A program made the translations under genes and the position numbers. Under the pieces are notes generated by a model. The model was not told the origin of the DNA and searched no databases. It saw only the letters and a list, made by a program, of their open reading frames with translations. Shown in pieces: positions 1 to 64,000 of a stretch of DNA of 64,000 nucleotides (the first letter of the stretch is position 1; every line of letters begins with the position of its first letter). Source of the stretch: a virus (lineage: Duplodnaviria > Heunggongvirae > Uroviricota > Caudoviricetes). Location of the stretch: the IMG/VR virus record IMGVR_UViG_3300032038_000042, one strand, 5' to 3'.

Positions 1-9
1 TACAGAAAA

Positions 10-43
10 GAAAAAGCTGCTCGAAATTGAACAGCTTTTTTTA
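10..43. terminator. Hairpin terminator (stem AAGCTGCTC / GAACAGCTT) with flanking A/T runs, downstream of the minus-strand gene ending at 63
   Basis: 8/9-bp inverted repeat at 14-22/29-37 followed by TTTTTTT, with an A-run upstream so it works on both strands. The same stem sequence recurs at 11.7 kb and 50.05 kb. Confidence 0.5.
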
Positions 44-62
44 AGAAAAAATCGGAAAGTTT

Positions 63-1127
63 TTAATACATTAAAGTTTCGTTTTTATACCTAATTTGAG
101 CACCACCATATTTTTTTGCAATTTGAAGTTGTTTTAAAGCTCCTAAAGCTACATCTAAATCGTTGTCTATTTTTGTATCTAAGCATCCAATAGATACGCA
201 AATTGGTTGATCTGCTAAACCAAATCTATAATTTATACCTGTCCAAATTCTCTGTAAATTGTCAAAAAATACAGTTTCTTCAACTTCGCTTTTAGCTACC
301 AAAAAGAATTGATCTCTTGCATATCTGTATAAGCAGATATCGTCATTTGTATATTCAGATACAATGTTTGTTAAATTCTTTAATATCGTATCTCCTGCAA
401 CTTCCCCGTACTCTTTTACATAAGATTTAAAATTATCTATATCTAATACAGCAACGAAAGATATTGAATTTTTATGTTGTATTAAATCCTCGAATTTTGA
501 TCTGTTAAAACAACCTGTAAGCGGATCTTTCAAAGTCGTATCTAAGAGTAACTCATTTGTATTTGTAAACTTTGTTAAAGCAAAAGTGACTGCTAATAAA
601 GAAAATAAATAACTACTTATAATTCCACCGAAAAGCTCTCTGTAATGTTTAATTAACCAATCGTTCGTAGGATATACAAGATCCGCTAGAAATTGTCCTT
701 GAATTACAATGCGAGGTATCCAACGATTTACTTTCATTGAAATAATGATTAAATAAAATACAAGAACTATAATTGCTGAAATTATATGCTTTTTGTTTTT
801 ATAAGATATTAAACCAAATGCTGTACCGAGGATTGTCAAGTATGTAATGAAAACCAAAGATCTGTTTGTAAAAAGTGTAGCTGGGAAATTTATAAAGGCT
901 GTTGCATATACTGCACAGATGTTAAAGACGTGATACTGTTTTATTGGAAGGAAACTTATAGCAATTGCTATAAGAAAGGTTAAACTAAAAATGATTACTC
1001 TAGTATTAACAATTGACATGAATGCACTAGAAGCTAGACTTAACCTTGTAATTACACCTATTCCGTTTGAAAGTACACCAGCAAAAAATAATGCGTACGC
1101 TATAAATTTCTCTACTTTAGAATCCAT
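63..1127 (-). CDS. Multi-pass membrane protein with a C-terminal degenerate GGDEF (diguanylate-cyclase-like) domain
   Basis: About 6 hydrophobic N-terminal segments. The C-terminus carries DPLTGCFNR...VLDIDNFKSYVKEYGEVAGDTIL...RYARDQFF. This matches the GGDEF fold, but the GG(D/E)EF signature is replaced by ARDQF. Confidence 0.6.
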   Translation of the reverse strand: MDSKVEKFIAYALFFAGVLSNGIGVITRLSLASSAFMSIVNTRVIIFSLTFLIAIAISFLPIKQYHVFNICAVYATAFINFPATLFTNRSLVFITYLTILGTAFGLISYKNKKHIISAIIVLVFYLIIISMKVNRWIPRIVIQGQFLADLVYPTNDWLIKHYRELFGGIISSYLFSLLAVTFALTKFTNTNELLLDTTLKDPLTGCFNRSKFEDLIQHKNSISFVAVLDIDNFKSYVKEYGEVAGDTILKNLTNIVSEYTNDDICLYRYARDQFFLVAKSEVEETVFFDNLQRIWTGINYRFGLADQPICVSIGCLDTKIDNDLDVALGALKQLQIAKKYGGAQIRYKNETLMY

Positions 1128-1195
1128 ACAGGTTTCCTCTTAATTATTTTCAGTTAGTTCTCTAGAATTTTCAAAGAAAACTAAATGTAGTTGTT

Positions 1196-2818
1196 ATGGC
1201 TACAACTACTAATAATACAACAGTTACTGACGAAGAAGCTAAAAAAACAGCTGAAGAAGAATCTACATCAACAAAAGACGCTGAAGCTGCATCAACCAGT
1301 CTTGTCGGTAAATATATAAATAGTACTTATCTAATAGATCAAAGTAAGAAAGCTTTATTAGGTTACAGTTTTTTTCCTAAAAGTGCACCACAAAGCTTAC
1401 GCGGTATGAATGTATCTTTAGCAGGAAACATGTCTCCAAAAGTATTAAGTAAAATAACTATAGGTTTTAAAGAGAATTTTGAAGAAGGAGAAGATGTTGT
1501 AAAAAAAGACTTTGATAAGTTGATGAAACCAGTTAACACTTTATTAACTGGTTTAGTTGCTAGAATACCTGTTTTAAATAAATTAAATCTAAACATTGGT
1601 GGAAACAGTGGTCTGCGAGAAACAGGTATAATGGCATATGCTTTGTTTGGCGGATTAATGAAGATGGCAGGATTTAACAATATTGAGACGAATATTGGAG
1701 ACTTTGACAAAGTTTACTATTACAATGTACCTATTAGAAAAGCTCCTCCTGCTTTATCTATGGGTTTAGGTAGTGATTTTGAAATTGAATTTCGATACGG
1801 ATCTTGTAATGTGTTTGATGCATATTGGGAAGTCTATTACCCGTTAATGCAGTTAAAAGGTAATTTATTCCCAATTTTAAATCATTCTGGAGGTGGGCTT
1901 GGTACCATGTCAGGAGTTAAAGCTCCTTATCCACAGGAAGCTTTCGTTGCTTTATTGAAAAATGTTTTTACTCTCGGATCAAATCCAACTGGTATTTTAG
2001 GAGCTACAGAAGAATTAGGAAAAATTCAAGCTATGTTTGACGCTGACGATTCTCTAGAAGAAAAAGCACAAAAACAAATTGATAGATATAAAGGAAAAGG
2101 AAAACAATATTCAAAAGAAAAGAAAAAGCCTGAGAAGCTCAAGAAAGAGCTTGACAAATTTAAAAGCAAGTATCCAGCATTTATGTCGTTACCTGGTGCA
2201 AGCGAGGTAATAGCAGAATATGAAGATCAAATAGATTTTTCTGAAAGCGAAGGTGATCTACACTGCGAGGATATGCTTGCAGACATCTTACAAAATTATT
2301 ACGATATAAAAACTAAAGATACAGAATTATCTAAGTTTGAAATAAACAGAGTTACAAAAGCAGATCCTGACTTTTTAAAACCTAAAGATAAGCAAGCTAC
2401 TGTCGCTGTTGAAGAAGCACAAAAGAATTATGCCGAAATTATCAAATCTATAATTAATTTTGAACCAACTATGATTGGCCAAACTTTAGCTGACTTGTAC
2501 AGTAAATATATAAGTAATTCTTGTAAACAAATATATTTTGCATTTCCAAGTAAGTATGTAACTAGTTTGGTAGATTTGCACGAAATTAACTCTACAACAG
2601 AAGCTGGTAAGAAAGCTTATCTATCGCTACAAAACATAATTTTTGAAGATGTGGATGTTAGTTTCGATTTTAGCAATGTAGATGAAAGAGGTTATCCGAT
2701 GGCAGGTTCTTTACACATAAAAGCTATGTGGCCAGTAACAGGTCCATCAAGTGCTTTATCCTTTAGAAATCCAAGTAATACGACAGATAACATGAAAGAG
2801 AATATATCGGAGTTCTAA
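1196..2818 (+). CDS. Hypothetical protein (540 aa), possibly virion-associated
   Basis: Long ORF with an acidic/Thr-rich N-terminus and a Lys-rich central segment. No recognisable catalytic motif. An SD-like AAAGAAAACTAAATG lies upstream. Confidence 0.5.
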   Translation: MATTTNNTTVTDEEAKKTAEEESTSTKDAEAASTSLVGKYINSTYLIDQSKKALLGYSFFPKSAPQSLRGMNVSLAGNMSPKVLSKITIGFKENFEEGEDVVKKDFDKLMKPVNTLLTGLVARIPVLNKLNLNIGGNSGLRETGIMAYALFGGLMKMAGFNNIETNIGDFDKVYYYNVPIRKAPPALSMGLGSDFEIEFRYGSCNVFDAYWEVYYPLMQLKGNLFPILNHSGGGLGTMSGVKAPYPQEAFVALLKNVFTLGSNPTGILGATEELGKIQAMFDADDSLEEKAQKQIDRYKGKGKQYSKEKKKPEKLKKELDKFKSKYPAFMSLPGASEVIAEYEDQIDFSESEGDLHCEDMLADILQNYYDIKTKDTELSKFEINRVTKADPDFLKPKDKQATVAVEEAQKNYAEIIKSIINFEPTMIGQTLADLYSKYISNSCKQIYFAFPSKYVTSLVDLHEINSTTEAGKKAYLSLQNIIFEDVDVSFDFSNVDERGYPMAGSLHIKAMWPVTGPSSALSFRNPSNTTDNMKENISEF

Positions 2819-2823
2819 AGAAA

Positions 2824-3273
2824 ATGATATTAAAAGTTCAAAAAGCAAATAGTACATATATAAGTAACCCTTTTTCAGAGAAGAAAAAAATTCTAGTACA
2901 AAATACTGGTAAAAAAATAAAAGCAAAAGCACTTAAAATTGGGGACTTTTTACACGGTGGTTATATAGTGCTAGATATTATTCCAAGTGAAAAGACTAAA
3001 AATGAAAATATAATTTTAACAAACTTCGATCAGCTTTTTTCTGAACTATCAAAGGAGTTTCTTAAAGAAGCAGTTTGGGATTTTGAAAACAAAGAAGCCC
3101 AAGATATCCTTAAGAAATACAATGTAGAACAAATAGATAGTTTGTATAATGGACTTAACTTTAAAACTAAAACTGGAGCTGAACAATTTTTACCAGAAAC
3201 TTTTATGAAACAAGATACTTTTACACTTAACATTTCGAACTTAAACCAAGCAACCCTACAACGTTTGGACTAA
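2824..3273 (+). CDS. Hypothetical protein (149 aa)
   Basis: ORF tightly following the previous gene on the same strand. Confidence 0.4.
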   Translation: MILKVQKANSTYISNPFSEKKKILVQNTGKKIKAKALKIGDFLHGGYIVLDIIPSEKTKNENIILTNFDQLFSELSKEFLKEAVWDFENKEAQDILKKYNVEQIDSLYNGLNFKTKTGAEQFLPETFMKQDTFTLNISNLNQATLQRLD

Positions 3274-3284
3274 ATTAAAATTAT

Positions 3285-4070
3285 ATGCAATCAGAAGAGC
3301 TTAAAAATTACATTAGCAGAAACACTCAACTCTTTTTCAGAAGAGCAGTTATATACGACAACATGAAAATAGGGTCTGACATGATCAGAGTTAGACCTTT
3401 GCCAGATTTCATGGGTTTTGCTGAACAGGATTTGCCGTATTTTGCTCCTTTTAATCCTTCTCAAGTTATAAAAGGTGTATCTGAAAAGCAAACTGGTGAC
3501 ATTAAAAAAGCAACTCAAGTTTGGTTACTTTGTACAGATGATTATAAAGTCGGTTGGATTTTTAGCGAAGCAAGCCAGCAGTATGCTACTAGTCAAACAA
3601 AAGTAGATGCTGCATGGGCTTTTAATGCGTTTAAAACACACATATTACGTCAACACTTAAAAACAAAAGGTGTAAACTACGACGAGATAAAAATACTTTT
3701 TAGTAATCAAAAGTTTGTTCAAAATTACATGGAAGCTGGTATTAAAACAGATGGTACAAATACCAGAACTGCAGTATCTATAGATGCAATAAACGTAAGA
3801 ACCGGAGAAAGGTGGATAATATTACAATCCGGTACATCTATATCTATCATGCAAGATGCGATTGAATTTCGCGTAGGATCTCCAAACAAGGATACTTCTT
3901 GGATTAAAATTACGGCTGGTATGATAGAATTAACAGCAAACAATATTGTAATTTACGGACGAAACGCGACATCTTTAGGAAAACACGGAATGAAAGTTTG
4001 CGGTATTTTAGGAGCTCCATCAGGTTTGGATGGTTCGCCAGTTACTCCAATTCCAGATGTAACTGTTTAA
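3285..4070 (+). CDS. Hypothetical protein, possible baseplate spike-like protein (weak)
   Basis: The C-terminal half (…ISIMQDAIEFRVGSPNKDTSWIKITAGMIELTANNIVIYG…) resembles the repetitive beta-strand segments of phage spike/gpV-like proteins. The assignment is tentative. Confidence 0.4.
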   Translation: MQSEELKNYISRNTQLFFRRAVIYDNMKIGSDMIRVRPLPDFMGFAEQDLPYFAPFNPSQVIKGVSEKQTGDIKKATQVWLLCTDDYKVGWIFSEASQQYATSQTKVDAAWAFNAFKTHILRQHLKTKGVNYDEIKILFSNQKFVQNYMEAGIKTDGTNTRTAVSIDAINVRTGERWIILQSGTSISIMQDAIEFRVGSPNKDTSWIKITAGMIELTANNIVIYGRNATSLGKHGMKVCGILGAPSGLDGSPVTPIPDVTV

Positions 4071-4831
4071 ATCCAACTTTTAGTTTGCTTTATCCAAGTT
4101 TCAATTTTTTGATTACTTAACTCATCCTTAAAAGTGTTTTTATACTTTTCAAGTATAGGTAATGAATTCCTAAATCTATTTTTTGAATTTTGTTTAGTTA
4201 AACTTCCGGGTCTATGAAAGTGTACATGGAATGCAGTAGGTAAAACTACAATTTGATTACTAACAACGTTAAAATACTTTAAGCAAAAAAGCTCTCCTTC
4301 AAAGTTTCTTAAATCAACATCAAAGTTAATTTGCGGATTTTGCTTTACAATATTTGTTGAAAAAATCAATCTATTTATGTCTGTCGGAGTCCAAGACTTT
4401 TCAAAAGCTGGACTTTTATTTGTTTGTATACAATCTTCACTTTGTAAAGTTTGAAAAATATCTTTAGTGTGTATTGTAGATGCATAAACAGCTTTTTCTG
4501 GAAAAAGTTGTAAAGCAGAGTTTACACTATCTATGTAATTTGCACTAATAGCATCATCTGGGTCTAAAAAAGAAAAGTAAGGAGTCTCTACGAATTGTAT
4601 ACCTGTATTACGAGCTGCGGCTGGCCCAGAATTAACAGCTGTACTAGTTACAACTACGTTTTTATTTTCTGCAAAAAGCTTTTTTAGAAAAAGAGGTGTA
4701 CCATCGATAGAGCAATCATCAACAAAAACAATATTAAAGTCTTTATTTTGTTGCCTTATTAAACTTAATAAGCAATAATTTAAAAATTGCATAGCGTTAT
4801 AAGTCGGTATAATTAAAGTTACTTTACTCAC
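4067..4831 (-). CDS. Family-2 glycosyltransferase (GT-A fold)
   Basis: N-terminal IIPTYNAMQFL...FNIVFVDDCSIDGT, which is the typical GT2 signature with a DxD-type motif. Confidence 0.7.
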   Translation of the reverse strand: MSKVTLIIPTYNAMQFLNYCLLSLIRQQNKDFNIVFVDDCSIDGTPLFLKKLFAENKNVVVTSTAVNSGPAAARNTGIQFVETPYFSFLDPDDAISANYIDSVNSALQLFPEKAVYASTIHTKDIFQTLQSEDCIQTNKSPAFEKSWTPTDINRLIFSTNIVKQNPQINFDVDLRNFEGELFCLKYFNVVSNQIVVLPTAFHVHFHRPGSLTKQNSKNRFRNSLPILEKYKNTFKDELSNQKIETWIKQTKSWI

Positions 4832-5681
4832 TAGTTAATCCTTTTAATGCTCTTTCTAAACGTAAAATATCTGTATCTTTTACATCTCCAGTTTTTAGAA
4901 TGTTTTTTCTAAAAAGTAAACCTTGTAATTGCTGAGTCTCTAAACTCGTGTGAAAAGTTGAAGGTATTTTTTCTCCTCTACTTTTTTCCGATGCAGAACC
5001 TTCCCCGATTTTTATATTTGAATCGTCAAATATTTTTACTTTGTTATTCAAATAACTTTTTAATAAAGCTGTCCTTTCTTGAATGAGTTTTGCTTGCTTA
5101 ATTCCCCAGTAATCTTTTGGATATCTATAATATTTATTATCTAAACCTTTATAAAAATCTGGTGCTTTATAATTATATAAAATTACTTTATTTAAATTCC
5201 AATTTAACTTTAAGTACTCTGCTAGCTCTTTTAAAGCTCGGGATTTGTCTGTGTTTGTAGGAAAGACTTGTTCGATATCCAAATCAATTACACTTTTTAA
5301 GTTTTCGTAACAAAGTGGACTATACGCATTACAAGAAAAAACAGTTTTTCCTCTATAGGTAATTTTATATGTCCGCATCTCTAATGTACTTAAATCAATT
5401 ACGAGATAGTCAGGATTTATAGACTCTATTGTAGATAATGCAGTTTTATTTAAATCAAACTGCATCGTCTTTTTTGTAAATGGAGCTGTCTCTTCTTTAC
5501 CTTTTATAAAAGGGGCTTCGTAAAAACTCTTGTAAGGAATATTCAAACCACTTTTAGTTGTAATTCCTAAAAAACAAGGTTGAAAAACATACGGTTCTAT
5601 CTCGATGTCTGTACCAGTAACAGCCTCTTTTAAAGTGTTCATACTGTTGCATACGCCAAGTAAAGCTATCTTTTTACTCAT
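4824..5681 (-). CDS. Hypothetical protein co-transcribed with the glycosyltransferases
   Basis: 285-aa ORF overlapping its neighbours by 8 and 4 nt (operon arrangement). No recognised motif. Confidence 0.5.
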   Translation of the reverse strand: MSKKIALLGVCNSMNTLKEAVTGTDIEIEPYVFQPCFLGITTKSGLNIPYKSFYEAPFIKGKEETAPFTKKTMQFDLNKTALSTIESINPDYLVIDLSTLEMRTYKITYRGKTVFSCNAYSPLCYENLKSVIDLDIEQVFPTNTDKSRALKELAEYLKLNWNLNKVILYNYKAPDFYKGLDNKYYRYPKDYWGIKQAKLIQERTALLKSYLNNKVKIFDDSNIKIGEGSASEKSRGEKIPSTFHTSLETQQLQGLLFRKNILKTGDVKDTDILRLERALKGLTSE

Positions 5682-5685
5682 CTTT

Positions 5686-7425
5686 TTAAACCTCGTAAAT
5701 GCATTTATCTGGATACAGTCTCTTAAAGGCCTCTTCTATAAGTCTATAATCCTCGTCTGTAGCTCTATCTGAATCGTTACAACAAATTGCACGAGGCCTT
5801 TCAACTGTAGTTTTCAAAGCTTCAAGAATTTTTTTCGTATCTATTCCAACTTGGAAATATTTGAATCTGAATGTTTCAAAAACACCATGTCCGTGAAAAA
5901 GTGCATACTCTGTAAATATGTACTGATTGTAATTTTTAGCTTCTCTAAAACGTGTAATCGAAGCCTCAATTAAACTTTTGTATCGTTTGAAAACCTCTAC
6001 ATTAATGGATTTTAACATTGGTTTTCCGATATGCTGTAGTTCGTATAAATGTTCTCCGTCTACGTATTTTGATAAATACTCTGGTACATCTCTAGCAGCT
6101 AACTTTAAGCAGTTAATTGGAATTTGAGCCCAAACTTGATTTATATCTCCATCGTGCCAAAGTTTTCTAATATGTAAATCTGCTTTTAATTTACCTTCTT
6201 CTGGGAAATAAAATTTCGGTTTTAAGATATCGTTTGGATACATATCATCATTTGCATATATAAACTTTTCTGACAACCCTGGGATTCTATGCAAAAACAT
6301 TTCAATAGCACAACTGTTAAACGTTGGTAAGTACTCCGCAGGAATAAAATCTTTATGTAATACAATGTGTACTTTTGTTTGATCTATCCAATCTGGTACT
6401 TGATCTGGATCAGAAACTATCATATGTATTACACTTATCCAAGGCATCCACTTTTCTATAGCTCTGAATTTATACTTAAGTAACTCTTCGTGCGCGTTAA
6501 ATCTCTGGAAGTCTATAACGTTGTTGTACTGTTTATATTGATTCTGCCATTGAGCTTTTGTACAGTCGACATACGGGAAGACATAATCGATTTGACTTGG
6601 TCGTGTAATTACACCTTCAAAATGTTTCTTAACGTTAGATTCTATATACTTAAAATTCTCAATTTTCTCTAAATCGAGTAGCATAGAACTAAAGCTTTGC
6701 AAGAACTTTATTTTTCTAGCATCTTTTAAATTACTATGTGATAACGAATTTTGCTGCAGGACGTAATTATATGTAGGTTTATCTAGAGATAATATTTTAC
6801 CAGATTTACAAACAGCCTTAATGTTAAAGATTGTATCCTCGCACATATCACAATCTGCAAACTTTATTTGATTTTCTTTTATTAAAGAGCTTTTATAGAT
6901 TTTATCCCAACAGTGCCCGATATCGTATAAAGGAGTTGATAATATTTTTCCATCCGAAATTTCGTAAATACCGGGTTCACCTAAATGCCATCTTTTTGAA
7001 ACTAATCCTTCTTTAAAAACGTTTACAGCTGTTTGTGCTATATCTACGTTTGCTTCAATTGCGCTGTTTATTAAATAACTAAAATGATTTGGCTCGATCC
7101 AGTCATCGGCATCTACAAAACCAATCCATTCTCCTTTTGAAAGGTATATACCTAAATTACGAGTTGCACCAGGACCTTCGTTAAATTTGTGAATTACTTT
7201 GAATCTAGAATCTTTAACTGCAAAATAATCGCAAATTGTACTCGAGCAATCTGTACTGCAGTCGTCTATTAAAAAGCATTCCCAGTCTGAAATATCCTGA
7301 GCTAAGATAGATTTTAGACACTTCTCTAAAAATCTTTCTGCATTGTATATTGGAATAATAATCGAAAGCTTCATACAAAATAAAATTAGTTTTTTGTAGA
7401 AAAAAGCTTCGGGATTTTTTTTCAA
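5686..7425 (-). CDS. Two-domain glycosyltransferase: N-terminal GT2 domain plus a C-terminal Stealth-like (hexose-phosphate transferase-like) domain
   Basis: The N-terminus carries LSIIIPIYNAERFL...CFLIDDCSTDCS (GT2). The C-terminal roughly 300 aa contain ...FIYANDDMYP..., reminiscent of Stealth/capsule phosphotransferase conserved regions. The Stealth call is tentative. Confidence 0.6.
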   Translation of the reverse strand: MKKNPEAFFYKKLILFCMKLSIIIPIYNAERFLEKCLKSILAQDISDWECFLIDDCSTDCSSTICDYFAVKDSRFKVIHKFNEGPGATRNLGIYLSKGEWIGFVDADDWIEPNHFSYLINSAIEANVDIAQTAVNVFKEGLVSKRWHLGEPGIYEISDGKILSTPLYDIGHCWDKIYKSSLIKENQIKFADCDMCEDTIFNIKAVCKSGKILSLDKPTYNYVLQQNSLSHSNLKDARKIKFLQSFSSMLLDLEKIENFKYIESNVKKHFEGVITRPSQIDYVFPYVDCTKAQWQNQYKQYNNVIDFQRFNAHEELLKYKFRAIEKWMPWISVIHMIVSDPDQVPDWIDQTKVHIVLHKDFIPAEYLPTFNSCAIEMFLHRIPGLSEKFIYANDDMYPNDILKPKFYFPEEGKLKADLHIRKLWHDGDINQVWAQIPINCLKLAARDVPEYLSKYVDGEHLYELQHIGKPMLKSINVEVFKRYKSLIEASITRFREAKNYNQYIFTEYALFHGHGVFETFRFKYFQVGIDTKKILEALKTTVERPRAICCNDSDRATDEDYRLIEEAFKRLYPDKCIYEV

Positions 7426-7835
7426 AATTTATCGGAAATTCCCAAGGATCTTCTTACCTTTAAGATTTTTGGAAACATTTTTGCATTCCAGTCGATCATC
7501 GTTTCGTTTCGAGGCCAAGCTTCATCTTCTGGAAGCATCGCACTTGAGTCTAAACCACTTTCGTAATAGAACGCGTGGTAAAGCTCATGTGTTAAATCTT
7601 GATCGATTGCAGGATTGTTACTTGGCATTTGTTGAGTACAATACTCGGATATGTAATCGTTTTTGCTTATCCATATCTCTTTTCTGTAAAGTTGTGTTAA
7701 CATCGAAGCTTCTTGCTTTTTTAAAGTCTCCGGAATAATACCTTTTTCTTCGAGGTTAACAACTCTTAATGTCCATTCTTCACCTAAAATGAGTATCTTT
7801 TTACCATCTAACTTGCTAAGTTTTTCGATTGTCAT
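7422..7835 (-). CDS. Hypothetical protein (137 aa)
   Basis: ORF overlapping the upstream GT gene by 4 nt. Confidence 0.45.
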   Translation of the reverse strand: MTIEKLSKLDGKKILILGEEWTLRVVNLEEKGIIPETLKKQEASMLTQLYRKEIWISKNDYISEYCTQQMPSNNPAIDQDLTHELYHAFYYESGLDSSAMLPEDEAWPRNETMIDWNAKMFPKILKVRRSLGISDKF

Positions 7836-7895
7836 TTTTCTCTACAAAAGCTCCCAACTGCAATATAAGTTTTTACCATTGTTTGCTACAAATAG

Positions 7896-7923
7896 AATTC
7901 CAGGTAGAAACTTACCTGGAATT
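7896..7923. terminator. Hairpin (11-bp perfect inverted repeat GAATTCCAGGTA / TACCTGGAATT)
   Basis: Inverted repeat with a 6-nt loop in the intergenic gap between two minus-strand genes. The flanking T-runs are weak. Confidence 0.35.
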
Positions 7924-7952
7924 TTCTGATATTTAAAAAATAACGTAAAAAA

Positions 7953-8867
7953 CTACAATTGCCAATCAGCTACAATACGATTTTTAATACTTGGATTCTG
8001 CTTCAAGAAATCGTTGAATTGCTCGGGATTGGTGAACTCGTACTCGACTTTTGCTGTAGAAAGCTTATAATGAGGCTCTTGAGCACAACCTGTAGGAGCT
8101 CTTTTTGTTACCCAAGCATTGCGAGCGTTAATCTGTTTAGCAGCTTCTTTTTTACTGAATGCTTGAGTTGTAAAATAGGATTTTTCATTATCGTAAGTTG
8201 CTCTTGCGGAGATTAAATAAATATTCATATACTTTGTTTCTGGAGCAGCCTCAATTGGAGGAAGAGCTGGTTCGAGCATTGCTTCTTCCAAGTCTTTAAT
8301 GTACCTTGTCCAACCGTTAATTTGCTTTTGGAAATTTTTTCTACTCCAATCGTCTAAAGTGTATCCCGGGTCTTTTGTACCGTTTAAATAATCCGTTCTA
8401 GTTTGAATGTCCTCTTTAACTTTCTGAATTTGACTTTCAGCTTCTACCATAAGTTCGTCAAAATAAGCTTCGTAGTCTTCATCTGTAATTACTTCTTTAA
8501 GACCTTCGATAATTACATCTGCAAGCTCTGCTCTTGTAACTCCTTCTCTTTTAAAACCATTTTTTGACTCGAACTTCTTAACTGTCCAAGTTGGGCCCTG
8601 ATAAACTAAAGAATCATCACCTTCTGCAATAATATCAAGTCCTTCACCAGCTCCGTGATATTTCCAAATCCAAGCTGACTCTCCATTGCAATGTTCGAAA
8701 ATTGGACAATCATCTCTATGACCTAAAACGTATGCAAGTGTACGATACACTTTCTTATCTTTTTTATCTCCACACTTAAAAGCAAATCGCTTTGCTGTAA
8801 GCTCTCTTGCAATGTCGCTTTTAAACTTGCTATATGGATTTTCTGGTGCTTTGTATTTAACTGCCAT
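7953..8867 (-). CDS. Hypothetical protein (304 aa)
   Basis: Long ORF with no recognisable motif. Confidence 0.5.
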   Translation of the reverse strand: MAVKYKAPENPYSKFKSDIARELTAKRFAFKCGDKKDKKVYRTLAYVLGHRDDCPIFEHCNGESAWIWKYHGAGEGLDIIAEGDDSLVYQGPTWTVKKFESKNGFKREGVTRAELADVIIEGLKEVITDEDYEAYFDELMVEAESQIQKVKEDIQTRTDYLNGTKDPGYTLDDWSRKNFQKQINGWTRYIKDLEEAMLEPALPPIEAAPETKYMNIYLISARATYDNEKSYFTTQAFSKKEAAKQINARNAWVTKRAPTGCAQEPHYKLSTAKVEYEFTNPEQFNDFLKQNPSIKNRIVADWQL

Positions 8868-8924
8868 ATAAAAAATACTCCTTTATTCACTTAAACAATA
8901 AGTACTACACATAATATAGGTTTC

Positions 8925-8972
8925 TAAAAAGAAAAAAGTCAAAAGAAAAACCTCTCAAGAAAAGAGAGGTTT
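8925..8972 (-). terminator. Intrinsic terminator (AAACCTCTC / GAGAGGTTT) with a long U-run on the minus strand
   Basis: 9-bp stem at 8948-8972. On the minus strand it is followed by TTCTTTTGACTTTTTTC. Confidence 0.55.
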
Positions 8973-8988
8973 CTAGCAAATTGTTAAT

Positions 8989-9435
8989 TTAAATCTCTTC
9001 TTTTATGTAGTCATAAAGTCTTCCATAATCTGAAAGGTCATAAGTCTTTTCAGGATTTTCTCCAATTGAAATGCTTCCACCCCAATCCATTTCCCATATA
9101 AAGTAATCTGCTAAATCTTCAAGCTCGTTAACTTTTTCTTCTTCTGATAATTTACTTATAGATATTCCAAGCTCTTCTGCAATTTCTTCCAAAGATTTTC
9201 CTGGAGAATTTTCTTTATAAGTATCTAATCTTGTTTTATAAAAAGCTTTTTCATTTACAGCTGCAAAGAGAGTAACAACATGCTCAAAGACAAGGTCGGT
9301 AAGCCACTTTGGCATTACTCCACTTCCATCTTCTACAAAAGGATTCTGCTCTACCATTAAATCATGCTTCTTGTTTAACTTTTCATATTGCTCTTTAATC
9401 CTTTTCAATCTTGCAATAAAAGTTTCTTTAGTCAT
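8989..9435 (-). CDS. Hypothetical protein (148 aa)
   Basis: ORF with a 4-nt overlap to the upstream gene. Confidence 0.45.
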   Translation of the reverse strand: MTKETFIARLKRIKEQYEKLNKKHDLMVEQNPFVEDGSGVMPKWLTDLVFEHVVTLFAAVNEKAFYKTRLDTYKENSPGKSLEEIAEELGISISKLSEEEKVNELEDLADYFIWEMDWGGSISIGENPEKTYDLSDYGRLYDYIKEEI

Positions 9436-9913
9436 TTTTCTTTATCCTTGTTTCGTTATTAGTTATTAAAAACTCCGCAGTATTTCTCAAAAGATCTTTT
9501 ACATCATCGGAGTAGCCAAAACGCTTTTGATTCATTTCAATAGACTTAAAAATGTCACCATCGTCGTGTCTTTCTGAGGAAGCTTTCCAATCGCAAATCA
9601 ATTCAATCATGTCGATGAGATTCATATCTCTCATTCCATTCTTGAAATGTTCTGGATGATGCCTATTATTTGCATAATGTCTATCGAGTGCAGGTTTCAA
9701 ACCATCTAAGAATGATTTATATTCATCACTACCGTAAGTACAATTTGCTAGCTTTGGAGTATATTCATCGAATAACTCCTTCTCTACAGGATCTTCAATT
9801 TTATCCCAATCGTGCAATTCACCTCTTTCGTACAAAGTATCCGCGCAAGCATAAACATACTGCTTTACTTTTGCAATATGCTTTTTGGTATCTTTTGTTG
9901 AATCGTAACTCAT
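9428..9913 (-). CDS. Hypothetical protein, His-rich (possible metal-dependent hydrolase fold)
   Basis: Contains ...ELHDWDK...DRHYANNRHHPEHF... The HD-like or His-cluster assignment is only suggestive. Confidence 0.4.
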   Translation of the reverse strand: MSYDSTKDTKKHIAKVKQYVYACADTLYERGELHDWDKIEDPVEKELFDEYTPKLANCTYGSDEYKSFLDGLKPALDRHYANNRHHPEHFKNGMRDMNLIDMIELICDWKASSERHDDGDIFKSIEMNQKRFGYSDDVKDLLRNTAEFLITNNETRIKKND

Positions 9914-10740
9914 TATTTTTTCTCCTTTCCAAAATCGTTGTATCTTCCGGAGCTAAAAAACTCTTCATAGAAGTTATCTCGAAGAGTATCCCAAGCAACT
10001 ATAGAATCTATATCCTCATTGCTACAAGCTTTCGATTGCTCTTCCATAAAGTTCAAAACCTTTTGCATAGCGTCTCGGATAACTTTATTTTCTTTAGTCA
10101 AACAAATCTCTACTGCTTGTGTATCTTCAAAATCCTCTAAGCTACCGGACTTAGATTGCTTACCAAAATCAATTCCGTGATCAAAGCAAAGATTATTTTT
10201 AGCCTTTTCTCTTTCTGCATTATACTTTCTTTCGTAATATTCGGAAATTTTGGCTTCTAACTTCAACCACTCGCCAGTTCTTTTATGCAGCAATACACAA
10301 TCTTTTTCAGCAACGTTGTTTGGAACTTTGTAGCAATCGATCCTAAAAGTTTCAGTACCAAAACAACCAAACTTGTAAATGCCAGCTGGTTCAATTCCAT
10401 TTACATGTTTATAGAATGGTGAAAGCTTCATAAAAGCAGCTACCTCAGGACATGCATAAATTGCATCATAATCGTTTGAAATTATCATAGTTAATGTATT
10501 TCCAAAAAGGCGAGCTGCATCAAGTAACTTCTTTGTATCGTCAATCTCTACATTACTTAAATCAGCAACCTTTTGATCAAGTCGGGCTGTTGCAAAAGCT
10601 TTTTTTATTCTTTTGTAGTCTGCTTCAACCTTTACTTGAAACTCATAAAACTTTTTGAAATAGTCTCCTCCTAAAGATTCGAACATGTTAGGATCTGCTT
10701 TTCTGGTTTCTTTTATAAACACATAGTAGGGTTTAATCAT
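9913..10740 (-). CDS. Hypothetical protein
   Basis: The ORF is trimmed to an internal ATG (MIKPYYVF) preceded by GAGGAG, forming an ATGA overlap with the upstream gene. Confidence 0.45.
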   Translation of the reverse strand: MIKPYYVFIKETRKADPNMFESLGGDYFKKFYEFQVKVEADYKRIKKAFATARLDQKVADLSNVEIDDTKKLLDAARLFGNTLTMIISNDYDAIYACPEVAAFMKLSPFYKHVNGIEPAGIYKFGCFGTETFRIDCYKVPNNVAEKDCVLLHKRTGEWLKLEAKISEYYERKYNAEREKAKNNLCFDHGIDFGKQSKSGSLEDFEDTQAVEICLTKENKVIRDAMQKVLNFMEEQSKACSNEDIDSIVAWDTLRDNFYEEFFSSGRYNDFGKEKK

Positions 10741-11615
10741 TTTGTCTCCTCGTTTACTTGTTTTGCAATCTCTTCCCAATCTAAGTCAAGTGACTTTATA
10801 GCATCGACAATGTCGTGTAATAGCGGAGTTGGTATTTTAGAAACTTTGCTGACATTTATGATTCCTAACTTTTCGCATTCGTCAAAAAGCTCTTCTCTTT
10901 CTTTTGAATCATCTTTTATTCGATATTCCCAATCTTTTCCAAACTTTATACTTTCACCAAATTCTTTATCATCAGGACCAATTGCAAACTCTACATCAAA
11001 CCACTCGTTTTCACTTTCCGGAAGTCCCGGAATACAAATTCTTGCTTCAACTCTTTTACCATCTATAAGAGCTTTCATTGCTTCTTTCCAATTAAGCAAT
11101 GTCGGATCTTCAACTTCTGAAAGAAGTACCGGTTGTAAGTTATCGAAGTTTGGAGCTTCTGGAACTAGGGTTTCTGCAATTTTTTCAACTAAGTTTTTTT
11201 CAGCTTGCTCTTTACGAAACTCTCTTATATGTTTATTATGATCTTCTATAAAGTATCTCGCGTCTTGCTTGTTGCGATATGCTCTTATAAACTTCCAATC
11301 CTCTTCGCTAAATTGCTGACCAAGTTCAAAATAGTTGTAAAAACCGTCAGAAATAAATTCACAAACAATAAAATTAAACTCTGCTGAACTTCTCCTGAAA
11401 GGAACCCATAAAACTTCAAGATTCTTTTTTGCAAAGTCTATATAAAAAGTAAGCCATGTATCAAAAGGAAAAAGCGTGTTTATATGACAAGGTTTAATTA
11501 TTTGTTTAAGCCATTTTTCGAATTCGTCTCTCCAGCCTACTTGAGATACTGTATAGAATTCTTTTAAAGGAATTGGTTTAAAGTCTACAGTTTTCTGCAA
11601 AGAACTTTTTTCCAT
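10737..11615 (-). CDS. Hypothetical protein (292 aa)
   Basis: Long ORF in a co-directional early-gene-like block. Confidence 0.5.
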   Translation of the reverse strand: MEKSSLQKTVDFKPIPLKEFYTVSQVGWRDEFEKWLKQIIKPCHINTLFPFDTWLTFYIDFAKKNLEVLWVPFRRSSAEFNFIVCEFISDGFYNYFELGQQFSEEDWKFIRAYRNKQDARYFIEDHNKHIREFRKEQAEKNLVEKIAETLVPEAPNFDNLQPVLLSEVEDPTLLNWKEAMKALIDGKRVEARICIPGLPESENEWFDVEFAIGPDDKEFGESIKFGKDWEYRIKDDSKEREELFDECEKLGIINVSKVSKIPTPLLHDIVDAIKSLDLDWEEIAKQVNEETK

Positions 11616-11716
11616 ATAGTATAACTCCTCCTTTTGTATTTTGTTCCTATAGAGGACTTTTTTTAGCTAAAAATATTCTTGCACTTATACATTTTAATAT
11701 AGGTAAGACTTACAAA

Positions 11717-11749
11717 GAAAAAGCTGCTCTTTTTTTGAGCAGCTTTTTG
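11717..11749. terminator. Intrinsic terminator (AAAAGCTGCTC / GAGCAGCTTTT), bidirectional
   Basis: Perfect 10-11-bp stem with a TTTTTTT loop and flanking T/A runs. Same stem as at 10-43 and 50052-50086. Confidence 0.6.
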
Positions 11750-11762
11750 AAAGTTGCTTTAA

Positions 11763-12218
11763 TTACTTTGCTGTTGCAGAGCTTGTATCGGTAGCTATAA
11801 GCGAAACATCTGTTCCGTTAATTACAAGTTCGTAAAGTTTATCAGGAACACCAGATCTCCTATAAATAATGTATCTGTAGTAGAATTTAGTACGTATGTT
11901 ATTTTTTAGGTTTTCAAAATCTACAAAACGGTTAAAATCTAGGTTATTTGAAGCTTTATTTATTGTATTTTCGTATGTAGTTTCATACCAAGATTCAACC
12001 TCTTCAACAGTAGCACAATCTGGAACCGATATAAATTTTACAGTATCTCCATTATCGCGCTGTGCTGTAATTTCATTGTTTGAATTACCAGTACCGGAAT
12101 TTTCTGGAGTTTTAAAATCAAAACCACCTGAAGCCGAATTAGTACAAGCAACAAGGCTGCTACCAAACAAGGCTGCTACCAAAACTAACAGAACCAAATT
12201 AAACTTCTTCATTTTCAT
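11763..12218 (-). CDS. Lipoprotein
   Basis: N-terminus MKMKKFNLVLLVLVAALFGSSLVAC is a signal peptide with a lipobox L-V-A-C. Confidence 0.6.
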   Translation of the reverse strand: MKMKKFNLVLLVLVAALFGSSLVACTNSASGGFDFKTPENSGTGNSNNEITAQRDNGDTVKFISVPDCATVEEVESWYETTYENTINKASNNLDFNRFVDFENLKNNIRTKFYYRYIIYRRSGVPDKLYELVINGTDVSLIATDTSSATAK

Positions 12219-12361
12219 ACCTCTTTAAAAGAAAATTTTTGCTATTTTTCTACCTTTCTAGCAGAAAACCAATTCGTTACTACCTATTTGTAACGTTTTT
12301 ACAGTAATATTATAGGCAGAGTTTCCTGAGAATTTCCAAAAAATTTTAAAAAAATGATTTT

Positions 12362-12733
12362 TTACACGGATTTTCTACATTGGTCTAAAAAACCTTTTCC
12401 ATATGTTTTTTCTGCATATTGTAAAAAAGGTTTTATATCATTTCCTGTAATGACATCTATCCCTAATTTATCTATCAACTCTATTTTAGCGACTTCTTTT
12501 TCGTTTAATCCTTCCGCGAGGTGCGTACCTTTAATTTCGATTAACTTATCGTGTACTTTAAAATCTGGATGAAAAATGTGGAACTTTTCATCATCTTCTT
12601 CCAGTTTATACGGTATTTCAATATCAGGATGATACTCAAACGGAATACCATAATCACGTAAATAGATGTAGTAAGCTAGCTCCCAAGAAGAGTCGAAAAC
12701 AATATTATCTAATATATACTGAACCTTTCGCAT
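12362..12733 (-). CDS. Small PD-(D/E)xK-like nuclease-fold protein
   Basis: ...DSSWE...HPDFKV...LIEIKGT shows D/E ... PD ... E-I-K spacing typical of restriction-endonuclease-like folds. Confidence 0.4.
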   Translation of the reverse strand: MRKVQYILDNIVFDSSWELAYYIYLRDYGIPFEYHPDIEIPYKLEEDDEKFHIFHPDFKVHDKLIEIKGTHLAEGLNEKEVAKIELIDKLGIDVITGNDIKPFLQYAEKTYGKGFLDQCRKSV

Positions 12734-12739
12734 GCAAAA

Positions 12740-12943
12740 TTAAGCTTCTTCTGTTAAGCTTTTTGCAACTGCGAGTAACTGCTCTATTTCTGTTTTTTGC
12801 TCTTCCGTAAGCAGTAGTTGGTTATTGTTAGTTGCTATTTGATTTTTCAAATCGGTATTTTCGTTTTTCAATACCTTAAGTTTTGCAATTAAATCTTTTA
12901 TAAGCTGTAAAAGAGCTTGATTTGCTTCAAAAATATTATTCAT
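12740..12943 (-). CDS. Small coiled-coil protein (67 aa)
   Basis: Heptad-like Leu/Gln/Glu pattern. Confidence 0.35.
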   Translation of the reverse strand: MNNIFEANQALLQLIKDLIAKLKVLKNENTDLKNQIATNNNQLLLTEEQKTEIEQLLAVAKSLTEEA

Positions 12944-12958
12944 AATGACAATTATAGT

Positions 12959-14752
12959 TTAGCTCACAGCAGCTGAATTAAACACAACTTTAGACGCTTT
13001 TAATATTCGAATAAAAACCGGAGACGTATATACGACTTTTCCAAAAGTAAAATAACCTTCGTTTACAGCACAGGGTGCATCTTCTTTAACTGGTATAACA
13101 AAAGGTTTAGCGAGATTTTGACAATCTAACCAATCTGTATTTCCTTCTGATTTTATATACATTTCTCCGTCATGCTCTATATCAATATTAATGTGACTGT
13201 AGCAATCCTCTGCATCAACTTTAAAACACAATGCAGATTCGCTCGGGTCATCTATTGTATAAACTCCATGATAAAGTTTTGGTTCCCAACTTTCAAGTGC
13301 TTTTTTAGAATCCCAAGCTTCTCCATAATCTCTAAGTGGTGCATGTACACTTGCAGATGGAGTTGTAACTCTATTAGACTCATCACTGTAATCGGAATCT
13401 ATATCAAGTTTAACCTCGTAAGTAAATACATTTTCTTTTTTAATGTTAAAAGCTTTTAGCAATAAAAATCTTGAAGAGGCTTTTATTTCGATATCTTTAT
13501 CGATCTGGAACTCTCCGGAAGTCGGTTGATGTGTATCTACTTCAATATCGTAAGTAAATTGAACATTTCTATTTGCATCTAAAACGGTTAATGTAAAAGG
13601 ATGCTGCGGTCTGAAATACTGTAAGAAATTATTTTTTACAATAAAAGTAAAAGGTAAAGAGTAAATAGTATCAAATTCGTGAGGAAAATAAGCAAAACCG
13701 GATGTCCATTTTGTTTTATACTCCTGTAAAGTTTCTTTTACATAAGTATTTTCTGCTTGAGCTTGGGCTTTAGAGATGTACTCATCAACTCCAATTCTAA
13801 TCGGTTTGGATAATTTTGAGTTACCATTATCATCTGCAATTCTTACTCTTAACTCTACAAAAGGATTTAAAGGGTCGATTGTTGTAAACAAATCCAATAA
13901 ATTAAAAGTTAATGCATACTTATTTCTCCAGTAAAAAGGATTTACATCATCGACTGTATAGACATTTTCTGTTTCAAGAAGTTTCCAATAACTTCCTTTT
14001 CCTTCAAGTATATCTGCTATAGAAGCTACATGACTTGTTTTACTATCATGTACTAAAGCTATACTTGTTGCTTCTGTAAAATTGTTTGCAATACAGAATG
14101 GCTCTACAATCAATTGACAATTCTCGCAACCTGCGTAAGATTTGTAAAACTTTAAACGTAAAACATCGTACTCTTCGTTGTTTTGGTAGCAAATAGCTTT
14201 AAGAGGTTTTTCTCCATCTTGAGTAATACTTAAATTTCGTAACGGAAAGTTTGCAGCTGTAAAATCCTCGATCATGTCATCTGCATACTCTTTGGTTACA
14301 ACATCCGTCGGTTTTACTGGAATGTAACCAGGCTCCATAGTCGAGCTACCATCTTTTAAAAATACTTTTTCCTCGGTTTGGGCTGTATAAATGACTACAG
14401 AGATAGATGTAATTGGATCTATTGGTTCTACCTGACAAACAATAGATGCATAGTCTTGTTTTAAAGTCGGCAAAAATTGAAGTTCGTTTACTTGCTTACC
14501 ATTACAGTAATATTTAATACCTGTATATTTATTTTTAGGTGTTATTGCTAATTTAAGTTTTTCATTAAAAAATTGAGTTCTATACTCCGAATCTTGCGTT
14601 AAGTAAACAGTCTGACGCTTAGCAATAATTTTTCCGTTTTCATCTGCAAAGTAACCGTTTACATCCGGTACAGTATCGTAAACTTTAGCTTCGTATAATT
14701 TTATTGGTACTCCAACTCCGGAGTTTCTATCAAGTCTACCTGTCAATTCCAT
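12959..14752 (-). CDS. Hypothetical large protein (597 aa), possibly virion/tail-associated
   Basis: Long ORF divergent from the giant tail-fibre gene. No catalytic motif recognised. Confidence 0.5.
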   Translation of the reverse strand: MELTGRLDRNSGVGVPIKLYEAKVYDTVPDVNGYFADENGKIIAKRQTVYLTQDSEYRTQFFNEKLKLAITPKNKYTGIKYYCNGKQVNELQFLPTLKQDYASIVCQVEPIDPITSISVVIYTAQTEEKVFLKDGSSTMEPGYIPVKPTDVVTKEYADDMIEDFTAANFPLRNLSITQDGEKPLKAICYQNNEEYDVLRLKFYKSYAGCENCQLIVEPFCIANNFTEATSIALVHDSKTSHVASIADILEGKGSYWKLLETENVYTVDDVNPFYWRNKYALTFNLLDLFTTIDPLNPFVELRVRIADDNGNSKLSKPIRIGVDEYISKAQAQAENTYVKETLQEYKTKWTSGFAYFPHEFDTIYSLPFTFIVKNNFLQYFRPQHPFTLTVLDANRNVQFTYDIEVDTHQPTSGEFQIDKDIEIKASSRFLLLKAFNIKKENVFTYEVKLDIDSDYSDESNRVTTPSASVHAPLRDYGEAWDSKKALESWEPKLYHGVYTIDDPSESALCFKVDAEDCYSHINIDIEHDGEMYIKSEGNTDWLDCQNLAKPFVIPVKEDAPCAVNEGYFTFGKVVYTSPVFIRILKASKVVFNSAAVS

Positions 14753-15017
14753 TTGTAATTTCCTCTACTTCGATGTTGGAGAATTTTCCAGTTGCATAAA
14801 ACTCAATAAAATTAAAAAGATCTTTTGCAGCTTTTACATCTCGTTTATCCAAGCTATCTGGTCCATCTTTTAAGGCTTGTTTAATAAATTTATGTTCACC
14901 TGGAAAATCGTCTACTTTTGCTAAAACTTTATCCGGATTAGTTGCTAAATCGTTTATAAAAATATTCAACCAATTTGATGTAACTTGTGTAAACTGTTCG
15001 CTGTTTTCTACATTCAT
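14736..15017 (-). CDS. Hypothetical protein (93 aa)
   Basis: ORF overlapping the downstream gene by 17 nt. Confidence 0.4.
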   Translation of the reverse strand: MNVENSEQFTQVTSNWLNIFINDLATNPDKVLAKVDDFPGEHKFIKQALKDGPDSLDKRDVKAAKDLFNFIEFYATGKFSNIEVEEITNGIDR

Positions 15018-15046
15018 AATAGCAATTAGTTAATAGCTTAACTAAT

Positions 15047-18000
15047 TTGAATATTATGTTAACAGCTGAAACTAAAACAAGCACACTTTGGAAAGCCCAC
15101 AAAGGTTGGGGTTCTACACATACAGAAAGAGAAACATTTGAAGAGTTATATAGATCTTTTAAAGAAATTTCTAGTAACTCGATTTTAGCTTACGGAGATT
15201 TACTTCCAAGAAAACCTACAGACCAGTTTTTTGAGGATGTAAAAGCGCTCGATGCTACAAACGATACTGTTTACTATAAAGAGTCTTCTTTTAGAACTAT
15301 TCCTTTAATCAAAAAACATGTTAATGTAAGACTTACACCTGTTTCGCAGAATTGTGATCATGCATTCGTTATTGCAGATGTAAAAGGTAATCAGATTAAA
15401 AATATCATTCCGTACGATTTTAGTGATAGTGGAATTTACAACTACAAGCTTACGGACTTTTATGGTAATGAAATTCCATGGGGTATTTGCGACTGGGTTA
15501 TAGATACCAACTCTAGTTTGTTAACATTTAACAATGGAATACCAGACACTGTTAGTGCAGCTTATCCTCCAAAATTAACTTTTTATCAGTACATCGGACC
15601 TGTTGGAGAAAGACATTATATAGATGCTGTATTGTTTGATATTACAGAAGCTGTTTACGAACCATATAAACCGGTTTTGGATATTACAGATCTTGTATCA
15701 ACTCAACTTGATCAAATTGAAAAGGACTTTTTTAACAAAACAAAATTCTCCGGAGATGATACAAACCCTGGTATTGGTTTACAATATAACGTCTTATCTA
15801 ATGTAATTAAAACTGCGACTCAAGATCCAATAAAAGGTTACGACGATAATAGTAAAGCTCAAGTTGTAAGTTTAATTTCTCATTTAAAAGGTTCTACAAC
15901 AGATGCAGAAGTTCTATTTGTAAGTGAAGGAATTGATACTTCAAAAACATATAATATTCAAATAGAAGAAGGTGCAGCCGAAAAAGATAATATTGCTAAA
16001 ATAGAAACTGAAGATGGTTTTTTCATCATCCGAGGTTTGCCAGGAAATTATCAAGTAACAGTAGAGGAAGATCAAAGAGCATATGCAGCTCTTTTAGTTA
16101 AGGATAACGATACTCAAGAATACGAGGTTTTTTATCCAAGAGAAGAGTTAAATGTTACTTTAAAACTTCCAGTATTTGTAGATTTAATTAATTTCCCTCC
16201 ACATTTAAAGTTAACTACATTAACATCTTACTCGGATCACATTACACCACAATTTTACGGTCCACGTGTTGCGGACTTTGTAATTGCAGCAGGTAACTCT
16301 ACAGTTAATTGGCGTTCTGCAGATTATGTAGTTTACAATTATGAGGGTTTTTTCTTAAGAGATGCAATCGCAGCAAGAGAAGGTAATCACATTTTCTTAA
16401 GAAACGGTATTTACGAAAATGATAATAAAGAATTGCTCATTCCAAACAACATTTATCTGCACGGTGAATCTCGAGAAGAAGCAATCATTAAAAATGCAAA
16501 AATTAGATTAGGTAAAGATGCAAGCTTAGATACTCTCAGTTTTCAAGACTGCGAAGTAATAGTTGATAGTTATGCAGCAATAAAGAATTGTAATTTTACA
16601 AATACTCCAGTTTATGTAAGAAATGGACAAAAAACAGCTGTAATGCATGGTTGTTCTTTTGAAGATTTGGAAATAGATGGAAACGATCACATTGCAGATT
16701 CTCAGGTTTTACGATTAAAGATAACAGGTTCTGCAAACTTGTTCGGTACAGCTGTTGTTGAAACTTTAGATGTAAATAACGGAACTTTTGAAGCATTCGG
16801 GTCTTACATAAAGAGTTTTAAGCACACAGATGGAACATTTTACATAAACTCATGTAACATCGGAACATTAAATGTAATAAATAGTAGCAAAAATTCTGTA
16901 TTAAATACAACTGCAATCGGTTATGTTGAAAATCTTCCAGACTTTATCAAAATCGATACGAGTTATGTAACAAAGTTTTCTGACAAAATTACAAGAAGAG
17001 TTTATCCAGATGAAGCTACAATTCCGTATTACTCAAGTTTCGAAAGAAGAGTTTACGCAAAGTTACCAGATCCATTCTTATATGATGAAGAAACAAATAA
17101 ATTAAATATAAAAATCGATACAATTGAGCATACGATTTTTATTAACAAAAACGGTGAACTTCAATGTAGATTCTTCTCTGCAGATGAGATTTGGATTAAA
17201 GATCCCGATATTTTTAAAACTCAAATTGAAGATGTTTACAGTGAACATGCAGATACAAAATTAGATCATCCAAAGCCAATTCATGTAGAAGAGGCTTTAG
17301 TTGATATATACTGGTCTAAAGCAGATTTAAAAAATGGTAAAGTTCCAATCAGTCAACTTCCAGATTCTGTTGCTTACGGTGGTTTAAGTTTAGTTGGAAT
17401 GTGGTCTTTTGAAGACAGCGAAGGTAAATATCCAACTTTTGCAGATGTAGATACTCAATTTGGATCTGATGACGAATATACAGGGTTACAAAACGGTTGG
17501 TTCTTTATTGTAAGTGCATCTCATGCAGAAGATGATCCAGTTAAACCTCAATATTCAGAAGATGGTGTTGAATGGACTGCGGGTGACTGGATTATTTATA
17601 CAGGTGGAAAAAAGCATCTTATAGACTACTTAAAACCAATTCGTTTCTTGTATAAAGGTCAAAATGCAAGCTTACTAGAGAGTTCAAACGAAACTGTTAC
17701 GTATGAAATTCCATTAGAAAAGATAAAGCATGAAGTTTCTGGGGATGGAAGTTTTGAAGGCTCTTACGAAGGTAGCTATGAAGGTTCTTACGAGGGTAGT
17801 TACGAGGGAAGCTCAGAATCGAGTGGTGGAGGTGTTACTGTAATTGATTATGGTACAGTAACAATTGATAAAGAAGGAAAAATTGTAAAGACTTATAACT
17901 TACCTCGTACTTTTACAATTGGTAAGCTATTAAAAGATGTTCCTGGACTTTATATTCGAGAGTATCAATACTCAATGGTATCAGATGGAGATAGCTGGTC

Positions 18001-19771
18001 AAAATTAGATAGAGCTTATCTCGACCCTGTATACTCAAGATTACCAAACTTAGCAACTGCTGCAGGTGCAGACAATCCACAATGGTCTATTGAAGATGGA
18101 GGAACAGGTCTTTTAAGACTTTCTTATAAGTCCCTTGCAGAAGCAATTCGCTTAATTAACGAAACTCTTTTAAAGCTTTCTCCGGATAGACCTACATCTA
18201 TTCAAAACATCGATGTAATTTTTGATGAAGAAAAAACTACAGCTAAGCTTATAGATGTATATCCTATCAGTACAGGTTTGCAATTAAATCAAGTTATTAA
18301 AGAAAACGAACCTTTACATTATTATGATTCTGATTCCGGAAAAATATGCTTTAAGCAAAAAGGTGATCATGATTATTTACCTCTTGAGAATTGTTTTTAC
18401 TGCGGTACTTCATCAACAATAAAAGTTTTAGACTACGAAGGAGACAAAACAGAGGATGTTACCGATAAATATGCAACAATCGAAAGGTTTGATCCTTATC
18501 AAAAATACAGATTAGGTTTTAGAGCACCAACTGTAATGGATGCTGCAGAGGTATCTGGTACAATAAATCTCGGAGAAGGTGATTTTAGAGTTGCTCATAA
18601 GGTAAGGTTTGTACAAGAGGATTTAGTATGCACACCACAAGTAACAGACTTAAAAGAGACTTTAGAAGGTGAAACACGTTCATTTATAAGCTTTGTAGAA
18701 AGTAAAATTTATAAATTCGAATCGATAAAAGTTCAACCGTGTACAGCTCAAACAGTTAACTTGCGTGTCTTGAATACTTTCTTAAACTCTTGTAGGACAG
18801 GTGGATACGGATACGTACCAAACGGACAAAAAATTACCGGTACATTCTTAATTAAAAACTTTACAAAATACGGAGTTGTAGGTAAGGATGCTAATATCGA
18901 ATTAGCAGCTACATTTGCAGGTATTGATTTACCAATTACAATTGAATCTCAAACATTACTTGAAACAGATACAACGTACGAAACTTTTGATTTGGAAGTT
19001 GCATTTACTACTACTTTGCCAGCAGAAAAGGATTATTACGATAGTCAATTGTTGGTAACTGTAAGCGCAAGAAACTTCGATCAAGAAATTAAAAATGAGC
19101 AAGTTTTACTTATAAAAGATTTAATTACAATCAATCCCGATTCAATTCAAAAAATTGTTGAGCCAAGTGGTGCACTACTTTATCCGACTCTTGGAAGAGG
19201 TTCAAATACTTTCGGAGATGAGTATTTAGGTAAAACAGTTCTAAATGTAATCAATAGTCCAGAGCTTGTTTGGGAAGAAAACGGTTATGGTTGGCCAAAA
19301 AGGAGTAAGTTTGTAGATAGATTTAACTTACCAGAAAACGATTATGCAATTCCGGAGCAGAATGGTATAATTGTAGGTGACAATACCTATAGGTTTGTTT
19401 GCTATAAGTTTAGTTTTGACAAAATTCAGGATTTGTGCGGCTTTAATGTAAATTTTGAATGGGCTGAAAACGAACCTAAGTTAAAATCTATAGATGGTAC
19501 TTACGAAAACATAATGCTTCAAGTTTGTGTAGATTCTTTAGAAGCAAAACATAAATATTTGTTAAACGGAAATAAAGCAGTTCCAGTTTTCTTTGAAGCT
19601 ACTTTTGAACAAGATGAAACTTGCAACCACCCAGGAAAAAGTAATTTAACAAAACGAAGAATTACATTTGGTAGAAAACCTATTCCTATACAAGATATTT
19701 ATATAAGAGTTGGTGTTGCAAAAGATTCAGGTGTTAGAATTAAAAAATGCTATGTGACAACAGAGGAGTAA
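15047..19771 (+). CDS. Giant tail-fibre / tailspike-like protein with a parallel beta-helix (pectate-lyase-like depolymerase) region and a (GSYE)n repeat
   Basis: 1574-aa ORF with a TTG start at 15047 (the first ATG is at 15056). Residues about 430-620 show repeated NxxIxG / N-rich beta-helix rungs (…NAKIRLGKDASLDTLSFQDCEVIVD…NCNFTNTPVYVRNG…). GSYEGSYEGSYEGSYEGS lies at nt about 17758-17810. Confidence 0.6.
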   Translation: MNIMLTAETKTSTLWKAHKGWGSTHTERETFEELYRSFKEISSNSILAYGDLLPRKPTDQFFEDVKALDATNDTVYYKESSFRTIPLIKKHVNVRLTPVSQNCDHAFVIADVKGNQIKNIIPYDFSDSGIYNYKLTDFYGNEIPWGICDWVIDTNSSLLTFNNGIPDTVSAAYPPKLTFYQYIGPVGERHYIDAVLFDITEAVYEPYKPVLDITDLVSTQLDQIEKDFFNKTKFSGDDTNPGIGLQYNVLSNVIKTATQDPIKGYDDNSKAQVVSLISHLKGSTTDAEVLFVSEGIDTSKTYNIQIEEGAAEKDNIAKIETEDGFFIIRGLPGNYQVTVEEDQRAYAALLVKDNDTQEYEVFYPREELNVTLKLPVFVDLINFPPHLKLTTLTSYSDHITPQFYGPRVADFVIAAGNSTVNWRSADYVVYNYEGFFLRDAIAAREGNHIFLRNGIYENDNKELLIPNNIYLHGESREEAIIKNAKIRLGKDASLDTLSFQDCEVIVDSYAAIKNCNFTNTPVYVRNGQKTAVMHGCSFEDLEIDGNDHIADSQVLRLKITGSANLFGTAVVETLDVNNGTFEAFGSYIKSFKHTDGTFYINSCNIGTLNVINSSKNSVLNTTAIGYVENLPDFIKIDTSYVTKFSDKITRRVYPDEATIPYYSSFERRVYAKLPDPFLYDEETNKLNIKIDTIEHTIFINKNGELQCRFFSADEIWIKDPDIFKTQIEDVYSEHADTKLDHPKPIHVEEALVDIYWSKADLKNGKVPISQLPDSVAYGGLSLVGMWSFEDSEGKYPTFADVDTQFGSDDEYTGLQNGWFFIVSASHAEDDPVKPQYSEDGVEWTAGDWIIYTGGKKHLIDYLKPIRFLYKGQNASLLESSNETVTYEIPLEKIKHEVSGDGSFEGSYEGSYEGSYEGSYEGSSESSGGGVTVIDYGTVTIDKEGKIVKTYNLPRTFTIGKLLKDVPGLYIREYQYSMVSDGDSWSKLDRAYLDPVYSRLPNLATAAGADNPQWSIEDGGTGLLRLSYKSLAEAIRLINETLLKLSPDRPTSIQNIDVIFDEEKTTAKLIDVYPISTGLQLNQVIKENEPLHYYDSDSGKICFKQKGDHDYLPLENCFYCGTSSTIKVLDYEGDKTEDVTDKYATIERFDPYQKYRLGFRAPTVMDAAEVSGTINLGEGDFRVAHKVRFVQEDLVCTPQVTDLKETLEGETRSFISFVESKIYKFESIKVQPCTAQTVNLRVLNTFLNSCRTGGYGYVPNGQKITGTFLIKNFTKYGVVGKDANIELAATFAGIDLPITIESQTLLETDTTYETFDLEVAFTTTLPAEKDYYDSQLLVTVSARNFDQEIKNEQVLLIKDLITINPDSIQKIVEPSGALLYPTLGRGSNTFGDEYLGKTVLNVINSPELVWEENGYGWPKRSKFVDRFNLPENDYAIPEQNGIIVGDNTYRFVCYKFSFDKIQDLCGFNVNFEWAENEPKLKSIDGTYENIMLQVCVDSLEAKHKYLLNGNKAVPVFFEATFEQDETCNHPGKSNLTKRRITFGRKPIPIQDIYIRVGVAKDSGVRIKKCYVTTEE

Positions 19772-19775
19772 ACTT

Positions 19776-20906
19776 TTGAGTAATACATTTGATTTAAAAT
19801 CTGCTAAATTATATAAACCGGGCGCATATGAAACTTTTGATGATAATTTAGCAGATATACTAGTCGATGTTTTAAACGGAGATGAAAAATTATTAGAGAT
19901 GCCAGAAATACAATCTCTTGGTGCTCGTAACATAAAAGCAGCTTTAGAGTGGCTTGCAACAGCGGATGTAAATGGCGATTATAAAGATTTGTTAGCAAAA
20001 GAAGGTTGGCGTTTGATGTATCGTCGACGTCCTCCAACACCAGAAGAATACTTAACTTGGGATTGGATCGGGGCTCAGTCAGAAGGTTTGTGGCCAAATG
20101 TTAGGCATGCGTTTGTTGAATTTATGAATTTAAGTCCACTAAATCCAAAACGCGGATTAGCTCTATCAACCAGTATAGGTTGGGGAAAATCGCTCTTAAC
20201 CAACTTGTGCATGAGTTACATTATTACACTTTTCTGTTTAATGCGAGAACCTTTCAAAGTTTTAGGCCACAGCCCGATGACCTCATATTGCGTTTCACTT
20301 TGTAGTTATTCGCTCGGGAAAGCATGGGACTTGTTAGGTACTCCTTTTGAGCAATTCATTGAACAAAGTCCGATGTTTGAAAAGGTTGGTCGACGTGACG
20401 ATGTTGTAAATGCAAATAAACTAGATCCAAACTGTACAAAGATTTACTACTCAACAGCTGGTCGTGGATCTGCTCGTATGATTTATAGAAACAACCTTCA
20501 ATTAAAAATGATGTCTACAGAAGGTCACTTGTTAGGAAATGCACAACCGATGTATTCTAAAATCATGAAAGCAGACGGTAGCTACTACGAAATGAAGGAT
20601 GTAAAAGTCGGAGATAAAATTGCTTCTCCAACAGAAGGTGTTACAGAAGTAATTGGAGTGTTTCCTCAACCTAAAAAAAGACCAATTTACGAAATTGAAT
20701 TAGAGAATGGAAAAAAAGTAAGAGCTGCAGATAACCATCTTTGGAAAGTAGCAATAGATAAAGATGAGACTGGTAATTGGAATTGGCAAATTGTTAATAC
20801 CATGCAACTTAAAGATTGGTTAGAAAAAGGTATAGATGTAGAAATTTACGGAGAGGATAATGCTCCAGAATGTAAAATTCCAAAAAACAAAACAAGTGAA
20901 CTTTAA
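19776..20906 (+). CDS. Terminase large-subunit-like ATPase fragment ending in a Hint/intein-like segment; probably truncated or degenerate
   Basis: TTG start preceded by GAGGAG. Walker A ...RGLALSTSIGWGKSLL... and ...STAGRGSARMIY... align with T4 gp17 ...NLSRQLGKT... and ...RGNSFAMIYIDE..., but the Walker B DE is replaced by RNN. Residues about 258-376 match intein blocks A/B (…KADGSYYEMKDVKVGDKI…PIYEIELENGKKVRAADNHLWKV) and a block-F-like IDVEIY. The ORF then stops, with no HN-C/S/T junction and no nuclease domain. Confidence 0.5.
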   Translation: MSNTFDLKSAKLYKPGAYETFDDNLADILVDVLNGDEKLLEMPEIQSLGARNIKAALEWLATADVNGDYKDLLAKEGWRLMYRRRPPTPEEYLTWDWIGAQSEGLWPNVRHAFVEFMNLSPLNPKRGLALSTSIGWGKSLLTNLCMSYIITLFCLMREPFKVLGHSPMTSYCVSLCSYSLGKAWDLLGTPFEQFIEQSPMFEKVGRRDDVVNANKLDPNCTKIYYSTAGRGSARMIYRNNLQLKMMSTEGHLLGNAQPMYSKIMKADGSYYEMKDVKVGDKIASPTEGVTEVIGVFPQPKKRPIYEIELENGKKVRAADNHLWKVAIDKDETGNWNWQIVNTMQLKDWLEKGIDVEIYGEDNAPECKIPKNKTSEL

Positions 20907-20911
20907 AAATT

Positions 20912-20956
20912 GGTAGCTTTCTTGCTAAGTTTCTTTAAAAAGTGCAGAAAGCTACC
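20912..20956. terminator. Bidirectional hairpin between convergent genes (GGTAGCTTTCT ... AGAAAGCTACC)
   Basis: Perfect 11-bp inverted repeat with a 23-nt loop, flanked by A- and T-rich runs. It lies between the + ORF ending at 20906 and the minus-strand ORF ending at 20965. Confidence 0.5.
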
Positions 20957-20964
20957 AATCCTTT

Positions 20965-21711
20965 TCACTCGTTATCGTTACCAGTTTCAAATGAACTGTC
21001 TCCGAAAATCCAATCAAGAGCATCTTCATAATCCTGGGAAGCCAAAGTTCTACAATCTGGATTTTCCCTTGGATCTGACTGATGATCGATGTAACCACCA
21101 AAATCAATCCAATTGGAAATATCTGGATGTGCTTTCCATTCATTCAATGGAGCTTCTTTCAAGTGCTCCAAAGATTTAATGAAGCAACTCTCTCCGTAGT
21201 CACCCTCTGTCTCCCAAAAGGTGTCTCGATCATCTCCAATGAATTTGTGTTCTTCGTTCATGTAGTGGAAGTAACTGAATTTGCAACCCTTTTCTTTAAG
21301 GAAATCAAAAAGACCTTTTACTTTATCGTAAGCAAGATTGCGGATGTAATTGACATTTTCTTCATCAATTTCCTTGTAGTGCTTAATCCAATATTCATCG
21401 TTCTTTTCTTTTGCTCTTGCAATGTCCGTTAGCGAGCCAAAACAAAATGAATACTCTCCCCAGGACTTTTCAAGGTTGTGACGTTCTCCATACTCATTTT
21501 TCTGCATAAGGGAAAGCCAATCGCATAAAGCAACCAGGTAGTAAGAAAACTTTGACTGTGAATCAGAGTAACTTTCGAACTCCCATCCGAACTCATCACC
21601 TTTCCAATTTAAAGTACCATTTTTACCTGCACCGCTTCCTTTTGAAGCGAATGTAAGTGAATGTGCTGAACTTGAATTTGTTTCAAACGTATTTATACGA
21701 ATCGATTTCAT
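20965..21711 (-). CDS. Member 1 of the MKSIR-xx-TFETNSSS-xHS N-terminal family (acidic, 248 aa)
   Basis: N-terminus MKSIRINTFETNSSSAHSLTF. It shares its first ~18 residues with the ORFs at 32513, 40449 and 46999, which otherwise have unrelated bodies. Confidence 0.55.
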   Translation of the reverse strand: MKSIRINTFETNSSSAHSLTFASKGSGAGKNGTLNWKGDEFGWEFESYSDSQSKFSYYLVALCDWLSLMQKNEYGERHNLEKSWGEYSFCFGSLTDIARAKEKNDEYWIKHYKEIDEENVNYIRNLAYDKVKGLFDFLKEKGCKFSYFHYMNEEHKFIGDDRDTFWETEGDYGESCFIKSLEHLKEAPLNEWKAHPDISNWIDFGGYIDHQSDPRENPDCRTLASQDYEDALDWIFGDSSFETGNDNE

Positions 21712-23429
21712 GCTTCCTCCAAAAACTGGCTAAATTGTTTAATCTGACTTGCTGTATAAACCTTTTCAATTGGCATATCAATCTTTCTACACCAGTCGGA
21801 AACGATTGAAGGATCGATATACGAATTTTTTGCTGTTCCTGACGTAAAATTCTGGTTACGTTCTTTTGACTCAAGGTTAAGCTCAGCTTGATCGATTTTA
21901 GCTTTTGATTTTTCAATCTGCTCTTTCAAAGCTTTAATCTTATCCTTGTAACCATCCTTTTTAGCAGCTTTCAAAGCCTTGATCTTTTCTTCACGCTTTT
22001 TATTCTGCTCTACAACTTTTGCTTTACGCTCGTCGAGTTTTTCTTCAGAAGCTTTGAAGCTTGCTTTACGCTTTTCTTCAGCAACCTTATTTACACCACG
22101 CTGATGATTCAAACGACGTGCAACCTGCATTGTAGCTTCATCAAATGCAATCTTTTTAAGTGCAATTGGCGAATCTTTTGTTACTTTGAACTTTGCAGTC
22201 ATCTCTTCAAGTGCTTTAGTAGCTGTATAAGCTGCAACTGCAGTACGTGCAAGTTTTGGAGTAAAGATTCCGTCAAGCTCTGGAACGACCTGAGAAATGT
22301 ATTGCTTAATCTGAAGCTTATCTGTCTTGAGCTTTTTGTCCTTTGCCCAAGTTTCTTCAATAACATCTGCATATTCAGTTTCAATTACGCTTGTATCTCT
22401 TACAGAATCTTTTCCGTAAAAGTCAAACTTAATTTTATTTCCTGAACGCTTAACTTCTTTTCCCCATTCAAGTGCAAGAAGCCCTTTTGTACCATTTATA
22501 GTTTCGCTTGCAGAACCAATTCGAATACCTTTTTCGAAAAGCATGAAAACTGCAACTGCTGTACTCAAGTCCTTTTTTGCTTTAAAATCGCTTGCTATTT
22601 TTGCAAGTACTTTTTCGTAAGATTTTCCAAGTGTTGCTCCTGCAGCGTACTTTTTTGTCTGGCCTTCCTTCTTTACGGAAGAAGCAGCAGCAAACTGAAT
22701 CATCTTGTATTTTGTTGACTTAAGTGTTTTGATAGAACCATCTGCATTTGGAATTCCAACATTAATGTTGTACTGAGCAGCAAAATGTGATTCTGGATTC
22801 CAATCAACGTTCCAAGCAAAACCACTTGTAATTAGCATTTCACCATCTTCGCCATAATAAAGCACTTCTGGAAGCTTTTTGCTGTTTGTGTTAAGTTTAA
22901 CATCTGCAGCTGTATTTTCGAATTTCCAATATCCGTTAAGGGGTGAATCTCCTCGTCCGAAGAAAATTCCTTCTGGTTCAATTGTCCAGCTTGCAAGCGG
23001 TTCGTCGTTACCGTTAATCTTTACAATACCGTATTTTGCTTTAAGTTCTTCATTCTGCTTTTTGATTTCGGCTGCATTAGCCTTTTTCCAAGCAGCTTTG
23101 CATTCTTTTGCTTCCGCGTACCATTTACGCCATTTTGCAATTTCTTTATCGTTTGCTACAAAATTAACCAAATCTGGATACTTTGTAAAGTCTTTTCCAC
23201 CTGCAGAAGCAATGCAGGTAAAAACACGCTTAATAAACTTTGTATCCTGCATGCAAGGAAGTTCCGGATTAATACGACAAAAAGCTCCAAAAATGCGGTC
23301 TGAAAGTTTATTTTTATCTGCAAAAGGGGGAACTGGGATTCTTGCTGGAATACCAATTCCTTTTATTTCTACTGATGTTAAATCCTGTAACTTCATTTCG
23401 TAACCTCGCCGTATAATATAGTGATACAC
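21708..23429 (-). CDS. Type IB DNA topoisomerase (573 aa) with an N-terminal extension and a coiled-coil linker between the catalytic His and Tyr
   Basis: ...FYGKDSVRD... (Arg), ...TPKLARTAVAAYTATK... (Arg), ...ARRLNHQRG... (His) and ...GTAKNSYIDPSIVSDWCRK... align with poxvirus/bacterial TopIB motifs (...GTSKLNYLDPRITVAWCKK...). About 95 residues of K/E-rich heptad sequence separate the His and Tyr. Confidence 0.7.
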   Translation of the reverse strand: MYHYIIRRGYEMKLQDLTSVEIKGIGIPARIPVPPFADKNKLSDRIFGAFCRINPELPCMQDTKFIKRVFTCIASAGGKDFTKYPDLVNFVANDKEIAKWRKWYAEAKECKAAWKKANAAEIKKQNEELKAKYGIVKINGNDEPLASWTIEPEGIFFGRGDSPLNGYWKFENTAADVKLNTNSKKLPEVLYYGEDGEMLITSGFAWNVDWNPESHFAAQYNINVGIPNADGSIKTLKSTKYKMIQFAAASSVKKEGQTKKYAAGATLGKSYEKVLAKIASDFKAKKDLSTAVAVFMLFEKGIRIGSASETINGTKGLLALEWGKEVKRSGNKIKFDFYGKDSVRDTSVIETEYADVIEETWAKDKKLKTDKLQIKQYISQVVPELDGIFTPKLARTAVAAYTATKALEEMTAKFKVTKDSPIALKKIAFDEATMQVARRLNHQRGVNKVAEEKRKASFKASEEKLDERKAKVVEQNKKREEKIKALKAAKKDGYKDKIKALKEQIEKSKAKIDQAELNLESKERNQNFTSGTAKNSYIDPSIVSDWCRKIDMPIEKVYTASQIKQFSQFLEEA

Positions 23430-23459
23430 CTTTAAGGATTTTCCGAAAATTTCACAGAA

Positions 23460-24110
23460 TTACCTTGGGTAAATGTCGCTTTCGTCGACGACATCTACAG
23501 AATCGTTGTAGTCCACATTTATAAAAGGTGCGCTTCGATGCAAATCTTCAGAATAAACTGCAATTTTTGCAGCTGCAGCTTCGTAGTCTGCATAAGCTTC
23601 AACTTCAAGTGAAAAGTTATAATCCTTTAACAAAGCTTTAAAATCTCTTAAAAACTTTTTAGCTTTTTCGCAAAATCTTTCATCATCGCGAACTTTCTGA
23701 AAGTGCTCCTTGATTGCATTTATATTGAAACTTTCTGCAGAGTAGCTATCAATACCTAAAATATTGTTAACCCAATCTGCAACCTCTTTAGCATCTGTAT
23801 GCTGGAAGTTTTTATTTCCAATTTTATCTACAACTTTGTAGCTCTTATAGATTTCTACAAACTCGTTTTCAATAAAGATAAACTGCACAAAGTACTCAAC
23901 ATCGAGGCGCTTACCATTACCTAGACAAGGTTGTACATAGCGATAATCTGTATCAAGATTTGATATGCAGAATTTGTTGTAATCGCTTTTATACTTTTCA
24001 ATAATCTCTTCTCTTGAGCAATTGTATATCCGGGTAGTACCTGGGTCTGTAACCTTTACTCTTTTATCAATTACAAGTATTTCCTGATTTTTCATTTCTT
24101 TGTACCTCAC
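23460..24110 (-). CDS. Hypothetical protein (216 aa)
   Basis: ORF at the head of the leftward topoisomerase operon. Confidence 0.45.
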   Translation of the reverse strand: MRYKEMKNQEILVIDKRVKVTDPGTTRIYNCSREEIIEKYKSDYNKFCISNLDTDYRYVQPCLGNGKRLDVEYFVQFIFIENEFVEIYKSYKVVDKIGNKNFQHTDAKEVADWVNNILGIDSYSAESFNINAIKEHFQKVRDDERFCEKAKKFLRDFKALLKDYNFSLEVEAYADYEAAAAKIAVYSEDLHRSAPFINVDYNDSVDVVDESDIYPR

Positions 24111-24235
24111 GCCATATAATATAGCAAGACATCTTTAAAAACTTTCTAAAAAAATTTTACTTTTTAGCCTATATTATGAATGCAGTTACAAACTTAAGTG
24201 TGTAATAATTTTTTTTAAACCAAGGAGTCAAAAGT

Positions 24236-24637
24236 ATGAGAGTTGAAGAAGCTTGCGGTTTCGGAATAGGTGCTAAACCTGAAATTGGAATGCCTTGTAC
24301 TTTACACATGTACAGCGATAGCCACGCATGTGAAGTTGTAAAGATTTCTAAAAGTGGTAAAACATGCTGGATTCGAAGAAATGTTGTAACTGTAGATCCT
24401 TCTTCGGAGGGTGGAATAGGACATCAGGATTGGGTAATTCATAAAGGTGAATTTGTAAAAATACACTCTAATCCAAAAACGTTTGAAGATTACCCAGAAC
24501 CTCGGCTTGCAGATGTTCCAGATTATTTTACTTACTATAAAGTAACTTTGAGAAAGAACGGAGCATGGAGAACTTCAAAGACAAACGAGTATGTTCAGCT
24601 TGGAGTTGCACACGAGTATTACGATTGGTCGTTTTGA
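24236..24637 (+). CDS. Hypothetical protein (133 aa)
   Basis: AAGGAG SD 7 nt upstream of the ATG. Confidence 0.5.
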   Translation: MRVEEACGFGIGAKPEIGMPCTLHMYSDSHACEVVKISKSGKTCWIRRNVVTVDPSSEGGIGHQDWVIHKGEFVKIHSNPKTFEDYPEPRLADVPDYFTYYKVTLRKNGAWRTSKTNEYVQLGVAHEYYDWSF

Positions 24638-24753
24638 AGAACTAAAATTCAACAGTCTATATTAATAACTAATTATCGTATCAAAAGGAGATTAAATGAG
24701 AGTAACAAAATATGCAGTCTTTTAAGTAAACTTATAATGCTTAGGAGACTTAA

Positions 24754-25791
24754 ATGAGTAGAAGTTACAGAAAAGGTTACTCAGGACACTGCTCCACTTA
24801 TGGAGATAAATGGTGTCGCTTTCAGTATCACAAAAGCTTAAGAGCAAAGGATCATCGTATCCTAAAAGAGTGTGAGCAATTTTACAGAGATTGCAAACTT
24901 TTTGAACCATATGAAGAATGCTGTGGTTTGAATGGTGAAGTTTGTGATGTAGATGTAGATTGGTATTATCTCGAATTGGATGATCCACACGATAAAGCAA
25001 TCTATGATAACAATCTTATCAACCCAGAAGAAATTCTTTGCAATGTTCATTCTAAAAGAATAAACAAATGCATAGGTTGCTACTATTCAGAAAATTGCTG
25101 GAAAGATGGAGAATTCTTCGATGCTTGGGAAGCAAGTCCAGATGAAAAATTCTGCAACAACAGAATCGATCATTCAATCAGATATTCTGATAAATGGAGT
25201 TGGGCATCAGATGGAGGTGTTTACTATCAAGAAAGTGTTGCTAGCTTAAGAATCGATTTCGACAAGGAGATGTTTGGAGAGGAAAATAATAGATACTCTC
25301 ATACAAATGCTTGGGATGATTATTGTAAATTCAAACAAGCAAAGTACAACACAACACCACGTAAATGGTACCTGGTATACGAAATTCCTACAAAAGAAAC
25401 AATTCGTATTAACTGGGTAAGTTATTATACACGAAATGCACTTCCAAAGTCAACAAAAAATGTTTGGTACAAAATAGAGTCTTTTTGGGGAGATGAAAAA
25501 CCATCTATTTACAAATATGAAAGGTGTTGGGAAACAGCAAAAGATAAAATACTTTTAGACCATAAACCTATGCTTTCAGATCTTCCAAAAAATGCTAAAT
25601 TTTTATACTCTTGCAAATCCCGCAAACATACTTATACTCAAGCAAAAAGTGACTGGGATCTAATGGAGTTTTTATTTTACAGAAACATTATACCGACTCA
25701 CTTTACTAGTAGAGAGGATTTAAATAAATGGCTTTATGCGAACGAAGAGAAGATAGTTCGCAAATGGTACAAAATTAAAAATCGAAAATAA
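24754..25791 (+). CDS. Cys/Trp/Tyr-rich hypothetical protein (345 aa)
   Basis: Many CxxC / CxC pairs (…CEQFYRDCKLFEPYEECCGLNGEVCDVD…CIGCYYSENC…). SD-like GGAGA upstream. Confidence 0.5.
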   Translation: MSRSYRKGYSGHCSTYGDKWCRFQYHKSLRAKDHRILKECEQFYRDCKLFEPYEECCGLNGEVCDVDVDWYYLELDDPHDKAIYDNNLINPEEILCNVHSKRINKCIGCYYSENCWKDGEFFDAWEASPDEKFCNNRIDHSIRYSDKWSWASDGGVYYQESVASLRIDFDKEMFGEENNRYSHTNAWDDYCKFKQAKYNTTPRKWYLVYEIPTKETIRINWVSYYTRNALPKSTKNVWYKIESFWGDEKPSIYKYERCWETAKDKILLDHKPMLSDLPKNAKFLYSCKSRKHTYTQAKSDWDLMEFLFYRNIIPTHFTSREDLNKWLYANEEKIVRKWYKIKNRK

Positions 25792-25801
25792 GGGGTTTTA
25801 C

Positions 25802-26695
25802 ATGAAGAGAAAAGTTTACCGGGTTGGAGATTTAGATAAATATCAAAGAAAAGCAGATACAATGTATCAAATGTTTGGTAGAAGTACTGGTTATTTTGGA
25901 ACAGGTTATTACTTTTGTACAAAACCTGAATATTGCTGTACGATAACAAGAGAAAATGACCCTTTGTACGAACTTACATTGAAAGATGATATTAAGCTTT
26001 TTAGAGGTGATCGAACTGCACATGAATTTCTTAAAAAGTTTAATAATTATATGATCAATTATCCTTTAATTTGTAATAATAAGGATTTGGTAGATAAAGA
26101 AAAAGACTTTGCAAGAGCTGCAGAATCTTTTTACACAGAACACTTTTTAATTGGATCTTCTATAAAAGCTATGTTTGAAGCTTGGGGAGATGATTACGAT
26201 GGTTGGGAAGATTATTTTCAAAGAGATTGGAGTATAAAAAATCTTGCTAAAAAGGCAAAAGAGATTCCAGACTTGGAAGAGTTTGCAAATATACTTGAAA
26301 GTAAAAATCCCAATTTTGAAAGACTCGATGAAATCCAAAAAGAAAATTCAGACCTTTTTGATTATAAATACATTTCTAGTATGAAATCCTTAGTGTACGA
26401 TGTTTTGGAACTTTTACCAATTCATCTTAATACCGATACAGAAACTATAAAAATGGCGGCAGACCATATTTACGAGACTTATCAAAGTTTTTATGAAAAT
26501 GGAAGGTTAAGGCAGGATCCAAAACTTGCACAAGACGATTCCTTTCCTACAATGCTTTTAAAGATTTTAGGTTATGATGGTGTATGGCCTTCGATAGATT
26601 GTGACAATACAGCTTACGGTGGAGTTATTTTCGATTTAGAAAACTTTACTTATAAAAGACTTGCAGACCATGCAAAAGATTACGTAAAGGACTAG
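25802..26695 (+). CDS. Hypothetical protein (297 aa)
   Basis: The ORF starts 10 nt after the previous stop. GGGG SD-like sequence upstream. Confidence 0.5.
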   Translation: MKRKVYRVGDLDKYQRKADTMYQMFGRSTGYFGTGYYFCTKPEYCCTITRENDPLYELTLKDDIKLFRGDRTAHEFLKKFNNYMINYPLICNNKDLVDKEKDFARAAESFYTEHFLIGSSIKAMFEAWGDDYDGWEDYFQRDWSIKNLAKKAKEIPDLEEFANILESKNPNFERLDEIQKENSDLFDYKYISSMKSLVYDVLELLPIHLNTDTETIKMAADHIYETYQSFYENGRLRQDPKLAQDDSFPTMLLKILGYDGVWPSIDCDNTAYGGVIFDLENFTYKRLADHAKDYVKD

Positions 26696-26700
26696 TAAAT

Positions 26701-27009
26701 ATGAAAAAATTGAGAGATTTAGCTGACTTTATAACACACAATAAAAAGTTTATTACTCAGGTACACGGTGCTTTCGGTAACTATAAAATACCGGTTTCTG
26801 ACTTTGGGTACGATTCAAGAGGTTATACAATGTACCTTTTTTGCGACGAGGATGCTAATCCGATAGCTGTAAAAGATTTGTTAGCTGCTTCGCATAGGTA
26901 TCCAAATGTACCAATCGTTATTGTGAATGAAACTTTAGCAGAAATAAATAATGTAAAAGATTTTCACACCGAATATGATTACGAGGACAATTACGTAATT
27001 TGTGATTGA
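26701..27009 (+). CDS. Hypothetical protein (102 aa)
   Basis: Short co-directional ORF. Confidence 0.4.
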   Translation: MKKLRDLADFITHNKKFITQVHGAFGNYKIPVSDFGYDSRGYTMYLFCDEDANPIAVKDLLAASHRYPNVPIVIVNETLAEINNVKDFHTEYDYEDNYVICD

Positions 27010-27196
27010 ATTTTTTTTAAAAATTTAAACTTTTTTCAAAATCTTCAGCTGAAAAAGATGTAAGAGCTAATACAGAAAAAATCAATTCAATTGAATTCTT
27101 TTTCAGAGATACAATCATAAACGAAAAAATAGGAGAGGAAAAATAAGAAGATATCTTTTTTAAGAATCTATCAAAAGCAACTAACTATATTAAATA

Positions 27197-27243
27197 TTTG
27201 ATAGAAGATACATTCAGTATTGACTGTCAAATCTTATATTATT
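27197..27243 (+). promoter_or_regulatory. Sigma70-like promoter upstream of the NAD salvage operon
   Basis: TTGACT - 17 nt - TTATAA, followed by the AAGGAG SD and the ATG at 27261. Confidence 0.4.
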
Positions 27244-27260
27244 TATAAGGAGAAAACATC

Positions 27261-28550
27261 ATGTGGAAAATTCACGGAGAAATGGTCTCTAACGAAAGAG
27301 ACGTAATGGAACATTTTGGTCTAAAATACCCACCTATTGTAAAATCACTTTTGGATACCGACTTATATAAGTATAGCATGGGCCAAACGTATCATCATCA
27401 ATTTGGAAATCTAAAGACAACTTGGGATTTTAAAGCTCGCAATGTTGGCGAAAACACAACTCACACTTCTATCTATACAGAAGAGGACAAAAAAGAGATA
27501 AACAATCAGCTTTGCGCTTACGCAGCACTTCGTTTTGATGAAGATGAATTGCAATATCTCAATGCAAAATGTCCTTGGATTAAGCAAGATTACATCAACT
27601 TCTTGCGCTTTTGGCATCCACGCCTAGAAGACTTTCAATGCACAACTAACAACAAGTTCGGTAATGGAATTATGTTTTTTGGTGTTCAAGAGTATATTGA
27701 ATACTACGAGATTCCAGTCCTCGAAATTTTTGCCGAAGTCTATTACAGAAACCACTACAATTATGATGAGCTTCTTGCAGGTTTCAAAGAAAAGACTAAC
27801 GAAAAAATCGCTGAAATGAAGAGCAACAAAGACCTTCATTTTGGAACTTGGTCAGAGTTTGGAGCACGTCGTCGCCTTTCATTTGAAGCTCAAGACTGGT
27901 TGATTGGTCGTCTTACAGAAGAAAAGCTTCCAGGTTTTATTGGAACTTCAAACGTTCTTTTGGCAAAAAAGTATAAAGTCACACCTGTTGGAACTTGTGC
28001 TCATGAATTTATTGAATGCGTTGGCCAGGGAAATCCAATGTACAATCCAGCTTACAGCAATAAGATTGCAATGGAAGCTTGGATAAAAGAATATGGTGTT
28101 TGGAACGGAATTTGGTTGACTGACACTATTGGTGATGAACTTTGCCGTAGAGACATGCAAAAAACTTATGCAACACTTTTCAGTGGAGTTCGTAACGATT
28201 CCGGAGATCCATTTAAGTGGGCAGATGATTGGATAAATCATTATACCAATCTTGGAATTGATCCAAAAACCAAAACTTTGCTTTTCAGTAACAGTATAAA
28301 TTCTCTTGAGCTTTGGTCAAAGTTGTGCTTTTATGTCGAAGGTCGTGCTAAACCTGCTTTCGGAATTGGAACGTATTGGTCTGGCCCGCAAACTATTGAT
28401 CCTCTTAACATTGTTGCAAAAGTCGTTCTTGTAAATGGAAAAGATGTTGCAAAACTTTCTGATGATAGCGGAAAGACAATGAGTCGTAGTCAAGAGTATG
28501 TTGATTACCTTCGCAGAACTCTCGATTGGCGTTTAAAATCTGAGGAGTAA
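27261..28550 (+). CDS. pncB: Nicotinate phosphoribosyltransferase
   Basis: ...SLLDTDLYKYSMGQTYHHQFGN... matches the PncB N-terminal signature (E. coli ...[20 protein letters not shown]...). The 429-aa length is typical. Strong SD. Confidence 0.8.
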   Translation: MWKIHGEMVSNERDVMEHFGLKYPPIVKSLLDTDLYKYSMGQTYHHQFGNLKTTWDFKARNVGENTTHTSIYTEEDKKEINNQLCAYAALRFDEDELQYLNAKCPWIKQDYINFLRFWHPRLEDFQCTTNNKFGNGIMFFGVQEYIEYYEIPVLEIFAEVYYRNHYNYDELLAGFKEKTNEKIAEMKSNKDLHFGTWSEFGARRRLSFEAQDWLIGRLTEEKLPGFIGTSNVLLAKKYKVTPVGTCAHEFIECVGQGNPMYNPAYSNKIAMEAWIKEYGVWNGIWLTDTIGDELCRRDMQKTYATLFSGVRNDSGDPFKWADDWINHYTNLGIDPKTKTLLFSNSINSLELWSKLCFYVEGRAKPAFGIGTYWSGPQTIDPLNIVAKVVLVNGKDVAKLSDDSGKTMSRSQEYVDYLRRTLDWRLKSEE

Positions 28551-28553
28551 AAA

Positions 28554-29135
28554 ATGATTACACCAAAACTTTTGAATAAAACAAAAGAAGTAGACCTTAT
28601 CAAAACTCCAGTCTTTACTGTTGTTGAAAAAGAATACGAAAATCTGGAATTCAAACCAGTAGGATTGAATTGCAAAGATTGGGTAATGGTTATTGCTAAA
28701 GACTCAATTTCAGATCCAGTCTGTGTTTTTGTAAAGCAAACAAGATGGGGTTGTGAGCATTCCACAATTGAATTTCCTTGCGGTACAGTAGACTTAAATG
28801 AAAGTCCTGTAGAAGCTGCAGTAAGAGAATTTCGAGAAGAAACAGGTATTGAGGTTGCACAATCTTCGTTAAAAGAGATTGCAACATTCAATCCAAATCC
28901 AGCTTACTTTAACAATCTTATGCACATTTTTGAATTTGTAGACAGAGGTTTGTTGAGCAAGTTCTTAAATAAGAAAAAGCAAAAGCTGGATAAAAACGAG
29001 GATTGCGAAGTCTTTGTTGATAGACTTGAAAATCAAGCAACACTCTTAAAGAAAGGTGGAATGAGTTTAATTGGATATGTATATGCTTCAAAAGTAAATA
29101 CATCTGCAAAGTACGAATTGAAGGAGATTAAATAA
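28554..29135 (+). CDS. Nudix hydrolase
   Basis: Perfect Nudix box GTVDLNESPVEAAVREFREETGI (Gx5Ex7REUxEExGU). Confidence 0.75.
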   Translation: MITPKLLNKTKEVDLIKTPVFTVVEKEYENLEFKPVGLNCKDWVMVIAKDSISDPVCVFVKQTRWGCEHSTIEFPCGTVDLNESPVEAAVREFREETGIEVAQSSLKEIATFNPNPAYFNNLMHIFEFVDRGLLSKFLNKKKQKLDKNEDCEVFVDRLENQATLLKKGGMSLIGYVYASKVNTSAKYELKEIK

Positions 29136-29136
29136 C

Positions 29137-29712
29137 ATGAAAAATAAATTTTTAGTTGTAATTGATATGCAGAATGATTTCTGTACAGGTGCTTTGAAAA
29201 ACGATGATGCAGTAGCTGTAATTCCTTTTATTAAAAAGCAGATTGAGGAAGCTCGTAAGAATGGTACTCGAATTGTTTATACTCGCGATACTCACGGAAG
29301 CGATTATATGGAAACACTCGAAGGAAAGCATCTTCCATTTCCTCACTGCTTGAATGAATCCTTTGGTTGGGAAATCGTAGATGAACTTAAACCAGTTAAT
29401 CCGATAGTATTTGCTCCCTTTGGAGTTATTTGTAAGATGATTGAGAATGATCCAAAAGCCGATATTGTTGTAAACAAAAATCATTTCGGTTTTGATGGAT
29501 GGAAACATCTCATTCCAGAAGATTCAGAAGTAACAATGGTTGGAACTTGTACAGATATCTGCGTGGTTTCAAACGCATTAGCTATTAAGACTATTGAAGG
29601 TGTTGAAGTAACAATTCTTGCAAATGGTTGCGCTGGTTTGACAAAAGAAAAGCACGAACATGCTCTTGATGTAATGGAAAGTTGTCAGTGTAAAGTTGTT
29701 AGAGGAGAGTAA
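29137..29712 (+). CDS. pncA: Nicotinamidase (isochorismatase-family cysteine hydrolase)
   Basis: FLVVIDMQNDFCTGAL aligns with E. coli PncA LLLVDLQNDFCAGGAL. Catalytic Cys context ...VGTCTDICVVSNA. Confidence 0.75.
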   Translation: MKNKFLVVIDMQNDFCTGALKNDDAVAVIPFIKKQIEEARKNGTRIVYTRDTHGSDYMETLEGKHLPFPHCLNESFGWEIVDELKPVNPIVFAPFGVICKMIENDPKADIVVNKNHFGFDGWKHLIPEDSEVTMVGTCTDICVVSNALAIKTIEGVEVTILANGCAGLTKEKHEHALDVMESCQCKVVRGE

Positions 29713-29714
29713 AA

Positions 29715-30524
29715 ATGGGTCCAAAAAAGTTCGATGTAAAAGAAGTTCACGACGAGATTATTGAGTTTATTAAAGACTTCTTTAAGGATAAAAATGGTCC
29801 TGCTACATTAGGAATTTCCGGGGGAAAGGACAGTACCATTTGTGCAGCTTTGTTAGCAGAAGCTTTAGGTCCAAAAAGAGTTGTTGGCGTAATGATGCCA
29901 AACGGTGTCCAGATGGACCTTAACGACTCTGTCAAAGTTTGTGAACTTTTGGGAATTCAGGCAATGAAAGTAAACATTGGTCCAGTTTACGATGCTTTGA
30001 GAGATCAGATTGATACATCTGATATTAAAGAGTCTCCTGATCAGTGGACACCTCTTTTCACAACAAATACTCCTGCACGACTTCGAATGGTAACACTTTA
30101 CGGTATTGCTGCTCAACTTGGCGGCTTTGTTTGCAACACTTGCAACTATTCAGAAGACTTTGTCGGTTACTCTACAAAGTATGGAGATTGTTGCGGAGAC
30201 TTTTCTTTATTGAATCAGCTTACAAAAACTGAAGTTGTTGCTTTAGGTGACTATATGAAACTTCCAAAAGAGTTAGTTCATAAAACACCTTCGGATGGAA
30301 TGTGCGGAAAGAGTGATGAAGATAATATGGGCTTTACATATGACTCTTTGGATACTTTTATCAGAACTGGATTAGCTCCAAAATCATTTGAAGTTTATAA
30401 CAAAATCAAAAAGATGCATCTCAATCCAAATACAAAACTAAAGTTGCTGCCAATGTCTTATCCGGAATTGCATTTGGAAGAAAATTGGAAGTTTGAAGAC
30501 CCAATTGGAGAAGTTTTAGCTTAA
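29715..30524 (+). CDS. nadE: NH3-dependent NAD+ synthetase
   Basis: PP-loop GISGGKDSTICAALL (SGGxDS). The 269-aa length matches NadE. Confidence 0.75.
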   Translation: MGPKKFDVKEVHDEIIEFIKDFFKDKNGPATLGISGGKDSTICAALLAEALGPKRVVGVMMPNGVQMDLNDSVKVCELLGIQAMKVNIGPVYDALRDQIDTSDIKESPDQWTPLFTTNTPARLRMVTLYGIAAQLGGFVCNTCNYSEDFVGYSTKYGDCCGDFSLLNQLTKTEVVALGDYMKLPKELVHKTPSDGMCGKSDEDNMGFTYDSLDTFIRTGLAPKSFEVYNKIKKMHLNPNTKLKLLPMSYPELHLEENWKFEDPIGEVLA

Positions 30525-30554
30525 AATTAAAGTACGTAAAATTTTAAACAGTAA

Positions 30555-30590
30555 AAAAGCCTAGGAACGAATCCTAGGCTTTGCTTTTTT
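30555..30590. terminator. Bidirectional intrinsic terminator (AAAGCCTAGGA / TCCTAGGCTTT + TTTTTT)
   Basis: Perfect 11-bp stem with a 5-nt loop and a T-run, between convergent genes. Confidence 0.65.
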
Positions 30591-30903
30591 AATCTTTCAA
30601 GATTTCAATTCCGTATCTTTCACAGACTTCGTGTTCAATAAAACAACCATTAAAGTTTTGCCAATTGTCACCGAAAATTACAGCATCTGCTTCTGAAAGC
30701 TTCATAAGTGATTTACCCAACCACCAAACAGGTTCTGTAACAATGTTGTCTTTGTTTTTTGGTGCATCTGTGAAGAAAGAATCGATAACTTCTAGATCCT
30801 CTCCTGCGATCTTTTCTGCTGCAGCAATCAAAGCATTTCTTTCTTTTAGAATTTCTTCATCTGTCTTACCTCTCATAGGTTGGCTAATAAATAATTTCTT
30901 CAT
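30589..30903 (-). CDS. DUF4406 / nucleoside 2-deoxyribosyltransferase-like small protein
   Basis: MKKLFISQPMRGKT... resembles the second copy at 43231 (MKKKVYLSGPITAD...), the M-K-K-h-Y/F-h-S-G/Q-P-M pattern of this fold. Confidence 0.4.
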   Translation of the reverse strand: MKKLFISQPMRGKTDEEILKERNALIAAAEKIAGEDLEVIDSFFTDAPKNKDNIVTEPVWWLGKSLMKLSEADAVIFGDNWQNFNGCFIEHEVCERYGIEILKD

Positions 30904-30957
30904 TAATTACTCCTTATAGAAGAAGTATAGTAAACTAACTGTAGATTTTAGTCTTTT

Positions 30958-31272
30958 TTAACTCGCATTAAGCTGCCAATCTAAAACACTTAACTTTTTA
31001 ACTTCATCTTCTAATTTCTCAATACGAATTCTATTTTCGGCTATTTGCTTATCGTACTGATAAATGACAATTGAGCAAATATCTTCGACAGTTCTTTTTA
31101 ATTTTTCGTCTAAAGTAGCTTGTGCATACGATAAAATTGCAGCAATTAGTTCTTTATTTACATCTGGAAATTGCTTAAAAAGTTCTTTTTCAAAAGTCTC
31201 TTTTTTGATCATCAGAATTGTCCTTTTAACGTGCTTATTAGAAAGTTCCGACATTTCTTGCTGTATATACAC
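30958..31272 (-). CDS. Hypothetical protein (104 aa)
   Basis: ORF only. Confidence 0.35.
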   Translation of the reverse strand: MYIQQEMSELSNKHVKRTILMIKKETFEKELFKQFPDVNKELIAAILSYAQATLDEKLKRTVEDICSIVIYQYDKQIAENRIRIEKLEDEVKKLSVLDWQLNAS

Positions 31273-31344
31273 TATATTAGTTGAAAAATTGAAATGTTTT
31301 TAGTCTGACTTACTATATTATATAAGGCCTACAGGAGGGAGCTT

Positions 31345-31716
31345 ATGAATCAACTAAAAAAATTAAATGCAATACACAAAGGAATAATGGTCTTTGTTGC
31401 AAGTGAGGTTGTTGAAAAAGCAAGAGAACTTTCTGAAGGTTGGAACAAAGGAGAACATATTCAACACAATTCGGACTCTTTACAGGGGCAAATAAACATT
31501 TTTCAAAGACAATTACCTAATACATTAAATGCTATCGAAAATGAAGATAAAGATTTGATCAAAAAATCTTTAGATATGTACAAGAAAGATAGAGAAAAGC
31601 TAAAATTCGATATTCAAAAAGATAAAATCAAGAGAGAGCTTTTTGACTCTTTAAACGATTATGTTGAATCATTGAATGATTGGATTACTGTTTTAGAGGA
31701 TGCTCTTGAAAGTTAA
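31345..31716 (+). CDS. Hypothetical protein (123 aa)
   Basis: GGAGGGAG SD 6 nt upstream. A promoter-like TTGAAA ... TATATTAT lies upstream. Confidence 0.45.
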   Translation: MNQLKKLNAIHKGIMVFVASEVVEKARELSEGWNKGEHIQHNSDSLQGQINIFQRQLPNTLNAIENEDKDLIKKSLDMYKKDREKLKFDIQKDKIKRELFDSLNDYVESLNDWITVLEDALES

Positions 31717-31776
31717 CATAGCTAGAAAAACTTTTTATTTAAAAAAAGCATTCTAGAGAATAATTCTGATTAGTTT

Positions 31777-32427
31777 TCAGTAAAAGGTAAAAAACAAACC
31801 TGTTAACTTTTCTATTTCAGTAACAGTAGTTTCTCTGCATTCGTTTTCCTGAGTAAAAATAAAGCATTGAAGCACTTTATACTTTTTGTTATAAAAGATT
31901 TTAAAGAACATTTCAGGTACAACTATATAACCATTTTTGCTTGGAATCTTTTTAGTATTTTTACCAAAAATTGGTCCACAACAAACATCTATCCAACCTA
32001 AATCCTGGGCATAAGCGTGAGCAGCTTCCTCGTAATCTTTCCAAACTCCTGCGTTTAGTTTATGAGTTTGAGGACAGATATTACACATCCTAAAAGTATC
32101 CTTTGAATGTTCTAAATCCCAGTCTCTATCATTGCATGGACACATGTGACCCCTATCGTACTTTGTATTTGTATAAGAATTGTGCTTTTGAGTATTTTTA
32201 CATTCTACAAAATTACTTGGTCTTTTTATTTTCGAAGCTTCCGATGCTGCAGCTTCTTTGTCTGTAAGTCTCCAAATAACAAAATCGGGGTTTTGTTTTT
32301 GTACATTATAACTTACGATATATGTTTTATGCTCATGTACAGGGTATTTACCTTTTACAGAAATATCTTGAGCGTTTAAGTATAAAACTGAAAAAAGAAG
32401 AGTTGTAAATAAAATAAATCGTTTCAT
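31777..32427 (-). CDS. Secreted DNA/RNA non-specific endonuclease (Serratia NucA family)
   Basis: DRGHMCPCNDRD... (the DRGH active-site motif) and a classic signal peptide MKRFILFTTLLFSVLYLNAQ. Start trimmed to the internal ATG at 32427. The upstream part of the 286-aa ORF is unlikely to be coding. Confidence 0.65.
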   Translation of the reverse strand: MKRFILFTTLLFSVLYLNAQDISVKGKYPVHEHKTYIVSYNVQKQNPDFVIWRLTDKEAAASEASKIKRPSNFVECKNTQKHNSYTNTKYDRGHMCPCNDRDWDLEHSKDTFRMCNICPQTHKLNAGVWKDYEEAAHAYAQDLGWIDVCCGPIFGKNTKKIPSKNGYIVVPEMFFKIFYNKKYKVLQCFIFTQENECRETTVTEIEKLTGLFFTFY

Positions 32428-32512
32428 ATTTAAAATTAGTTTGAAAACTGCGTACCGGAAAAGCCTATATTGTATATGTATTGTATTTTTGGGAATCCAA
32501 AGGAGATAAAAA

Positions 32513-33169
32513 ATGAAAAGTATTAGACAAGGAACATTTGAAACAAACAGTTCAAGTGCACACTCAATGGTAGTACCAAATATTAAAAAAATTGAAATTG
32601 ATAATTTCAATGCAGGTAAAACTTGGTATTGCTGCATTGATCACAATCGTAATAAACCTTTCTGGACGACAGCTGAACTTGTAGAAGAGTTGAAAAAATC
32701 GACTAAAACAGAAGAATTCGAGCGTTTGTCTGTAGGTTATGTTGACTTGAAATTCTCTCCTGTATATAATCCTTTTGAAGGTATTTGGAATACTTGGAAC
32801 TTGACTAAAGATGAAGAGCAAAATGTAATTGAGGATTTTGAAAACTTCAAAAGTTATTTTGCAGAAAACATTTCAGAGGATATGTTTGAATGGGCATTCA
32901 GCGATTCAAAAGAGAAAAAGTATTTTTCAAAGTATTTGATTAGAGCTTTCATTAGATTTTGGATTGAGGAAGTTTGGTATTCTCCTTTGTTGAAGATTGA
33001 CGATTTAAGTAAAGAAAACTGGGGAAACGATATTTCAATTCAGTTAAACGGTGGAGATTACGATTACGATAGAGGAAGTTTCAAATTAAAAGATGGTAAA
33101 TTGGTTCCATTTAATGAGAAGTGGGAAGATGGTTGTGATTACGAGTTTGCAATTAATTTGAGGAATTAA
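32513..33169 (+). CDS. Member 2 of the MKSIR-xx-TFETNSSS-xHS family (218 aa)
   Basis: N-terminus MKSIRQGTFETNSSSAHSMVV. GGAG SD upstream. Confidence 0.55.
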   Translation: MKSIRQGTFETNSSSAHSMVVPNIKKIEIDNFNAGKTWYCCIDHNRNKPFWTTAELVEELKKSTKTEEFERLSVGYVDLKFSPVYNPFEGIWNTWNLTKDEEQNVIEDFENFKSYFAENISEDMFEWAFSDSKEKKYFSKYLIRAFIRFWIEEVWYSPLLKIDDLSKENWGNDISIQLNGGDYDYDRGSFKLKDGKLVPFNEKWEDGCDYEFAINLRN

Positions 33170-33173
33170 AAAA

Positions 33174-33407
33174 ATGGCAAATAAAAAACCTTTGGAACTT
33201 GGAATTGGAATTACAAACAACGTTTACGCAGGTCATACCCGTGAACTTAAAAACGGTGAAAAAGTCTGGACGTCTAAAGAAGATGTAACTTCCGAGTTCT
33301 ATAAAGCAATGTTAGATTTGCTTATTGAAAACGGTAATACGTTGCAAGTCTCCGGAAAGAATGATCCGAACTTGTATACAATAAAGTTGGAGATAACTAA
33401 AAAGTGA
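33174..33407 (+). CDS. Hypothetical small protein (77 aa)
   Basis: ORF only. ATGA overlap with the next gene. Confidence 0.4.
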   Translation: MANKKPLELGIGITNNVYAGHTRELKNGEKVWTSKEDVTSEFYKAMLDLLIENGNTLQVSGKNDPNLYTIKLEITKK

Positions 33408-33913
33408 AAGATTGGGATAAAACCTTTATCGAAATAGCTGAAAAGTTTGCTGAACATTCTACCTGCGTAAAAAGACAGGTAGGAGCCGTACTTGTAAAAG
33501 ATTTAAGAATTCTTTCTACTGGCTACAACGGTACTCCATCCGGTTTTTGCAATTGTAAAGATGTTTTTGAAAACGGTCCAAAAGAGATAGCTACTAAAGC
33601 GATTTTTTACAAAAACGATTTTCCAACCTCATTAAACAGTAAGAAATCTTCTAAGGGTTATTACTTTACTCATCACGAATTTGCAGAGAGGTTTGAAATT
33701 CATGCTGAACAGAACTGTATAGCTTTTGCTGCTAAAAACGGAGTAAGTACAGAAGGTTGTACAATTTATGTAACTACTGCTCCTTGCGTACACTGCGCAA
33801 AAATAATTATTGCAAGCGGAATAAAAAAAGTTGTATACAAAGAGATCTATAAAGATGACTTCGGTATACAACTTTTGGAAGAAGCTAATGTTGAAGTATT
33901 AGCTATAACTTAA
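33404..33913 (+). CDS. dCMP / cytidine deaminase-family zinc enzyme (dCMP deaminase-like)
   Basis: ...HAEQNCIAF... and ...TTAPCVHCAKIIIASGIKKVVY... form the H(A)E ... PCxxC zinc-binding signature. Confidence 0.7.
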   Translation: MKDWDKTFIEIAEKFAEHSTCVKRQVGAVLVKDLRILSTGYNGTPSGFCNCKDVFENGPKEIATKAIFYKNDFPTSLNSKKSSKGYYFTHHEFAERFEIHAEQNCIAFAAKNGVSTEGCTIYVTTAPCVHCAKIIIASGIKKVVYKEIYKDDFGIQLLEEANVEVLAIT

Positions 33914-34605
33914 AAATTAATTGTAAATGCAAATGTAAAACCACCTGCAGCAGTAGCAGCCCCACCAATACCTAATAAAAGGTTTTTAATATTTTGTTGC
34001 TCATCGGTCCAAATTGGTAAGCATCCTATAACAAGACAGGGTACACCAACAGCGAGTTCCACATATGCGGTTGTACGAAGTCTTTTTTTCATTTTTTCAT
34101 AAGAAACAACAAGCTCATTTAACTTTTTTATTTTTTCATAAAGCTCTCCAAGTTCCGCAACTACGACTGAAGTGTCTTCCTTATTGCTCAGAAGAGCTTG
34201 TTTTAACTCTTTTAAGGTTTTCTTCGAGTTCTCCAATTCTATTTTCGTATTGAGTAAACCTTCTTCGAAGCTCAATGATGATTTGGCTGCTTCCTCGTAA
34301 TTCTTCTGTGCCTTGTCTAATTTCATCTCTAATAGATCTAGCAGTTCGAATGGATTCATCGATTCCAATTCCGACTGAGTCAAGTTGTCCTTCGAGCTGT
34401 TCACACTGCTCAATTCTGGCTTGTAGCTCTGATTCAAGTTCTCCGACTTTTTCTGTGAGTTGTTCGACTTGTTGCTCAGTTCTAATGCTGTCCTCTGAAA
34501 CTCTTCCAAATCTGATGAATCTTCCTGCGCAAAAGCAGGCGATACCAAACACAATAATACACCCAAGCTTAATAAAAAACTTTTTATCGATCTTAATCTC
34601 CACAT
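33910..34605 (-). CDS. Secreted/membrane coiled-coil protein (231 aa)
   Basis: ATG at 34605 with AAAGGAG 6 nt upstream. Signal peptide MWRLRSIKSFLLSLGVLLCLVSPAFAQ. Hydrophobic Gly/Ala-rich C-terminus ending in F. A second coiled-coil ORF in another frame (34181-34603, GTG start) overlaps. Confidence 0.45.
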   Translation of the reverse strand: MWRLRSIKSFLLSLGVLLCLVSPAFAQEDSSDLEEFQRTALELSNKSNNSQKKSENLNQSYKPELSSVNSSKDNLTQSELESMNPFELLDLLEMKLDKAQKNYEEAAKSSLSFEEGLLNTKIELENSKKTLKELKQALLSNKEDTSVVVAELGELYEKIKKLNELVVSYEKMKKRLRTTAYVELAVGVPCLVIGCLPIWTDEQQNIKNLLLGIGGAATAAGGFTFAFTINF

Positions 34606-34728
34606 TGCTACTCCTTTTTCTTACTTAAATTTAGTTTGCTGGAAAAATGAAGTCTTTTTAGACTATAATTACTGTTAATTACTACTATTACTGCAACCGG
34701 TTTTTCGTAGTTGCAAAAGGAGTAAAGA

Positions 34729-35445
34729 ATGTCTAAATTCACAGGAAAATGCGATCTATACGATTCAGCTTTTATGCTTCAAGATGATCCTGAGGACTTT
34801 GTAAAAAACTCAGTTTTTTATCTTGAAGGAGGTAAGTTAGATGTTAAGACTGCAAAGGATCTAATTCCTTATTGTACACATTTAACAGCAGTTGCAGCTT
34901 ACTCAAAAGACTCAGGTAATACAATTCATCTTTCAAGAGATTCTTTTATCGATTCAGAAGAAAGAAATTTTTTAAGCTGGAAAATAATTGATGCAATTAA
35001 AGCTGCTCGTAAAGCAAAAAAAGAAAAGAAAACTTTTGATTTTGAGTATCTAAAAAATTTTTGTAAAGAGGTTAATTCGTTTTACCCTTGGATACCAATT
35101 ATTGAGACTATCAACAAAAACCCAGATTTATTGAAGACTCATATTCCAGCAGATTACAGAAGAGCTTATCACTTTTTTGAGAGTTGGATAATTCCAGAAT
35201 ACTTTAGCACTTTGCACGATGCAATGCACAATCGATTTAGAGAAGATTTTTTGAAGTTTGCAAAAGAAAACGGGTATGCTGTTGCAGATTGGAAAGGTAA
35301 TTACGAGTACAATAAGTTTACAGACGGAATTTACCATCCAATAATTTCTCATATGTGCTTGAGTGTTGCAGAATATTATAAAACAATTGATAAAATTAAA
35401 AAAGATTATAAAGCTTCGGAAGAGGCTTATAACATCGGAGGATGA
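34729..35445 (+). CDS. Hypothetical protein (238 aa)
   Basis: AAAGGAG SD. Confidence 0.5.
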   Translation: MSKFTGKCDLYDSAFMLQDDPEDFVKNSVFYLEGGKLDVKTAKDLIPYCTHLTAVAAYSKDSGNTIHLSRDSFIDSEERNFLSWKIIDAIKAARKAKKEKKTFDFEYLKNFCKEVNSFYPWIPIIETINKNPDLLKTHIPADYRRAYHFFESWIIPEYFSTLHDAMHNRFREDFLKFAKENGYAVADWKGNYEYNKFTDGIYHPIISHMCLSVAEYYKTIDKIKKDYKASEEAYNIGG

Positions 35446-35449
35446 AAAA

Positions 35450-35668
35450 ATGCCAAAAGTTCAAGAATGGGAGTTGAATGGGCTATATAAGAGAGTATCA
35501 ATTGCAATGAGCAGATTTCCAAACTTAAGATACGGACAAGCAATTTTTAACGAAGCATATTCCTTATGGCCTGACTTCGTAAACACTATTAGAGGTACGG
35601 ATGATGATTGTTTTTACGACGATGAAAAGGTTAAGGATTTTCTGAAACACTTTGAGGTTGAAGGATGA
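35450..35668 (+). CDS. Hypothetical small protein
   Basis: Trimmed to the ATG preceded by GGAGGA. The longer ORF would overlap the previous gene. Confidence 0.4.
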   Translation: MPKVQEWELNGLYKRVSIAMSRFPNLRYGQAIFNEAYSLWPDFVNTIRGTDDDCFYDDEKVKDFLKHFEVEG

Positions 35669-35853
35669 TAAAGAGTTTGCACAGTGCACTGTTTAATGAA
35701 ACAGAATTGAAAGATATTGAAGATTGTATCACAGCTTACTTGCTCTGCGACTTTGGGCCCCAAGATATGGAATTAATGACTCAAGCAGCTGCTCAAAGAG
35801 AAAGAGTACTTGAGTTGCAAAAAGGTATTAAAGAGATATTAAAGGAGGAGTAA
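35665..35853 (+). CDS. Hypothetical small protein (62 aa)
   Basis: ATGA overlap. Confidence 0.35.
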   Translation: MIKSLHSALFNETELKDIEDCITAYLLCDFGPQDMELMTQAAAQRERVLELQKGIKEILKEE

Positions 35854-35854
35854 C

Positions 35855-36448
35855 ATGTATTATCCAAACGGTAATTATAGACTTACACAATTAATTAAGG
35901 ATTTCGAAAGTGGCGATTTCGACATTTATCTTGAAAAAAATGAAGATCCTCCAAAGGATTGGGATTGGAAAAAGCAAGGTTTTTACAGAGGTCCTTCTAA
36001 GCTTATAGAATCAATTGAAGAACTAAAAGATGCAGTTGTAAAAGATATGGGTACAGAATACACAATTTGCATTGAAGCTCGTCCATCTTATTACGCTAAG
36101 CATCCATACGAAGGAGAGAGCAAATCCTATACAAAAGAAGTTTTTTATTGGGAATACGCATCACATTACGGAAGAAAACTATATTATGCAATAAGAGACT
36201 GTACATACCTTAAAGGTTACGAACCAAAGTATAAATCTCTTGGACTTGATTGCTACGAAAATGGTTTTAACGGAACATGTTTTCAAATTGGTTCGTGGGA
36301 AAGAGGTAAAGAAGGTTACGAGTTTAAGTCTTGCGGTAGCAGACTTTTTGAGTATATCGAACCTGAGGATTTGGAAGTAATTTTTAATGCAGTAAAAGCT
36401 GCAGATAAATACTTAAATGAAAGGTTTCATAATGAGGAGGAAAATTAG
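35855..36448 (+). CDS. Hypothetical protein (197 aa)
   Basis: GGAGGAG SD. Confidence 0.5.
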   Translation: MYYPNGNYRLTQLIKDFESGDFDIYLEKNEDPPKDWDWKKQGFYRGPSKLIESIEELKDAVVKDMGTEYTICIEARPSYYAKHPYEGESKSYTKEVFYWEYASHYGRKLYYAIRDCTYLKGYEPKYKSLGLDCYENGFNGTCFQIGSWERGKEGYEFKSCGSRLFEYIEPEDLEVIFNAVKAADKYLNERFHNEEEN

Positions 36449-36450
36449 TA

Positions 36451-37359
36451 ATGAATCCAAAAACACTTAAAAAGCTGATCGTTTCAGCTGTAATTCTACT
36501 TATCGTATTGCTTATTGGTATCAATTCATGCTCGGTTATTGATCCTACAGAAAGAGGAGTTGTAGTAACTCTTGGACAGGTAAAAGATGTACTTGAACCA
36601 GGTATTCATTTTAAGACCCCGTTTGTGTCAAAGGTTAAGAAATATGACATAACGCCAATTCCTTATAAGAAGTCACTTGGTATAAATACTGATGCTGCAG
36701 TTACAGCTGATAAGCAGTCTATTGGTATTGATTACGAATTGTATTGGAAGTATAAAGAGGATTCTGTGAAGGAGATTGCACAGAGATATTCTAATAAAGA
36801 TGCAATTTATGATCCAATTTCTACAGCACTTAAAGAAATTATCAAGGACGAAGCAGGTCGTATTTCAATCGCACAGTTCATTAACGATCAGTCAGCAGTA
36901 TCTGCAAGAGTATCGCAAAGACTTAAAGAACGCATTTCATACATTCCTGTAGAAATTACTCAGTTTAGTATTACTAACCTTGATTGGTCTGATGATTATG
37001 ACAAGGCTATTAAGGAGACTGCTCGTATTGCACAGGAAATTGAACGCGCAAAGAATGAAGCAGAAGTTGCTGCACAGCAAGCTCAGAAGAAAGTAAAAGA
37101 AGCAGAAGCTGAAGCTCAAGCAGCAGAGTTTAATAAGAAAGCTGCTATTGCAAAAGCAGAAGGTGAAGCTGAGTCAGCAAAGATCGAGGCTGATGCAACA
37201 GCATATAAGAATCTTAAAGTTGCACAGAATCTTTCTGTAATGCAAGCTCAGTGGAAACACGAAGAGGAAATGGCTCGTCTTCAGAGATGGGATGGTGTTC
37301 AAGTTTCTTCACAGAGTGTTTATGTACCAAATACATACGATTTGAAGTCAGGTAAGTAG
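36451..37359 (+). CDS. SPFH / band-7 (prohibitin/stomatin-like) membrane protein
   Basis: N-terminal TM segment, then ...DPTERGVVVTLGQV...GIHFKTPF..., a typical band-7 core, followed by an Ala/Glu-rich coiled coil. Confidence 0.7.
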   Translation: MNPKTLKKLIVSAVILLIVLLIGINSCSVIDPTERGVVVTLGQVKDVLEPGIHFKTPFVSKVKKYDITPIPYKKSLGINTDAAVTADKQSIGIDYELYWKYKEDSVKEIAQRYSNKDAIYDPISTALKEIIKDEAGRISIAQFINDQSAVSARVSQRLKERISYIPVEITQFSITNLDWSDDYDKAIKETARIAQEIERAKNEAEVAAQQAQKKVKEAEAEAQAAEFNKKAAIAKAEGEAESAKIEADATAYKNLKVAQNLSVMQAQWKHEEEMARLQRWDGVQVSSQSVYVPNTYDLKSGK

Positions 37360-37383
37360 TTTTTTAAGCGTTTAAGCTTTACA

Positions 37384-37415
37384 ATCCTCTGGAAATTTCC
37401 AGAGGATTTTTTTTG
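37384..37415 (+). terminator. Intrinsic terminator (ATCCTCTGGAAA / TTTCCAGAGGAT + TTTTTTTT)
   Basis: Perfect 12-bp palindrome immediately followed by a T-run. Confidence 0.7.
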
Positions 37416-37479
37416 AAAATTGCTAATGGTGTTTTACCTATATTATATAGAACTTATTGGTTGTAGGAGATTAAAAAAA

Positions 37480-38013
37480 ATGGAATTTTACATCTTAAAT
37501 AAGAAAGGAAAATCGTACTTTCAAATAGATGAGATAAACTCTACTGTAGATGTTTTAGATATCGATTACTCTAATCCTGCAAAAGCAATTGAAAAGTTAA
37601 TGCAAATTCACTCGGTATGGAAAGCTGCTCCCGATTCTGAAGATTTTAAGAAATTTATAACAACAGATACTTTCGTTGACTACAATGACTTAATGAATCT
37701 ATCAAAATTCTTTAAAAGGATTGGAAGCGTACTCGAAGCTAGAAGAGCTTTAGAAGAAGCAATTGAAAGTGCAATAGAGAATGAGAATATTGAATGCTGT
37801 AATCCATCTGTCAACTTGGGAGATTTAATACTTTTAGATGCACAAGGAAATACAGTAAAAGTGAACGAACGTCACTTTTCAAGCTTCGAAGCTTATTTAG
37901 CTTTTATTTACGATCATACTTGGTATTTTGATAAATTCTGCGAAAAGCTTGGTGACATGTACGAAGAAATGGCTTACAAGTATGACGAATATTTGGATAA
38001 CCAAGAAAACTAA
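37480..38013 (+). CDS. Hypothetical protein
   Basis: Trimmed to the ATG (MEFYILNK) preceded by AGGAGA. Confidence 0.45.
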   Translation: MEFYILNKKGKSYFQIDEINSTVDVLDIDYSNPAKAIEKLMQIHSVWKAAPDSEDFKKFITTDTFVDYNDLMNLSKFFKRIGSVLEARRALEEAIESAIENENIECCNPSVNLGDLILLDAQGNTVKVNERHFSSFEAYLAFIYDHTWYFDKFCEKLGDMYEEMAYKYDEYLDNQEN

Positions 38014-38039
38014 ATAAATATAAAGGAGAAACTTTTAAT

Positions 38040-38915
38040 ATGGGAAATCCACTTACAAATAATCTACCTGCTGATCTTGACCAATTTTTAATGGATATGG
38101 CACAAACGGTAGGACCATTTGATTACAGCGATGTAATGAAGTTTGCAAATAAAATTTCAGATGTAAAAACAGATAAAAATGTTGCAATTATTCGCAGGTT
38201 GTATGCAGCCGCTAAAAACGCAACTGAATGTGACGACGATGACGAGTTTTTTGCAGTCGGCGAAGATTTAAATGATATTGTTACCGGTGTTAAGGACTTC
38301 AACCAACCTGGAGCAATTTTTGCAGATACAAGAACATTTAAGTATGAAGATTCTCAGACTTCTGAATACAACGATTTAGGAACCGATATAAGAACTGGAG
38401 AAAAATTTCCAGAACCTTTAAACGAAAGCGAGAATACTCTTACAGATACGCAGAAAGACCTTATAAAGGAAATTGCTTTAGCAGACTTTGAATGTGGTCA
38501 GTTTACAACTGCGGAATTCTTTATTGAGGATGAGGAAGGAGATTTTACAGGTGTAGAGCAAGCTGCTGCAGATTATTATCAAGAACTTGTTGACATGGGT
38601 CCTGCAGGTTTTTATGAAGAATTTGCAGGTGAACTTGATTTTGATCCAGACTTCGTAGCTGAGTATGGAGATTCCGAAGAAGATGATTTAGACGAGTCTT
38701 CAAAAAAGAATAATTTAAAAGAGGATTCAGATTTAGATAGCTTGGTAGGAAAAAAGGTAAAGTGCATAAAAGGTGCTTCTCATCCAAACATGGGTAAACT
38801 TTTCGACAAGGGTAGATCATATAAAGTTTCTAAATCAGATGATGGTAGAATTTGCGTAGGAAAAGTTTATGTAGGAAAAGAATTCTTCGATAGTCATTTT
38901 GAAGTTGAAAATTAA
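38040..38915 (+). CDS. Highly acidic hypothetical protein (291 aa)
   Basis: GGAG SD. Asp/Glu-rich throughout. Confidence 0.5.
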   Translation: MGNPLTNNLPADLDQFLMDMAQTVGPFDYSDVMKFANKISDVKTDKNVAIIRRLYAAAKNATECDDDDEFFAVGEDLNDIVTGVKDFNQPGAIFADTRTFKYEDSQTSEYNDLGTDIRTGEKFPEPLNESENTLTDTQKDLIKEIALADFECGQFTTAEFFIEDEEGDFTGVEQAAADYYQELVDMGPAGFYEEFAGELDFDPDFVAEYGDSEEDDLDESSKKNNLKEDSDLDSLVGKKVKCIKGASHPNMGKLFDKGRSYKVSKSDDGRICVGKVYVGKEFFDSHFEVEN

Positions 38916-38933
38916 GTTTGAATTTAAACGTTT

Positions 38934-38965
38934 AAAGGTCCTTCTTTTTGAAGGACCTTTTTTAA
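38934..38965. terminator. Bidirectional intrinsic terminator (AAAGGTCCTTC / GAAGGACCTTT)
   Basis: Perfect 11-bp stem with a TTTTT loop and T-run, between convergent genes. Confidence 0.7.
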
Positions 38966-38968
38966 TTT

Positions 38969-40177
38969 TTAAATTTTAATTTTTGTATTTAATTCTGGAA
39001 TTGATAAGTATGCTCCATCCCTTTCCCCGAAAGTAAATTGAATTTGATAATCTAGAATTAATTTTCTAACAACCTGTAAAGCTCCTAAAGCATCTTTAAC
39101 TTCAATAGTTGTTTTATATGGATTTGGAATTGGTTCTCCCAAAACTTCGTTTACAAATCTTTTTGGATCCTCGAGGGCTAAAGTAAGCAAATCATTCTCT
39201 GTTACAAAAGCTTTTTTAGCATTTGTAGTAAAAGTTTGCTGCACACTAGCAGGAAATTCCCGAATGTCGCTATTTGGATGTTTTTCTATGTAGGCTTTTA
39301 CATTTTCTATATCACCTACCGCTCCATTTGATACATCTATAAAATGTGTATTCCTTGGAAGTTGAGCGACATCTTTGCAACTCTTTACATGACTTAAATA
39401 AATTGGAACAAAATGCTCTACCAGGTAATCGCAATTCTTTTCAATTTCATTAATGTGTTGATCTAACAAATCGTTATAAAGGTTGTTTGGGGACTTTTCT
39501 ACTAAAAAGCAAGAAAATAAAGCTTTTGAAGAGCTAAATCTCGCTGCTATTCTGTATTTAAGGTTTTCATAAAATCTCATAGCTGTCGCAGTTTCATAAC
39601 CATCTGCATCATAATCAACTATAAGCGGATTTGTACCAAGTACTTCTGCATTGCTTTTTATAGCTCGAAACGCAATTTTGTTACCTTTATAGTAAGCAAA
39701 ATATCTTTTATCTTCATCTTTGTAAATAATGATTTGATCATCCGAAACGTTAAAGTTTTCTGCATCTTCTAAAAATACAAAAAGTGGATTTTCTTTATCT
39801 TGAATACCTCGTAAAAAACCAACAAAGCGTGCTAACTTCTCATCGCAACGCATTCCTGCAAAAACGCAAGAAAGATCTGCTGTAGGAGCAAACTTAAAAA
39901 TTTCTTCTTTTGGATTTTTAAGTAACATTCCTAAGTACAATCTGTATGCAACAATTAAAGATGCATAAACTCCTTTACCTATTCCGATTGCTCCGGATGC
40001 GTAAACTTCAGATGTTTTTGTTAGATTTTTATCGAACTCTTTATCGTATGTTTTTAGAGCAAGTTCGATACAACCGAAGAGTTGTTTAAGATTAGTTTGC
40101 TTTTCAACAAACTCCCAAAATGTGAGAGGTTTTTTAACGTAATAAGACTCCCACAAAACCTTAATTTGGTTTTGCAT
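38969..40177 (-). CDS. Hypothetical protein (about 402 aa) with a P-loop-like GIGKG and acidic clusters
   Basis: Trimmed to the ATG (MQNQIKV) preceded by AAGGAGAAAAAT. Contains ...ASGAIGIGKGVYAS... and ...FVFLEDAE...IVDYDADGYE... Function not assignable. Confidence 0.45.
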   Translation of the reverse strand: MQNQIKVLWESYYVKKPLTFWEFVEKQTNLKQLFGCIELALKTYDKEFDKNLTKTSEVYASGAIGIGKGVYASLIVAYRLYLGMLLKNPKEEIFKFAPTADLSCVFAGMRCDEKLARFVGFLRGIQDKENPLFVFLEDAENFNVSDDQIIIYKDEDKRYFAYYKGNKIAFRAIKSNAEVLGTNPLIVDYDADGYETATAMRFYENLKYRIAARFSSSKALFSCFLVEKSPNNLYNDLLDQHINEIEKNCDYLVEHFVPIYLSHVKSCKDVAQLPRNTHFIDVSNGAVGDIENVKAYIEKHPNSDIREFPASVQQTFTTNAKKAFVTENDLLTLALEDPKRFVNEVLGEPIPNPYKTTIEVKDALGALQVVRKLILDYQIQFTFGERDGAYLSIPELNTKIKI

Positions 40178-40448
40178 ATTTTTCTCCTTATCAAAAAGAA
40201 AACAAATCAATCGCAGCAATATCGGATTGACGGGTTTTTAAATGATACTTTAGTTAGTCGTTTGCCTATATTTTTATATATGAAGTGTGAAGTTATATCT
40301 TCGGAAGAAGATAAACGGAAAAAGATTTTTAGAATTCAAGTCACTCCGGAAAATTGGGAAGAGAACGAACAAATAGCAAAAGCTATGGGAGTTAAGTTGC
40401 TCGCGGAGCACGTTGAATTGAATTTTGAGTTGAAAAGGAGAATAAATA

Positions 40449-40943
40449 ATGAAGAGTATTAGACAGTCAACTTTTGAAACAAATTCGAGCTCTGCTCACT
40501 CGCTCACTTTAGTTATGAAATCTCTTAGGGAAAAGTTACAGAATAGAGATTTGTTTTATGTAGGTCCTTTTGAAAAGGATTCCGATTCTGATGAAACTTC
40601 AGTAAACAAAATCGAAGAAAAAAATTGTATTACTGTTGAAGAAGCAATTAAAAGAGTAAAGGATTATCTTACCGCAAATCCAGATTTTGGTCTTCCGGAT
40701 AATTTTAATTTGGATATGCTTACTCCAGAATTTGTAAAAGAGAATTATTGGAATAATGATTACGATCTTTATAATATGTTTTACGATATTTTGGATCCTT
40801 GCGAAAGAGGTGAGCATTACATTCCTGCTGAAGACCTTTTTGCATCCGAAGAATCAGATTCCTGTTTAATCGGAGATGTGCTAACTTACGACTTAAAAGA
40901 TGGAGACAGTCTTGAAATTTACAACGTAAGCATAGCTTGTTAG
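40449..40943 (+). CDS. Member 3 of the MKSIR-xx-TFETNSSS-xHS family (164 aa, acidic)
   Basis: N-terminus MKSIRQSTFETNSSSAHSLTL. AAAAGGAG SD. Confidence 0.55.
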   Translation: MKSIRQSTFETNSSSAHSLTLVMKSLREKLQNRDLFYVGPFEKDSDSDETSVNKIEEKNCITVEEAIKRVKDYLTANPDFGLPDNFNLDMLTPEFVKENYWNNDYDLYNMFYDILDPCERGEHYIPAEDLFASEESDSCLIGDVLTYDLKDGDSLEIYNVSIAC

Positions 40944-41018
40944 TAATATCAGTTCTTAGTGAAAAAGTTGTAAGTTTCTTTTTTAAGTGCTTACAGCTAT
41001 TTCTATTAATGTTTTTCA

Positions 41019-41624
41019 TTATCTTGTAAATTTTATAAAGAACTTTTTAAAATCTTCAATCGAGTCTAAAAATTTCGGCTCAGGAATGTTTTCTAAAGTT
41101 TCCAATTTATAGTTTGGGAATTTTTTGTTATAATGAATAATTGCTGTATTAATTGCTCTTGTAAGAGCCAAATAAGCAAAGTATTTATCTTTTACGCATT
41201 TTACATCGTCAAACTTTTCAGAATCTTCTGTAGAAACTATATCGTTAAAATTATCTACAGTCACCTTTATATTTGCATCAAGTTTGTAAATAAAAGTTTT
41301 CTTTTTACTGCTTTTGGTTGTAATAGGCTTATTGCAGTCGATAAACGCTTTACAAAACATTAATGTTTGTTTATAGTGAATTTTAAATTTTCTAAGATTT
41401 TCCTCGAAATCTTTTCTCTCTTCTCCTTCACAAATATATGCTGATTCATTTACTGAAAAGAGGCTTAATGGAATGATAAGTTCGTTAAGGTTATCCGTCA
41501 ATTTTTCGAAGGCTAAAGCAAAATCCTCTAAGGTAACATCCGCTTCTTTTTCTTCAACCCTTTCTCCTAACTTATCTATTTCTTGAAATTGCATTTTGTA
41601 TAATTTTTCGGTTAATCTATCCAT
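41019..41624 (-). CDS. Hypothetical protein (about 201 aa)
   Basis: Trimmed to the ATG preceded by GAGGTG. Confidence 0.45.
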   Translation of the reverse strand: MDRLTEKLYKMQFQEIDKLGERVEEKEADVTLEDFALAFEKLTDNLNELIIPLSLFSVNESAYICEGEERKDFEENLRKFKIHYKQTLMFCKAFIDCNKPITTKSSKKKTFIYKLDANIKVTVDNFNDIVSTEDSEKFDDVKCVKDKYFAYLALTRAINTAIIHYNKKFPNYKLETLENIPEPKFLDSIEDFKKFFIKFTR

Positions 41625-41743
41625 AATGCACACCTCACACAAAATATAGGTATTTTTCGTCGGAATTTTTCAAATAAATTGGAAAAATCATCTAAAATAA
41701 AGCCTATATTTTATGTGTAAAATAGCACATAAGAGGTACAAGA

Positions 41744-42316
41744 ATGGGTGCAGAATTTATTTCAAATACAGTAGAAGCTCCAAAAGATTCAATTACAGGA
41801 TCAGTAATCAATAGTTGGTCAGAAAGACACGATTCTTATAGTGGAGATTGGAATACCTGCAGCACAGTTGGTAAAAGAATTAAATTCCAGGACAAGTATT
41901 ACGGTGTGCTTAAGCCTGCAGACAGAAAGAGACTTGACAAGATTGTTGACGAAGAAACAAATAAATGGAAATCAACAGTAATCGACATGGGTATTGTTGG
42001 TTACGATGTCATTCGTGTAAAGAAGGCTGCAAAAAAGTCAACTGCAAAGTTTGAAAGAAAATATGTTGTAAAGAATGAAAGCTCAAACAATGTAAAGGAT
42101 TTCAAGTCAGCAAAGGATGCTAAGCTTTTTGCAGAAAAAGAAAGTATCAGAACGGGGCTTTCACATTGGATTTCAATTGAATATGTAAAATCAGGAAGCA
42201 GTGTTGTTTGTGAATGCACCGTAACCAAGAAAAGAGTTACAAGAAAGCCGACAAGAGCAAACGTACATTTCCAGGAAATTCACAAATACTATGTAACAGC
42301 TTTTGCTTCGACTTAA
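41744..42316 (+). CDS. Hypothetical protein (190 aa)
   Basis: AGAGG SD. Lys-rich. Confidence 0.5.
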   Translation: MGAEFISNTVEAPKDSITGSVINSWSERHDSYSGDWNTCSTVGKRIKFQDKYYGVLKPADRKRLDKIVDEETNKWKSTVIDMGIVGYDVIRVKKAAKKSTAKFERKYVVKNESSNNVKDFKSAKDAKLFAEKESIRTGLSHWISIEYVKSGSSVVCECTVTKKRVTRKPTRANVHFQEIHKYYVTAFAST

Positions 42317-42328
42317 GGAGAAAAGAAA

Positions 42329-42604
42329 ATGACAAAGAATCTTGAGAATATTATTACAAAAATTGTTGCAGACGAAATGATTGAAAATCAAAGCACTGCA
42401 ATCGAAGTTGTTTATGCAGCAATTGACGCTCAGGTTGAAGCTTGCCTTGATAATATTCGAAACACAGAGCAGTGCTTGGCTCATGCAGGTAAAGATTCTT
42501 CAGATTATCAAACAGCATTAAAGAACGAAAAAGCACTTCGTTCAGCTCTTCGAACCGATATTCTTTTAGCTGTATATGCTGAATTGGAGAGTCAGATAAA
42601 CTGA
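42329..42604 (+). CDS. Hypothetical protein (91 aa)
   Basis: AAGGAGAAAAGAAAATG. Confidence 0.45.
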   Translation: MTKNLENIITKIVADEMIENQSTAIEVVYAAIDAQVEACLDNIRNTEQCLAHAGKDSSDYQTALKNEKALRSALRTDILLAVYAELESQIN

Positions 42605-42620
42605 AAAAAGGAGTTGTAAA

Positions 42621-43040
42621 ATGATGCATTATTTGGTAACACTTCCAATGTCCCCAAAGCCAGATGAGTTTCATATTTGGGGACAGAACGAATTGGACAC
42701 TTGCTGCGGAGATGTAAAGGTAATTTATAAAAACGAATCTGCAGATGTTTGTTATCAATTTGCAAAAGAAGAATCTTGGAAGGATTTTTACTCAAACGGT
42801 TTCTTTTCTAAAATCTTCCCTTCAATTAATAAAACCAATATGCGTTATATCCAAACAGCTTTTTATGATGGTTTTGAAGAGTCTAGCACAGAAGCTTCTT
42901 TCGAAAAGTATTCACACGACACTCGCAAGTTTGGTAAGGGTAAGAACGGATTTGGAGATGAAGATTACGTACTTTTAATAAATTGTTACGTTGCAGGAAT
43001 GAATTACAGAAGTGAAGGTATACCAGGAGGCTTGAAATGA
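42621..43040 (+). CDS. Hypothetical protein (139 aa)
   Basis: AAAGGAG SD. Confidence 0.45.
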   Translation: MMHYLVTLPMSPKPDEFHIWGQNELDTCCGDVKVIYKNESADVCYQFAKEESWKDFYSNGFFSKIFPSINKTNMRYIQTAFYDGFEESSTEASFEKYSHDTRKFGKGKNGFGDEDYVLLINCYVAGMNYRSEGIPGGLK

Positions 43041-43225
43041 GCTTTTGTTGTGGATTTCTTGTTGCGCTTATTTTTGTCGAAGTAGCCCATGCGGTTGTAA
43101 AGCAAAAGAAATACGATAGATGGACAATTGACGAATTTAAACTTTTTCAGGAAGCAGAATTAAAAGAATTTCTTCTCTATAAAGAAGAGCAGGAAAAAGA
43201 AGAAACGAAAGACCTATATTCTTAA
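43037..43225 (+). CDS. Small membrane protein (62 aa)
   Basis: Hydrophobic N-terminal segment. ATGA overlap. Confidence 0.35.
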   Translation: MSFCCGFLVALIFVEVAHAVVKQKKYDRWTIDEFKLFQEAELKEFLLYKEEQEKEETKDLYS

Positions 43226-43230
43226 ATCAT

Positions 43231-43665
43231 ATGAAGAAGAAAGTATACCTAAGTGGTCCTATAACTGCTGATAAAGAGCATTATAAGGAGCATTTCGCAA
43301 AAATCGAAGAGTATCTCACAAACTTGGGATTTGATGTAACAAATCCATCTAAAGATGAGTACGATGATGAAATCGCAAAAGATCACGAAGATAAGTGGAC
43401 AAAAGAAGCTTGGCTCGATTACATAAAAAGAGATATTGAGCTTGTTTCTAAACACGACATTGTTTGTGTTTTAAAAGGTTGGCAGAAGAGTTTAGGTGCT
43501 CTTATGGAGCTTGCTGTAGCAAAGCGTTACGGAATACCAATCATGATTGAAGGTGAAAATAAGATTTACACAAAATGGGATTTTCAGTTCTGCGGTTTGG
43601 GAGTAGACCCTCTCGAAGGATATTCAATTCAAAAGGAGATAGATGATGCTAAATCAGGAAGTTGA
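43231..43665 (+). CDS. DUF4406 / nucleoside 2-deoxyribosyltransferase-like protein
   Basis: MKKKVYLSGPITAD... Second copy of the fold seen at 30589. Confidence 0.45.
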   Translation: MKKKVYLSGPITADKEHYKEHFAKIEEYLTNLGFDVTNPSKDEYDDEIAKDHEDKWTKEAWLDYIKRDIELVSKHDIVCVLKGWQKSLGALMELAVAKRYGIPIMIEGENKIYTKWDFQFCGLGVDPLEGYSIQKEIDDAKSGS

Positions 43666-43963
43666 TGATACAAAAGAACCAAAAGTTTTCAGAAAAAAGC
43701 CAGTTGAAATCTGTGCTATGAAATGGACTGGAAAGAACATAAAAGAGATCGAAGCTTTTTCAAAAGGTAATGCTTTTGTGGAAGATGACGAATTGGTTAT
43801 CAAAACATTGGAAGATGGTAAAACAGGAAAAGCAAAGCACGTAGCTTCTATAGGAGATTATATCATAGAAGGAGTGCAGGGAGAATTTTACTTCTGTAAA
43901 CCTGATATTTTCGACCAAACGTATGAAGTTGTTGTAGAGAAGAGAAATGAGAGAAAGATTTAA
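43643..43963 (+). CDS. Hypothetical protein (106 aa)
   Basis: AAAGGAGATAG ATG. Confidence 0.4.
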   Translation: MMLNQEVDDTKEPKVFRKKPVEICAMKWTGKNIKEIEAFSKGNAFVEDDELVIKTLEDGKTGKAKHVASIGDYIIEGVQGEFYFCKPDIFDQTYEVVVEKRNERKI

Positions 43964-44660
43964 ACAACTTTTTATGAGTAAAGAGCAGATTATATATTTA
44001 CTCTTTTTGTTTTTTAATTGCGTAGTATGCGGAATGTTTACCGCAACTTTTACGTACTATCAAATTGGACTTGGTACAAGATTTTATTCTTTAATTATTT
44101 GTACCGGTTGCATTGTTGGAGTAATACACGCTTTTGTTTCAGCGGATGTAAAAAAGAAAAGATGGGTTTTTTGTCACTACAAAGCAATTGATTTAGGTGA
44201 AAGTATTTTTTATACTTGCACTGAATTAAGTTTTGCAATTTATTACTTTGCAAATAATCTAAATCCCTTGTCAGATGAAGCACCTGTACTAAACTTATTT
44301 TTCTTTTGGTCAATCTTTTACAGAATTGTAAACGGAATTGTTTCGATTGTAATACCTTCGATTGGAGATGTATTTGAGCAAAGTCTTTACAAAAATCAAA
44401 TTGATTATCAAAATCACTCTAATGCAGAAAATCTGATGTGTTGTTTTGGTGCGGCTTTGGGAGCAGGCGCTTGCTTCCTTGTAGGAGACTTCTTTAAAAA
44501 TCGTCCGTACTTCATTTTCTTTTTGGTTATTTTTGACTGGATTGGATTGTGGAGTAGGTGGCAATTTTATTTTAAACCTTCAAACTATTCAATAATAAAA
44601 AGAAATTTTGCAAAAGATAGTGGAGAAAAATTAAGAAAACTTCGTAGAGGAGAATTGTAA
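43947..44660 (+). CDS. Multi-pass membrane protein (237 aa)
   Basis: At least 5 hydrophobic segments. Confidence 0.45.
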   Translation: MRERFKQLFMSKEQIIYLLFLFFNCVVCGMFTATFTYYQIGLGTRFYSLIICTGCIVGVIHAFVSADVKKKRWVFCHYKAIDLGESIFYTCTELSFAIYYFANNLNPLSDEAPVLNLFFFWSIFYRIVNGIVSIVIPSIGDVFEQSLYKNQIDYQNHSNAENLMCCFGAALGAGACFLVGDFFKNRPYFIFFLVIFDWIGLWSRWQFYFKPSNYSIIKRNFAKDSGEKLRKLRRGEL

Positions 44661-45353
44661 ATGGATGTAAAAGAGAATTGTGATGATACTTTACCTACTG
44701 AATTGTGTGGAATAAAATTTCAAAGAGGTTGGTATTACCTTGTTGACAAAAAGGTATTGGAACCCTACATTCTTGAAGATGAAAAAGACACAGATTACAA
44801 GTCAATTGTAATTTATTTGGACTGCGAAGAGTATCCTCATATAGGTGATGTAGTTTATGAAGCTATCTTTTTTACAGATATTAAGCATGTTGGAATTTCC
44901 GGTCGCATTTGTACAGTAAGGAAGGATTTAAAGGACAAGGCAGCCGCGAGAGAAGAATTTTTGAAAAAGCTCCAGGAAACTCTTCCGAAGTTGAATTTAA
45001 AAGTTGATACAGATATGTTAATCAAACAGCGAGATGCACTTTTGAACGCAATTAAAGACATTTCGATTGAGTTGGATGAAATTAACTCTGAACTTAAAAA
45101 GGAACAAAAAATGAAAAGATTTGTACTTGTTTATTACGATGTTACATACCGTTTTAGAGGTTGCGCTGTAAAAGATCTCTTCAAGCTTTCAAGAAGAGAA
45201 GTAAAAGAAATTCCAGAGTCCTTTGAAAGCGAAAATGAAGTAAAAGAGTGGCTTGATGAATTGGAAATTGAATTAGCAAAAGAATTTATCGAAAAAGATA
45301 TTGATTTTTACAACGACGTCAACGCTTATATCACAAACATTGTGAGGTTGTAA
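44661..45353 (+). CDS. Hypothetical protein (230 aa)
   Basis: AGAGGAGAA SD. Confidence 0.45.
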   Translation: MDVKENCDDTLPTELCGIKFQRGWYYLVDKKVLEPYILEDEKDTDYKSIVIYLDCEEYPHIGDVVYEAIFFTDIKHVGISGRICTVRKDLKDKAAAREEFLKKLQETLPKLNLKVDTDMLIKQRDALLNAIKDISIELDEINSELKKEQKMKRFVLVYYDVTYRFRGCAVKDLFKLSRREVKEIPESFESENEVKEWLDELEIELAKEFIEKDIDFYNDVNAYITNIVRL

Positions 45354-45355
45354 AA

Positions 45356-45889
45356 ATGGAAAAAGAAGAAATGAAAAAGCTTCTCGAGAAGTATCCATTT
45401 CTCATTCATAAGAATATTTTCTCTCAGGAAGTTTGTTGTCAAACAGAAGAAGAGAATTTAGAATACAATTGGTATACTGAGTGGGACGGATACGGTTGGG
45501 AAAAGATTTGGAAGCAATTTATGCAAGAACTCTTTAAAGAGTACGATAAACTTCCTGACGAAGCAAAAGAAAAGTTTGCTATTTACGATACAAAAGATAA
45601 GTACGGTACACTAAGAGTTTCTCTTTCTGGTTATACAGATGGTATGAGAAAAGCAGAATCTACATTACGCTTCCTTTCTTCTGTAACGTGTCAATATTGT
45701 GGAAAGCAACCCCGGGATTCAAAAGGTAATCATATCATTTGGACAACAGAGGGTTGGATTACCAATCTTTGTAAAGATTGCTTTAAGAAAGAAGTGTTAA
45801 AGAATAAATCCATTAAACAGCTTTCTAAAGGAGAGTTTAAAGAGTACGTAATAATGTGCAGACAAAAAAAATCCCAAAAGTTTGTTTGA
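45356..45889 (+). CDS. Zinc-ribbon-containing hypothetical protein
   Basis: C-terminal CQYCGK...(24 aa)...CKDC. Confidence 0.45.
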   Translation: MEKEEMKKLLEKYPFLIHKNIFSQEVCCQTEEENLEYNWYTEWDGYGWEKIWKQFMQELFKEYDKLPDEAKEKFAIYDTKDKYGTLRVSLSGYTDGMRKAESTLRFLSSVTCQYCGKQPRDSKGNHIIWTTEGWITNLCKDCFKKEVLKNKSIKQLSKGEFKEYVIMCRQKKSQKFV

Positions 45890-45952
45890 CTGAAACTCTT
45901 GAAAATTCCAAGAGGTAAACTCCTATATTTGTTATTAAAGAGGTATAAAAGA

Positions 45953-46537
45953 GTGGCATATTTTTACAAAAGAGACATTCTGATAACAAACTATTTCATT
46001 ACAAAGGAAAACGCAGAACTCGAATTTATTAAATTAACGCATGATGGAGATTATTTTCTTACCCATCAAAAGAAGCAATCCGAAGGTAAAACTTTTATTT
46101 GGAAAGGTGAACTTTCCGAAGAAACTAGAATAAAGCTTGTTGACAACCTTACCAGAACCGTTGTTAACATTCCTTTATCCGATGAGTCTGCAAAACGCAT
46201 TTACAGAGTTAGTATTGAAGGTTATCAGCTAGAGGATATTGCTACTCCAGATGCTCAAAACCCTAATCAGTTTAATGTCGATCCTGCGAAAATTAATTTC
46301 GAAGACTTTGAAATACCTTTTAAAGTTTGTAAGCATTGTGGTAACATTTATCTGCCAGATTACGACTTCATTGAAGATGAAGTTATGTGCGAGCATTTGA
46401 ATAGTATGTTTGGAGGTACTTACGAGTATCCTGCAGACTGGCCTGATTACTGTGCAAAGTGCTTAGAAGAGCTTTATGAATTGGATACAGCAAGAAGTGT
46501 TTATAAATGCTTTAAAGAAAGGGACATCATAAAATGA
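45953..46537 (+). CDS. Zinc-ribbon-containing hypothetical protein
   Basis: A GTG start with AAAGAGG upstream is preferred over the upstream TTG. Contains CKHCGN...CEHL...CAKC. Confidence 0.4.
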   Translation: MAYFYKRDILITNYFITKENAELEFIKLTHDGDYFLTHQKKQSEGKTFIWKGELSEETRIKLVDNLTRTVVNIPLSDESAKRIYRVSIEGYQLEDIATPDAQNPNQFNVDPAKINFEDFEIPFKVCKHCGNIYLPDYDFIEDEVMCEHLNSMFGGTYEYPADWPDYCAKCLEELYELDTARSVYKCFKERDIIK

Positions 46538-46809
46538 GAGATACCGGAGAAGCAACAGCTGATTATATTTTAAGAAAAACATTTTTTGAAAGTTATCAAA
46601 AACAGAATATAGCGAATGTAGCTTTTGATACAGATACAGAAAAGCACGAGTTGACCGTTTACATAAAACTTTACAATTACACGGATTCAATTCCTTTAAA
46701 AATTGATTTGAAACCTTTTGCATCGAAGTCAGAAAAAGAAGATTGTAAAAGTTTTTATAGAGACGATTCAAATAAAGGAATGAGTTGGTTTGAAGGAATA
46801 CCGCAATGA
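46534..46809 (+). CDS. Hypothetical protein (91 aa)
   Basis: ATGA overlap. Confidence 0.4.
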   Translation: MRDTGEATADYILRKTFFESYQKQNIANVAFDTDTEKHELTVYIKLYNYTDSIPLKIDLKPFASKSEKEDCKSFYRDDSNKGMSWFEGIPQ

Positions 46810-47012
46810 AACATATTCAGTTTAGAAATACAAGACTTTGTGTAGTATGCATGCCGACGTACACCTCTTTTACAGGAGTAAGAATTTCAAAAGAGGAGTA
46901 TGAATGTATTGAAAGCCAGAGTTGTAACTGCGAAGTTTGCAGTATTATAAAAGATAAACTAAACGATTATTTTTTGGAATTAAAAGAAGGAGGAAATAAT
47001 GAAGAGTATTAG
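46806..47012 (+). CDS. Cys-rich small protein (68 aa)
   Basis: CVVCMP...CNCEVC. Confidence 0.4.
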   Translation: MKHIQFRNTRLCVVCMPTYTSFTGVRISKEEYECIESQSCNCEVCSIIKDKLNDYFLELKEGGNNEEY

Positions 47013-47595
47013 GTCAAATACTTTTGAGACAAATTCGAGTTCTGTGCATTCACTCACTTTGACTTCAGCCTCAAACTACAAAGCGTGGGAAGATGGTGAA
47101 GCAATCTTAGTTGGAGAAGGAAATATTGTTCCTTTTACAGATCTGTATAGCACTATCGAAAAGTATACAAAAGATCGTATAGCAAGATATGAAAAAGAGA
47201 TTGCTGAAGAAAAGGATGAAAAGTCGAAAGAGTATAAAAAGAAATGGCTTGAAGAGGAAAGAGAAACACTTGCTAAGATCGAATCGATTGAGAAGGATCA
47301 GTTCTTGGCTCTTTCAAAAGAAATTATCGTCAAGGATGCAGAAGGTAGATTTGACGAGACTTATTACGATGATTATTACTACTTAGATGATGATGGTAAA
47401 GTACCGGAACTTTCAGAAGAAATTACAGATTGGGGAATCAAAAAGAAAGTTGCAGACATTTTGATCGACTATTGCGAGGAAGGTTATTTCACGGAAGATA
47501 GGTACTACGATAACGACTACTACGAAACATTCCAGCATGAACAAACTATCGACGGTGTTAAAGTTGTAGCTTTTGGTTATTACGGACACGACTGA
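46999..47595 (+). CDS. Member 4 of the MKSIR-xx-TFETNSSS-xHS family (198 aa, very acidic with a Tyr/Asp-rich tail)
   Basis: N-terminus MKSIRSNTFETNSSSVHSLTL. GGAGGAAATAATG. Confidence 0.55.
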   Translation: MKSIRSNTFETNSSSVHSLTLTSASNYKAWEDGEAILVGEGNIVPFTDLYSTIEKYTKDRIARYEKEIAEEKDEKSKEYKKKWLEEERETLAKIESIEKDQFLALSKEIIVKDAEGRFDETYYDDYYYLDDDGKVPELSEEITDWGIKKKVADILIDYCEEGYFTEDRYYDNDYYETFQHEQTIDGVKVVAFGYYGHD

Positions 47596-47612
47596 GATTA
47601 ATTTTTACATTA

Positions 47613-47650
47613 AAAAGGGTTCCAACTTTGGAACCCTTTTTTCTTTTTTA
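47613..47650. terminator. Bidirectional intrinsic terminator (AAGGGTTCCAA / TTGGAACCCTT + T-run)
   Basis: Perfect 11-bp stem with a 3-nt loop, between convergent genes. Confidence 0.7.
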
Positions 47651-48748
47651 ACGAACTTCATCTACTTTAGGAGGTTCTCTAAGTTTAACGTTTTTCCTTT
47701 CTTCCTCTTCTTTGTAGTAGTCAAAAACATTTTGATCTAAATCAGGTTGGAAATCTCCAAGTACACCATCTTTGCAAGCCCACCAAGATTCATCTACATC
47801 AATTAAAGTACCATCGCAAGGTGCTCTAACTTCTCCTTCAAGACTTTGGTCTATCGGATTTTCAATAAATGCAATTTGTTCACCTTTTTTATAATGTCCT
47901 AGAGGATTTCCTCTTAAATATCTGTAAATACCATCTCCGTAAGTTGTAAGTTGGAAAGACTTCTTATCGTAAAGATTTGGAAGATAAGTAAGGTTGTAGT
48001 TATTTCCTTTTTTCCAGAAAGTGTGTTTAGGAAATTTTACAGCACTATTTCTTTCATCATACTGCCACTCTCTATCAAACACTTTATCAAAAGTCCAAAG
48101 TTGACCAATTGCCGTTAAGAATTTTTCAAAATCATTTACTTCCCATTCTACCCAATTTGGATCTCTTCTTTGATCATAACCCATCCCTGAAAATTCATAA
48201 GTAAATGCAATTTTATTAAAATCAATATCTACATGTCTTTTAATAGTCGGAGTATCATCTGTTAAAATAAATTGTGTTTTACTTCTTATGGCCCAATCAA
48301 TGTATGTAGGTGCATTCTTATTTAATGCAATCGAAATGCACGAAAGGACGTTTGGACTATTATGTACATCTACAACAACGTCAACATTTCTAATAATTGA
48401 TTCTAACTCATCCATTACAGCTTCTTTTGTAGTTTGAGTAGTTGTATTAAAATACCTATTTAAATCGTTTGTTTCTGTTTCTTCTTCCTGAATAAATTCC
48501 CTTTCGTTATACTTTAATCCATTTTGATTGAGTGCATTTACTACAGTCACTCGGTTAAAGTACGTGTTCTTCCACCAACCCTCTGTACTGTTAGGATTTA
48601 TTTTTCTTAAAAACTCTGAAACCATTTTTACAGCATTAGATTCATTTCCGTGAGTTCCACCAATTACTAAAAGATGTAGAGCGTCATTTTCCCTGTCTGC
48701 ATCTTTTTTAAACCATTCGTTTTCTAATTTTATTGTTTGCTTATACAC
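47648..48748 (-). CDS. Zinc-dependent hydrolase of the succinylglutamate desuccinylase/aspartoacylase (AstE/AspA, M14-like) family
   Basis: ...LLVIGGTHGNESNAV... (the GG.HGNE metal-binding motif of the family). Confidence 0.55.
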   Translation of the reverse strand: MYKQTIKLENEWFKKDADRENDALHLLVIGGTHGNESNAVKMVSEFLRKINPNSTEGWWKNTYFNRVTVVNALNQNGLKYNEREFIQEEETETNDLNRYFNTTTQTTKEAVMDELESIIRNVDVVVDVHNSPNVLSCISIALNKNAPTYIDWAIRSKTQFILTDDTPTIKRHVDIDFNKIAFTYEFSGMGYDQRRDPNWVEWEVNDFEKFLTAIGQLWTFDKVFDREWQYDERNSAVKFPKHTFWKKGNNYNLTYLPNLYDKKSFQLTTYGDGIYRYLRGNPLGHYKKGEQIAFIENPIDQSLEGEVRAPCDGTLIDVDESWWACKDGVLGDFQPDLDQNVFDYYKEEEERKNVKLREPPKVDEVR

Positions 48749-48763
48749 TTATAAACCTCCTTT

Positions 48764-49075
48764 TTACAGAAAAATATATCCAAACTTTTCTAGCTCTTTA
48801 AATCCGTTTTCCCCTTTTCCAAAAATAATTTCTTCGCCCGAAGGAAGAATTACTGAATATGTAGGTTCATTTTCTCTTCTTTTCATTACTGATCTGTACT
48901 TGTAACAGACACCACTTTCCAACAAAATTGAGTAAAGAGTATAATTGTTTCCTTCTTTCTTTTGGTATACATGCCATTTGCTTATACTTCTCAAGTCTAT
49001 TAATCTATCTTTACCAAAAACTTTAAGCATAATAGGTTTACCATTGTACTCGTCCAGAGTAATATCCTCACTCAT
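48764..49075 (-). CDS. Hypothetical protein
   Basis: Trimmed to the ATG (MSEDITL) preceded by GGGGAAAACA. The longer ORF would overlap tdk by 113 nt. Confidence 0.4.
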   Translation of the reverse strand: MSEDITLDEYNGKPIMLKVFGKDRLIDLRSISKWHVYQKKEGNNYTLYSILLESGVCYKYRSVMKRRENEPTYSVILPSGEEIIFGKGENGFKELEKFGYIFL

Positions 49076-49643
49076 TGTTTTCCCCTTTCTCATTACATCT
49101 TCTATTGTAGCATTTTGCACAAAGACATAAATATTTCGAATCACCAACTTCAATTGCGGATGTTTTGTTAAAGTTAGCATAAGAGTAATTAGCTATTTCG
49201 CTTCCGCAATCTTGACATACAGAATTTAATTTTTTGATTTTTTCGCAGAAAGGAAGGATTTGAATTGTTTCAGGGAAAAGGTTACAATCTGAATCTGCTA
49301 ACAATCCTCCAAAATAAACATCATAATCGTTTTGATAACATAGTTGATGAGCACCAGGAATCATAAAGTACTCATCTACAAAAACTGCTTCAAACTTTTC
49401 GTAAACAATCCAATCTAGAAAACCTTTTTTAATATCTTCGACTTCTTCAATAAAGAAAAGATCTTTAAAGTTTTCTTCAAGCTTTTTTAAATCAACTCCG
49501 CCAGAGTGTGTAAAATAACCTCTGTCATCTTTCTTTGGGCGTATCAAAAGGACTTTCTTTTTAGCAAATAAGCATCTTTCCAACCGCTGAAAAAGTGCAG
49601 TTGATTTGCCAGAATACATTGGTCCGCAAATTAATGTTTTCAT
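49068..49643 (-). CDS. tdk: Thymidine kinase
   Basis: P-loop ICGPMYSGKST and ...VDEYFMI..., plus a C-terminal zinc ribbon CQDCGS...CAKC. The 191-aa length is typical of type II TK. Confidence 0.8.
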   Translation of the reverse strand: MKTLICGPMYSGKSTALFQRLERCLFAKKKVLLIRPKKDDRGYFTHSGGVDLKKLEENFKDLFFIEEVEDIKKGFLDWIVYEKFEAVFVDEYFMIPGAHQLCYQNDYDVYFGGLLADSDCNLFPETIQILPFCEKIKKLNSVCQDCGSEIANYSYANFNKTSAIEVGDSKYLCLCAKCYNRRCNEKGENNE

Positions 49644-49684
49644 ATGAACTCCTAATCGAAAATATAGATTAGGAGGTTTTAAAG

Positions 49685-50050
49685 CTAGCAGTAACAGTCA
49701 AAATCGCTACAATCTAATTTTGCTTCTTTAAGTATCTTTTTAATTTCTTCAGGTTTAAGTTTTTCAAAATTTTCAAGCTCTTTAAGGTAACCTTCCATAC
49801 TATCTCTAAAGTATCTTGCTTCATCTTTAAGGTCTTCGTAGGAACTTTCAAGCTCGTCGTAATCTTCCTGTGGAACTGTTTCTTCCTCTTCACAGTCTTC
49901 TCCGTAAAAGATGTCTGCAAGCTTATCGATGACTTCTGAAATCTCGTTGTAGTTATATGGATACTCTTTCTCTTTAAGCATGCTTAAATGATCAATCAAA
50001 TAAAGTTGAGCTTTTCCTTTTACATCACCAATGTTCATTTTTACCTCCAT
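49685..50050 (-). CDS. Acidic hypothetical protein (121 aa)
   Basis: Asp/Glu-rich ORF between tdk and dut. Confidence 0.45.
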   Translation of the reverse strand: MEVKMNIGDVKGKAQLYLIDHLSMLKEKEYPYNYNEISEVIDKLADIFYGEDCEEEETVPQEDYDELESSYEDLKDEARYFRDSMEGYLKELENFEKLKPEEIKKILKEAKLDCSDFDCYC

Positions 50051-50051
50051 A

Positions 50052-50086
50052 GCGAAAGCTGCTCAAGAAAACGAGCAGCTTTTTTC
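50052..50086. terminator. Hairpin GAAAGCTGCTC / GAGCAGCTTTT (third copy of the same stem)
   Basis: Perfect 11-bp stem with an 8-nt loop. The T-run is on the plus strand only. Confidence 0.5.
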
Positions 50087-50089
50087 CTT

Positions 50090-50608
50090 TTACTTTCCGC
50101 TAGAACCGAATCCACCTTCTCCACGATTTGTAGAATCGAGTTCGTCAACTTCTTTTACCCAAACGTACTGGCTCTGATTAACCATATCTGTATTAAAGAT
50201 TGGATGACAAATCATCTGGCAAACTCTTTCACCTTTTTTAATCTCAAAAGGCTTCGTAGTTGTATTTACCAAAATAGCTCCAACTTCTCCACGGTAGTTT
50301 GAGTCAATCGTTCCCGGAGTATTCAAAACAGTAATACCATTTTTAAGTGCTAAACCGCTTCTTGGACGAATGTCACCAACCCAACCCTTTGGAATAGCAA
50401 CTTTAAATCCGAGAGGAACTAAAACTCTTCCTAAGCCTTCTTCCAATGTAAAAGGAGGAACAGTTACATCTGCATTTGCGTAACAATCCATTGCTGCATC
50501 ACCTGCTCTCGAGTATTCAGGAAGATGAGCATCTTCAGTTACCTTCTGAAAATTGATTCTTGCAAAAATCGCTGAATCGTCTTCTTTTTTAAGATCTTCG
50601 TATGTCAT
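50090..50608 (-). CDS. dut: dUTP pyrophosphatase
   Basis: ...RSGLALKNGITVLNTPGTIDSNYRGEV... and ...GERVCQMI... are the conserved dUTPase motifs (172 aa). Confidence 0.8.
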   Translation of the reverse strand: MTYEDLKKEDDSAIFARINFQKVTEDAHLPEYSRAGDAAMDCYANADVTVPPFTLEEGLGRVLVPLGFKVAIPKGWVGDIRPRSGLALKNGITVLNTPGTIDSNYRGEVGAILVNTTTKPFEIKKGERVCQMICHPIFNTDMVNQSQYVWVKEVDELDSTNRGEGGFGSSGK

Positions 50609-50647
50609 GTCTTAAATTATAGAGCGATTTGAATGTTTTGTTCCTTT

Positions 50648-51232
50648 TTAACGCTTTCGAGTTAACGTAAATTTCTTTTTAATGTCTGTAGTCACTTTAT
50701 CTTTTATTGGATCATATCTGTAACTTTCTACAAAAAAGTCTTTATTGAGACAATCTGCGTTCAAAGCATTTCCTAAATGCAAATGATACTTCCAAAAGTC
50801 TTTGTCATACTCTTTCAATCCGTGAGTTTCGCAGTAATGAGTAAAACGCTTTCTGCACAATTCAAGCGGTTTTAAACTTAACTCGTTTCCAAAAACATTT
50901 TTAGGGTAATCTTTATTTATAGAAATACCTGCAATTAAAGCGGCCATTATTAAATTACCACTTCCGCAGGTTGGATCTAAAATTGTTTTTGTTGCAAATT
51001 CTTCTAAAGTACAATCGTACATCTCCAGCATATCCGCGCAAAGGATTGGGGGCGTGTAAAAGGCTCCCAATTCATCCCTTTCTTCTTTTGTAAGACCACC
51101 GTATTGGTCTGTACCTGATTTTATTTCGTTGAGATATTCTTCCGATTCTCTTTTTATCTCTTCTTTAATTTCTTCTGAAAGTTTCATAATAATAATTATA
51201 GTGAGCTTTAATGAAAAGTTTTCAATATTCAT
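50648..51232 (-). CDS. N-terminal half of a gamma-class amino-methyltransferase (motifs X and I only), truncated
   Basis: ...GAFYTPPILCADML... (motif X) and ...ILDPTCGSGNLIMAALIAG... (motif I, SAM binding). No NPPY motif in the 194-aa ORF. Confidence 0.5.
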   Translation of the reverse strand: MNIENFSLKLTIIIIMKLSEEIKEEIKRESEEYLNEIKSGTDQYGGLTKEERDELGAFYTPPILCADMLEMYDCTLEEFATKTILDPTCGSGNLIMAALIAGISINKDYPKNVFGNELSLKPLELCRKRFTHYCETHGLKEYDKDFWKYHLHLGNALNADCLNKDFFVESYRYDPIKDKVTTDIKKKFTLTRKR

Positions 51233-51236
51233 AACC

Positions 51237-52067
51237 TTATAGTTTCAAATAGTTTACGGAAAACAGACGATATTTTTCTTTCAACCTCAACTTTTCTTTT
51301 TCAAAATTATTTTTGAAATTTTCGTAGTTGAATTTTCTGTACAACTCCTCAATCTCTTTTCCCGTTAAAAAGTTCCAAACCATTACATTCTTCAATGAGT
51401 CTTCTACGAAAAGGTTTAAATTGTTTTTATACCTCTCCCAATTTTCAAAAAGATTTTTCAATACTTCATTTTTCGCGGAGTTGATTTCCAATTGTACTTC
51501 AAACTCTTTTTTAATTTCATTCCAACCCTGCAAAGTCCTCACTTCCATTAAATTGTTGAAGTCAAAAACCCCAATTCCGTCGAATCCGTATAAATCACTC
51601 TTTACAGAAACATCCAAGGTGTAAAAAGCATTACGCAAAATCTTTCCACTATTTCCTTCAATGTTTACAAAACCCTCAAAGCCCAATTCTTTTAAGATTT
51701 CAATTAAGCACTCTCTTTCTTCAATCTCAAAAACATCTAACCAATTGTTATCTGCTAACAAAGGTAAAGCGCCTAGCCAACCGTACATTTTGTTCTTTCT
51801 AAAAAAATCTTCAAGTATTCTACAATCCTTTTGAGATCTTGCATTGAAAAGATTTAAAGGTTTTTTAATTACAAATTGAGAAAGGTAATTAGCATTTTCT
51901 ACAATAGGTTTATCAAAATCTTTTGAGAAATTCAAAGCATACAATACTTGGGTAGAAACATAAGGACAACAAAATGCTCCTGATTTCCACTCCTTGTATT
52001 TTGAACCTCTCCAAAGTATTCTACCTTTGTTTTTTAAGAATTGTTCTTTTAAAATCATATTAATCAA
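51237..52067 (-). CDS. Hypothetical protein, paralog of 52962..53726
   Basis: Shares WRGSKY/YRGSLY, NLFNARS/NLFNANS, LGFEGFVN/LGFDGFVN and IGVFD/IGLFD with the ORF at 52962. Confidence 0.5.
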   Translation of the reverse strand: MINMILKEQFLKNKGRILWRGSKYKEWKSGAFCCPYVSTQVLYALNFSKDFDKPIVENANYLSQFVIKKPLNLFNARSQKDCRILEDFFRKNKMYGWLGALPLLADNNWLDVFEIEERECLIEILKELGFEGFVNIEGNSGKILRNAFYTLDVSVKSDLYGFDGIGVFDFNNLMEVRTLQGWNEIKKEFEVQLEINSAKNEVLKNLFENWERYKNNLNLFVEDSLKNVMVWNFLTGKEIEELYRKFNYENFKNNFEKEKLRLKEKYRLFSVNYLKL

Positions 52068-52156
52068 AAAATACCTTCAATAACATCCTTTCTAAATCCT
52101 TCACAATCAAAGTAAGTATATCTCCTGAAAACTCTTGATCTAAGTTAGATTAGCTT

Positions 52157-52954
52157 CTAATCCTCCCTTTCGTAAAGGTATTCGAACAACGTTCCAAAAA
52201 AGTCAAGTTTCACATTTTTACTGATTCTAGGGTCCCAATAAACATTCATTACTTTTTTAATTTCTTCAGCATCTACGATTTTATTATTCTTTGGTAGTTT
52301 GTCATTTTTAATATCTTCAAAAATATCCATAACAGTTTTGTGAATCACTTTTTCACTCTTTTCACCATTCAGGTTGTAAAGAATTTTTAATTTCTCTCCT
52401 ACTTCCCTAGCCAAAGCATCTACTTCATACTGATTCGAAAAATACTTTACATTTCTTTCAATACCTAAATCGTATGGTAAATCAGGATCGTATTGAATGT
52501 AATTCCTATTTATTTTTAAGGGTTTTAGACCTTTCTTACTCATTGATTTATCAATTTTATTTTGTTGCTGAAAATGTGTGTCCTCGTGTACAAAAGCTGT
52601 CCAAACATAATCTGCTATTTCATATAATTCCTCTTCATCTAACAGCTTTATTAAATCTAAAGTAGTTTTATCTAAAAGAAAAACGATCTTGTTTTCTGTA
52701 ATATCATAGTATCCACTTAAACCGGATTCTATCTGAAATAATCCAAAATGATTTCTAGTATTAAAATTATCAAAATCCTTTTTAGTTTTTTTATCTAAAA
52801 GATAATCTCTTAAATTTCTAAAAAAACTTAAAAATAAAGACTTGTCGGATTTTTTGTACACCTCTGTTAGAATTTGGTTGCATAAACCCTCTTTTAAGGA
52901 GATTGTTTTTATCTGATAATTTTTAAAGTTTATTGTTTTCATTTTCTTCACCAT
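52157..52954 (-). CDS. Hypothetical protein with an HExxH (zincin-like) motif
   Basis: ...YVWTAFVHEDTHFQQQNKID... Confidence 0.45.
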   Translation of the reverse strand: MVKKMKTINFKNYQIKTISLKEGLCNQILTEVYKKSDKSLFLSFFRNLRDYLLDKKTKKDFDNFNTRNHFGLFQIESGLSGYYDITENKIVFLLDKTTLDLIKLLDEEELYEIADYVWTAFVHEDTHFQQQNKIDKSMSKKGLKPLKINRNYIQYDPDLPYDLGIERNVKYFSNQYEVDALAREVGEKLKILYNLNGEKSEKVIHKTVMDIFEDIKNDKLPKNNKIVDAEEIKKVMNVYWDPRISKNVKLDFFGTLFEYLYERED

Positions 52955-52961
52955 AGTTTAG

Positions 52962-53726
52962 TTAGGAGAGCCTGAAGGTCTTCCTATGGCTTTCTAATTT
53001 GAATCGCTCTTGTAATTTCTCTGGATTTATATTATTCACTATACTTTCAATATCATCTAAACTAATAAGGTGTTTGTTTACATCGGATAACAGAATCAGT
53101 TTGATCAAGTCTTTTTTATTGGATACAAGATCAAATTTATCCTCCGCAAACATTCTTACATACTTTAGTTCATTTTCTATATCAGCTTTTACTTTTGGAA
53201 TTTTAGAGATTTCTGAAAAGCCTTTATACTGTTTTCCTTGCTTGAAAAACTTCAAATGGTCAAATAATCCAATACCTGAAAAGGATCTTGTGCTTCCGAA
53301 GTTTCGTCTTAGGTAAAAACCTTTTACATGTTCAAAATTCACAAATCCATCAAAACCAAGATCCTTTAGAAACTTTATCAACTCTTCCTTTTTATCTGGG
53401 CTTAACAAAAGCCAATCCTCTGTACGCAAAGTTTTCAAATCCTGTAAGGATATCGAACTTTCTTTTTTTGTTAAGTATGTTTTAAGTATCTGAAAATCCC
53501 TGTCAGAGTTTGCATTAAAAAGATTACAAGATTTGTTTAAGTAAAATTCAGTTACATATCCTACTTCGTGAGAACCCTCATCCGTAGCATAATACAGAGC
53601 ATAAGAAGGTTCTGAAGTTACATAAAAGCACTTAAAAAGAGATAGACTTTCGTTCCAAAATGGATATAAAGAGCCTCTGTAAAATAGTCCTCCGAGTCTT
53701 TTTAGTTTTTGTTCTGTAATTAGCAT
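52962..53726 (-). CDS. Hypothetical protein, paralog of 51237..52067
   Basis: See the shared motifs listed at 51237..52067. Confidence 0.5.
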   Translation of the reverse strand: MLITEQKLKRLGGLFYRGSLYPFWNESLSLFKCFYVTSEPSYALYYATDEGSHEVGYVTEFYLNKSCNLFNANSDRDFQILKTYLTKKESSISLQDLKTLRTEDWLLLSPDKKEELIKFLKDLGFDGFVNFEHVKGFYLRRNFGSTRSFSGIGLFDHLKFFKQGKQYKGFSEISKIPKVKADIENELKYVRMFAEDKFDLVSNKKDLIKLILLSDVNKHLISLDDIESIVNNINPEKLQERFKLESHRKTFRLS

Positions 53727-53756
53727 TTTCTTTCTTCTCCTTTAAGTGTCGTTTTT

Positions 53757-54380
53757 CTAACCTCTGTACTTTACCAAATTACTCCAATCCTTTTCTTTTA
53801 CAATTCCAAATCCATAAATATGGATAGTTTCAGCGATTTGAGACTCTTCAAAAGGTTGTAAAAGTTTGTAAGGATAATAATCATTGAAGTCAACAATTAT
53901 AGCATTCAAGGAATTCATAGATTCTGTTAAATGTTTCATTGGCTCGGATAAACTTTTACTTGGAAGGGTAATATCAAATTCGTGTAAAAACTTACTATAC
54001 CTTGCGACTGTAATTTCATAGTTTGTAAACATGTCTAGAAAGGACTGATTTGTACCTTTTACAAAGTTTTGAGAAAGTTGTGGTTTTTTATCCAAAAGTT
54101 CCTTTATTCTTTTGATATTATTCTGTATTCTCTTATCGACATTCTGAATGTTGTAATACAGCTCTTTAAGTTCGTTTACCGCGTTTTGTTTTGTTTTTGC
54201 TTCAAAAAGCTCTCTATTATCTTCGGAGAACTCTTTTACTTGGGAGATGTATTTTTGAAACAAATAGATGTTATGACGTAAATCCTCGATTTCAACAGTA
54301 AGTTCATCTGTTTCTTCTGTAAAATCAATTTCCATTTCATTCAAGATGTCTTCTGCTTCTTTTTCTGTTAATTCGCTCAT
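53757..54380 (-). CDS. Hypothetical protein (207 aa)
   Basis: ORF in the leftward operon. Confidence 0.45.
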   Translation of the reverse strand: MSELTEKEAEDILNEMEIDFTEETDELTVEIEDLRHNIYLFQKYISQVKEFSEDNRELFEAKTKQNAVNELKELYYNIQNVDKRIQNNIKRIKELLDKKPQLSQNFVKGTNQSFLDMFTNYEITVARYSKFLHEFDITLPSKSLSEPMKHLTESMNSLNAIIVDFNDYYPYKLLQPFEESQIAETIHIYGFGIVKEKDWSNLVKYRG

Positions 54381-54398
54381 AACAATAATATAGGTTTT

Positions 54399-54917
54399 TT
54401 AATTGTCGTAATTCTTGAGAGTTTCTTCCTTGATCATGGCACGCATTTCGTCGTACTTTTTGTGAGCTTCTTCAGGAGAGATAATCTTAAATCCAAAACT
54501 CTGAACAACCTCGGAATTGTTGTACACTTTTATATTATTTTCCATTACATTAAACCTTGCAATAAGTCTTTTATGTAAATCGATTACTTCTGTATATTTT
54601 TGTAAAGCAGGTAATTTCAAAGAGAATTGAATATTGTCAAGCCTGTTTATTGACTCTATGTACTCACTGTTTATTTCTTCAATTTCATCCTTTGAAAGAG
54701 TCTTATAAAAAAGTCTTAATTCATCACTGTAACAAGTTTCAATTCTCTCAATTACATCCTCAATTAAAGTTAAAGCTTCCTGCATCTGCTCAATTGCAGC
54801 TTTTTTCCTTGATTCAACATCCTCTTTGAGAGCTTGTGTTCTGAACTCTGTATAAGCATGGGAGTATATTTGTAAGTAATTGTTTAGTTCTTCAAACAGT
54901 TTTAATAGTTTTTGCAT
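54399..54917 (-). CDS. Hypothetical protein, tandem paralog of 54935..55483
   Basis: Both begin MQKLLKLF(E/D)(E/K)L and end ...FGFKIISPEEA(H/A)K(K/L)Y... Confidence 0.5.
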   Translation of the reverse strand: MQKLLKLFEELNNYLQIYSHAYTEFRTQALKEDVESRKKAAIEQMQEALTLIEDVIERIETCYSDELRLFYKTLSKDEIEEINSEYIESINRLDNIQFSLKLPALQKYTEVIDLHKRLIARFNVMENNIKVYNNSEVVQSFGFKIISPEEAHKKYDEMRAMIKEETLKNYDN

Positions 54918-54934
54918 ATATCACTCTTCTAGTC

Positions 54935-55483
54935 TTATCTTATAAGAGTTCTTCCGTTTAGTTTGCTGTTTTCTTTTAATTCCTGTTGAAGTATCTTATA
55001 CCTTTCTCCGTATAATTTTGCGGCTTCCTCTGGGGAAATTATTTTAAAACCAAATTTTACAACCTCTAGCTGCTTGTTGTAAAACTTGATATTGTTGTTT
55101 AAAATCTCAAATTGCTTAGTTACTTGAGAATGCATTTCTATAAGTTCTGAGAACTTCTGAACCCCTGGTAAAGTCATTTCTACTTTAATGTAGGTAACTT
55201 CATTAAACAATTCCTGATATCTATCTGAAATTTCCTCTGCAGCTTCTTTTGTAAGAGTTTCTAATAACCCTACATAACCTTCTTTTGTAAAACATTTTGA
55301 AATTTTTTCTCTAAGATACTTTATTTCTGCTAGCGCATACTCCATTCTACTTTTTGCATCTTCAGCTGTTTCATGAGTAAATGATTCTTGTTTACGTAAG
55401 CAGAGTTTGTAATTGCGATAAGCATCCTCATATTCTAAAATCCAGTGCTGTAATTTATCAAAAAGTTTTAATAGTTTTTGCAC
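54935..55483 (-). CDS. Hypothetical protein, tandem paralog of 54399..54917
   Basis: See previous entry. Confidence 0.5.
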   Translation of the reverse strand: MQKLLKLFDKLQHWILEYEDAYRNYKLCLRKQESFTHETAEDAKSRMEYALAEIKYLREKISKCFTKEGYVGLLETLTKEAAEEISDRYQELFNEVTYIKVEMTLPGVQKFSELIEMHSQVTKQFEILNNNIKFYNKQLEVVKFGFKIISPEEAAKLYGERYKILQQELKENSKLNGRTLIR

Positions 55484-55634
55484 AAGCTACCTCTTTTTAC
55501 CTTCTCTATATCTTTTACTCCTTCTCCAAGAAATCCTCTTCTTGTAAGTCGTTAAAAGTAATAACCTCTTCTTTAATTTCTTCTGAAAGCTTCATAAACG
55601 TATATATTATAGGTCGCTGTTTTGCACTTTTTAA

Positions 55635-56588
55635 CTAAAGCTTCCCTGCGTAGGAGGAAGACCATCTTAGCATATTATAATCCAAGACAGTAGCAATGCC
55701 ATAAACGAGAGTGTCATCGGATTCTATAAGCACTCTCTCTTGCTCTTCGTCAAAAAAGAAACAACATTCGTCCTCAACTATGTTAATGTTTACAGAACCA
55801 AAGAAAGGGTTTTCTTCTTTAAAGTGCCTCCAGCTAAAATAATGAAATGTTACATTACCTATTTCACCTTGAATATCTGTCAAGAAGCGATACTTTTGAA
55901 GCATCATTTTAATGTATTTAAGTATTTCTAAACTAGAATGATTCCAAGTCCTACGCAAGTACTCTATATGGGACTTCCTGGCGTCCAACTTATTATCAGT
56001 ATACAAAATGTCCTTATAACCATACATAAATGGTTTTTCATAAAGGATGTTTAAGGCCTTAAAGTTTTCTTCGATGTAATTTCTTAAAGAATCTTTAACA
56101 CCTACGCCAATAATAACACCCTTGATAGCTTCTTTAAAAGACTTTACGTATTCTACTGGCCCACAGATTGACCTTTTGCAGAGTCTTACTTCTTTTTCAT
56201 GTTTCCAATCTAGTGATTTTTTATACTGTAGAAAATCTTCGCTATCACGATAAATAACATCATGAATCTCAATACTGTTATCCTTTGCTATGCTTTCTAC
56301 TTTTACTCTATCAAAAATTAAACAAAGACCTTTGTGATTGCAATAGTATGACCACATTAAATTATTTTTATATGCGTTTTTTGATAAGGAAGCTATTTTT
56401 AAATAAAATTTTAAGTTTTCTATTTCCTGAAGCATCTCAGATGTATTGTTAACACTAAAAAACTCTTTTGGGTCGTTAAGATAAGATGCTTGGCTAAATT
56501 TAAGACTACTTAAACATCCATTTATATCCTTTTTATTACTAACGTTAACAATTTTATACAAAAAATCTTTTTCATTAAGTTGTAACAT
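55635..56588 (-). CDS. Hypothetical protein (317 aa), possibly DUF2971-like
   Basis: ...ASYLNDPKEF... and ...WSYYCNHKGLCLIF... weakly resemble the NDPxE/aromatic core of DUF2971. Tentative. Confidence 0.4.
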   Translation of the reverse strand: MLQLNEKDFLYKIVNVSNKKDINGCLSSLKFSQASYLNDPKEFFSVNNTSEMLQEIENLKFYLKIASLSKNAYKNNLMWSYYCNHKGLCLIFDRVKVESIAKDNSIEIHDVIYRDSEDFLQYKKSLDWKHEKEVRLCKRSICGPVEYVKSFKEAIKGVIIGVGVKDSLRNYIEENFKALNILYEKPFMYGYKDILYTDNKLDARKSHIEYLRRTWNHSSLEILKYIKMMLQKYRFLTDIQGEIGNVTFHYFSWRHFKEENPFFGSVNINIVEDECCFFFDEEQERVLIESDDTLVYGIATVLDYNMLRWSSSYAGKL

Positions 56589-56590
56589 TT

Positions 56591-57784
56591 TTACTCCTTC
56601 TCCAAGAAATCTTCCGGTAATCCAATCTCTTTTAATATTTCTTTATCTGTCCATGGATGAGACCAATCTACATGCGGAAGATAATCGTAAAAACTATTTA
56701 CTCCTGCTGATGTACTTACAGCCTCACAAAGCATTCCTAAAATGTAGTTGGTTAAACCTTTTCTTTCTTTACCGTAAAGTTCCTTGCAAGAATACCACCA
56801 TTTATTGAAGTTCTCTCTAGAGATTCTATCTTTAAATACAAAAAGATCACCACCGCGTCCTTTAAACCAACCCTCTTTTACTTTTTCATCAAAAACGTTG
56901 TTAAGGTTGTAACGAATATCGTGACTCTCGGTTGTATGGACTCCATTAGATGGAGTCCATATAGTTTTGAAAAAGCATTGAAAGTTTTTTACAAGCTCTG
57001 CAAGCCTTTTATCTGCAATACATTTTAGATTTACAGAAAGCTGTATTTGGAAGTTTGTATCCTTTAACTGCAAATCCCACTTTTTTGGGAAACAGTTACC
57101 ATCAACGACGTGAAAGTATGCATCATGTTGACTGTTGTAGTTTCTTATTGCAGAGAGTAACTCTGTCTGTTTTTTATTCAAAGAAATGTTTTCATAAGTG
57201 TACTTGTTTATTACATCAGAAACGATTCTAGTAATCGCTAGACGATCTATTGCAGCATCTGTAAAGCAGTTTTTTATATCTTGATATGTAGATACATGAG
57301 CAAGTATTTTAGAATCTTTGTAAGTATTTCTTGGAGAAAGATATATTATTTCTTTTGCTACTTTACTCTCGAGCATTTTGTTAACAATCTTTTTACTCAA
57401 ACTACTTGACTTTCCGTACGGTGGATTTGCTATGACCAAATCAAACATTCTTTTTTCTTCTCCTAGTTCCTGTGAAGCTTCCTGCATTTCCACTTCAACA
57501 AACTTCAAGAATTCTTCTTCACTCTCCCAATCATACTTTAGTGGAATAGCCTTAAAGAGATTTGCTGGTTTTGCAAACTCTAAAAAGTTGATCAAAGCTG
57601 GATAATCAAAAACAACGAATTGCGTATTCTTATACTTATCCAGGATAAGTTCAACAGTGCGAGCATCTCCAATTGTAAACAAACAAGCTGTTTTGGGTTC
57701 TTCTTTTATTTGTGAAGTGAAAAGATCCGCGTATTCATCTTTCGACTTTGGATCCTTTTTCATGTTTTCTAATGTCCAAGACAC
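56591..57784 (-). CDS. Amino-methyltransferase with an NPPY catalytic motif (probable N6-adenine DNA MTase)
   Basis: ...FDLVIANPPYGKSSS... (motif IV). Confidence 0.55.
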   Translation of the reverse strand: MSWTLENMKKDPKSKDEYADLFTSQIKEEPKTACLFTIGDARTVELILDKYKNTQFVVFDYPALINFLEFAKPANLFKAIPLKYDWESEEEFLKFVEVEMQEASQELGEEKRMFDLVIANPPYGKSSSLSKKIVNKMLESKVAKEIIYLSPRNTYKDSKILAHVSTYQDIKNCFTDAAIDRLAITRIVSDVINKYTYENISLNKKQTELLSAIRNYNSQHDAYFHVVDGNCFPKKWDLQLKDTNFQIQLSVNLKCIADKRLAELVKNFQCFFKTIWTPSNGVHTTESHDIRYNLNNVFDEKVKEGWFKGRGGDLFVFKDRISRENFNKWWYSCKELYGKERKGLTNYILGMLCEAVSTSAGVNSFYDYLPHVDWSHPWTDKEILKEIGLPEDFLEKE

Positions 57785-57871
57785 CTTTTTGTACCTCTTT
57801 ATACAACATATAATATAGGGTTGTTTTCAGTAAATTTTCAATTTCTTTTGAAAATTCTCAAAATCCTCTTT

Positions 57872-58663
57872 TTACTGTACATTTTCCAAATTCTCCAAAA
57901 TACAATCGCAAGCGTCAATCCAAGCATCGTAATCTTTATTTGAAAAGAAGCTGTCGATTTCAGATGGTCCAATTACATTTACCGGAAGTCTATAGTCAGC
58001 CTCGTTTTTTGAAAAAACAGTGTTTGTAAAAGTAAGCAAAATCTGACGAGGCCTTTTCAGGAACTTTTCTGCTTTATCTGGATTTTTATAAAGGTAAACA
58101 AGACCTTCAATTCCAAGTTTGTAAAAAGCCAAATAATCCAATTCACCTGAAAAGTTTTTTATCTGAATGTTTACATCAACTCCATCTTTTGATTGAGCAA
58201 AAGCATCAACAAAACGCTCATTTGAAGGATCAACCGGATCGTAAGTCGACTTATCAATATAACTTCCAAATTCTGTCAAAATGTACTCTGCAAGAATTTC
58301 TCCAACATTTCCTCGGAATTTGTTTGCAATTTTAGTTGCTTGCTCTTCTGTGCACTCTTTTTCCTTTTTAAGAGACTTGTAAAAAATATTCCAATACTTG
58401 TCACAATACTGAACCCACGCTTTGCAAAAACTTACCAAATCCTTGCTTGAGACTTTTATCTTGAAACCATCCCAAAAGCTCTTGTAATGTTGCAGGATGT
58501 AGCTTTCGAGGTTTTCGGTCTTAAAAATGTTTTGCATATTTCTATTCTGTTCCCAAGCGTAAAGTTTAGATTGTGTAATGGTCTTTAACTCTTTCATCCT
58601 TTTACCTACCTTTTTAGCACTGAATGTTTCTTTTTGCGAAAACCTTTGTAAGAAGGTTTGCAA
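57872..58663 (-). CDS. Hypothetical protein (263 aa)
   Basis: The ORF overlaps the helicase gene by 50 nt. Confidence 0.45.
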   Translation of the reverse strand: MQTFLQRFSQKETFSAKKVGKRMKELKTITQSKLYAWEQNRNMQNIFKTENLESYILQHYKSFWDGFKIKVSSKDLVSFCKAWVQYCDKYWNIFYKSLKKEKECTEEQATKIANKFRGNVGEILAEYILTEFGSYIDKSTYDPVDPSNERFVDAFAQSKDGVDVNIQIKNFSGELDYLAFYKLGIEGLVYLYKNPDKAEKFLKRPRQILLTFTNTVFSKNEADYRLPVNVIGPSEIDSFFSNKDYDAWIDACDCILENLENVQ

Positions 58664-60575
58664 TCTTCTTATTCTCTACAATGAGGTTTATAAAACCTGC
58701 TCTATCTTCATTGTAGTACCTGTTAAGGTTTTCGCTTACGCGATTTTTCTGAACTTGCTTGATGTAGTAAGTAATCATCTCCTTAAAAGATTGCTTGTTT
58801 GTTTTCTCCTCTTTTTCTACATCTTTTGATTCTTCCGTTTTTGTAGCAGCATCTTTTGTTGATTTTTCTTCATTCGAATCCTCTACATCTTCGGTAGCTT
58901 CTAATTCTTCTTTTTCTGAAGAAGATTTTGCTTTTTTATCGTCAATTTGTTTCTTAATTGAGGTTGCTGAAAAGCCTGCACTACAAGCATGAGACTTTGA
59001 ACTGTAGAAATCCCAGAGCTCCTGCAAATCAGTTAACTCTTCTTCTGAAAGATCAACTTTGTCGAAGTTTTTGAAAACTTTGTTATTGTTGAATTCCATC
59101 TTAAAGAGAGTTTCAATATCAATTTGGGCTTCTATTGCGTGTGTTTTCTTAAATTCTGGTGGTTCGTCACTGTTTACAGCTCCACTAGACTCGTAAATGT
59201 CTCCAAGCTTCAACCAACTTGTCCATGGTGTTTCGTCTCCGAGGCTGTACTCCTGCAAAGCAAGCATCAAAGATGCAATTTCGTAAGCATTATCGACTCC
59301 AACATAAACTTGAGCAAGATCATTTTGGTTTTTGTTTACAGGGTAGTTGGAATTTCTCAAAACGCGACCGATTTGCTGAACCTGTTTTTGTCCGGAATGT
59401 GTCGAAATGTAAACCGCAGAAAAGCTTTTTACATTTACACCTTCAGATATTGTATCAACCTGAAATACAACTAAGGGTTTATCCAAAAAGTCTTTTGCTA
59501 CAAAAACTCGTTTTTTATCCTCTATCTCAAAATCCAAATCGTTGTTATCCAAAGCATCAAGCATACTAAGGATTGTACTCTTTTCAACTTCTTTTCCGTT
59601 AATTGTAGATGTTGCATCTACAAACCTGTTCTTTTCGTTACCTTGCTTGTAACTATGAATTGCAAAAACGTGCACTCCTTCGATTTTGTTTTTGATATCT
59701 GTAATTGGGTCAATTCCATTACTGCAAATCAAAATTCGAGGATACTTTCCTTCATACTGCTCAAAACGTTTTATTTCGTTTTTGATAATCATTTCAACTT
59801 CAGATTTGAAAAGCTGAATTTCTTTTGTAGCTAAATCTGGTTCTTTATCGTAAACAAGGTTCAAAGTAGGTTTACAAATCCAGTTATTTGCACCTGCAGT
59901 TGCAACCGAGCAGAGAGCCTTATTTGTAGTTTTCTTAAAAATGTCGAACTGATACTGTGCAGGAGTACCACTCATGAAAAGCGAAATCTTAAAAAGTTTT
60001 GAGAATTTGTCGATTTCACTCTTGAGTGCATCTCCGTTACCTTTGTAATTATGGGCTTCGTCGTAAGCTATAACTCCAATTGAACGTCCAAGTTTCTTTT
60101 CATTTTCAAGGAATTTCTTGAAACGGTTGAATCTGATTTTAGCTTCAACTTTTTTACCGCCCCAAATAGATGCATCACAAGCTACAACAAAAACGTGCTT
60201 ATTTTCAGGTGAAAGAGGATTCAAGTTTCCGTCTTTTACCGAAAGGTGCTCAAAACTCTCGTTACAATTACTAGAATTGAGAAGAACAAAATTACCTTCA
60301 ATACCTGCAGTTGTAATGTATTCTTTCATTTCTGAAAGTTGCTGGTCACAAAGACTCAATCTTGGACAAATAAATACCTGTACTGATTTTTCTGGGTTGA
60401 ACTTTTCAATAAACGAAATCATTGCTTCAAAAGCGACATTTGTTTTACCAGAACCTACACAAGCGTTAATAGCAAAAAGTTTCTGATCTTCTTCAAGAGC
60501 TCTATCAATTGCTTCTTTAGCTTCCCACTGCCACGTACGCTCTTTCAACCTAGTTATTTGCTCACTTCTTAGCAT
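58614..60575 (-). CDS. Superfamily-2 DEAH-box helicase
   Basis: Walker A ...CVGSGKTNVA..., DEAH box ...IAYDEAHNY..., motif III ...FMSGTPA..., motif VI ...QQIGRVLR... Confidence 0.7.
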   Translation of the reverse strand: MLRSEQITRLKERTWQWEAKEAIDRALEEDQKLFAINACVGSGKTNVAFEAMISFIEKFNPEKSVQVFICPRLSLCDQQLSEMKEYITTAGIEGNFVLLNSSNCNESFEHLSVKDGNLNPLSPENKHVFVVACDASIWGGKKVEAKIRFNRFKKFLENEKKLGRSIGVIAYDEAHNYKGNGDALKSEIDKFSKLFKISLFMSGTPAQYQFDIFKKTTNKALCSVATAGANNWICKPTLNLVYDKEPDLATKEIQLFKSEVEMIIKNEIKRFEQYEGKYPRILICSNGIDPITDIKNKIEGVHVFAIHSYKQGNEKNRFVDATSTINGKEVEKSTILSMLDALDNNDLDFEIEDKKRVFVAKDFLDKPLVVFQVDTISEGVNVKSFSAVYISTHSGQKQVQQIGRVLRNSNYPVNKNQNDLAQVYVGVDNAYEIASLMLALQEYSLGDETPWTSWLKLGDIYESSGAVNSDEPPEFKKTHAIEAQIDIETLFKMEFNNNKVFKNFDKVDLSEEELTDLQELWDFYSSKSHACSAGFSATSIKKQIDDKKAKSSSEKEELEATEDVEDSNEEKSTKDAATKTEESKDVEKEEKTNKQSFKEMITYYIKQVQKNRVSENLNRYYNEDRAGFINLIVENKKIANLLTKVFAKRNIQC

Positions 60576-60744
60576 TTTATGTACCTTCTTAGTTTTAAGT
60601 CGTGTAGTAATAAAACTTTAGCAAAAAATATAGTTTACGACCTTTAAAAATATTCAAAAATTTAAGTGCTATTTAAAAAATACCTTTTATAGGAACTTTT
60701 ATTCAAAATAAAACCTATATTATAAGCACGAGGTAACGAAAAAA

Positions 60745-61065
60745 ATGACATTACTTGATCATCAGTTTCTTTTAAGTCTTCCAAAACGGAGAGGTTTTAC
60801 AAAGTGTACAATAAATAACAATGTATACGCAAATATCTACACACTTGGAATTCCGAACAGAGCTTCTAAGTCAGGTTATTCATATTTCTGCGGAACAGAT
60901 AAAGGTAATCCGTGGAAAGGAAGAGAGAATGCGATAGACGAGATTTACCACGATTTGAAGGATTACGTCGATCGCAGAATTGGTACAGAATTTGAAAAAA
61001 ATGTAAAGGATTTAATTCCTTACGTAAAGCGTTTTGAAAGAGCATTTCCAGGAGTATTGAAGTGA
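60745..61065 (+). CDS. Hypothetical protein (106 aa) preceding rtcB
   Basis: ORF with an ATGA overlap into rtcB. Confidence 0.45.
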   Translation: MTLLDHQFLLSLPKRRGFTKCTINNNVYANIYTLGIPNRASKSGYSYFCGTDKGNPWKGRENAIDEIYHDLKDYVDRRIGTEFEKNVKDLIPYVKRFERAFPGVLK

Positions 61066-62291
61066 TTGAAATTACAGGAAAGTATAATACAGCAAAAGTT
61101 TTGGTTTCTGATTGGACAAAGTTGGAAGAAGCTTGTCACAAGCAGATTTTGAATTTGCTTAACCAGAAGTTTGCAGAAGGATCAAAGATTGCTATCATGC
61201 CCGATTGTCACAGCGGAGCTGGCTGCGTAATTGGTTTTACTCAGACTATTGTTGACAGAGTCGTTCCAAATCTTGTCGGAGTTGATATTGGATGCGGAAT
61301 GCTTGTTTTGAAAATCGACAAAAAGTATGGCAAAGAACTCTTTAACAAACCAAATCTTGAAAAGCTTGACAAAGTAATCCGTCAGCATATTCCAATGGGA
61401 ATGAATCACAGAAATAAAAAACATGCTTTTTGTGATAAAGTTCACATTAATGAAATTAAGGCTCCAATTAACGCAGAAAAGCTTATGTTGAGTATTGGAA
61501 CAATAGGTGGTGGAAATCACTTTATCGAAGTTGATAAGGACAGCAATGGAGATTATTACATCGTAATTCACTCCGGATCTCGTCACCTCGGAATTGAAGT
61601 CTGTAAATACTATCAGAATTTGGCTATCAAATATCACTCTTCAAATACAAAAGAAAGAGATGAATTGGTTGCAAAATTGAAAGCTGAAGGAAGAGAAAAA
61701 GACATTCAAGCTGAACTTGCAAAGATCAAAAAGGAACCAATTCCAAACGAACTTGCATATTTGGAAGGAAACGATCTTAAAGATTATCTTCACGATATGA
61801 AACTTGCTCAGGAGTATGCAATTTGGAATCGCGAAGCAATGCTTGATGAAATTATGGAACACATGGGAATCAAAAAGAAGATGATTCTTGATAAGTTCTG
61901 TACAATTCACAACTACATCGATGTTGAAAACAGAATTCTTCGTAAGGGATCAATTTCTCTTCAGAAAGATGAAACAGCTATTATTCCAATAAATATGAGC
62001 TACGGCAGCTTGATTGTAAAGGGAAAAGGAAACGCAGAATACAACTTTTCAGGTCCTCACGGAGCAGGAAGGTTAATGTCGCGTTCAGCAGCAAAAGAAT
62101 CTCTTAAAATGGAGGATTTCAAAGCTTCTATGAAAGATGTTTTTACAACTTCAGTTTCAACTGCAACAATTGACGAAGCCCCAATGGCTTACAAACCTGC
62201 TGAAGATATTTTGGAAAACATTAAAGATCTTTGCGATGTAGTAGAAGTTATTAAACCAATCTACAACGTAAAAGCAGGTGACGAGGAATAA
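61062..62291 (+). CDS. rtcB: RNA 3'-phosphate ligase RtcB
   Basis: ...MPDCHSGAGCVIGF..., ...IGGGNHFIEV..., ...CTIHNYID... and ...GPHGAGR... are the RtcB metal-binding and guanylylation motifs. 409 aa. Confidence 0.8.
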   Translation: MIEITGKYNTAKVLVSDWTKLEEACHKQILNLLNQKFAEGSKIAIMPDCHSGAGCVIGFTQTIVDRVVPNLVGVDIGCGMLVLKIDKKYGKELFNKPNLEKLDKVIRQHIPMGMNHRNKKHAFCDKVHINEIKAPINAEKLMLSIGTIGGGNHFIEVDKDSNGDYYIVIHSGSRHLGIEVCKYYQNLAIKYHSSNTKERDELVAKLKAEGREKDIQAELAKIKKEPIPNELAYLEGNDLKDYLHDMKLAQEYAIWNREAMLDEIMEHMGIKKKMILDKFCTIHNYIDVENRILRKGSISLQKDETAIIPINMSYGSLIVKGKGNAEYNFSGPHGAGRLMSRSAAKESLKMEDFKASMKDVFTTSVSTATIDEAPMAYKPAEDILENIKDLCDVVEVIKPIYNVKAGDEE

Positions 62292-62309
62292 AGTTTTTCT
62301 AAAACTTTT

Positions 62310-62370
62310 TTAGTCAAGATCGACTATATTCATTCTTGAACAGTTGAAAAAATTAGTCGATCTTGACTAA
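62310..62370. repeat. Perfect 17-bp inverted repeat (TTAGTCAAGATCGACTA ... TAGTCGATCTTGACTAA) with a 27-nt spacer
   Basis: Read directly: 62310-62326 is the reverse complement of 62354-62370. It could be the rtcB terminator or a protein-binding/recombination site. Confidence 0.6.
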
Positions 62371-62384
62371 CTAAAAATTAGCAC

Positions 62385-62409
62385 TGCATAGGATGTTCCT
62401 ATTTTTATT
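62385..62409. repeat. Copy 1 of the 25-bp direct repeat TGCATAGG(A/T)TGTTCCTATTTTTATT (internal palindrome ATAGGA..TCCTAT)
   Basis: 24/25 identical to 63755-63779. The two copies bracket the non-coding RNA cassette. Confidence 0.6.
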
Positions 62410-62427
62410 TTTTTACAAAAAAAGTTA

Positions 62428-62449
62428 GATCGCTCTTCGGAAGAGCGAT
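62428..62449. promoter_or_regulatory. GC-rich palindrome ATCGCTCTTCGGAAGAGCGAT abutting the -35 element (operator-like or attenuator hairpin)
   Basis: Near-perfect 21-bp palindrome ending exactly where TTGAAA begins. Confidence 0.4.
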
Positions 62450-62477
62450 TGAAATACATCTCGCAGTTTAATATATA
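62449..62477 (+). promoter_or_regulatory. Sigma70-type promoter TTGAAA - 17 nt - TATATA driving the tRNA/tmRNA cassette
   Basis: -35 at 62449-62454 and -10 at 62472-62477 with a 17-nt spacer. Predicted start near 62485. Confidence 0.5.
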
Positions 62478-62697
62478 TATGCTAAAATGAGGTGAAATAA
62501 ATTCACAAGCAAGAGCTGCTCCTCATTGCTGAAGGCTCTTATAAAAATTGTGTGAATGTGTATGACAGTTTCTAGATCTTGTCACGTGACTTAAGGGGCT
62601 AAGGCCCTTCAGTGAAGTAAGAGTCTTCCGAGTTATAGGATTAGAAATTGTAACGAAACAGCACCCTTTTGACAGAGGTTGTGATAGGACGTTTTTT

Positions 62698-62770
62698 GGC
62701 CCTATTCGTTAACTGGATAAACGACCAGACTTCTAATCTGATAATCCCCGTTCGAGTCGGGGTAGGGTCA
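62698..62770 (+). tRNA. tRNA-Arg (anticodon TCT)
   Basis: Hand-folded cloverleaf. Acceptor GGCCCTA/TAGGGTC (7 bp, one G-U). D-arm CGTT-aactggata-AACG with G18G19. Anticodon arm CAGA-cTTCTAa-TCTG with U33 and A37. 4-nt variable loop. T-arm CCCCG-TTCGAGT-CGGGG. Discriminator A, no encoded CCA. Confidence 0.6.
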
Positions 62771-62902
62771 ATTTACCCATTGTGGATGGAAACGGTTTTA
62801 TGGTAGTTAGGTATAACAAAGGTCTTAAAACCTAGTTCTACAAGTGACTTGCGAAAGACAATCTAACAGTCAGCTACTTTTGCAAGTTGCGAAACTTTCT
62901 AC

Positions 62903-63280
62903 GGGGGTGAAAGGATTCGACTTGCAGGTAAGTAACAAAATTATCAGGTACATAAGTTATTGCACTTTAAAAGCAAACGTAACAAACGACGAAGAACAGT
63001 TTGAAGACATGAGAATGGCTGCTTAACCGCAACCTTCAAATGTTCCTAGTCCAAAGAGATTAGGTGCTTTGCGGAGAGGTTCCTATAGTATCCAAAAAAG
63101 TATCGCTACAATAGGATAAGGATTAGTAGAGAGGAGTCTGAAACCTGTAACTGATCACGAAAACAAACTGGTGGTAGAATCCGGTAGTCATTCCGAACAG
63201 AAAACTGACTTAAACCTGTATAGAAGTAGTTTTGTAAAAACCTGTTACAAGGACCCGGCTATCATATGCCGGCATCTCCA
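62903..63280 (+). ncRNA. ssrA: tmRNA (ssrA); predicted tag peptide ANVTNDEEQFEDMRMAA
   Basis: 5' end GGGGGTGAAAGGATTCGACTTGCAGG matches the tmRNA consensus (E. coli GGGGCUGAUUCUGGAUUCGACGGG). An A-rich stretch precedes the resume codon GCA at 62973, and the frame ends GCT GCT TAA at 63026. The 3' end has GGAC + T-arm CCGGC/GCCGG + acceptor CATCTCC pairing with GGGGGTG (two G-U) + A. The T-loop appears 8 nt long, which is atypical. Confidence 0.6.
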
Positions 63281-63745
63281 TTAAGGTATTTGTTTCCAAG
63301 TTTTTTGAAGCTTCCTTATAACTTCGGTTTGAAACATTAATGAAACTTGGTGGTGGATGAATGGTTGCCAAATCGGTGACATTCCCTAATACCTTTTAGC
63401 CTCAAAAGCTATTAGGTGTTTTAAGCTTTTGCTTCGAGTAAAGAACGCTAGAGTGAGTGACCGTAGCTACATAGTAGGATGAGTTACTTCAGAAAAAGAG
63501 AGTGGTGCGTATCTGAAAGCTCTCGTTTAGGTGTTATGTACAAGCACCTGTATAAGTATGATGTAGCAAGAGTGTTCCTCGCGGAGCTTTAAAAAGGGTA
63601 AATTGCTAGCTATACCTGGATTGGGGTTTGAGTAGTCTGTAAGCAACTTTACTGAACTGCAGAAAACAATTCTGAATAACCTTAAAGGTGGTATTGAAAG
63701 AGGAACGAAGCGTCCGAAAGGAAAGAGTAGGGATCTTTTTTTTGA
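63281..63745 (+). ncRNA. Unassigned GC-enriched non-coding RNA segment downstream of tmRNA, ending at an intrinsic terminator
   Basis: About 465 nt with no ORF of protein-like composition, visibly higher GC than the genome, and many local stems (e.g. TCCGAAAGGA). It ends with ...GTAGGGATCTTTTTTTTG at 63730-63745. No match to RNase P, SRP, 6S or tRNA consensus could be made by eye. Confidence 0.3.
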
Positions 63746-63754
63746 AAATTAAAT

Positions 63755-63779
63755 TGCATAGGTTGTTCCTATTTTTATT
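63755..63779. repeat. Copy 2 of the 25-bp direct repeat TGCATAGGTTGTTCCTATTTTTATT
   Basis: See copy 1. It lies immediately after the cassette terminator and upstream of the next + gene. Confidence 0.6.
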
Positions 63780-64000
63780 CTTAAGCAAAGATTTATACAA
63801 TCCGCAATTTTTTCTATATAAGATATGAAAATTAAATTCAGAAACTTTTGGATTTGGTTTAAGGATCAAATTATGTGAAGGAATTAACTTAACACCGTGC
63901 GGAAAAATAAAACTGTAAAGAAAGCAAAGAAACAAACTGCTGCAGCAAAAATGAAAGAAGAGTTTCGCTTGACACCTGAATGGTGGGCAATGCGAAAAGA

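Follow-up and report, generated by a model that had tools for sequence, protein, structure and literature searches.

A divergent, probable tmRNA and a tRNA-Arg in a lineage-specific island downstream of a phage RtcB gene

Introduction

Published surveys of tmRNAs in phages have relied mostly on ARAGORN. The RNA ligase RtcB seals 2',3'-cyclic-phosphate or 3'-phosphate ends to 5'-OH ends, and in phage T4 the enzymes Pnkp and Rnl1 repair tRNA-Lys cut by PrrC. Mycobacteriophages, phage G and huge phages are known to encode tmRNAs (PMC4131195, PMC7162821, PMC12484599), and a 2025 tmRNA database holds 79 phage sequences (PMC11915505). In the Bxz1 group, Bacillus phage G and the huge phages of Al-Shayeb et al. 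(2020), tmRNA genes are cargo of large genomes and lie beside tRNAs and genes for translation or RNA repair. Mycobacteriophage DS6A encodes an RNA with only the tRNA-like domain (TLD), which inhibits tmRNA (PMC4131195, PMC11915505). Jumbo phages can carry RtcB in a genome with its own set of tRNAs (Iyer et al. 2021, PMC7824862), and this ligase, like T4 Pnkp/Rnl1, is presumed to repair nuclease-cut tRNAs.

Here we analysed a 64,000-nt stretch of DNA (hereafter the window) from the Caudoviricetes record IMGVR_UViG_3300032038_000042 of IMG/VR, in which an RtcB gene is followed by a tRNA-Arg and a probable tmRNA. These parts are already known from huge phages, where both tmRNAs and RtcB alongside tRNA sets occur, and the locus shares with the described systems its cargo-like setting, the presence of the ligase in a genome with its own tRNA and a presumed role of RtcB in the repair of nuclease-cut tRNAs. 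It differs from the jumbo-phage and T4 systems in that RtcB has no RtcA or recognisable archease partner but only a conserved 106-aa ORF, and from T4 in that RtcB would join 3'-phosphate and 5'-OH ends directly, with no need for a separate healing enzyme. At 44 bits, its tmRNA also diverges further than any other viral tmRNA that we scored (54-148 bits). An initial annotation of the window stated that phage-encoded tmRNAs are rare; the published cases, the 79 database entries and the more than 30 viral loci carrying tmRNA genes found in our scans speak against treating rarity as grounds for special interest.

Results

The RtcB gene (61062-62291, + strand) matched Pfam PF01139 over the full length of the domain (E = 3.2e-63, 215 bits). 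In an alignment to the solved RtcB chains TTHA1785 and PH1602, the motifs MPDCHSG, DIGCG, GGGNHF, HSGSRHLG and HGAGR were all present, bearing out the initial call of rtcB, and the active site is predicted to be intact, with the Cys/His/Asp residues that bind metal and, within HGAGR, the His that accepts GMP. The enzyme has 8000+ homologues, the nearest with 98% identity. Immediately upstream, the list of ORFs contains a 106-aa ORF with no assigned function (60745-61065, + strand), which overlaps RtcB by 4 nt and is translationally coupled to it. This ORF had no match in a Pfam search, and a single-sequence AF2 model (pLDDT 50) gave no usable fold. It also precedes RtcB in three relatives (loci L022, L100 and L102), and the two genes are a conserved phage gene pair. 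Neither RtcA nor a recognisable archease partner is present.

The surroundings point to a phage. Shine-Dalgarno (SD)-like motifs precede 46 of the 70 ORFs, compared with a background of 15%; about 70% of the genes are orphans, Pfam and PHROG gave no match for the majority of ORFs, and a 1574-aa orphan had no tblastn match among deposited phages. The ORFs with matches include nucleotide/NAD metabolism genes, methylases and a helicase. Some relatives of the RtcB gene come from IMG/VR viral contigs that measure 58-213 kb and carry tRNA arrays, and others from contigs of 305-306 kb that have several gene families in common with the window. The window is probably part of a large, ~300-kb bacteriophage genome, a size that rests on these relatives, and its host looks like a low-GC, Firmicutes-like bacterium with strong SD usage. 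SmpB and a CCA-adding enzyme are not encoded in the window. The window also encodes a eukaryote-type topoisomerase IB; a giant eukaryotic virus, considered on account of this enzyme, was rejected in view of the tmRNA, the strength of the SD motifs and the way genes overlap as in operons.

RtcB is followed by a non-coding island of about 1.35-1.6 kb, which holds the tRNA-Arg and the tmRNA and in which GC content steps up to 38-41%, from 26-29% outside. Repeat searches located an inverted repeat with 28-nt arms and a 27-nt loop directly 3' of the RtcB stop codon (62299-62381), a probable transcript-end hairpin, and a 35-nt direct repeat in two copies with 86% identity (62385-62419 and 63755-63789, both + strand), of which the left comprises the hairpin ATAGGA-TGT-TCCTAT and a T-run; there are only these two copies in 64 kb, with 0 expected by chance. 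The 5' flank or leader of the island (62450-62696, + strand, 38% GC, MFE z = -1.39) yielded no ORF and no Rfam match, and its 3' flank (63284-63724, + strand, 38-41% GC, MFE z = -0.15) no ORF with an RBS and no Rfam match; about 700 nt of the island have no assigned feature. A + strand ORF of the same composition and style as the rest resumes at about 63898.

The initial annotation had placed the RNA genes under a sigma70 promoter, which our scans did not bear out. No + strand site between 62200 and 64000 reached the 9/12 hexamer matches asked for with both A2 and T6 of the -10 element among them. The best candidate from a relaxed scan is a weak sigma-70-like element at 62449-62488 (+ strand, 9/12 matches), in which TTGAAA (62449) and TATATA (62472) are spaced by 17 nt and the conserved final T (T6) is missing; an extended -10-like sequence, TGCTAAAAT, lies at 62480.

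The tRNA-Arg (62697/8-62770/1, + strand) was called by ARAGORN with anticodon UCU and scored 51 bits on Rfam RF00005, above the gathering score of 29, with all four arms aligned. Its 3' tail reads ...GGGTCA-ATT and hence lacks an encoded CCA. The anticodon UCU reads AGA and AGG. AGA makes up 57% of the Arg codons of the window (19.5 per 1000 codons) and AGG 12%, together 69%, so that the tRNA reads the dominant Arg codon of the window. Both the tRNA-Arg(TCT) and the enrichment of AGA expected in the initial annotation were thereby confirmed.

Downstream of this tRNA, a one-piece RNA gene of 381 nt (62903-63283, + strand) aligned end to end with positions 1-374 of the tmRNA model RF00023, at 44 bits (E = 9.2e-16, with 1.75 kb searched). 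This is below the gathering score of 47, and the gene is absent from a scan at the gathering threshold, so that covariance models support the tRNA above threshold but the tmRNA only below it. ARAGORN called no tmRNA at default, -ps or -ps80 settings and gave only overlapping noise at -ps60. The acceptor stem is formed by 7 bp between GGGGGUG (62903-62909) and CAUCUCC (63273-63279), with G3:U70 as its third pair and A63280 as discriminator, and UUA stands in the place of CCA. The 5' tRNA-like domain has GGGGGUGAAAGGAUUCGAC. In the T-arm, CCGGC-UAUCAUAU-GCCGG, the stem is intact and the loop has 8 nt, departing from the canonical 7-nt form and the T-Psi-C-R-A pattern. The MFE fold (z = -2.4) closes the acceptor stem, the T-arm and a long helix 2, and in the covariance-model alignment many positions of PK1-PK4 and helix 5 are unpaired or deleted, with no close relatives from which covariation could be read. 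As the initial annotation had it, a tag of 17 codons ends in Ala-Ala: the frame (62973-63026, + strand) opens at a GCA resume codon that an A-rich tract precedes, encodes the acidic tag ANVTNDEEQFEDMRMAA, stops at UAA (63024-63026) and coincides with the tag region of RF00023.

The 5' tRNA-like domain with GGGGGUGAAAGGAUUCGAC, the 7-bp G3:U70 acceptor, discriminator A, long helix 2, GCA start and Ala-Ala-UAA end of the tag frame and the length of 381 nt are all shared with standard SsrA (RF00023). The 8-nt rather than 7-nt T-loop, the missing CCA, the weak match of PK1, helix 5 and PK4 and the position in a phage genome away from smpB set it apart. The gene is probably a tmRNA, and a divergent one; the earlier tmRNA call stands in substance but falls short of the gathering score and of an ARAGORN call.

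Close relatives were not found with an exact 26-mer in IMG/VR (0 matches), with a two-anchor pattern in JGI metagenomes (0 matches) or, for the tRNA-Arg, with a pattern search of IMG/VR (0 matches). A pattern for the 26-mer of T-arm and acceptor had matches in 7 viral and 14 metagenome contigs. Viral tmRNAs with the T-arm CCGGY-UAUCRUAK-RCCGG followed by CAUCUCCA (IMG/VR loci L029-L037, JGI loci L086-L099) form a T-arm family, identical at 29 of 30 nt to the T-arm and acceptor 3' strand of the window. Across about 20 loci the closing pair of the T-arm covaries from C-G to U-A, with zero mismatches. Circularly permuted genes in two pieces, of beta-proteobacterial-like type (83-115 bits on RF04321), make up most of the family, whereas that of the window is in one piece; the one-piece members (L037, L093 and L094) likewise encode no CCA, and L037, with the same T-arm, passes Rfam at 54 bits. 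The contigs come mostly from freshwater or sediment and resemble the window in the tRNA-like domain only. A blastn search of the whole island against ~100 fetched loci gave similarity confined to the tRNA-like ends.

Compared with bacterial ssrA genes, the tmRNA is not host-like: the T-arm/acceptor 26-mer, searched as an exact string, had 0 matches among representative genomes covering 185,579 species of bacteria and archaea, and the 48 bacterial genomes that have the 5' 19-mer of the tmRNA show no similarity further on. We had considered the 8-nt T-loop to be virus-specific and softened this view, given that the permuted relatives resemble beta-proteobacterial tmRNAs and that the search of bacterial genomes covered the exact 26-mer alone.

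The lowest Rfam score among the viral tmRNAs compared, the non-canonical T-loop, the missing CCA, the mostly unmatched pseudoknot helices and the negative ARAGORN result would also suit a pseudogene, or a decoy in which the tRNA-like domain titrates SmpB, in place of a working trans-translation RNA; the TLD-only RNA of DS6A is a precedent (PMC4131195, PMC11915505). We consider this unlikely, since the 17-codon frame is intact from the GCA that follows the A-rich tract to the Ala-Ala end, which is canonical, the G3:U70 pair and 7-bp acceptor stem are preserved, long helix 2 folds spontaneously, and the same T-arm, with covariation, occurs in many viral tmRNAs that score above Rfam thresholds.

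All three genes of the proposed translation-rescue cluster exist, but their order is not retained in relatives. In the four nearest (L022, L100, L101 and L102), RtcB is 92-95% identical at the nucleotide and 96-98% at the amino acid level, blastn homology stops at window positions 62292-62294, at the RtcB stop codon. Beyond it lie protein genes, in three different arrangements. There were no RNA genes beside RtcB in L022-L026, L103 and L106; relatives at 72-83% identity lack them there. The tRNA arrays 4-6 kb from RtcB (L003/L004 and L106) amount to loose linkage only. The adjacency of RtcB, tRNA-Arg and tmRNA, as read from these alignments, appears to be a lineage-specific insertion and not a conserved operon. 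The pairing of tRNA-Arg(TCT) with tmRNA was examined separately: in two viral contigs (L032 and L035) this tRNA lies 160 nt upstream of a tmRNA, and a survey of about 30 viral tmRNA loci, in which the neighbouring tRNAs varied in identity or were missing, ruled it out as a recurrent pair.

These comparisons bear on the proposal that RtcB, tRNA-Arg and tmRNA form a selected, co-regulated module countering host anticodon nucleases or mRNA damage, with the RNAs under their own sigma-70 promoter. The common theme of three real genes, the tRNA arrays near RtcB in several relatives, the two contigs with tRNA-Arg(TCT) before a tmRNA and the reading of jumbo-phage RtcB/Rnl ligases as repairing cleaved tRNAs (PMC7824862) speak for such a module. 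It nevertheless seems quite improbable to us, as the adjacency is missing in 9 of the 9 closest RtcB loci examined, with the homology break exactly at the stop codon, a strong hairpin and a terminator-like repeat stand between RtcB and the RNAs, no consensus promoter was found, and the tRNAs near viral tmRNAs are so inconsistent.

The 35-nt repeats that bracket the island raise the further idea of a mobile, purely non-coding cassette that spreads 8-nt-T-loop tmRNAs among large phages, to which we give a slim chance; here the T-arm/acceptor 26-mer occurred only in viral and metagenome contigs. The tmRNA of such a cassette, perhaps with the ~700-nt GC-rich flanks, might do more than back up host trans-translation and redirect it through an acidic, non-canonical degron tag or through competition for SmpB. 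Finally, that the locus is a host ssrA gene at the edge of an integrated prophage, and so an integration site, as the initial annotation had allowed, is extremely improbable. In its favour, tmRNA genes are often integration targets (PMC4383910), the window stops 700 nt past the tmRNA with the far side outside it and direct repeats lie on either side of the island. Against it, no integrase or recombinase came up in Pfam searches that covered nearly every ORF of 100 aa or longer, the 3' 25-mer of the tmRNA is single-copy in the window even when 3 mismatches are allowed, with no second tRNA 3' end either and no att repeat, the direct repeats consist of a hairpin and T-run instead of pieces of the tmRNA, SmpB is not nearby whereas bacterial control loci have it beside ssrA, no representative bacterial genome has the T-arm 26-mer or a similar ssrA, the ORF beyond the island continues in the same style, and an independent 3.8-kb metagenome contig (ENA), which extends the sequence by 14 nt, is identical across the region. 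That RtcB, tRNA-Arg and tmRNA are phage cargo is supported.

Discussion

With a probability that we put at about 0.72, the window belongs to a large phage in which a conserved RtcB/106-aa ORF pair is followed, at a downstream hot spot, by a lineage-specific island carrying a tRNA-Arg(UCU) and a divergent tmRNA. The gene identities, phage context, non-conserved adjacency and island boundaries in this account come from the comparisons above; for co-transcription, processing, charging and biological role we infer the following course. A recombination hot spot would lie directly downstream of RtcB, and one lineage would carry the island there. The island would be transcribed as a single precursor, from which RNase P would cut the 5' ends of both the tRNA-Arg and the tmRNA, and host enzymes would trim both 3' ends and supply the CCA that the two RNA genes do not encode. 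The tRNA-Arg may then supplement decoding of AGA and AGG, the source of 69% of phage Arg codons. The host AlaRS would charge the tmRNA with alanine through G3:U70, and with host SmpB and EF-Tu the tmRNA would enter stalled ribosomes and append ANVTNDEEQFEDMRMAA. Independently, RtcB would reseal tRNAs or other RNAs left with 2',3'-cyclic-phosphate ends after cleavage. A theme common to all three, keeping translation running under RNA damage, is a reasonable inference, and their tight adjacency would be an accident of mosaic genome structure.

The window makes a very divergent addition to the few tmRNAs known from phages. Such genes escape standard detectors, with ARAGORN failing and Rfam scoring below the gathering cut-off, and ARAGORN-based counts of phage tmRNAs are therefore probably too low. 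The loss of adjacency in the nearest relatives calls for caution in inferring modules from one mosaic phage genome. Should the tmRNA prove active, the unusual T-loop and the acidic tag would offer a natural way to see what SmpB, EF-Tu and the proteases tolerate.

A divergent candidate tmRNA

A permissive Rfam scan matched 62903–63283 end to end (model positions 1–374) with the standard tmRNA model RF00023, scoring 44 bits (gathering score 47; E = 9.2e-16, 1.75 kb searched). The scan at gathering threshold did not list the tmRNA, and ARAGORN made no tmRNA call at the locus with default or 80% thresholds. Of the tmRNA proposed in the initial annotation, the full-length match and the 17-codon tag stand, the latter read from GCA (62973) to UAA (63024–63026) with the product ANVTNDEEQFEDMRMAA; the subthreshold score and the ARAGORN result count against it. 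The tag frame is open 5'-ward to a GTG at 62844, and the resulting 60-aa ORF (62844–63026, +) could be mis-annotated as a protein by gene callers.

The 5' tRNA-like domain is canonical (GGGGGUGAAAGGAUUCGAC). The acceptor stem has 7 bp, among them G3:U70, and is followed by discriminator A; the T-arm has a CCGGC/GCCGG stem around an 8-nt loop, UAUCAUAU; CCA is not encoded, the tail reading ...CUCCA-UUA. Acceptor stem, T-arm and long helix 2 all form in an unconstrained minimum-free-energy fold (z = −2.4). PK1–PK4 are largely unmatched in the covariance-model alignment, and the body had no detectable relative in the searches made. We consider this a probable functional tmRNA (roughly 0.6). The main rival is a decayed or decoy derivative, the decoy being likened to the tRNA-like-domain-only RNA of phage DS6A (PMC4131195).

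RtcB and its neighbourhood

The ORF at 61062–62291 matches PF01139 (Pfam, E = 3e-63), and its MPDCHSG, DIGCG, GGGNHF, HSGSRHLG and HGAGR catalytic motifs align with solved RtcB structures, confirming the annotated RtcB ligase. This family is established to join 2',3'-cyclic-phosphate or 3'-phosphate ends to 5'-OH ends (PMC7824862 and references therein). A 106-aa ORF without a Pfam match (60745–61065, +) has a 4-nt overlap with the RtcB start codon and might serve RtcB as a cofactor, as archease does elsewhere.

A graded series of RtcB relatives was drawn from a protein search, and their neighbourhoods were fetched and compared. In the four closest loci (L022, L100, L101 and L102; 96–98% amino acid and 92–95% nucleotide identity), the 106-aa ORF is kept in synteny beside RtcB wherever the contig reaches (L022, L100, L102), as is the helicase in L022. 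In all four, blastn homology ends at the RtcB stop codon (62292–62294), and three unrelated arrangements lie 3' of RtcB: the RNA island in the window, a terminator and 132-aa ORF in L100/L101, and a DUF7695 gene in L022/L102. No RNA genes were found near RtcB in four relatives at 72–83% identity (L023–L026). The RtcB–tRNA–tmRNA cluster envisaged initially does not, on this comparison, behave as a unit. Distant huge-phage relatives (L003/L004, L106) have tRNA arrays 4–6 kb from RtcB, a loose association only. In huge-phage relatives on ~305 kb contigs, an additional PF09414 RNA ligase lies ~7 kb from RtcB (L103, 17719–18366) and a six-tRNA cluster 4–5 kb 5' of it (L106, 4670–6199), suggesting that RNA-repair and translation genes share a loosely organised region in this lineage.

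A repeat-bounded RNA island

Two 35-nt direct repeats (62385–62419 and 63755–63789, 86% identical), each a hairpin ATAGGA-TGT-TCCTAT followed by a T-run, bracket the whole island exactly, with no further copies within 64 kb. GC is 38–41% within the repeats vs 26–29% outside, and 22–36% in other intergenic gaps of the window. The unannotated flanks (62450–62696 and 63284–63724, ~700 nt) share the higher value, with GC as high as the tmRNA; they contain no ORF with a ribosome-binding site, match nothing in Rfam and show no excess folding energy. The repeat may represent a terminator used twice, or a scar left by recombination or mobility; that the island is a mobile non-coding cassette with a phage-adapted tmRNA of altered function we think unlikely. 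A consensus scan did not reproduce the sigma70 promoter claimed for the RNA genes, the best relaxed candidate being TTGAAA (62449)-17-TATATA (62472), then TGCTAAAAT.

The one tRNA that ARAGORN called in the 64-kb window is tRNA-Arg(tct) at 62697–62771, scoring 51 bits on the Rfam tRNA model RF00005 (gathering score 29), as first annotated. The expected AGA enrichment was also found: of the Arg codons in the window, AGA accounts for 57% and AGG for 12%.

Phage cargo and not host ssrA

The window has 33.5% GC and is 88% coding. AAGGAG-type SD-like motifs precede 46 of 70 ORFs vs 15% background, which indicates expression in a bacterium that makes strong use of SD sites. Most ORFs had no match in Pfam or PHROG; the recognisable genes (thymidine kinase, dUTPase, dCMP deaminase, DNA methylases, ResIII/DEAD helicase, glycosyltransferases, an NAD-salvage operon and topoisomerase IB) belong to the accessory repertoire typical of large phages. 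We found no integrase, ribosomal protein, SmpB or CCA-adding enzyme in the window. The closest deposited phage RtcB genes come from Bacillus, Listeria, Enterococcus and Clostridioides phages. RtcB relatives at 61–65% identity occur on 58–213 kb IMG/VR viral contigs that carry arrays of 11 or more tRNAs, and further relatives on 305–306 kb metagenome contigs rich in small orphan genes, which have AstE/AspA-like, DUF7695, DUF4406, TK and NAD/NMN-related families in common with the window. We conclude that the window comes from a large phage, probably of ~300 kb, with a Firmicutes-like host.

The alternative that this is a host ssrA at a prophage edge is not supported: no integrase and no smpB were found in the window (the same tblastn run shows smpB beside ssrA in bacterial control loci), the 3' ends of the tmRNA and tRNA are not duplicated in it, and the tmRNA's T-arm/acceptor 26-mer (Y/R/K degeneracy) had no match in genomes representing 185,579 species of bacteria and archaea, while the signature recurs in viral sequence. 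The 26-mer matched 14 JGI metagenome contigs, and a looser 30-nt pattern 11 IMG/VR loci, 7 of them with the window's loop type. The tmRNA's exact 5' 19-mer is present in 48 genomes from unrelated phyla (Poribacteria, Latescibacterota, CPR and others), which show no similarity outside it. Judged by sequence, the tmRNA gene is phage cargo.

Several other genes were observed in this genome. A four-gene NAD-salvage operon (27261–30524, +; NAPRTase, NUDIX hydrolase, nicotinamidase-like isochorismatase, NAD synthase) may help the phage to resist defence systems that deplete NAD. A eukaryote-type topoisomerase IB (21708–23429, −; N-terminal DNA-binding fragment and C-terminal domain; PF02919, PF01028, PF14370) sits in an otherwise bacteriophage-like genome, as does a GGDEF (diguanylate cyclase-like) domain protein (63–1127, −). 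A 1574-aa ORF (15047–19771, +) had no match in Pfam, PHROG or deposited phages (tblastn).

A T-arm common to viral tmRNAs

Other viral tmRNAs missed by ARAGORN score 85–148 bits on RF00023 and L037, a one-piece gene with the window's T-arm and no CCA, 54 bits; the window tmRNA is the most divergent scored. The majority of T-arm carriers are two-piece and circularly permuted: the acceptor piece has a terminal CCA and is followed after 20–115 nt by GGGGAUGA.AGGAUUCGAC. These score 83–115 bits on RF04321, the Rfam model matching permuted tmRNAs, and resemble the beta-proteobacterial type. They include L030 (1987–2221, −), L034 (8678–8902, −), L031 (160–391, −), L029 (7473–7761, −) and L086–L099, on viral contigs of up to 379 kb, and have 29 of 30 nt of the T-arm in common with the window. 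None of these was called by ARAGORN, so phage tmRNAs are probably under-counted in ARAGORN-based surveys. In ~20 loci compared, C-G or U-A closes the T-stem without any mismatch, evidence that the variant with a 5-bp stem and an 8-nt loop is real and under selection.

In two other IMG/VR contigs, L032 (483–1069) and L035 (916–1502), tRNA-Arg(tct) lies ~160 nt 5' of a permuted tmRNA with tag ANDNVAYEDYALAA, a pairing as in the window; as a general pair it did not hold over ~30 viral tmRNA loci. L031, a huge-phage contig, also has an RF00028 group I intron match (5544–5735, −; 69 bits) within a 20-tRNA array.

Relation to known systems and proposed function

Phage tmRNAs, called rare in the initial annotation, have been described in phage G and the Bxz1-group mycobacteriophages (PMC4131195, PMC12484599); huge phages are known to carry tmRNA together with SmpB (PMC7162821), and the 2025 tmRNA database lists 79 phage entries (PMC11915505). 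RtcB with tRNA sets in jumbo phages has been interpreted as protection from tRNA-cleaving effectors (PMC7824862). Mildly unusual here are the extreme tmRNA divergence, a T-arm that recurs in viral tmRNAs not otherwise related, and the non-coding, in part unannotated island between direct repeats.

We propose that the island is probably transcribed from the weak candidate promoter near 62450–62490, with the transcript probably ended at the right-hand repeat, and that RNase P would free the 5' ends of tRNA and tmRNA. Neither encodes CCA, so host 3' processing and a CCA-adding enzyme would be required, consistent with a Firmicutes-type host. The tmRNA would rely on host AlaRS, SmpB and EF-Tu, and the phage tRNA-Arg would serve decoding of 69% of phage Arg codons.

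Follow-up and report, generated by a model that had tools for sequence, protein, structure and literature searches.

Phage tRNA islands harbour enigmatic large RNAs. One of these, ROOL, was first found in rumen metagenomes. In bacteriophage T4, "species 1 and 2" (rnaC and rnaD) are small stable RNAs that are co-transcribed and co-processed with the tRNA cluster, and YrlA RNAs, which are Y RNA-like non-coding RNAs with a tRNA-like structure, are linked to rsr and rtcB operons. Spacers of the 3'ETS-leuZ type are transcribed with a tRNA, freed by the nucleases of tRNA maturation, and have a function of their own. For example, Lalaouna et al. are said to have found in 2015 that 3'ETS-leuZ of E. 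coli, a tRNA-precursor spacer, acts as an sRNA sponge. This element is mentioned in PMC6191717. GOLLD and ROOL are non-coding phage and prophage RNAs of ~580 to over 800 nt that often lie next to tRNA islands, and the GOLLD linker sometimes has tRNAs embedded in it (PMC5737381; bioRxiv 10.1101/2024.12.08.627333).

The locus described here lies in a 64,000-nt stretch of phage DNA (hereafter the window), in which a gene-free stretch of 1.6 kb follows RtcB on its 3' side. This stretch is real according to ORF listing, Rfam and ARAGORN, and no credible ORF was found within 62292 to about 63897, which bears out the ORF-free character that a preliminary description had given to the flanks of its tRNA and tmRNA. 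Beyond these two RNA genes, what is unexplained comprises a leader of ~212 nt, a spacer of 131 nt and a trailer of 462 nt (Table 1). The spacer, which is conserved as well as the trailer, had been overlooked. GC content is 39.6% in the leader and 39.2% in the trailer, compared with a window mean of 33.5% and with 25-28% in the bordering DNA that is truly intergenic, which the flanks exceed by 11-14 points. The trailer ranks within the top 2.7% of 465-nt windows, the leader within the top 5%, and the highest value reached is 41.5%. GC enrichment is thus real but was overstated when the flanks were called less AT-rich than every coding region.

Table 1. Features of the module downstream of RtcB, in window coordinates; L041 is a related phage contig and L046 another.
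Feature	Position	Strand	Remarks
Long hairpin directly after RtcB stop codon	62310..62370	+	arms 62310-62323 and 62357-62370
R1, first copy of 24-nt repeat GCATAGGNTGTTCCTATTTTTATT	62386..62409	+	weak hairpin, then T-run
Hairpin ATCGCTCTT-CGG-AAGAGCGAT	62429..62449	+	called as minus-strand terminator-like site
Promoter-like region	62449..62488	+	TTGAAA (62449-62454), 17 nt, TATATA (62472-62477), read from sequence
Leader	62485..62696	+	variable patch 62587-62640; conserved 3' block 62641-62696
Leader hairpin L1	62501-62507/62551-62557	+	
Leader hairpin L2	62512-62517/62534-62539	+	
Leader hairpin L3	62614-62617/62625-62628	+	
tRNA-Arg(UCU)	62697-62771	+	ARAGORN; Rfam 51 bits
Inter-genic spacer	62772..62902	+	94.6% identical to L041
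14-bp spacer hairpin	62844-62857/62877-62890	+	
Divergent tmRNA	62903-63283	+	Rfam RF00023, 44 bits, E 9e-16, full-length model
Trailer, candidate ~460-nt non-coding RNA	63284..63745	+	conservation runs to U-run 63736-63743
Trailer hairpin (helix 11)	63528-63550	+	8-bp stem, constant 7-nt loop (A/G)UGUACA
R2, second copy of 24-nt hairpin and T-run repeat	63756..63779	+	
Right-hand end of conserved module	63780..63880	+	homology to L041/L046 ends about 63880

No described family fits these flanks, for which functional non-coding RNA is our best reading. A cmscan search of 62250-64000 on both strands, with permissive filters, returned only tRNA, tmRNA and chance matches of ≤24 bits even at E≤10, in line with the preliminary description, which by eye had matched the flanks to no family; GOLLD, ROOL, HEARO, raiA, RNase P RNA and group I and II introns gave no match there. 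Positions 11000-14200 of L041 likewise contain no Rfam family in the flanks, and the positive control, GOLLD in another phage tRNA array (L026), was recovered at 175.8 bits. YrlA (RF02553) had no match in the window at E≤10. A YrlA-like match of 46.9 bits is present in a further phage tRNA array, L016.

As with GOLLD and ROOL, a GC-enriched non-coding RNA here surrounds a phage tRNA and tmRNA. However, RF02032 and RF03087 do not match it, it conserves sequence rather than covarying helices, and no multi-junction or pseudoknotted fold is demonstrated for the flanks. The conserved blocks resemble 3'ETS-leuZ in being the pieces that RNase P and RNase Z would be predicted to release, although they measure 130-460 nt and belong to a phage, whereas 3'ETS-leuZ is ~50 nt long and pairs with known sRNAs. 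Like T4 species 1 and 2, the candidate RNA would sit in a unit with a phage tRNA, but the T4 RNAs, at about 120-140 nt, are shorter than the trailer of about 460 nt, which follows a tmRNA; a sequence relation is not expected. The flanks are genetically linked to RtcB, as YrlA RNAs are, yet no tRNA-like domain was found in them. The trailer would add to the large RNAs of phage tRNA islands a candidate unrelated to described families, and one physically tied to a translation-rescue and repair set (RtcB, tRNA-Arg, tmRNA) in very large uncultivated phages.

The two canonical RNA genes are themselves divergent. The tRNA-Arg (anticodon TCT in the DNA) does not encode CCA and is only 69% identical to its L041 allele, with 7 of 19 pairs changed on both sides. 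The tmRNA is identified by its match to RF00023, a G3-U70 acceptor pair and a tag frame, ANVTNDEEQFEDMRMAA, that ends in AA and a stop, the pair and the tag being read from the sequence. Its score falls just under the RF00023 threshold (gathering score 47), and it escapes ARAGORN, which does call the orthologous allele of L041 (69.8 bits with Rfam). The T-loop of the window tmRNA is non-canonical, CCA is not encoded, and the discriminator is at 63280. The two tmRNA alleles are 64-65% identical.

The cassette is carried by two related phage contigs, L041 and L046. Most close relatives (RtcB 94-98% identical) are without it, and it is therefore dispensable. Among contigs with 72-98% RtcB identity, protein genes mostly come straight after RtcB, and in IMG/VR loci with 61-63% identity no tmRNA was found after RtcB. 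Wider searches gave no homologue: whole-gap blastn against GenBank phages produced no match, exact k-mer scans of IMG/VR produced one chance match in a 50%-GC contig, and an exact k-mer scan of JGI metagenomes produced none. In genome contigs, a 20-mer matched three times, each time isolated and in unrelated organisms, which is about the number due to chance. Six-frame stop-free pieces used as degenerate DNA probes detected no relatives in IMG/VR and JGI, and a six-frame pseudo-protein query against a set of 5.8 billion proteins retrieved nothing at E≤1. The flanks of other IMG/VR phage tmRNAs that share the 5' end are not similar. Beside these tmRNAs there are "gaps" of ~455 nt, which align with one another, show third-position-like variation and have an ATG start; these look like a short ORF and have no similarity to the window trailer.

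Three sequences from one phage lineage were compared (the window, L041 and L046), and for the leader only two. Trailer identities among the three are 96.7%, 94.5% and 94.0%. This divergence of 3.3-6% is 4-5 times below that of third-codon positions in the flanking genes, which differ by 15-23% (silent sites overall, 12-23%). Between the window and L041, for example, the trailer has 15 mismatches in 461 positions, compared with 61 differences at 410 third-codon positions of RtcB (p=1e-9) and 17 at its 140 four-fold sites (p=1.6e-4). Between L041 and L046 there are 27 mismatches in 452 trailer positions and 31 differences at the 135 third positions of a 134-aa gene (p=9e-8). The neighbouring intergenic DNA before and after the unit, which serves as an internal control, is only 88-91% identical. 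Judged against these yardsticks, the trailer evolves more slowly than neighbouring neutral sites. The spacer is 93-98% identical in L046 over the part covered. Leader identity to L041 varies along its length, from 88% in the 5' part through 62% in the variable patch to 94.5% in the 3' block, whose last nucleotides form a U-run just ahead of the 5' end of the tRNA. Divergence is 31-36% in the tRNA and tmRNA bodies, beside flanks that are 3-5% diverged, and conservation restarts 2 nt past each discriminator and ends a few nt before each mature 5' end.

The trailer is not protein-coding. Five 1-nt indels break the frame, ORF sets differ among the three contigs with no ORF common to all three trailers, and there is no protein homologue. 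The preliminary description had set absent covariation with variable length, or else a small protein, against an RNA, and the outcome on these points favours the non-coding RNA idea. A decaying spacer is at odds with the retained length of the trailer (462, 464 and 453 nt) and with identities of 94-97% where silent sites differ by 12-23%.

Evidence from pairing is local, and is strong in one helix of the trailer and three of the leader. In the three leader hairpins, where only two sequences could be compared, four pairs differ at both positions, and the AAGAGC/GCTCTT stem (62511-62540) that had been read by eye is supported by two compensatory pairs. The supposed GGGGC/GCCCC stem is really GGGC/GCCC (62596-62607), is deleted in the homologue, and is not conserved. 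The TCCGAAAGGA stem is retained in all sequences but offers no pair change to count, and is uninformative because it is invariant. In the spacer hairpin, a G-to-A change at 62853 turns G-U into A-U in both homologues. In helix 11 of the trailer, four of eight pairs are doubly changed, one more is changed on one side through G-U, and the loop-closing pair alone is broken, in L046. Its covariation score is 0.077, compared with 0.052 for shuffles (0 of 500 reach the observed value) and at most 0.036 for slid partners. When 344 kb of phage loci were searched with a covariance model built on helices 8-11 of the trailer, there was no match.

A large ornate fold, as first proposed, is not borne out. 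The trailer structure was predicted from the same sequences that were used for pair counting, and 121 of its 139 predicted pairs never vary, with 8 broken in at least one of only three sequences. Seven changes in the trailer affect one side of a pair, and on the plus strand each of them exchanges a Watson-Crick pair for G-U or the reverse. Folding energies gave no thermodynamic signal: z-scores were -0.29 for the trailer, -1.11 for the leader and -1.10 for the spacer, with 120-nt windows in the trailer ranging from +1.4 to -2.2, and the flanks thus have no advantage in energy over shuffles. Windows on the tRNA and tmRNA fail likewise and, because these are positive controls, the test has little power. 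The flanks had been called packed with stems; by energy they hold no more than expected by chance, although four hairpins do have compensatory changes. Mutual complementarity among leader, spacer and trailer did not rise above shuffles, and no antisense match was found elsewhere in the window. An rRNA-like processing stem between leader and trailer was rejected, since duplex energies were within those of shuffles.

Because the flanks are non-coding and better conserved than silent sites and even than the two RNA genes, we regard them as probable functional RNA of a kind not described before. We infer from the sequence that 62485-63745 forms one non-coding transcription unit of a large uncultivated phage, an accessory module that follows the RNA ligase RtcB and would yield tRNA-Arg(UCU) and tmRNA. 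RNase P would cut at the 5' ends of both, and an RNase Z-type cut is expected after the discriminators because neither RNA encodes CCA. The conserved blocks start and end at these putative sites, so that by-product RNAs of about 200, 130 and 460 nt would result. The leader seems to keep its hairpins through compensatory changes as its sequence drifts, the spacer and 462-nt trailer seem to be held almost invariant in sequence, and the covarying trailer hairpin would present a constant loop. On balance, we lean towards the view that leader, spacer and trailer are selected as plus-strand RNA and released from the tRNA-tmRNA transcript, the trailer being a candidate new non-coding RNA. The most likely role would be that of a trans-acting or protein-binding RNA that is stable and is produced alongside the tRNA and tmRNA; in addition, the hairpins of leader and spacer probably help to stabilise or process the precursor. 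With three sequences from a single phage lineage, any function and global fold of the trailer are putative. The pattern is unusual in that the "spacers" are nearly frozen and the canonical RNA genes that they flank differ by a third, with compensatory changes. This points either to selection on the processing by-products or, for phage tRNA and tmRNA, to an arms race or an exchange of alleles. In the annotation of non-coding RNA, the precursor sequence around phage tRNA genes should thus not be written off as spacer.

Alternatively, the flanks may be neutral precursor spacers whose similarity stems from recent ancestry, recombination, hitch-hiking or gene conversion among co-circulating phages. 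Because the region is mosaic, as the diverged tRNA and tmRNA indicate, local differences in coalescence time could mimic constraint; the presence or absence of the cassette among near-identical RtcB genes, the flat folding energies and the preponderance of invariant, uninformative pairs would also fit. However, a low-divergence tract would have to coincide exactly with trailer and spacer in two independent pairwise comparisons, and identity is clearly lower both in the intergenic DNA next to the unit (88-91%) and at silent sites (77-88%). Neutral spacers would not be expected to show compensatory changes in four hairpins, and the GC content of the flanks relative to neighbouring intergenic DNA is a further argument against this explanation, which we regard as unlikely. 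Still less probable is a role as DNA, in which the flanks would act as protein-binding sites, as a replication or packaging element, or as homology arms for allele exchange. Such a role would suit the conservation of sequence more than structure in spacer and trailer, the 24-nt direct repeats that bracket the module, and RNA gene bodies that look swapped between constant flanks. Nevertheless, no iterons or repeat families were found in the trailer, G-U pairs and G-U-mediated one-sided changes fit only the plus strand as RNA, the blocks coincide with RNA-processing boundaries and not with gene-independent positions, and promoter-like and terminator-like motifs enclose the unit to which the region belongs.

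A decayed origin of the trailer, as a pseudo-tRNA left over from an earlier tRNA array or as a protein gene that is pseudogenised or very small, is largely refuted already and we give it very little credence. With its score threshold set to 80%, ARAGORN proposes a 94-nt "tRNA-Gly" at 63346-63439, and short ORFs of 33-60 aa occur on both strands. The former has many mismatched stem pairs, is missed by ARAGORN at default settings and by the Rfam tRNA model at E≤10, and was rejected, only tRNA-Arg being found at default settings. None of the ORFs is common to the three trailers, the 1-nt indels break every frame, and the six-frame protein query was negative; a remnant would, moreover, not be more conserved than silent sites. 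A more ambitious reading, which seems improbable to us, takes the ~750 nt of conserved flanks as one large RNA scaffold of a new class with GOLLD/ROOL-like function and with tRNA and tmRNA as exchangeable cargo. If so, tRNA and tmRNA would sit in variable linker positions, the constant palindromic UGUACA loop would be an inter-molecular kissing contact, and the hyper-divergence of tRNA and tmRNA would reflect swapping of cargo alleles under host RNA-targeting defences.

The promoter and terminator of the preliminary description are not called by a consensus scanner on the plus strand, although promoter-like motifs are visible. An extended -10 element, TGcTAAAAT (62480-62488), overlaps the promoter-like region and is conserved in L041, where 62453-62484 is 97% identical and the TTGAAA hexamer is not conserved; transcription may start at about 62485 or about 62495. 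Downstream, R2 is conserved in L041 and L046, each of which shows a single mismatch, and probably terminates the RNA operon. The interval 63746-63880 is 88-93% identical to the homologues, and genes further downstream differ; its part beyond R2 is probably the promoter region for the following gene.

Upstream of the promoter-like region, the long hairpin after RtcB lies outside the interval first described and inside the conserved module. Its 120-nt window has a z-score of about -6, and relative to L041 one of its pairs has a compensatory change (A-U to U-A) and one further change is compatible with G-U pairing. R1 matches L041 at 24/24 positions and, judging by its hairpin and T-run, resembles an RtcB terminator. 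The 24-nt repeat occurs in only two copies in 64 kb, where chance predicts 0. The hairpin that follows R1 is variable in sequence (68% identity to L041), and the alignment places a different hairpin (GATCGCT-TGTCA-GGTGATC) at its position in L041. A 21-mer of R1 is also present in the unrelated phage tRNA array L016.

As judged from sequence comparison, the leader, spacer and trailer around the tRNA-Arg and tmRNA genes behave as selected, non-coding RNA of the + strand, because they are GC-enriched, tolerate frame-breaking indels, diverge several-fold less than neighbouring neutral sites and contain local hairpins that evolve by compensation. They lie in a 1.6-kb stretch without a credible ORF, bounded by the end of RtcB (RNA ligase; 62291) and, at about 63897, by the first plausible start that follows. 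The preliminary description was right that this region lacks a credible ORF and contains a tmRNA, but its claim that the flanks are richer in GC than every coding region does not hold. The leader (39.6%), spacer (37.4%) and trailer (39.2%, in the top 2.7% among 465-nt windows) exceed the window mean of 33.5% as well as the genuine intergenic sequence bordering the unit on both sides (25-28%), although the highest 465-nt value is 41.5%.

Features of the region after RtcB and their identity to the related phage contig L041
Feature	Window coordinates	Identity, window vs L041	Remarks
RtcB (nucleotides)		93.9%	
R1 repeat	62386-62409	24/24	
Promoter-like block		97%	
Leader	62485-62696		unexplained
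Leader, 5' part		88%	
Leader patch	62587-62640	62%	
Leader, 3' block		94.5%	
tRNA-Arg(TCT)	62697-62771	69%	ARAGORN and Rfam, 51 bits; L041 11622-11698
Spacer	62772-62902	94.6%	131 nt, unexplained; not singled out in the preliminary description
tmRNA	62903-63283	64%	L041 11827-12210; L046 69-454
Trailer	63284-63745	96.7%	462 nt, unexplained
R2 repeat and post region	63756-63779 (R2)	88%	R2 and post region together

No + strand promoter or terminator was called by a consensus scanner; TTGAAA-17-TATATA and TGcTAAAAT can be read at 62449-62488. The unit is bracketed by the only two copies in the window of a 24-nt hairpin and T-run repeat (GCATAGGNTGTTCCTATTTTTATT). Its 21-nt core (GCATAGGNTGTTCCTATTTTT) also occurs directly after tRNA-Phe in L016 (3533-3553), an IMG/VR phage tRNA array otherwise unrelated to the window. 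Phage tRNA regions may have this element in common, as a terminator or as a hairpin that binds protein.

No credible family was found for the flanks by cmscan of 62250-64000 at E<=10; GOLLD, ROOL, HEARO, raiA, RNase P, intron and YrlA models were unmatched, and membership was found for none of the Rfam families tested. The preliminary description, working by eye, had likewise placed the flanks in no family. Rfam searches do work in such contexts, as GOLLD was found in L026 and a YrlA-like match in L016. L026, an IMG/VR phage contig, has in its tRNA island the GOLLD RNA that served as positive control (175.8 bits), together with a permuted tmRNA (2524-2979 and 5446-5667); the YrlA (Y RNA-like) match in L016 (3889-3995; 46.9 bits, E 2.5e-8, gathering score 69) sits within an array of 23 tRNAs. 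Other phage loci, 344 kb in all, yielded no relative to a covariance model built from trailer helices 8-11. A 94-nt 'tRNA-Gly' called in the trailer by relaxed ARAGORN is poor, its stem pairs often being mismatched.

Direct DNA searches revealed no homologue in GenBank phages, IMG/VR or JGI metagenomes, and a 20-mer matched a species-genome set at just three scattered sites, each in an unrelated organism, roughly as many as chance predicts. Homologues were instead reached by using RtcB relatives as anchors. One 3.8-kb ENA contig (L004) is identical to the window sequence and gives no further information. L041 (ENA ERZ920175 scaffold_36), with 399 of 409 RtcB residues identical, carries the tRNA-Arg(TCT), the tmRNA and the flanks, and homology to the window stops at about 63880. 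L046 (Logan SRR33322316) was reached via the L041 gene that follows the cassette; its sequence begins within the spacer and includes both the tmRNA and the trailer. Related contigs extend up to 404-425 kb, and among GenBank phages the closest RtcB falls below 57% identity; the lineage is one of very large, uncultivated phages.

In most contigs whose RtcB is 72-98% identical, protein genes directly follow RtcB, which makes the cassette an accessory insertion at a hypervariable site (window from 62292 onward; L005, L010, L011, L012, L034-L045). Among RtcB genes that are 94-98% identical, homology breaks at the stop codon and four kinds of downstream content occur: a DUF7695 gene, a terminator together with an ORF of no relation, a 145-aa ORF that overlaps the stop codon of RtcB, and the tRNA-tmRNA cassette. 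RtcB proteins of 774-777 aa, on contigs up to 422 kb, share 90% identity clusters (P0124, P0160) with the 409-aa protein and are possible fusions with a downstream gene. Between the cassette and a 134-aa gene, L041 (12810-13369) and L046 (1045-1606) have another 560 nt in which no gene was called and which are 93.5% identical between the contigs; this stretch appears to contain a short, uncalled ORF rich in Cys (ending ...YKCLFCDGYHVGKNRDNK) as well as two terminator-like hairpins.

Conservation across the unit is a mosaic: the window and L041 differ by 31-36% in the bodies of the tRNA-Arg and the tmRNA but by only 3-5% in the enclosing flanks. It restarts 2 nt past each discriminator and fades a few nucleotides ahead of each mature 5' end. 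RtcB differs at 14.9% of third-codon positions and 12.1% of 4-fold sites, and the trailer is less diverged than either (p=1e-9 and p=1.6e-4). The trailers of the window and L041 are 94.5% and 94.0% identical to that of L046 in the respective comparisons, and between L041 and L046 the trailer is again less diverged than third positions of the 134-aa gene (23% diverged; p=9e-8), so that two independent comparisons with silent sites are both significant.

The flanks are non-coding. The three trailers (462, 464 and 453 nt) are set apart by five 1-nt indels and a 9-nt deletion and have no ORF in common, and no protein matched a concatenated six-frame query at E<=1. Readings as a remnant tRNA or as a small protein can essentially be dismissed.

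That the flanks are structured, as originally proposed, has local support from compensatory hairpins but none from folding energy, which was no better than that of dinucleotide shuffles (z = -0.29 for trailer, -1.11 for leader and -1.10 for spacer). The sliding energy test is weak here, because windows over the tRNA and tmRNA fail to stand out too; only a long hairpin just 3' of RtcB does (z about -6). This hairpin (62310-62370) lies immediately 3' of the stop codon, its almost perfectly matched 14-bp arms enclosing a 33-nt loop; it is kept in L041 with one compensatory pair, and could be an RNase III site or RtcB terminator.

RNAalifold predicted 139 pairs for the three trailers, of which 121 are invariant. 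One-sided variation affects 7, in every case through G-U on the + strand, and 5 carry changes on both sides; 8 pairs are disrupted in one sequence or more, and two of these 8 also vary compatibly. Four of the five doubly changed pairs fall in one hairpin (63528-63535/63543-63550) with a constant 7-nt loop, (A/G)UGUACA; about half of its stem positions differ in L046, with 7 of 8 pairs kept. The overall covariation score lies above all 500 shuffles and all slid controls; as only three related sequences were compared and the structure itself was derived from these, it is supportive, not decisive. Four leader pairs, across three hairpins, are changed on both sides in the two available sequences. 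Two belong to the AAGAGC/GCTCTT stem pointed out previously, which is thereby supported; the GGGGC/GCCCC stem is deleted in L041. A 14-bp spacer hairpin shows G-U replaced by A-U in both homologues. Leader, spacer and trailer have no mutual complementarity beyond shuffles.

On balance, these patterns suggest that the flanks are probably functional RNA, and any specific role is much less likely than that general statement. Neither the tRNA nor the tmRNA gene encodes CCA, and 3' maturation therefore needs an endonucleolytic cut after the discriminator, of the RNase Z type. Together with presumed RNase P cleavage at both 5' ends, such cuts would make the conserved blocks the pieces that are released, of about 200, 130 and 460 nt. 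The trailer is read as a putative stable ncRNA produced together with the tRNA and tmRNA, and the leader and spacer hairpins probably also help precursor stability or processing. Comparable settings are those of the T4 tRNA cluster, with its stable RNAs, and of 3'ETS-leuZ, a functional tRNA-precursor spacer. The setting also resembles that of GOLLD and ROOL, large phage RNAs near tRNA islands, and the GOLLD linker sometimes contains tRNAs (PMC5737381; bioRxiv 10.1101/2024.12.08.627333), although neither model is matched in 62250-64000.

The main rival is that the flanks are neutral spacers whose similarity stems from a patchy recombination history. This seems unlikely, since tracts of low divergence would need to line up with trailer and spacer alike in each of the two comparisons, even though adjacent intergenic DNA is only 88-91% identical. 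An element acting at the DNA level would account for conservation that is at the sequence level, but does not fit the strand-specific G-U pattern, and is more improbable still. The preliminary observation is confirmed in part, and its interpretation has partial support. We favor functional RNA, and regard the flanks as a candidate new ncRNA region, drawn from three sequences, with a context of known kind and a striking conservation mosaic.

The tmRNA assumed in the preliminary description is real but divergent. Missed by ARAGORN, it aligns end to end with RF00023 (44 bits, E 9e-16; gathering score 47) and has the G3-U70 pair and a tag, ANVTNDEEQFEDMRMAA. L041 (69.8 bits) and L046 share an allele (95.8% identical) that is 64% identical to that of the window. 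Between the window and L041, both the tRNA (p=0.002) and the tmRNA (p=4e-12) are more diverged than silent sites. Many of the changes are compensatory, including 7 of 19 tRNA pairs changed on both sides and 3 of 5 tmRNA T-stem pairs that differ between L041 and L046 despite 96% identity elsewhere in the tmRNA. Allele swapping, gene conversion or diversifying selection could underlie this divergence. tmRNAs are known in huge phages (PMC7162821), and phage tRNAs have been proposed to evade tRNA-targeting defences (PMC10264068), to which the hyper-diverged bodies could be related. The window tmRNA is also atypical in form: it is 381 nt long, compared with 410-457 nt in other phage tmRNAs sharing its 5' end, and its T-loop is UAUCAUAU rather than the usual UUCGAAN; in the L041 allele the T-loop is canonical and the 5' D-analogue is altered.
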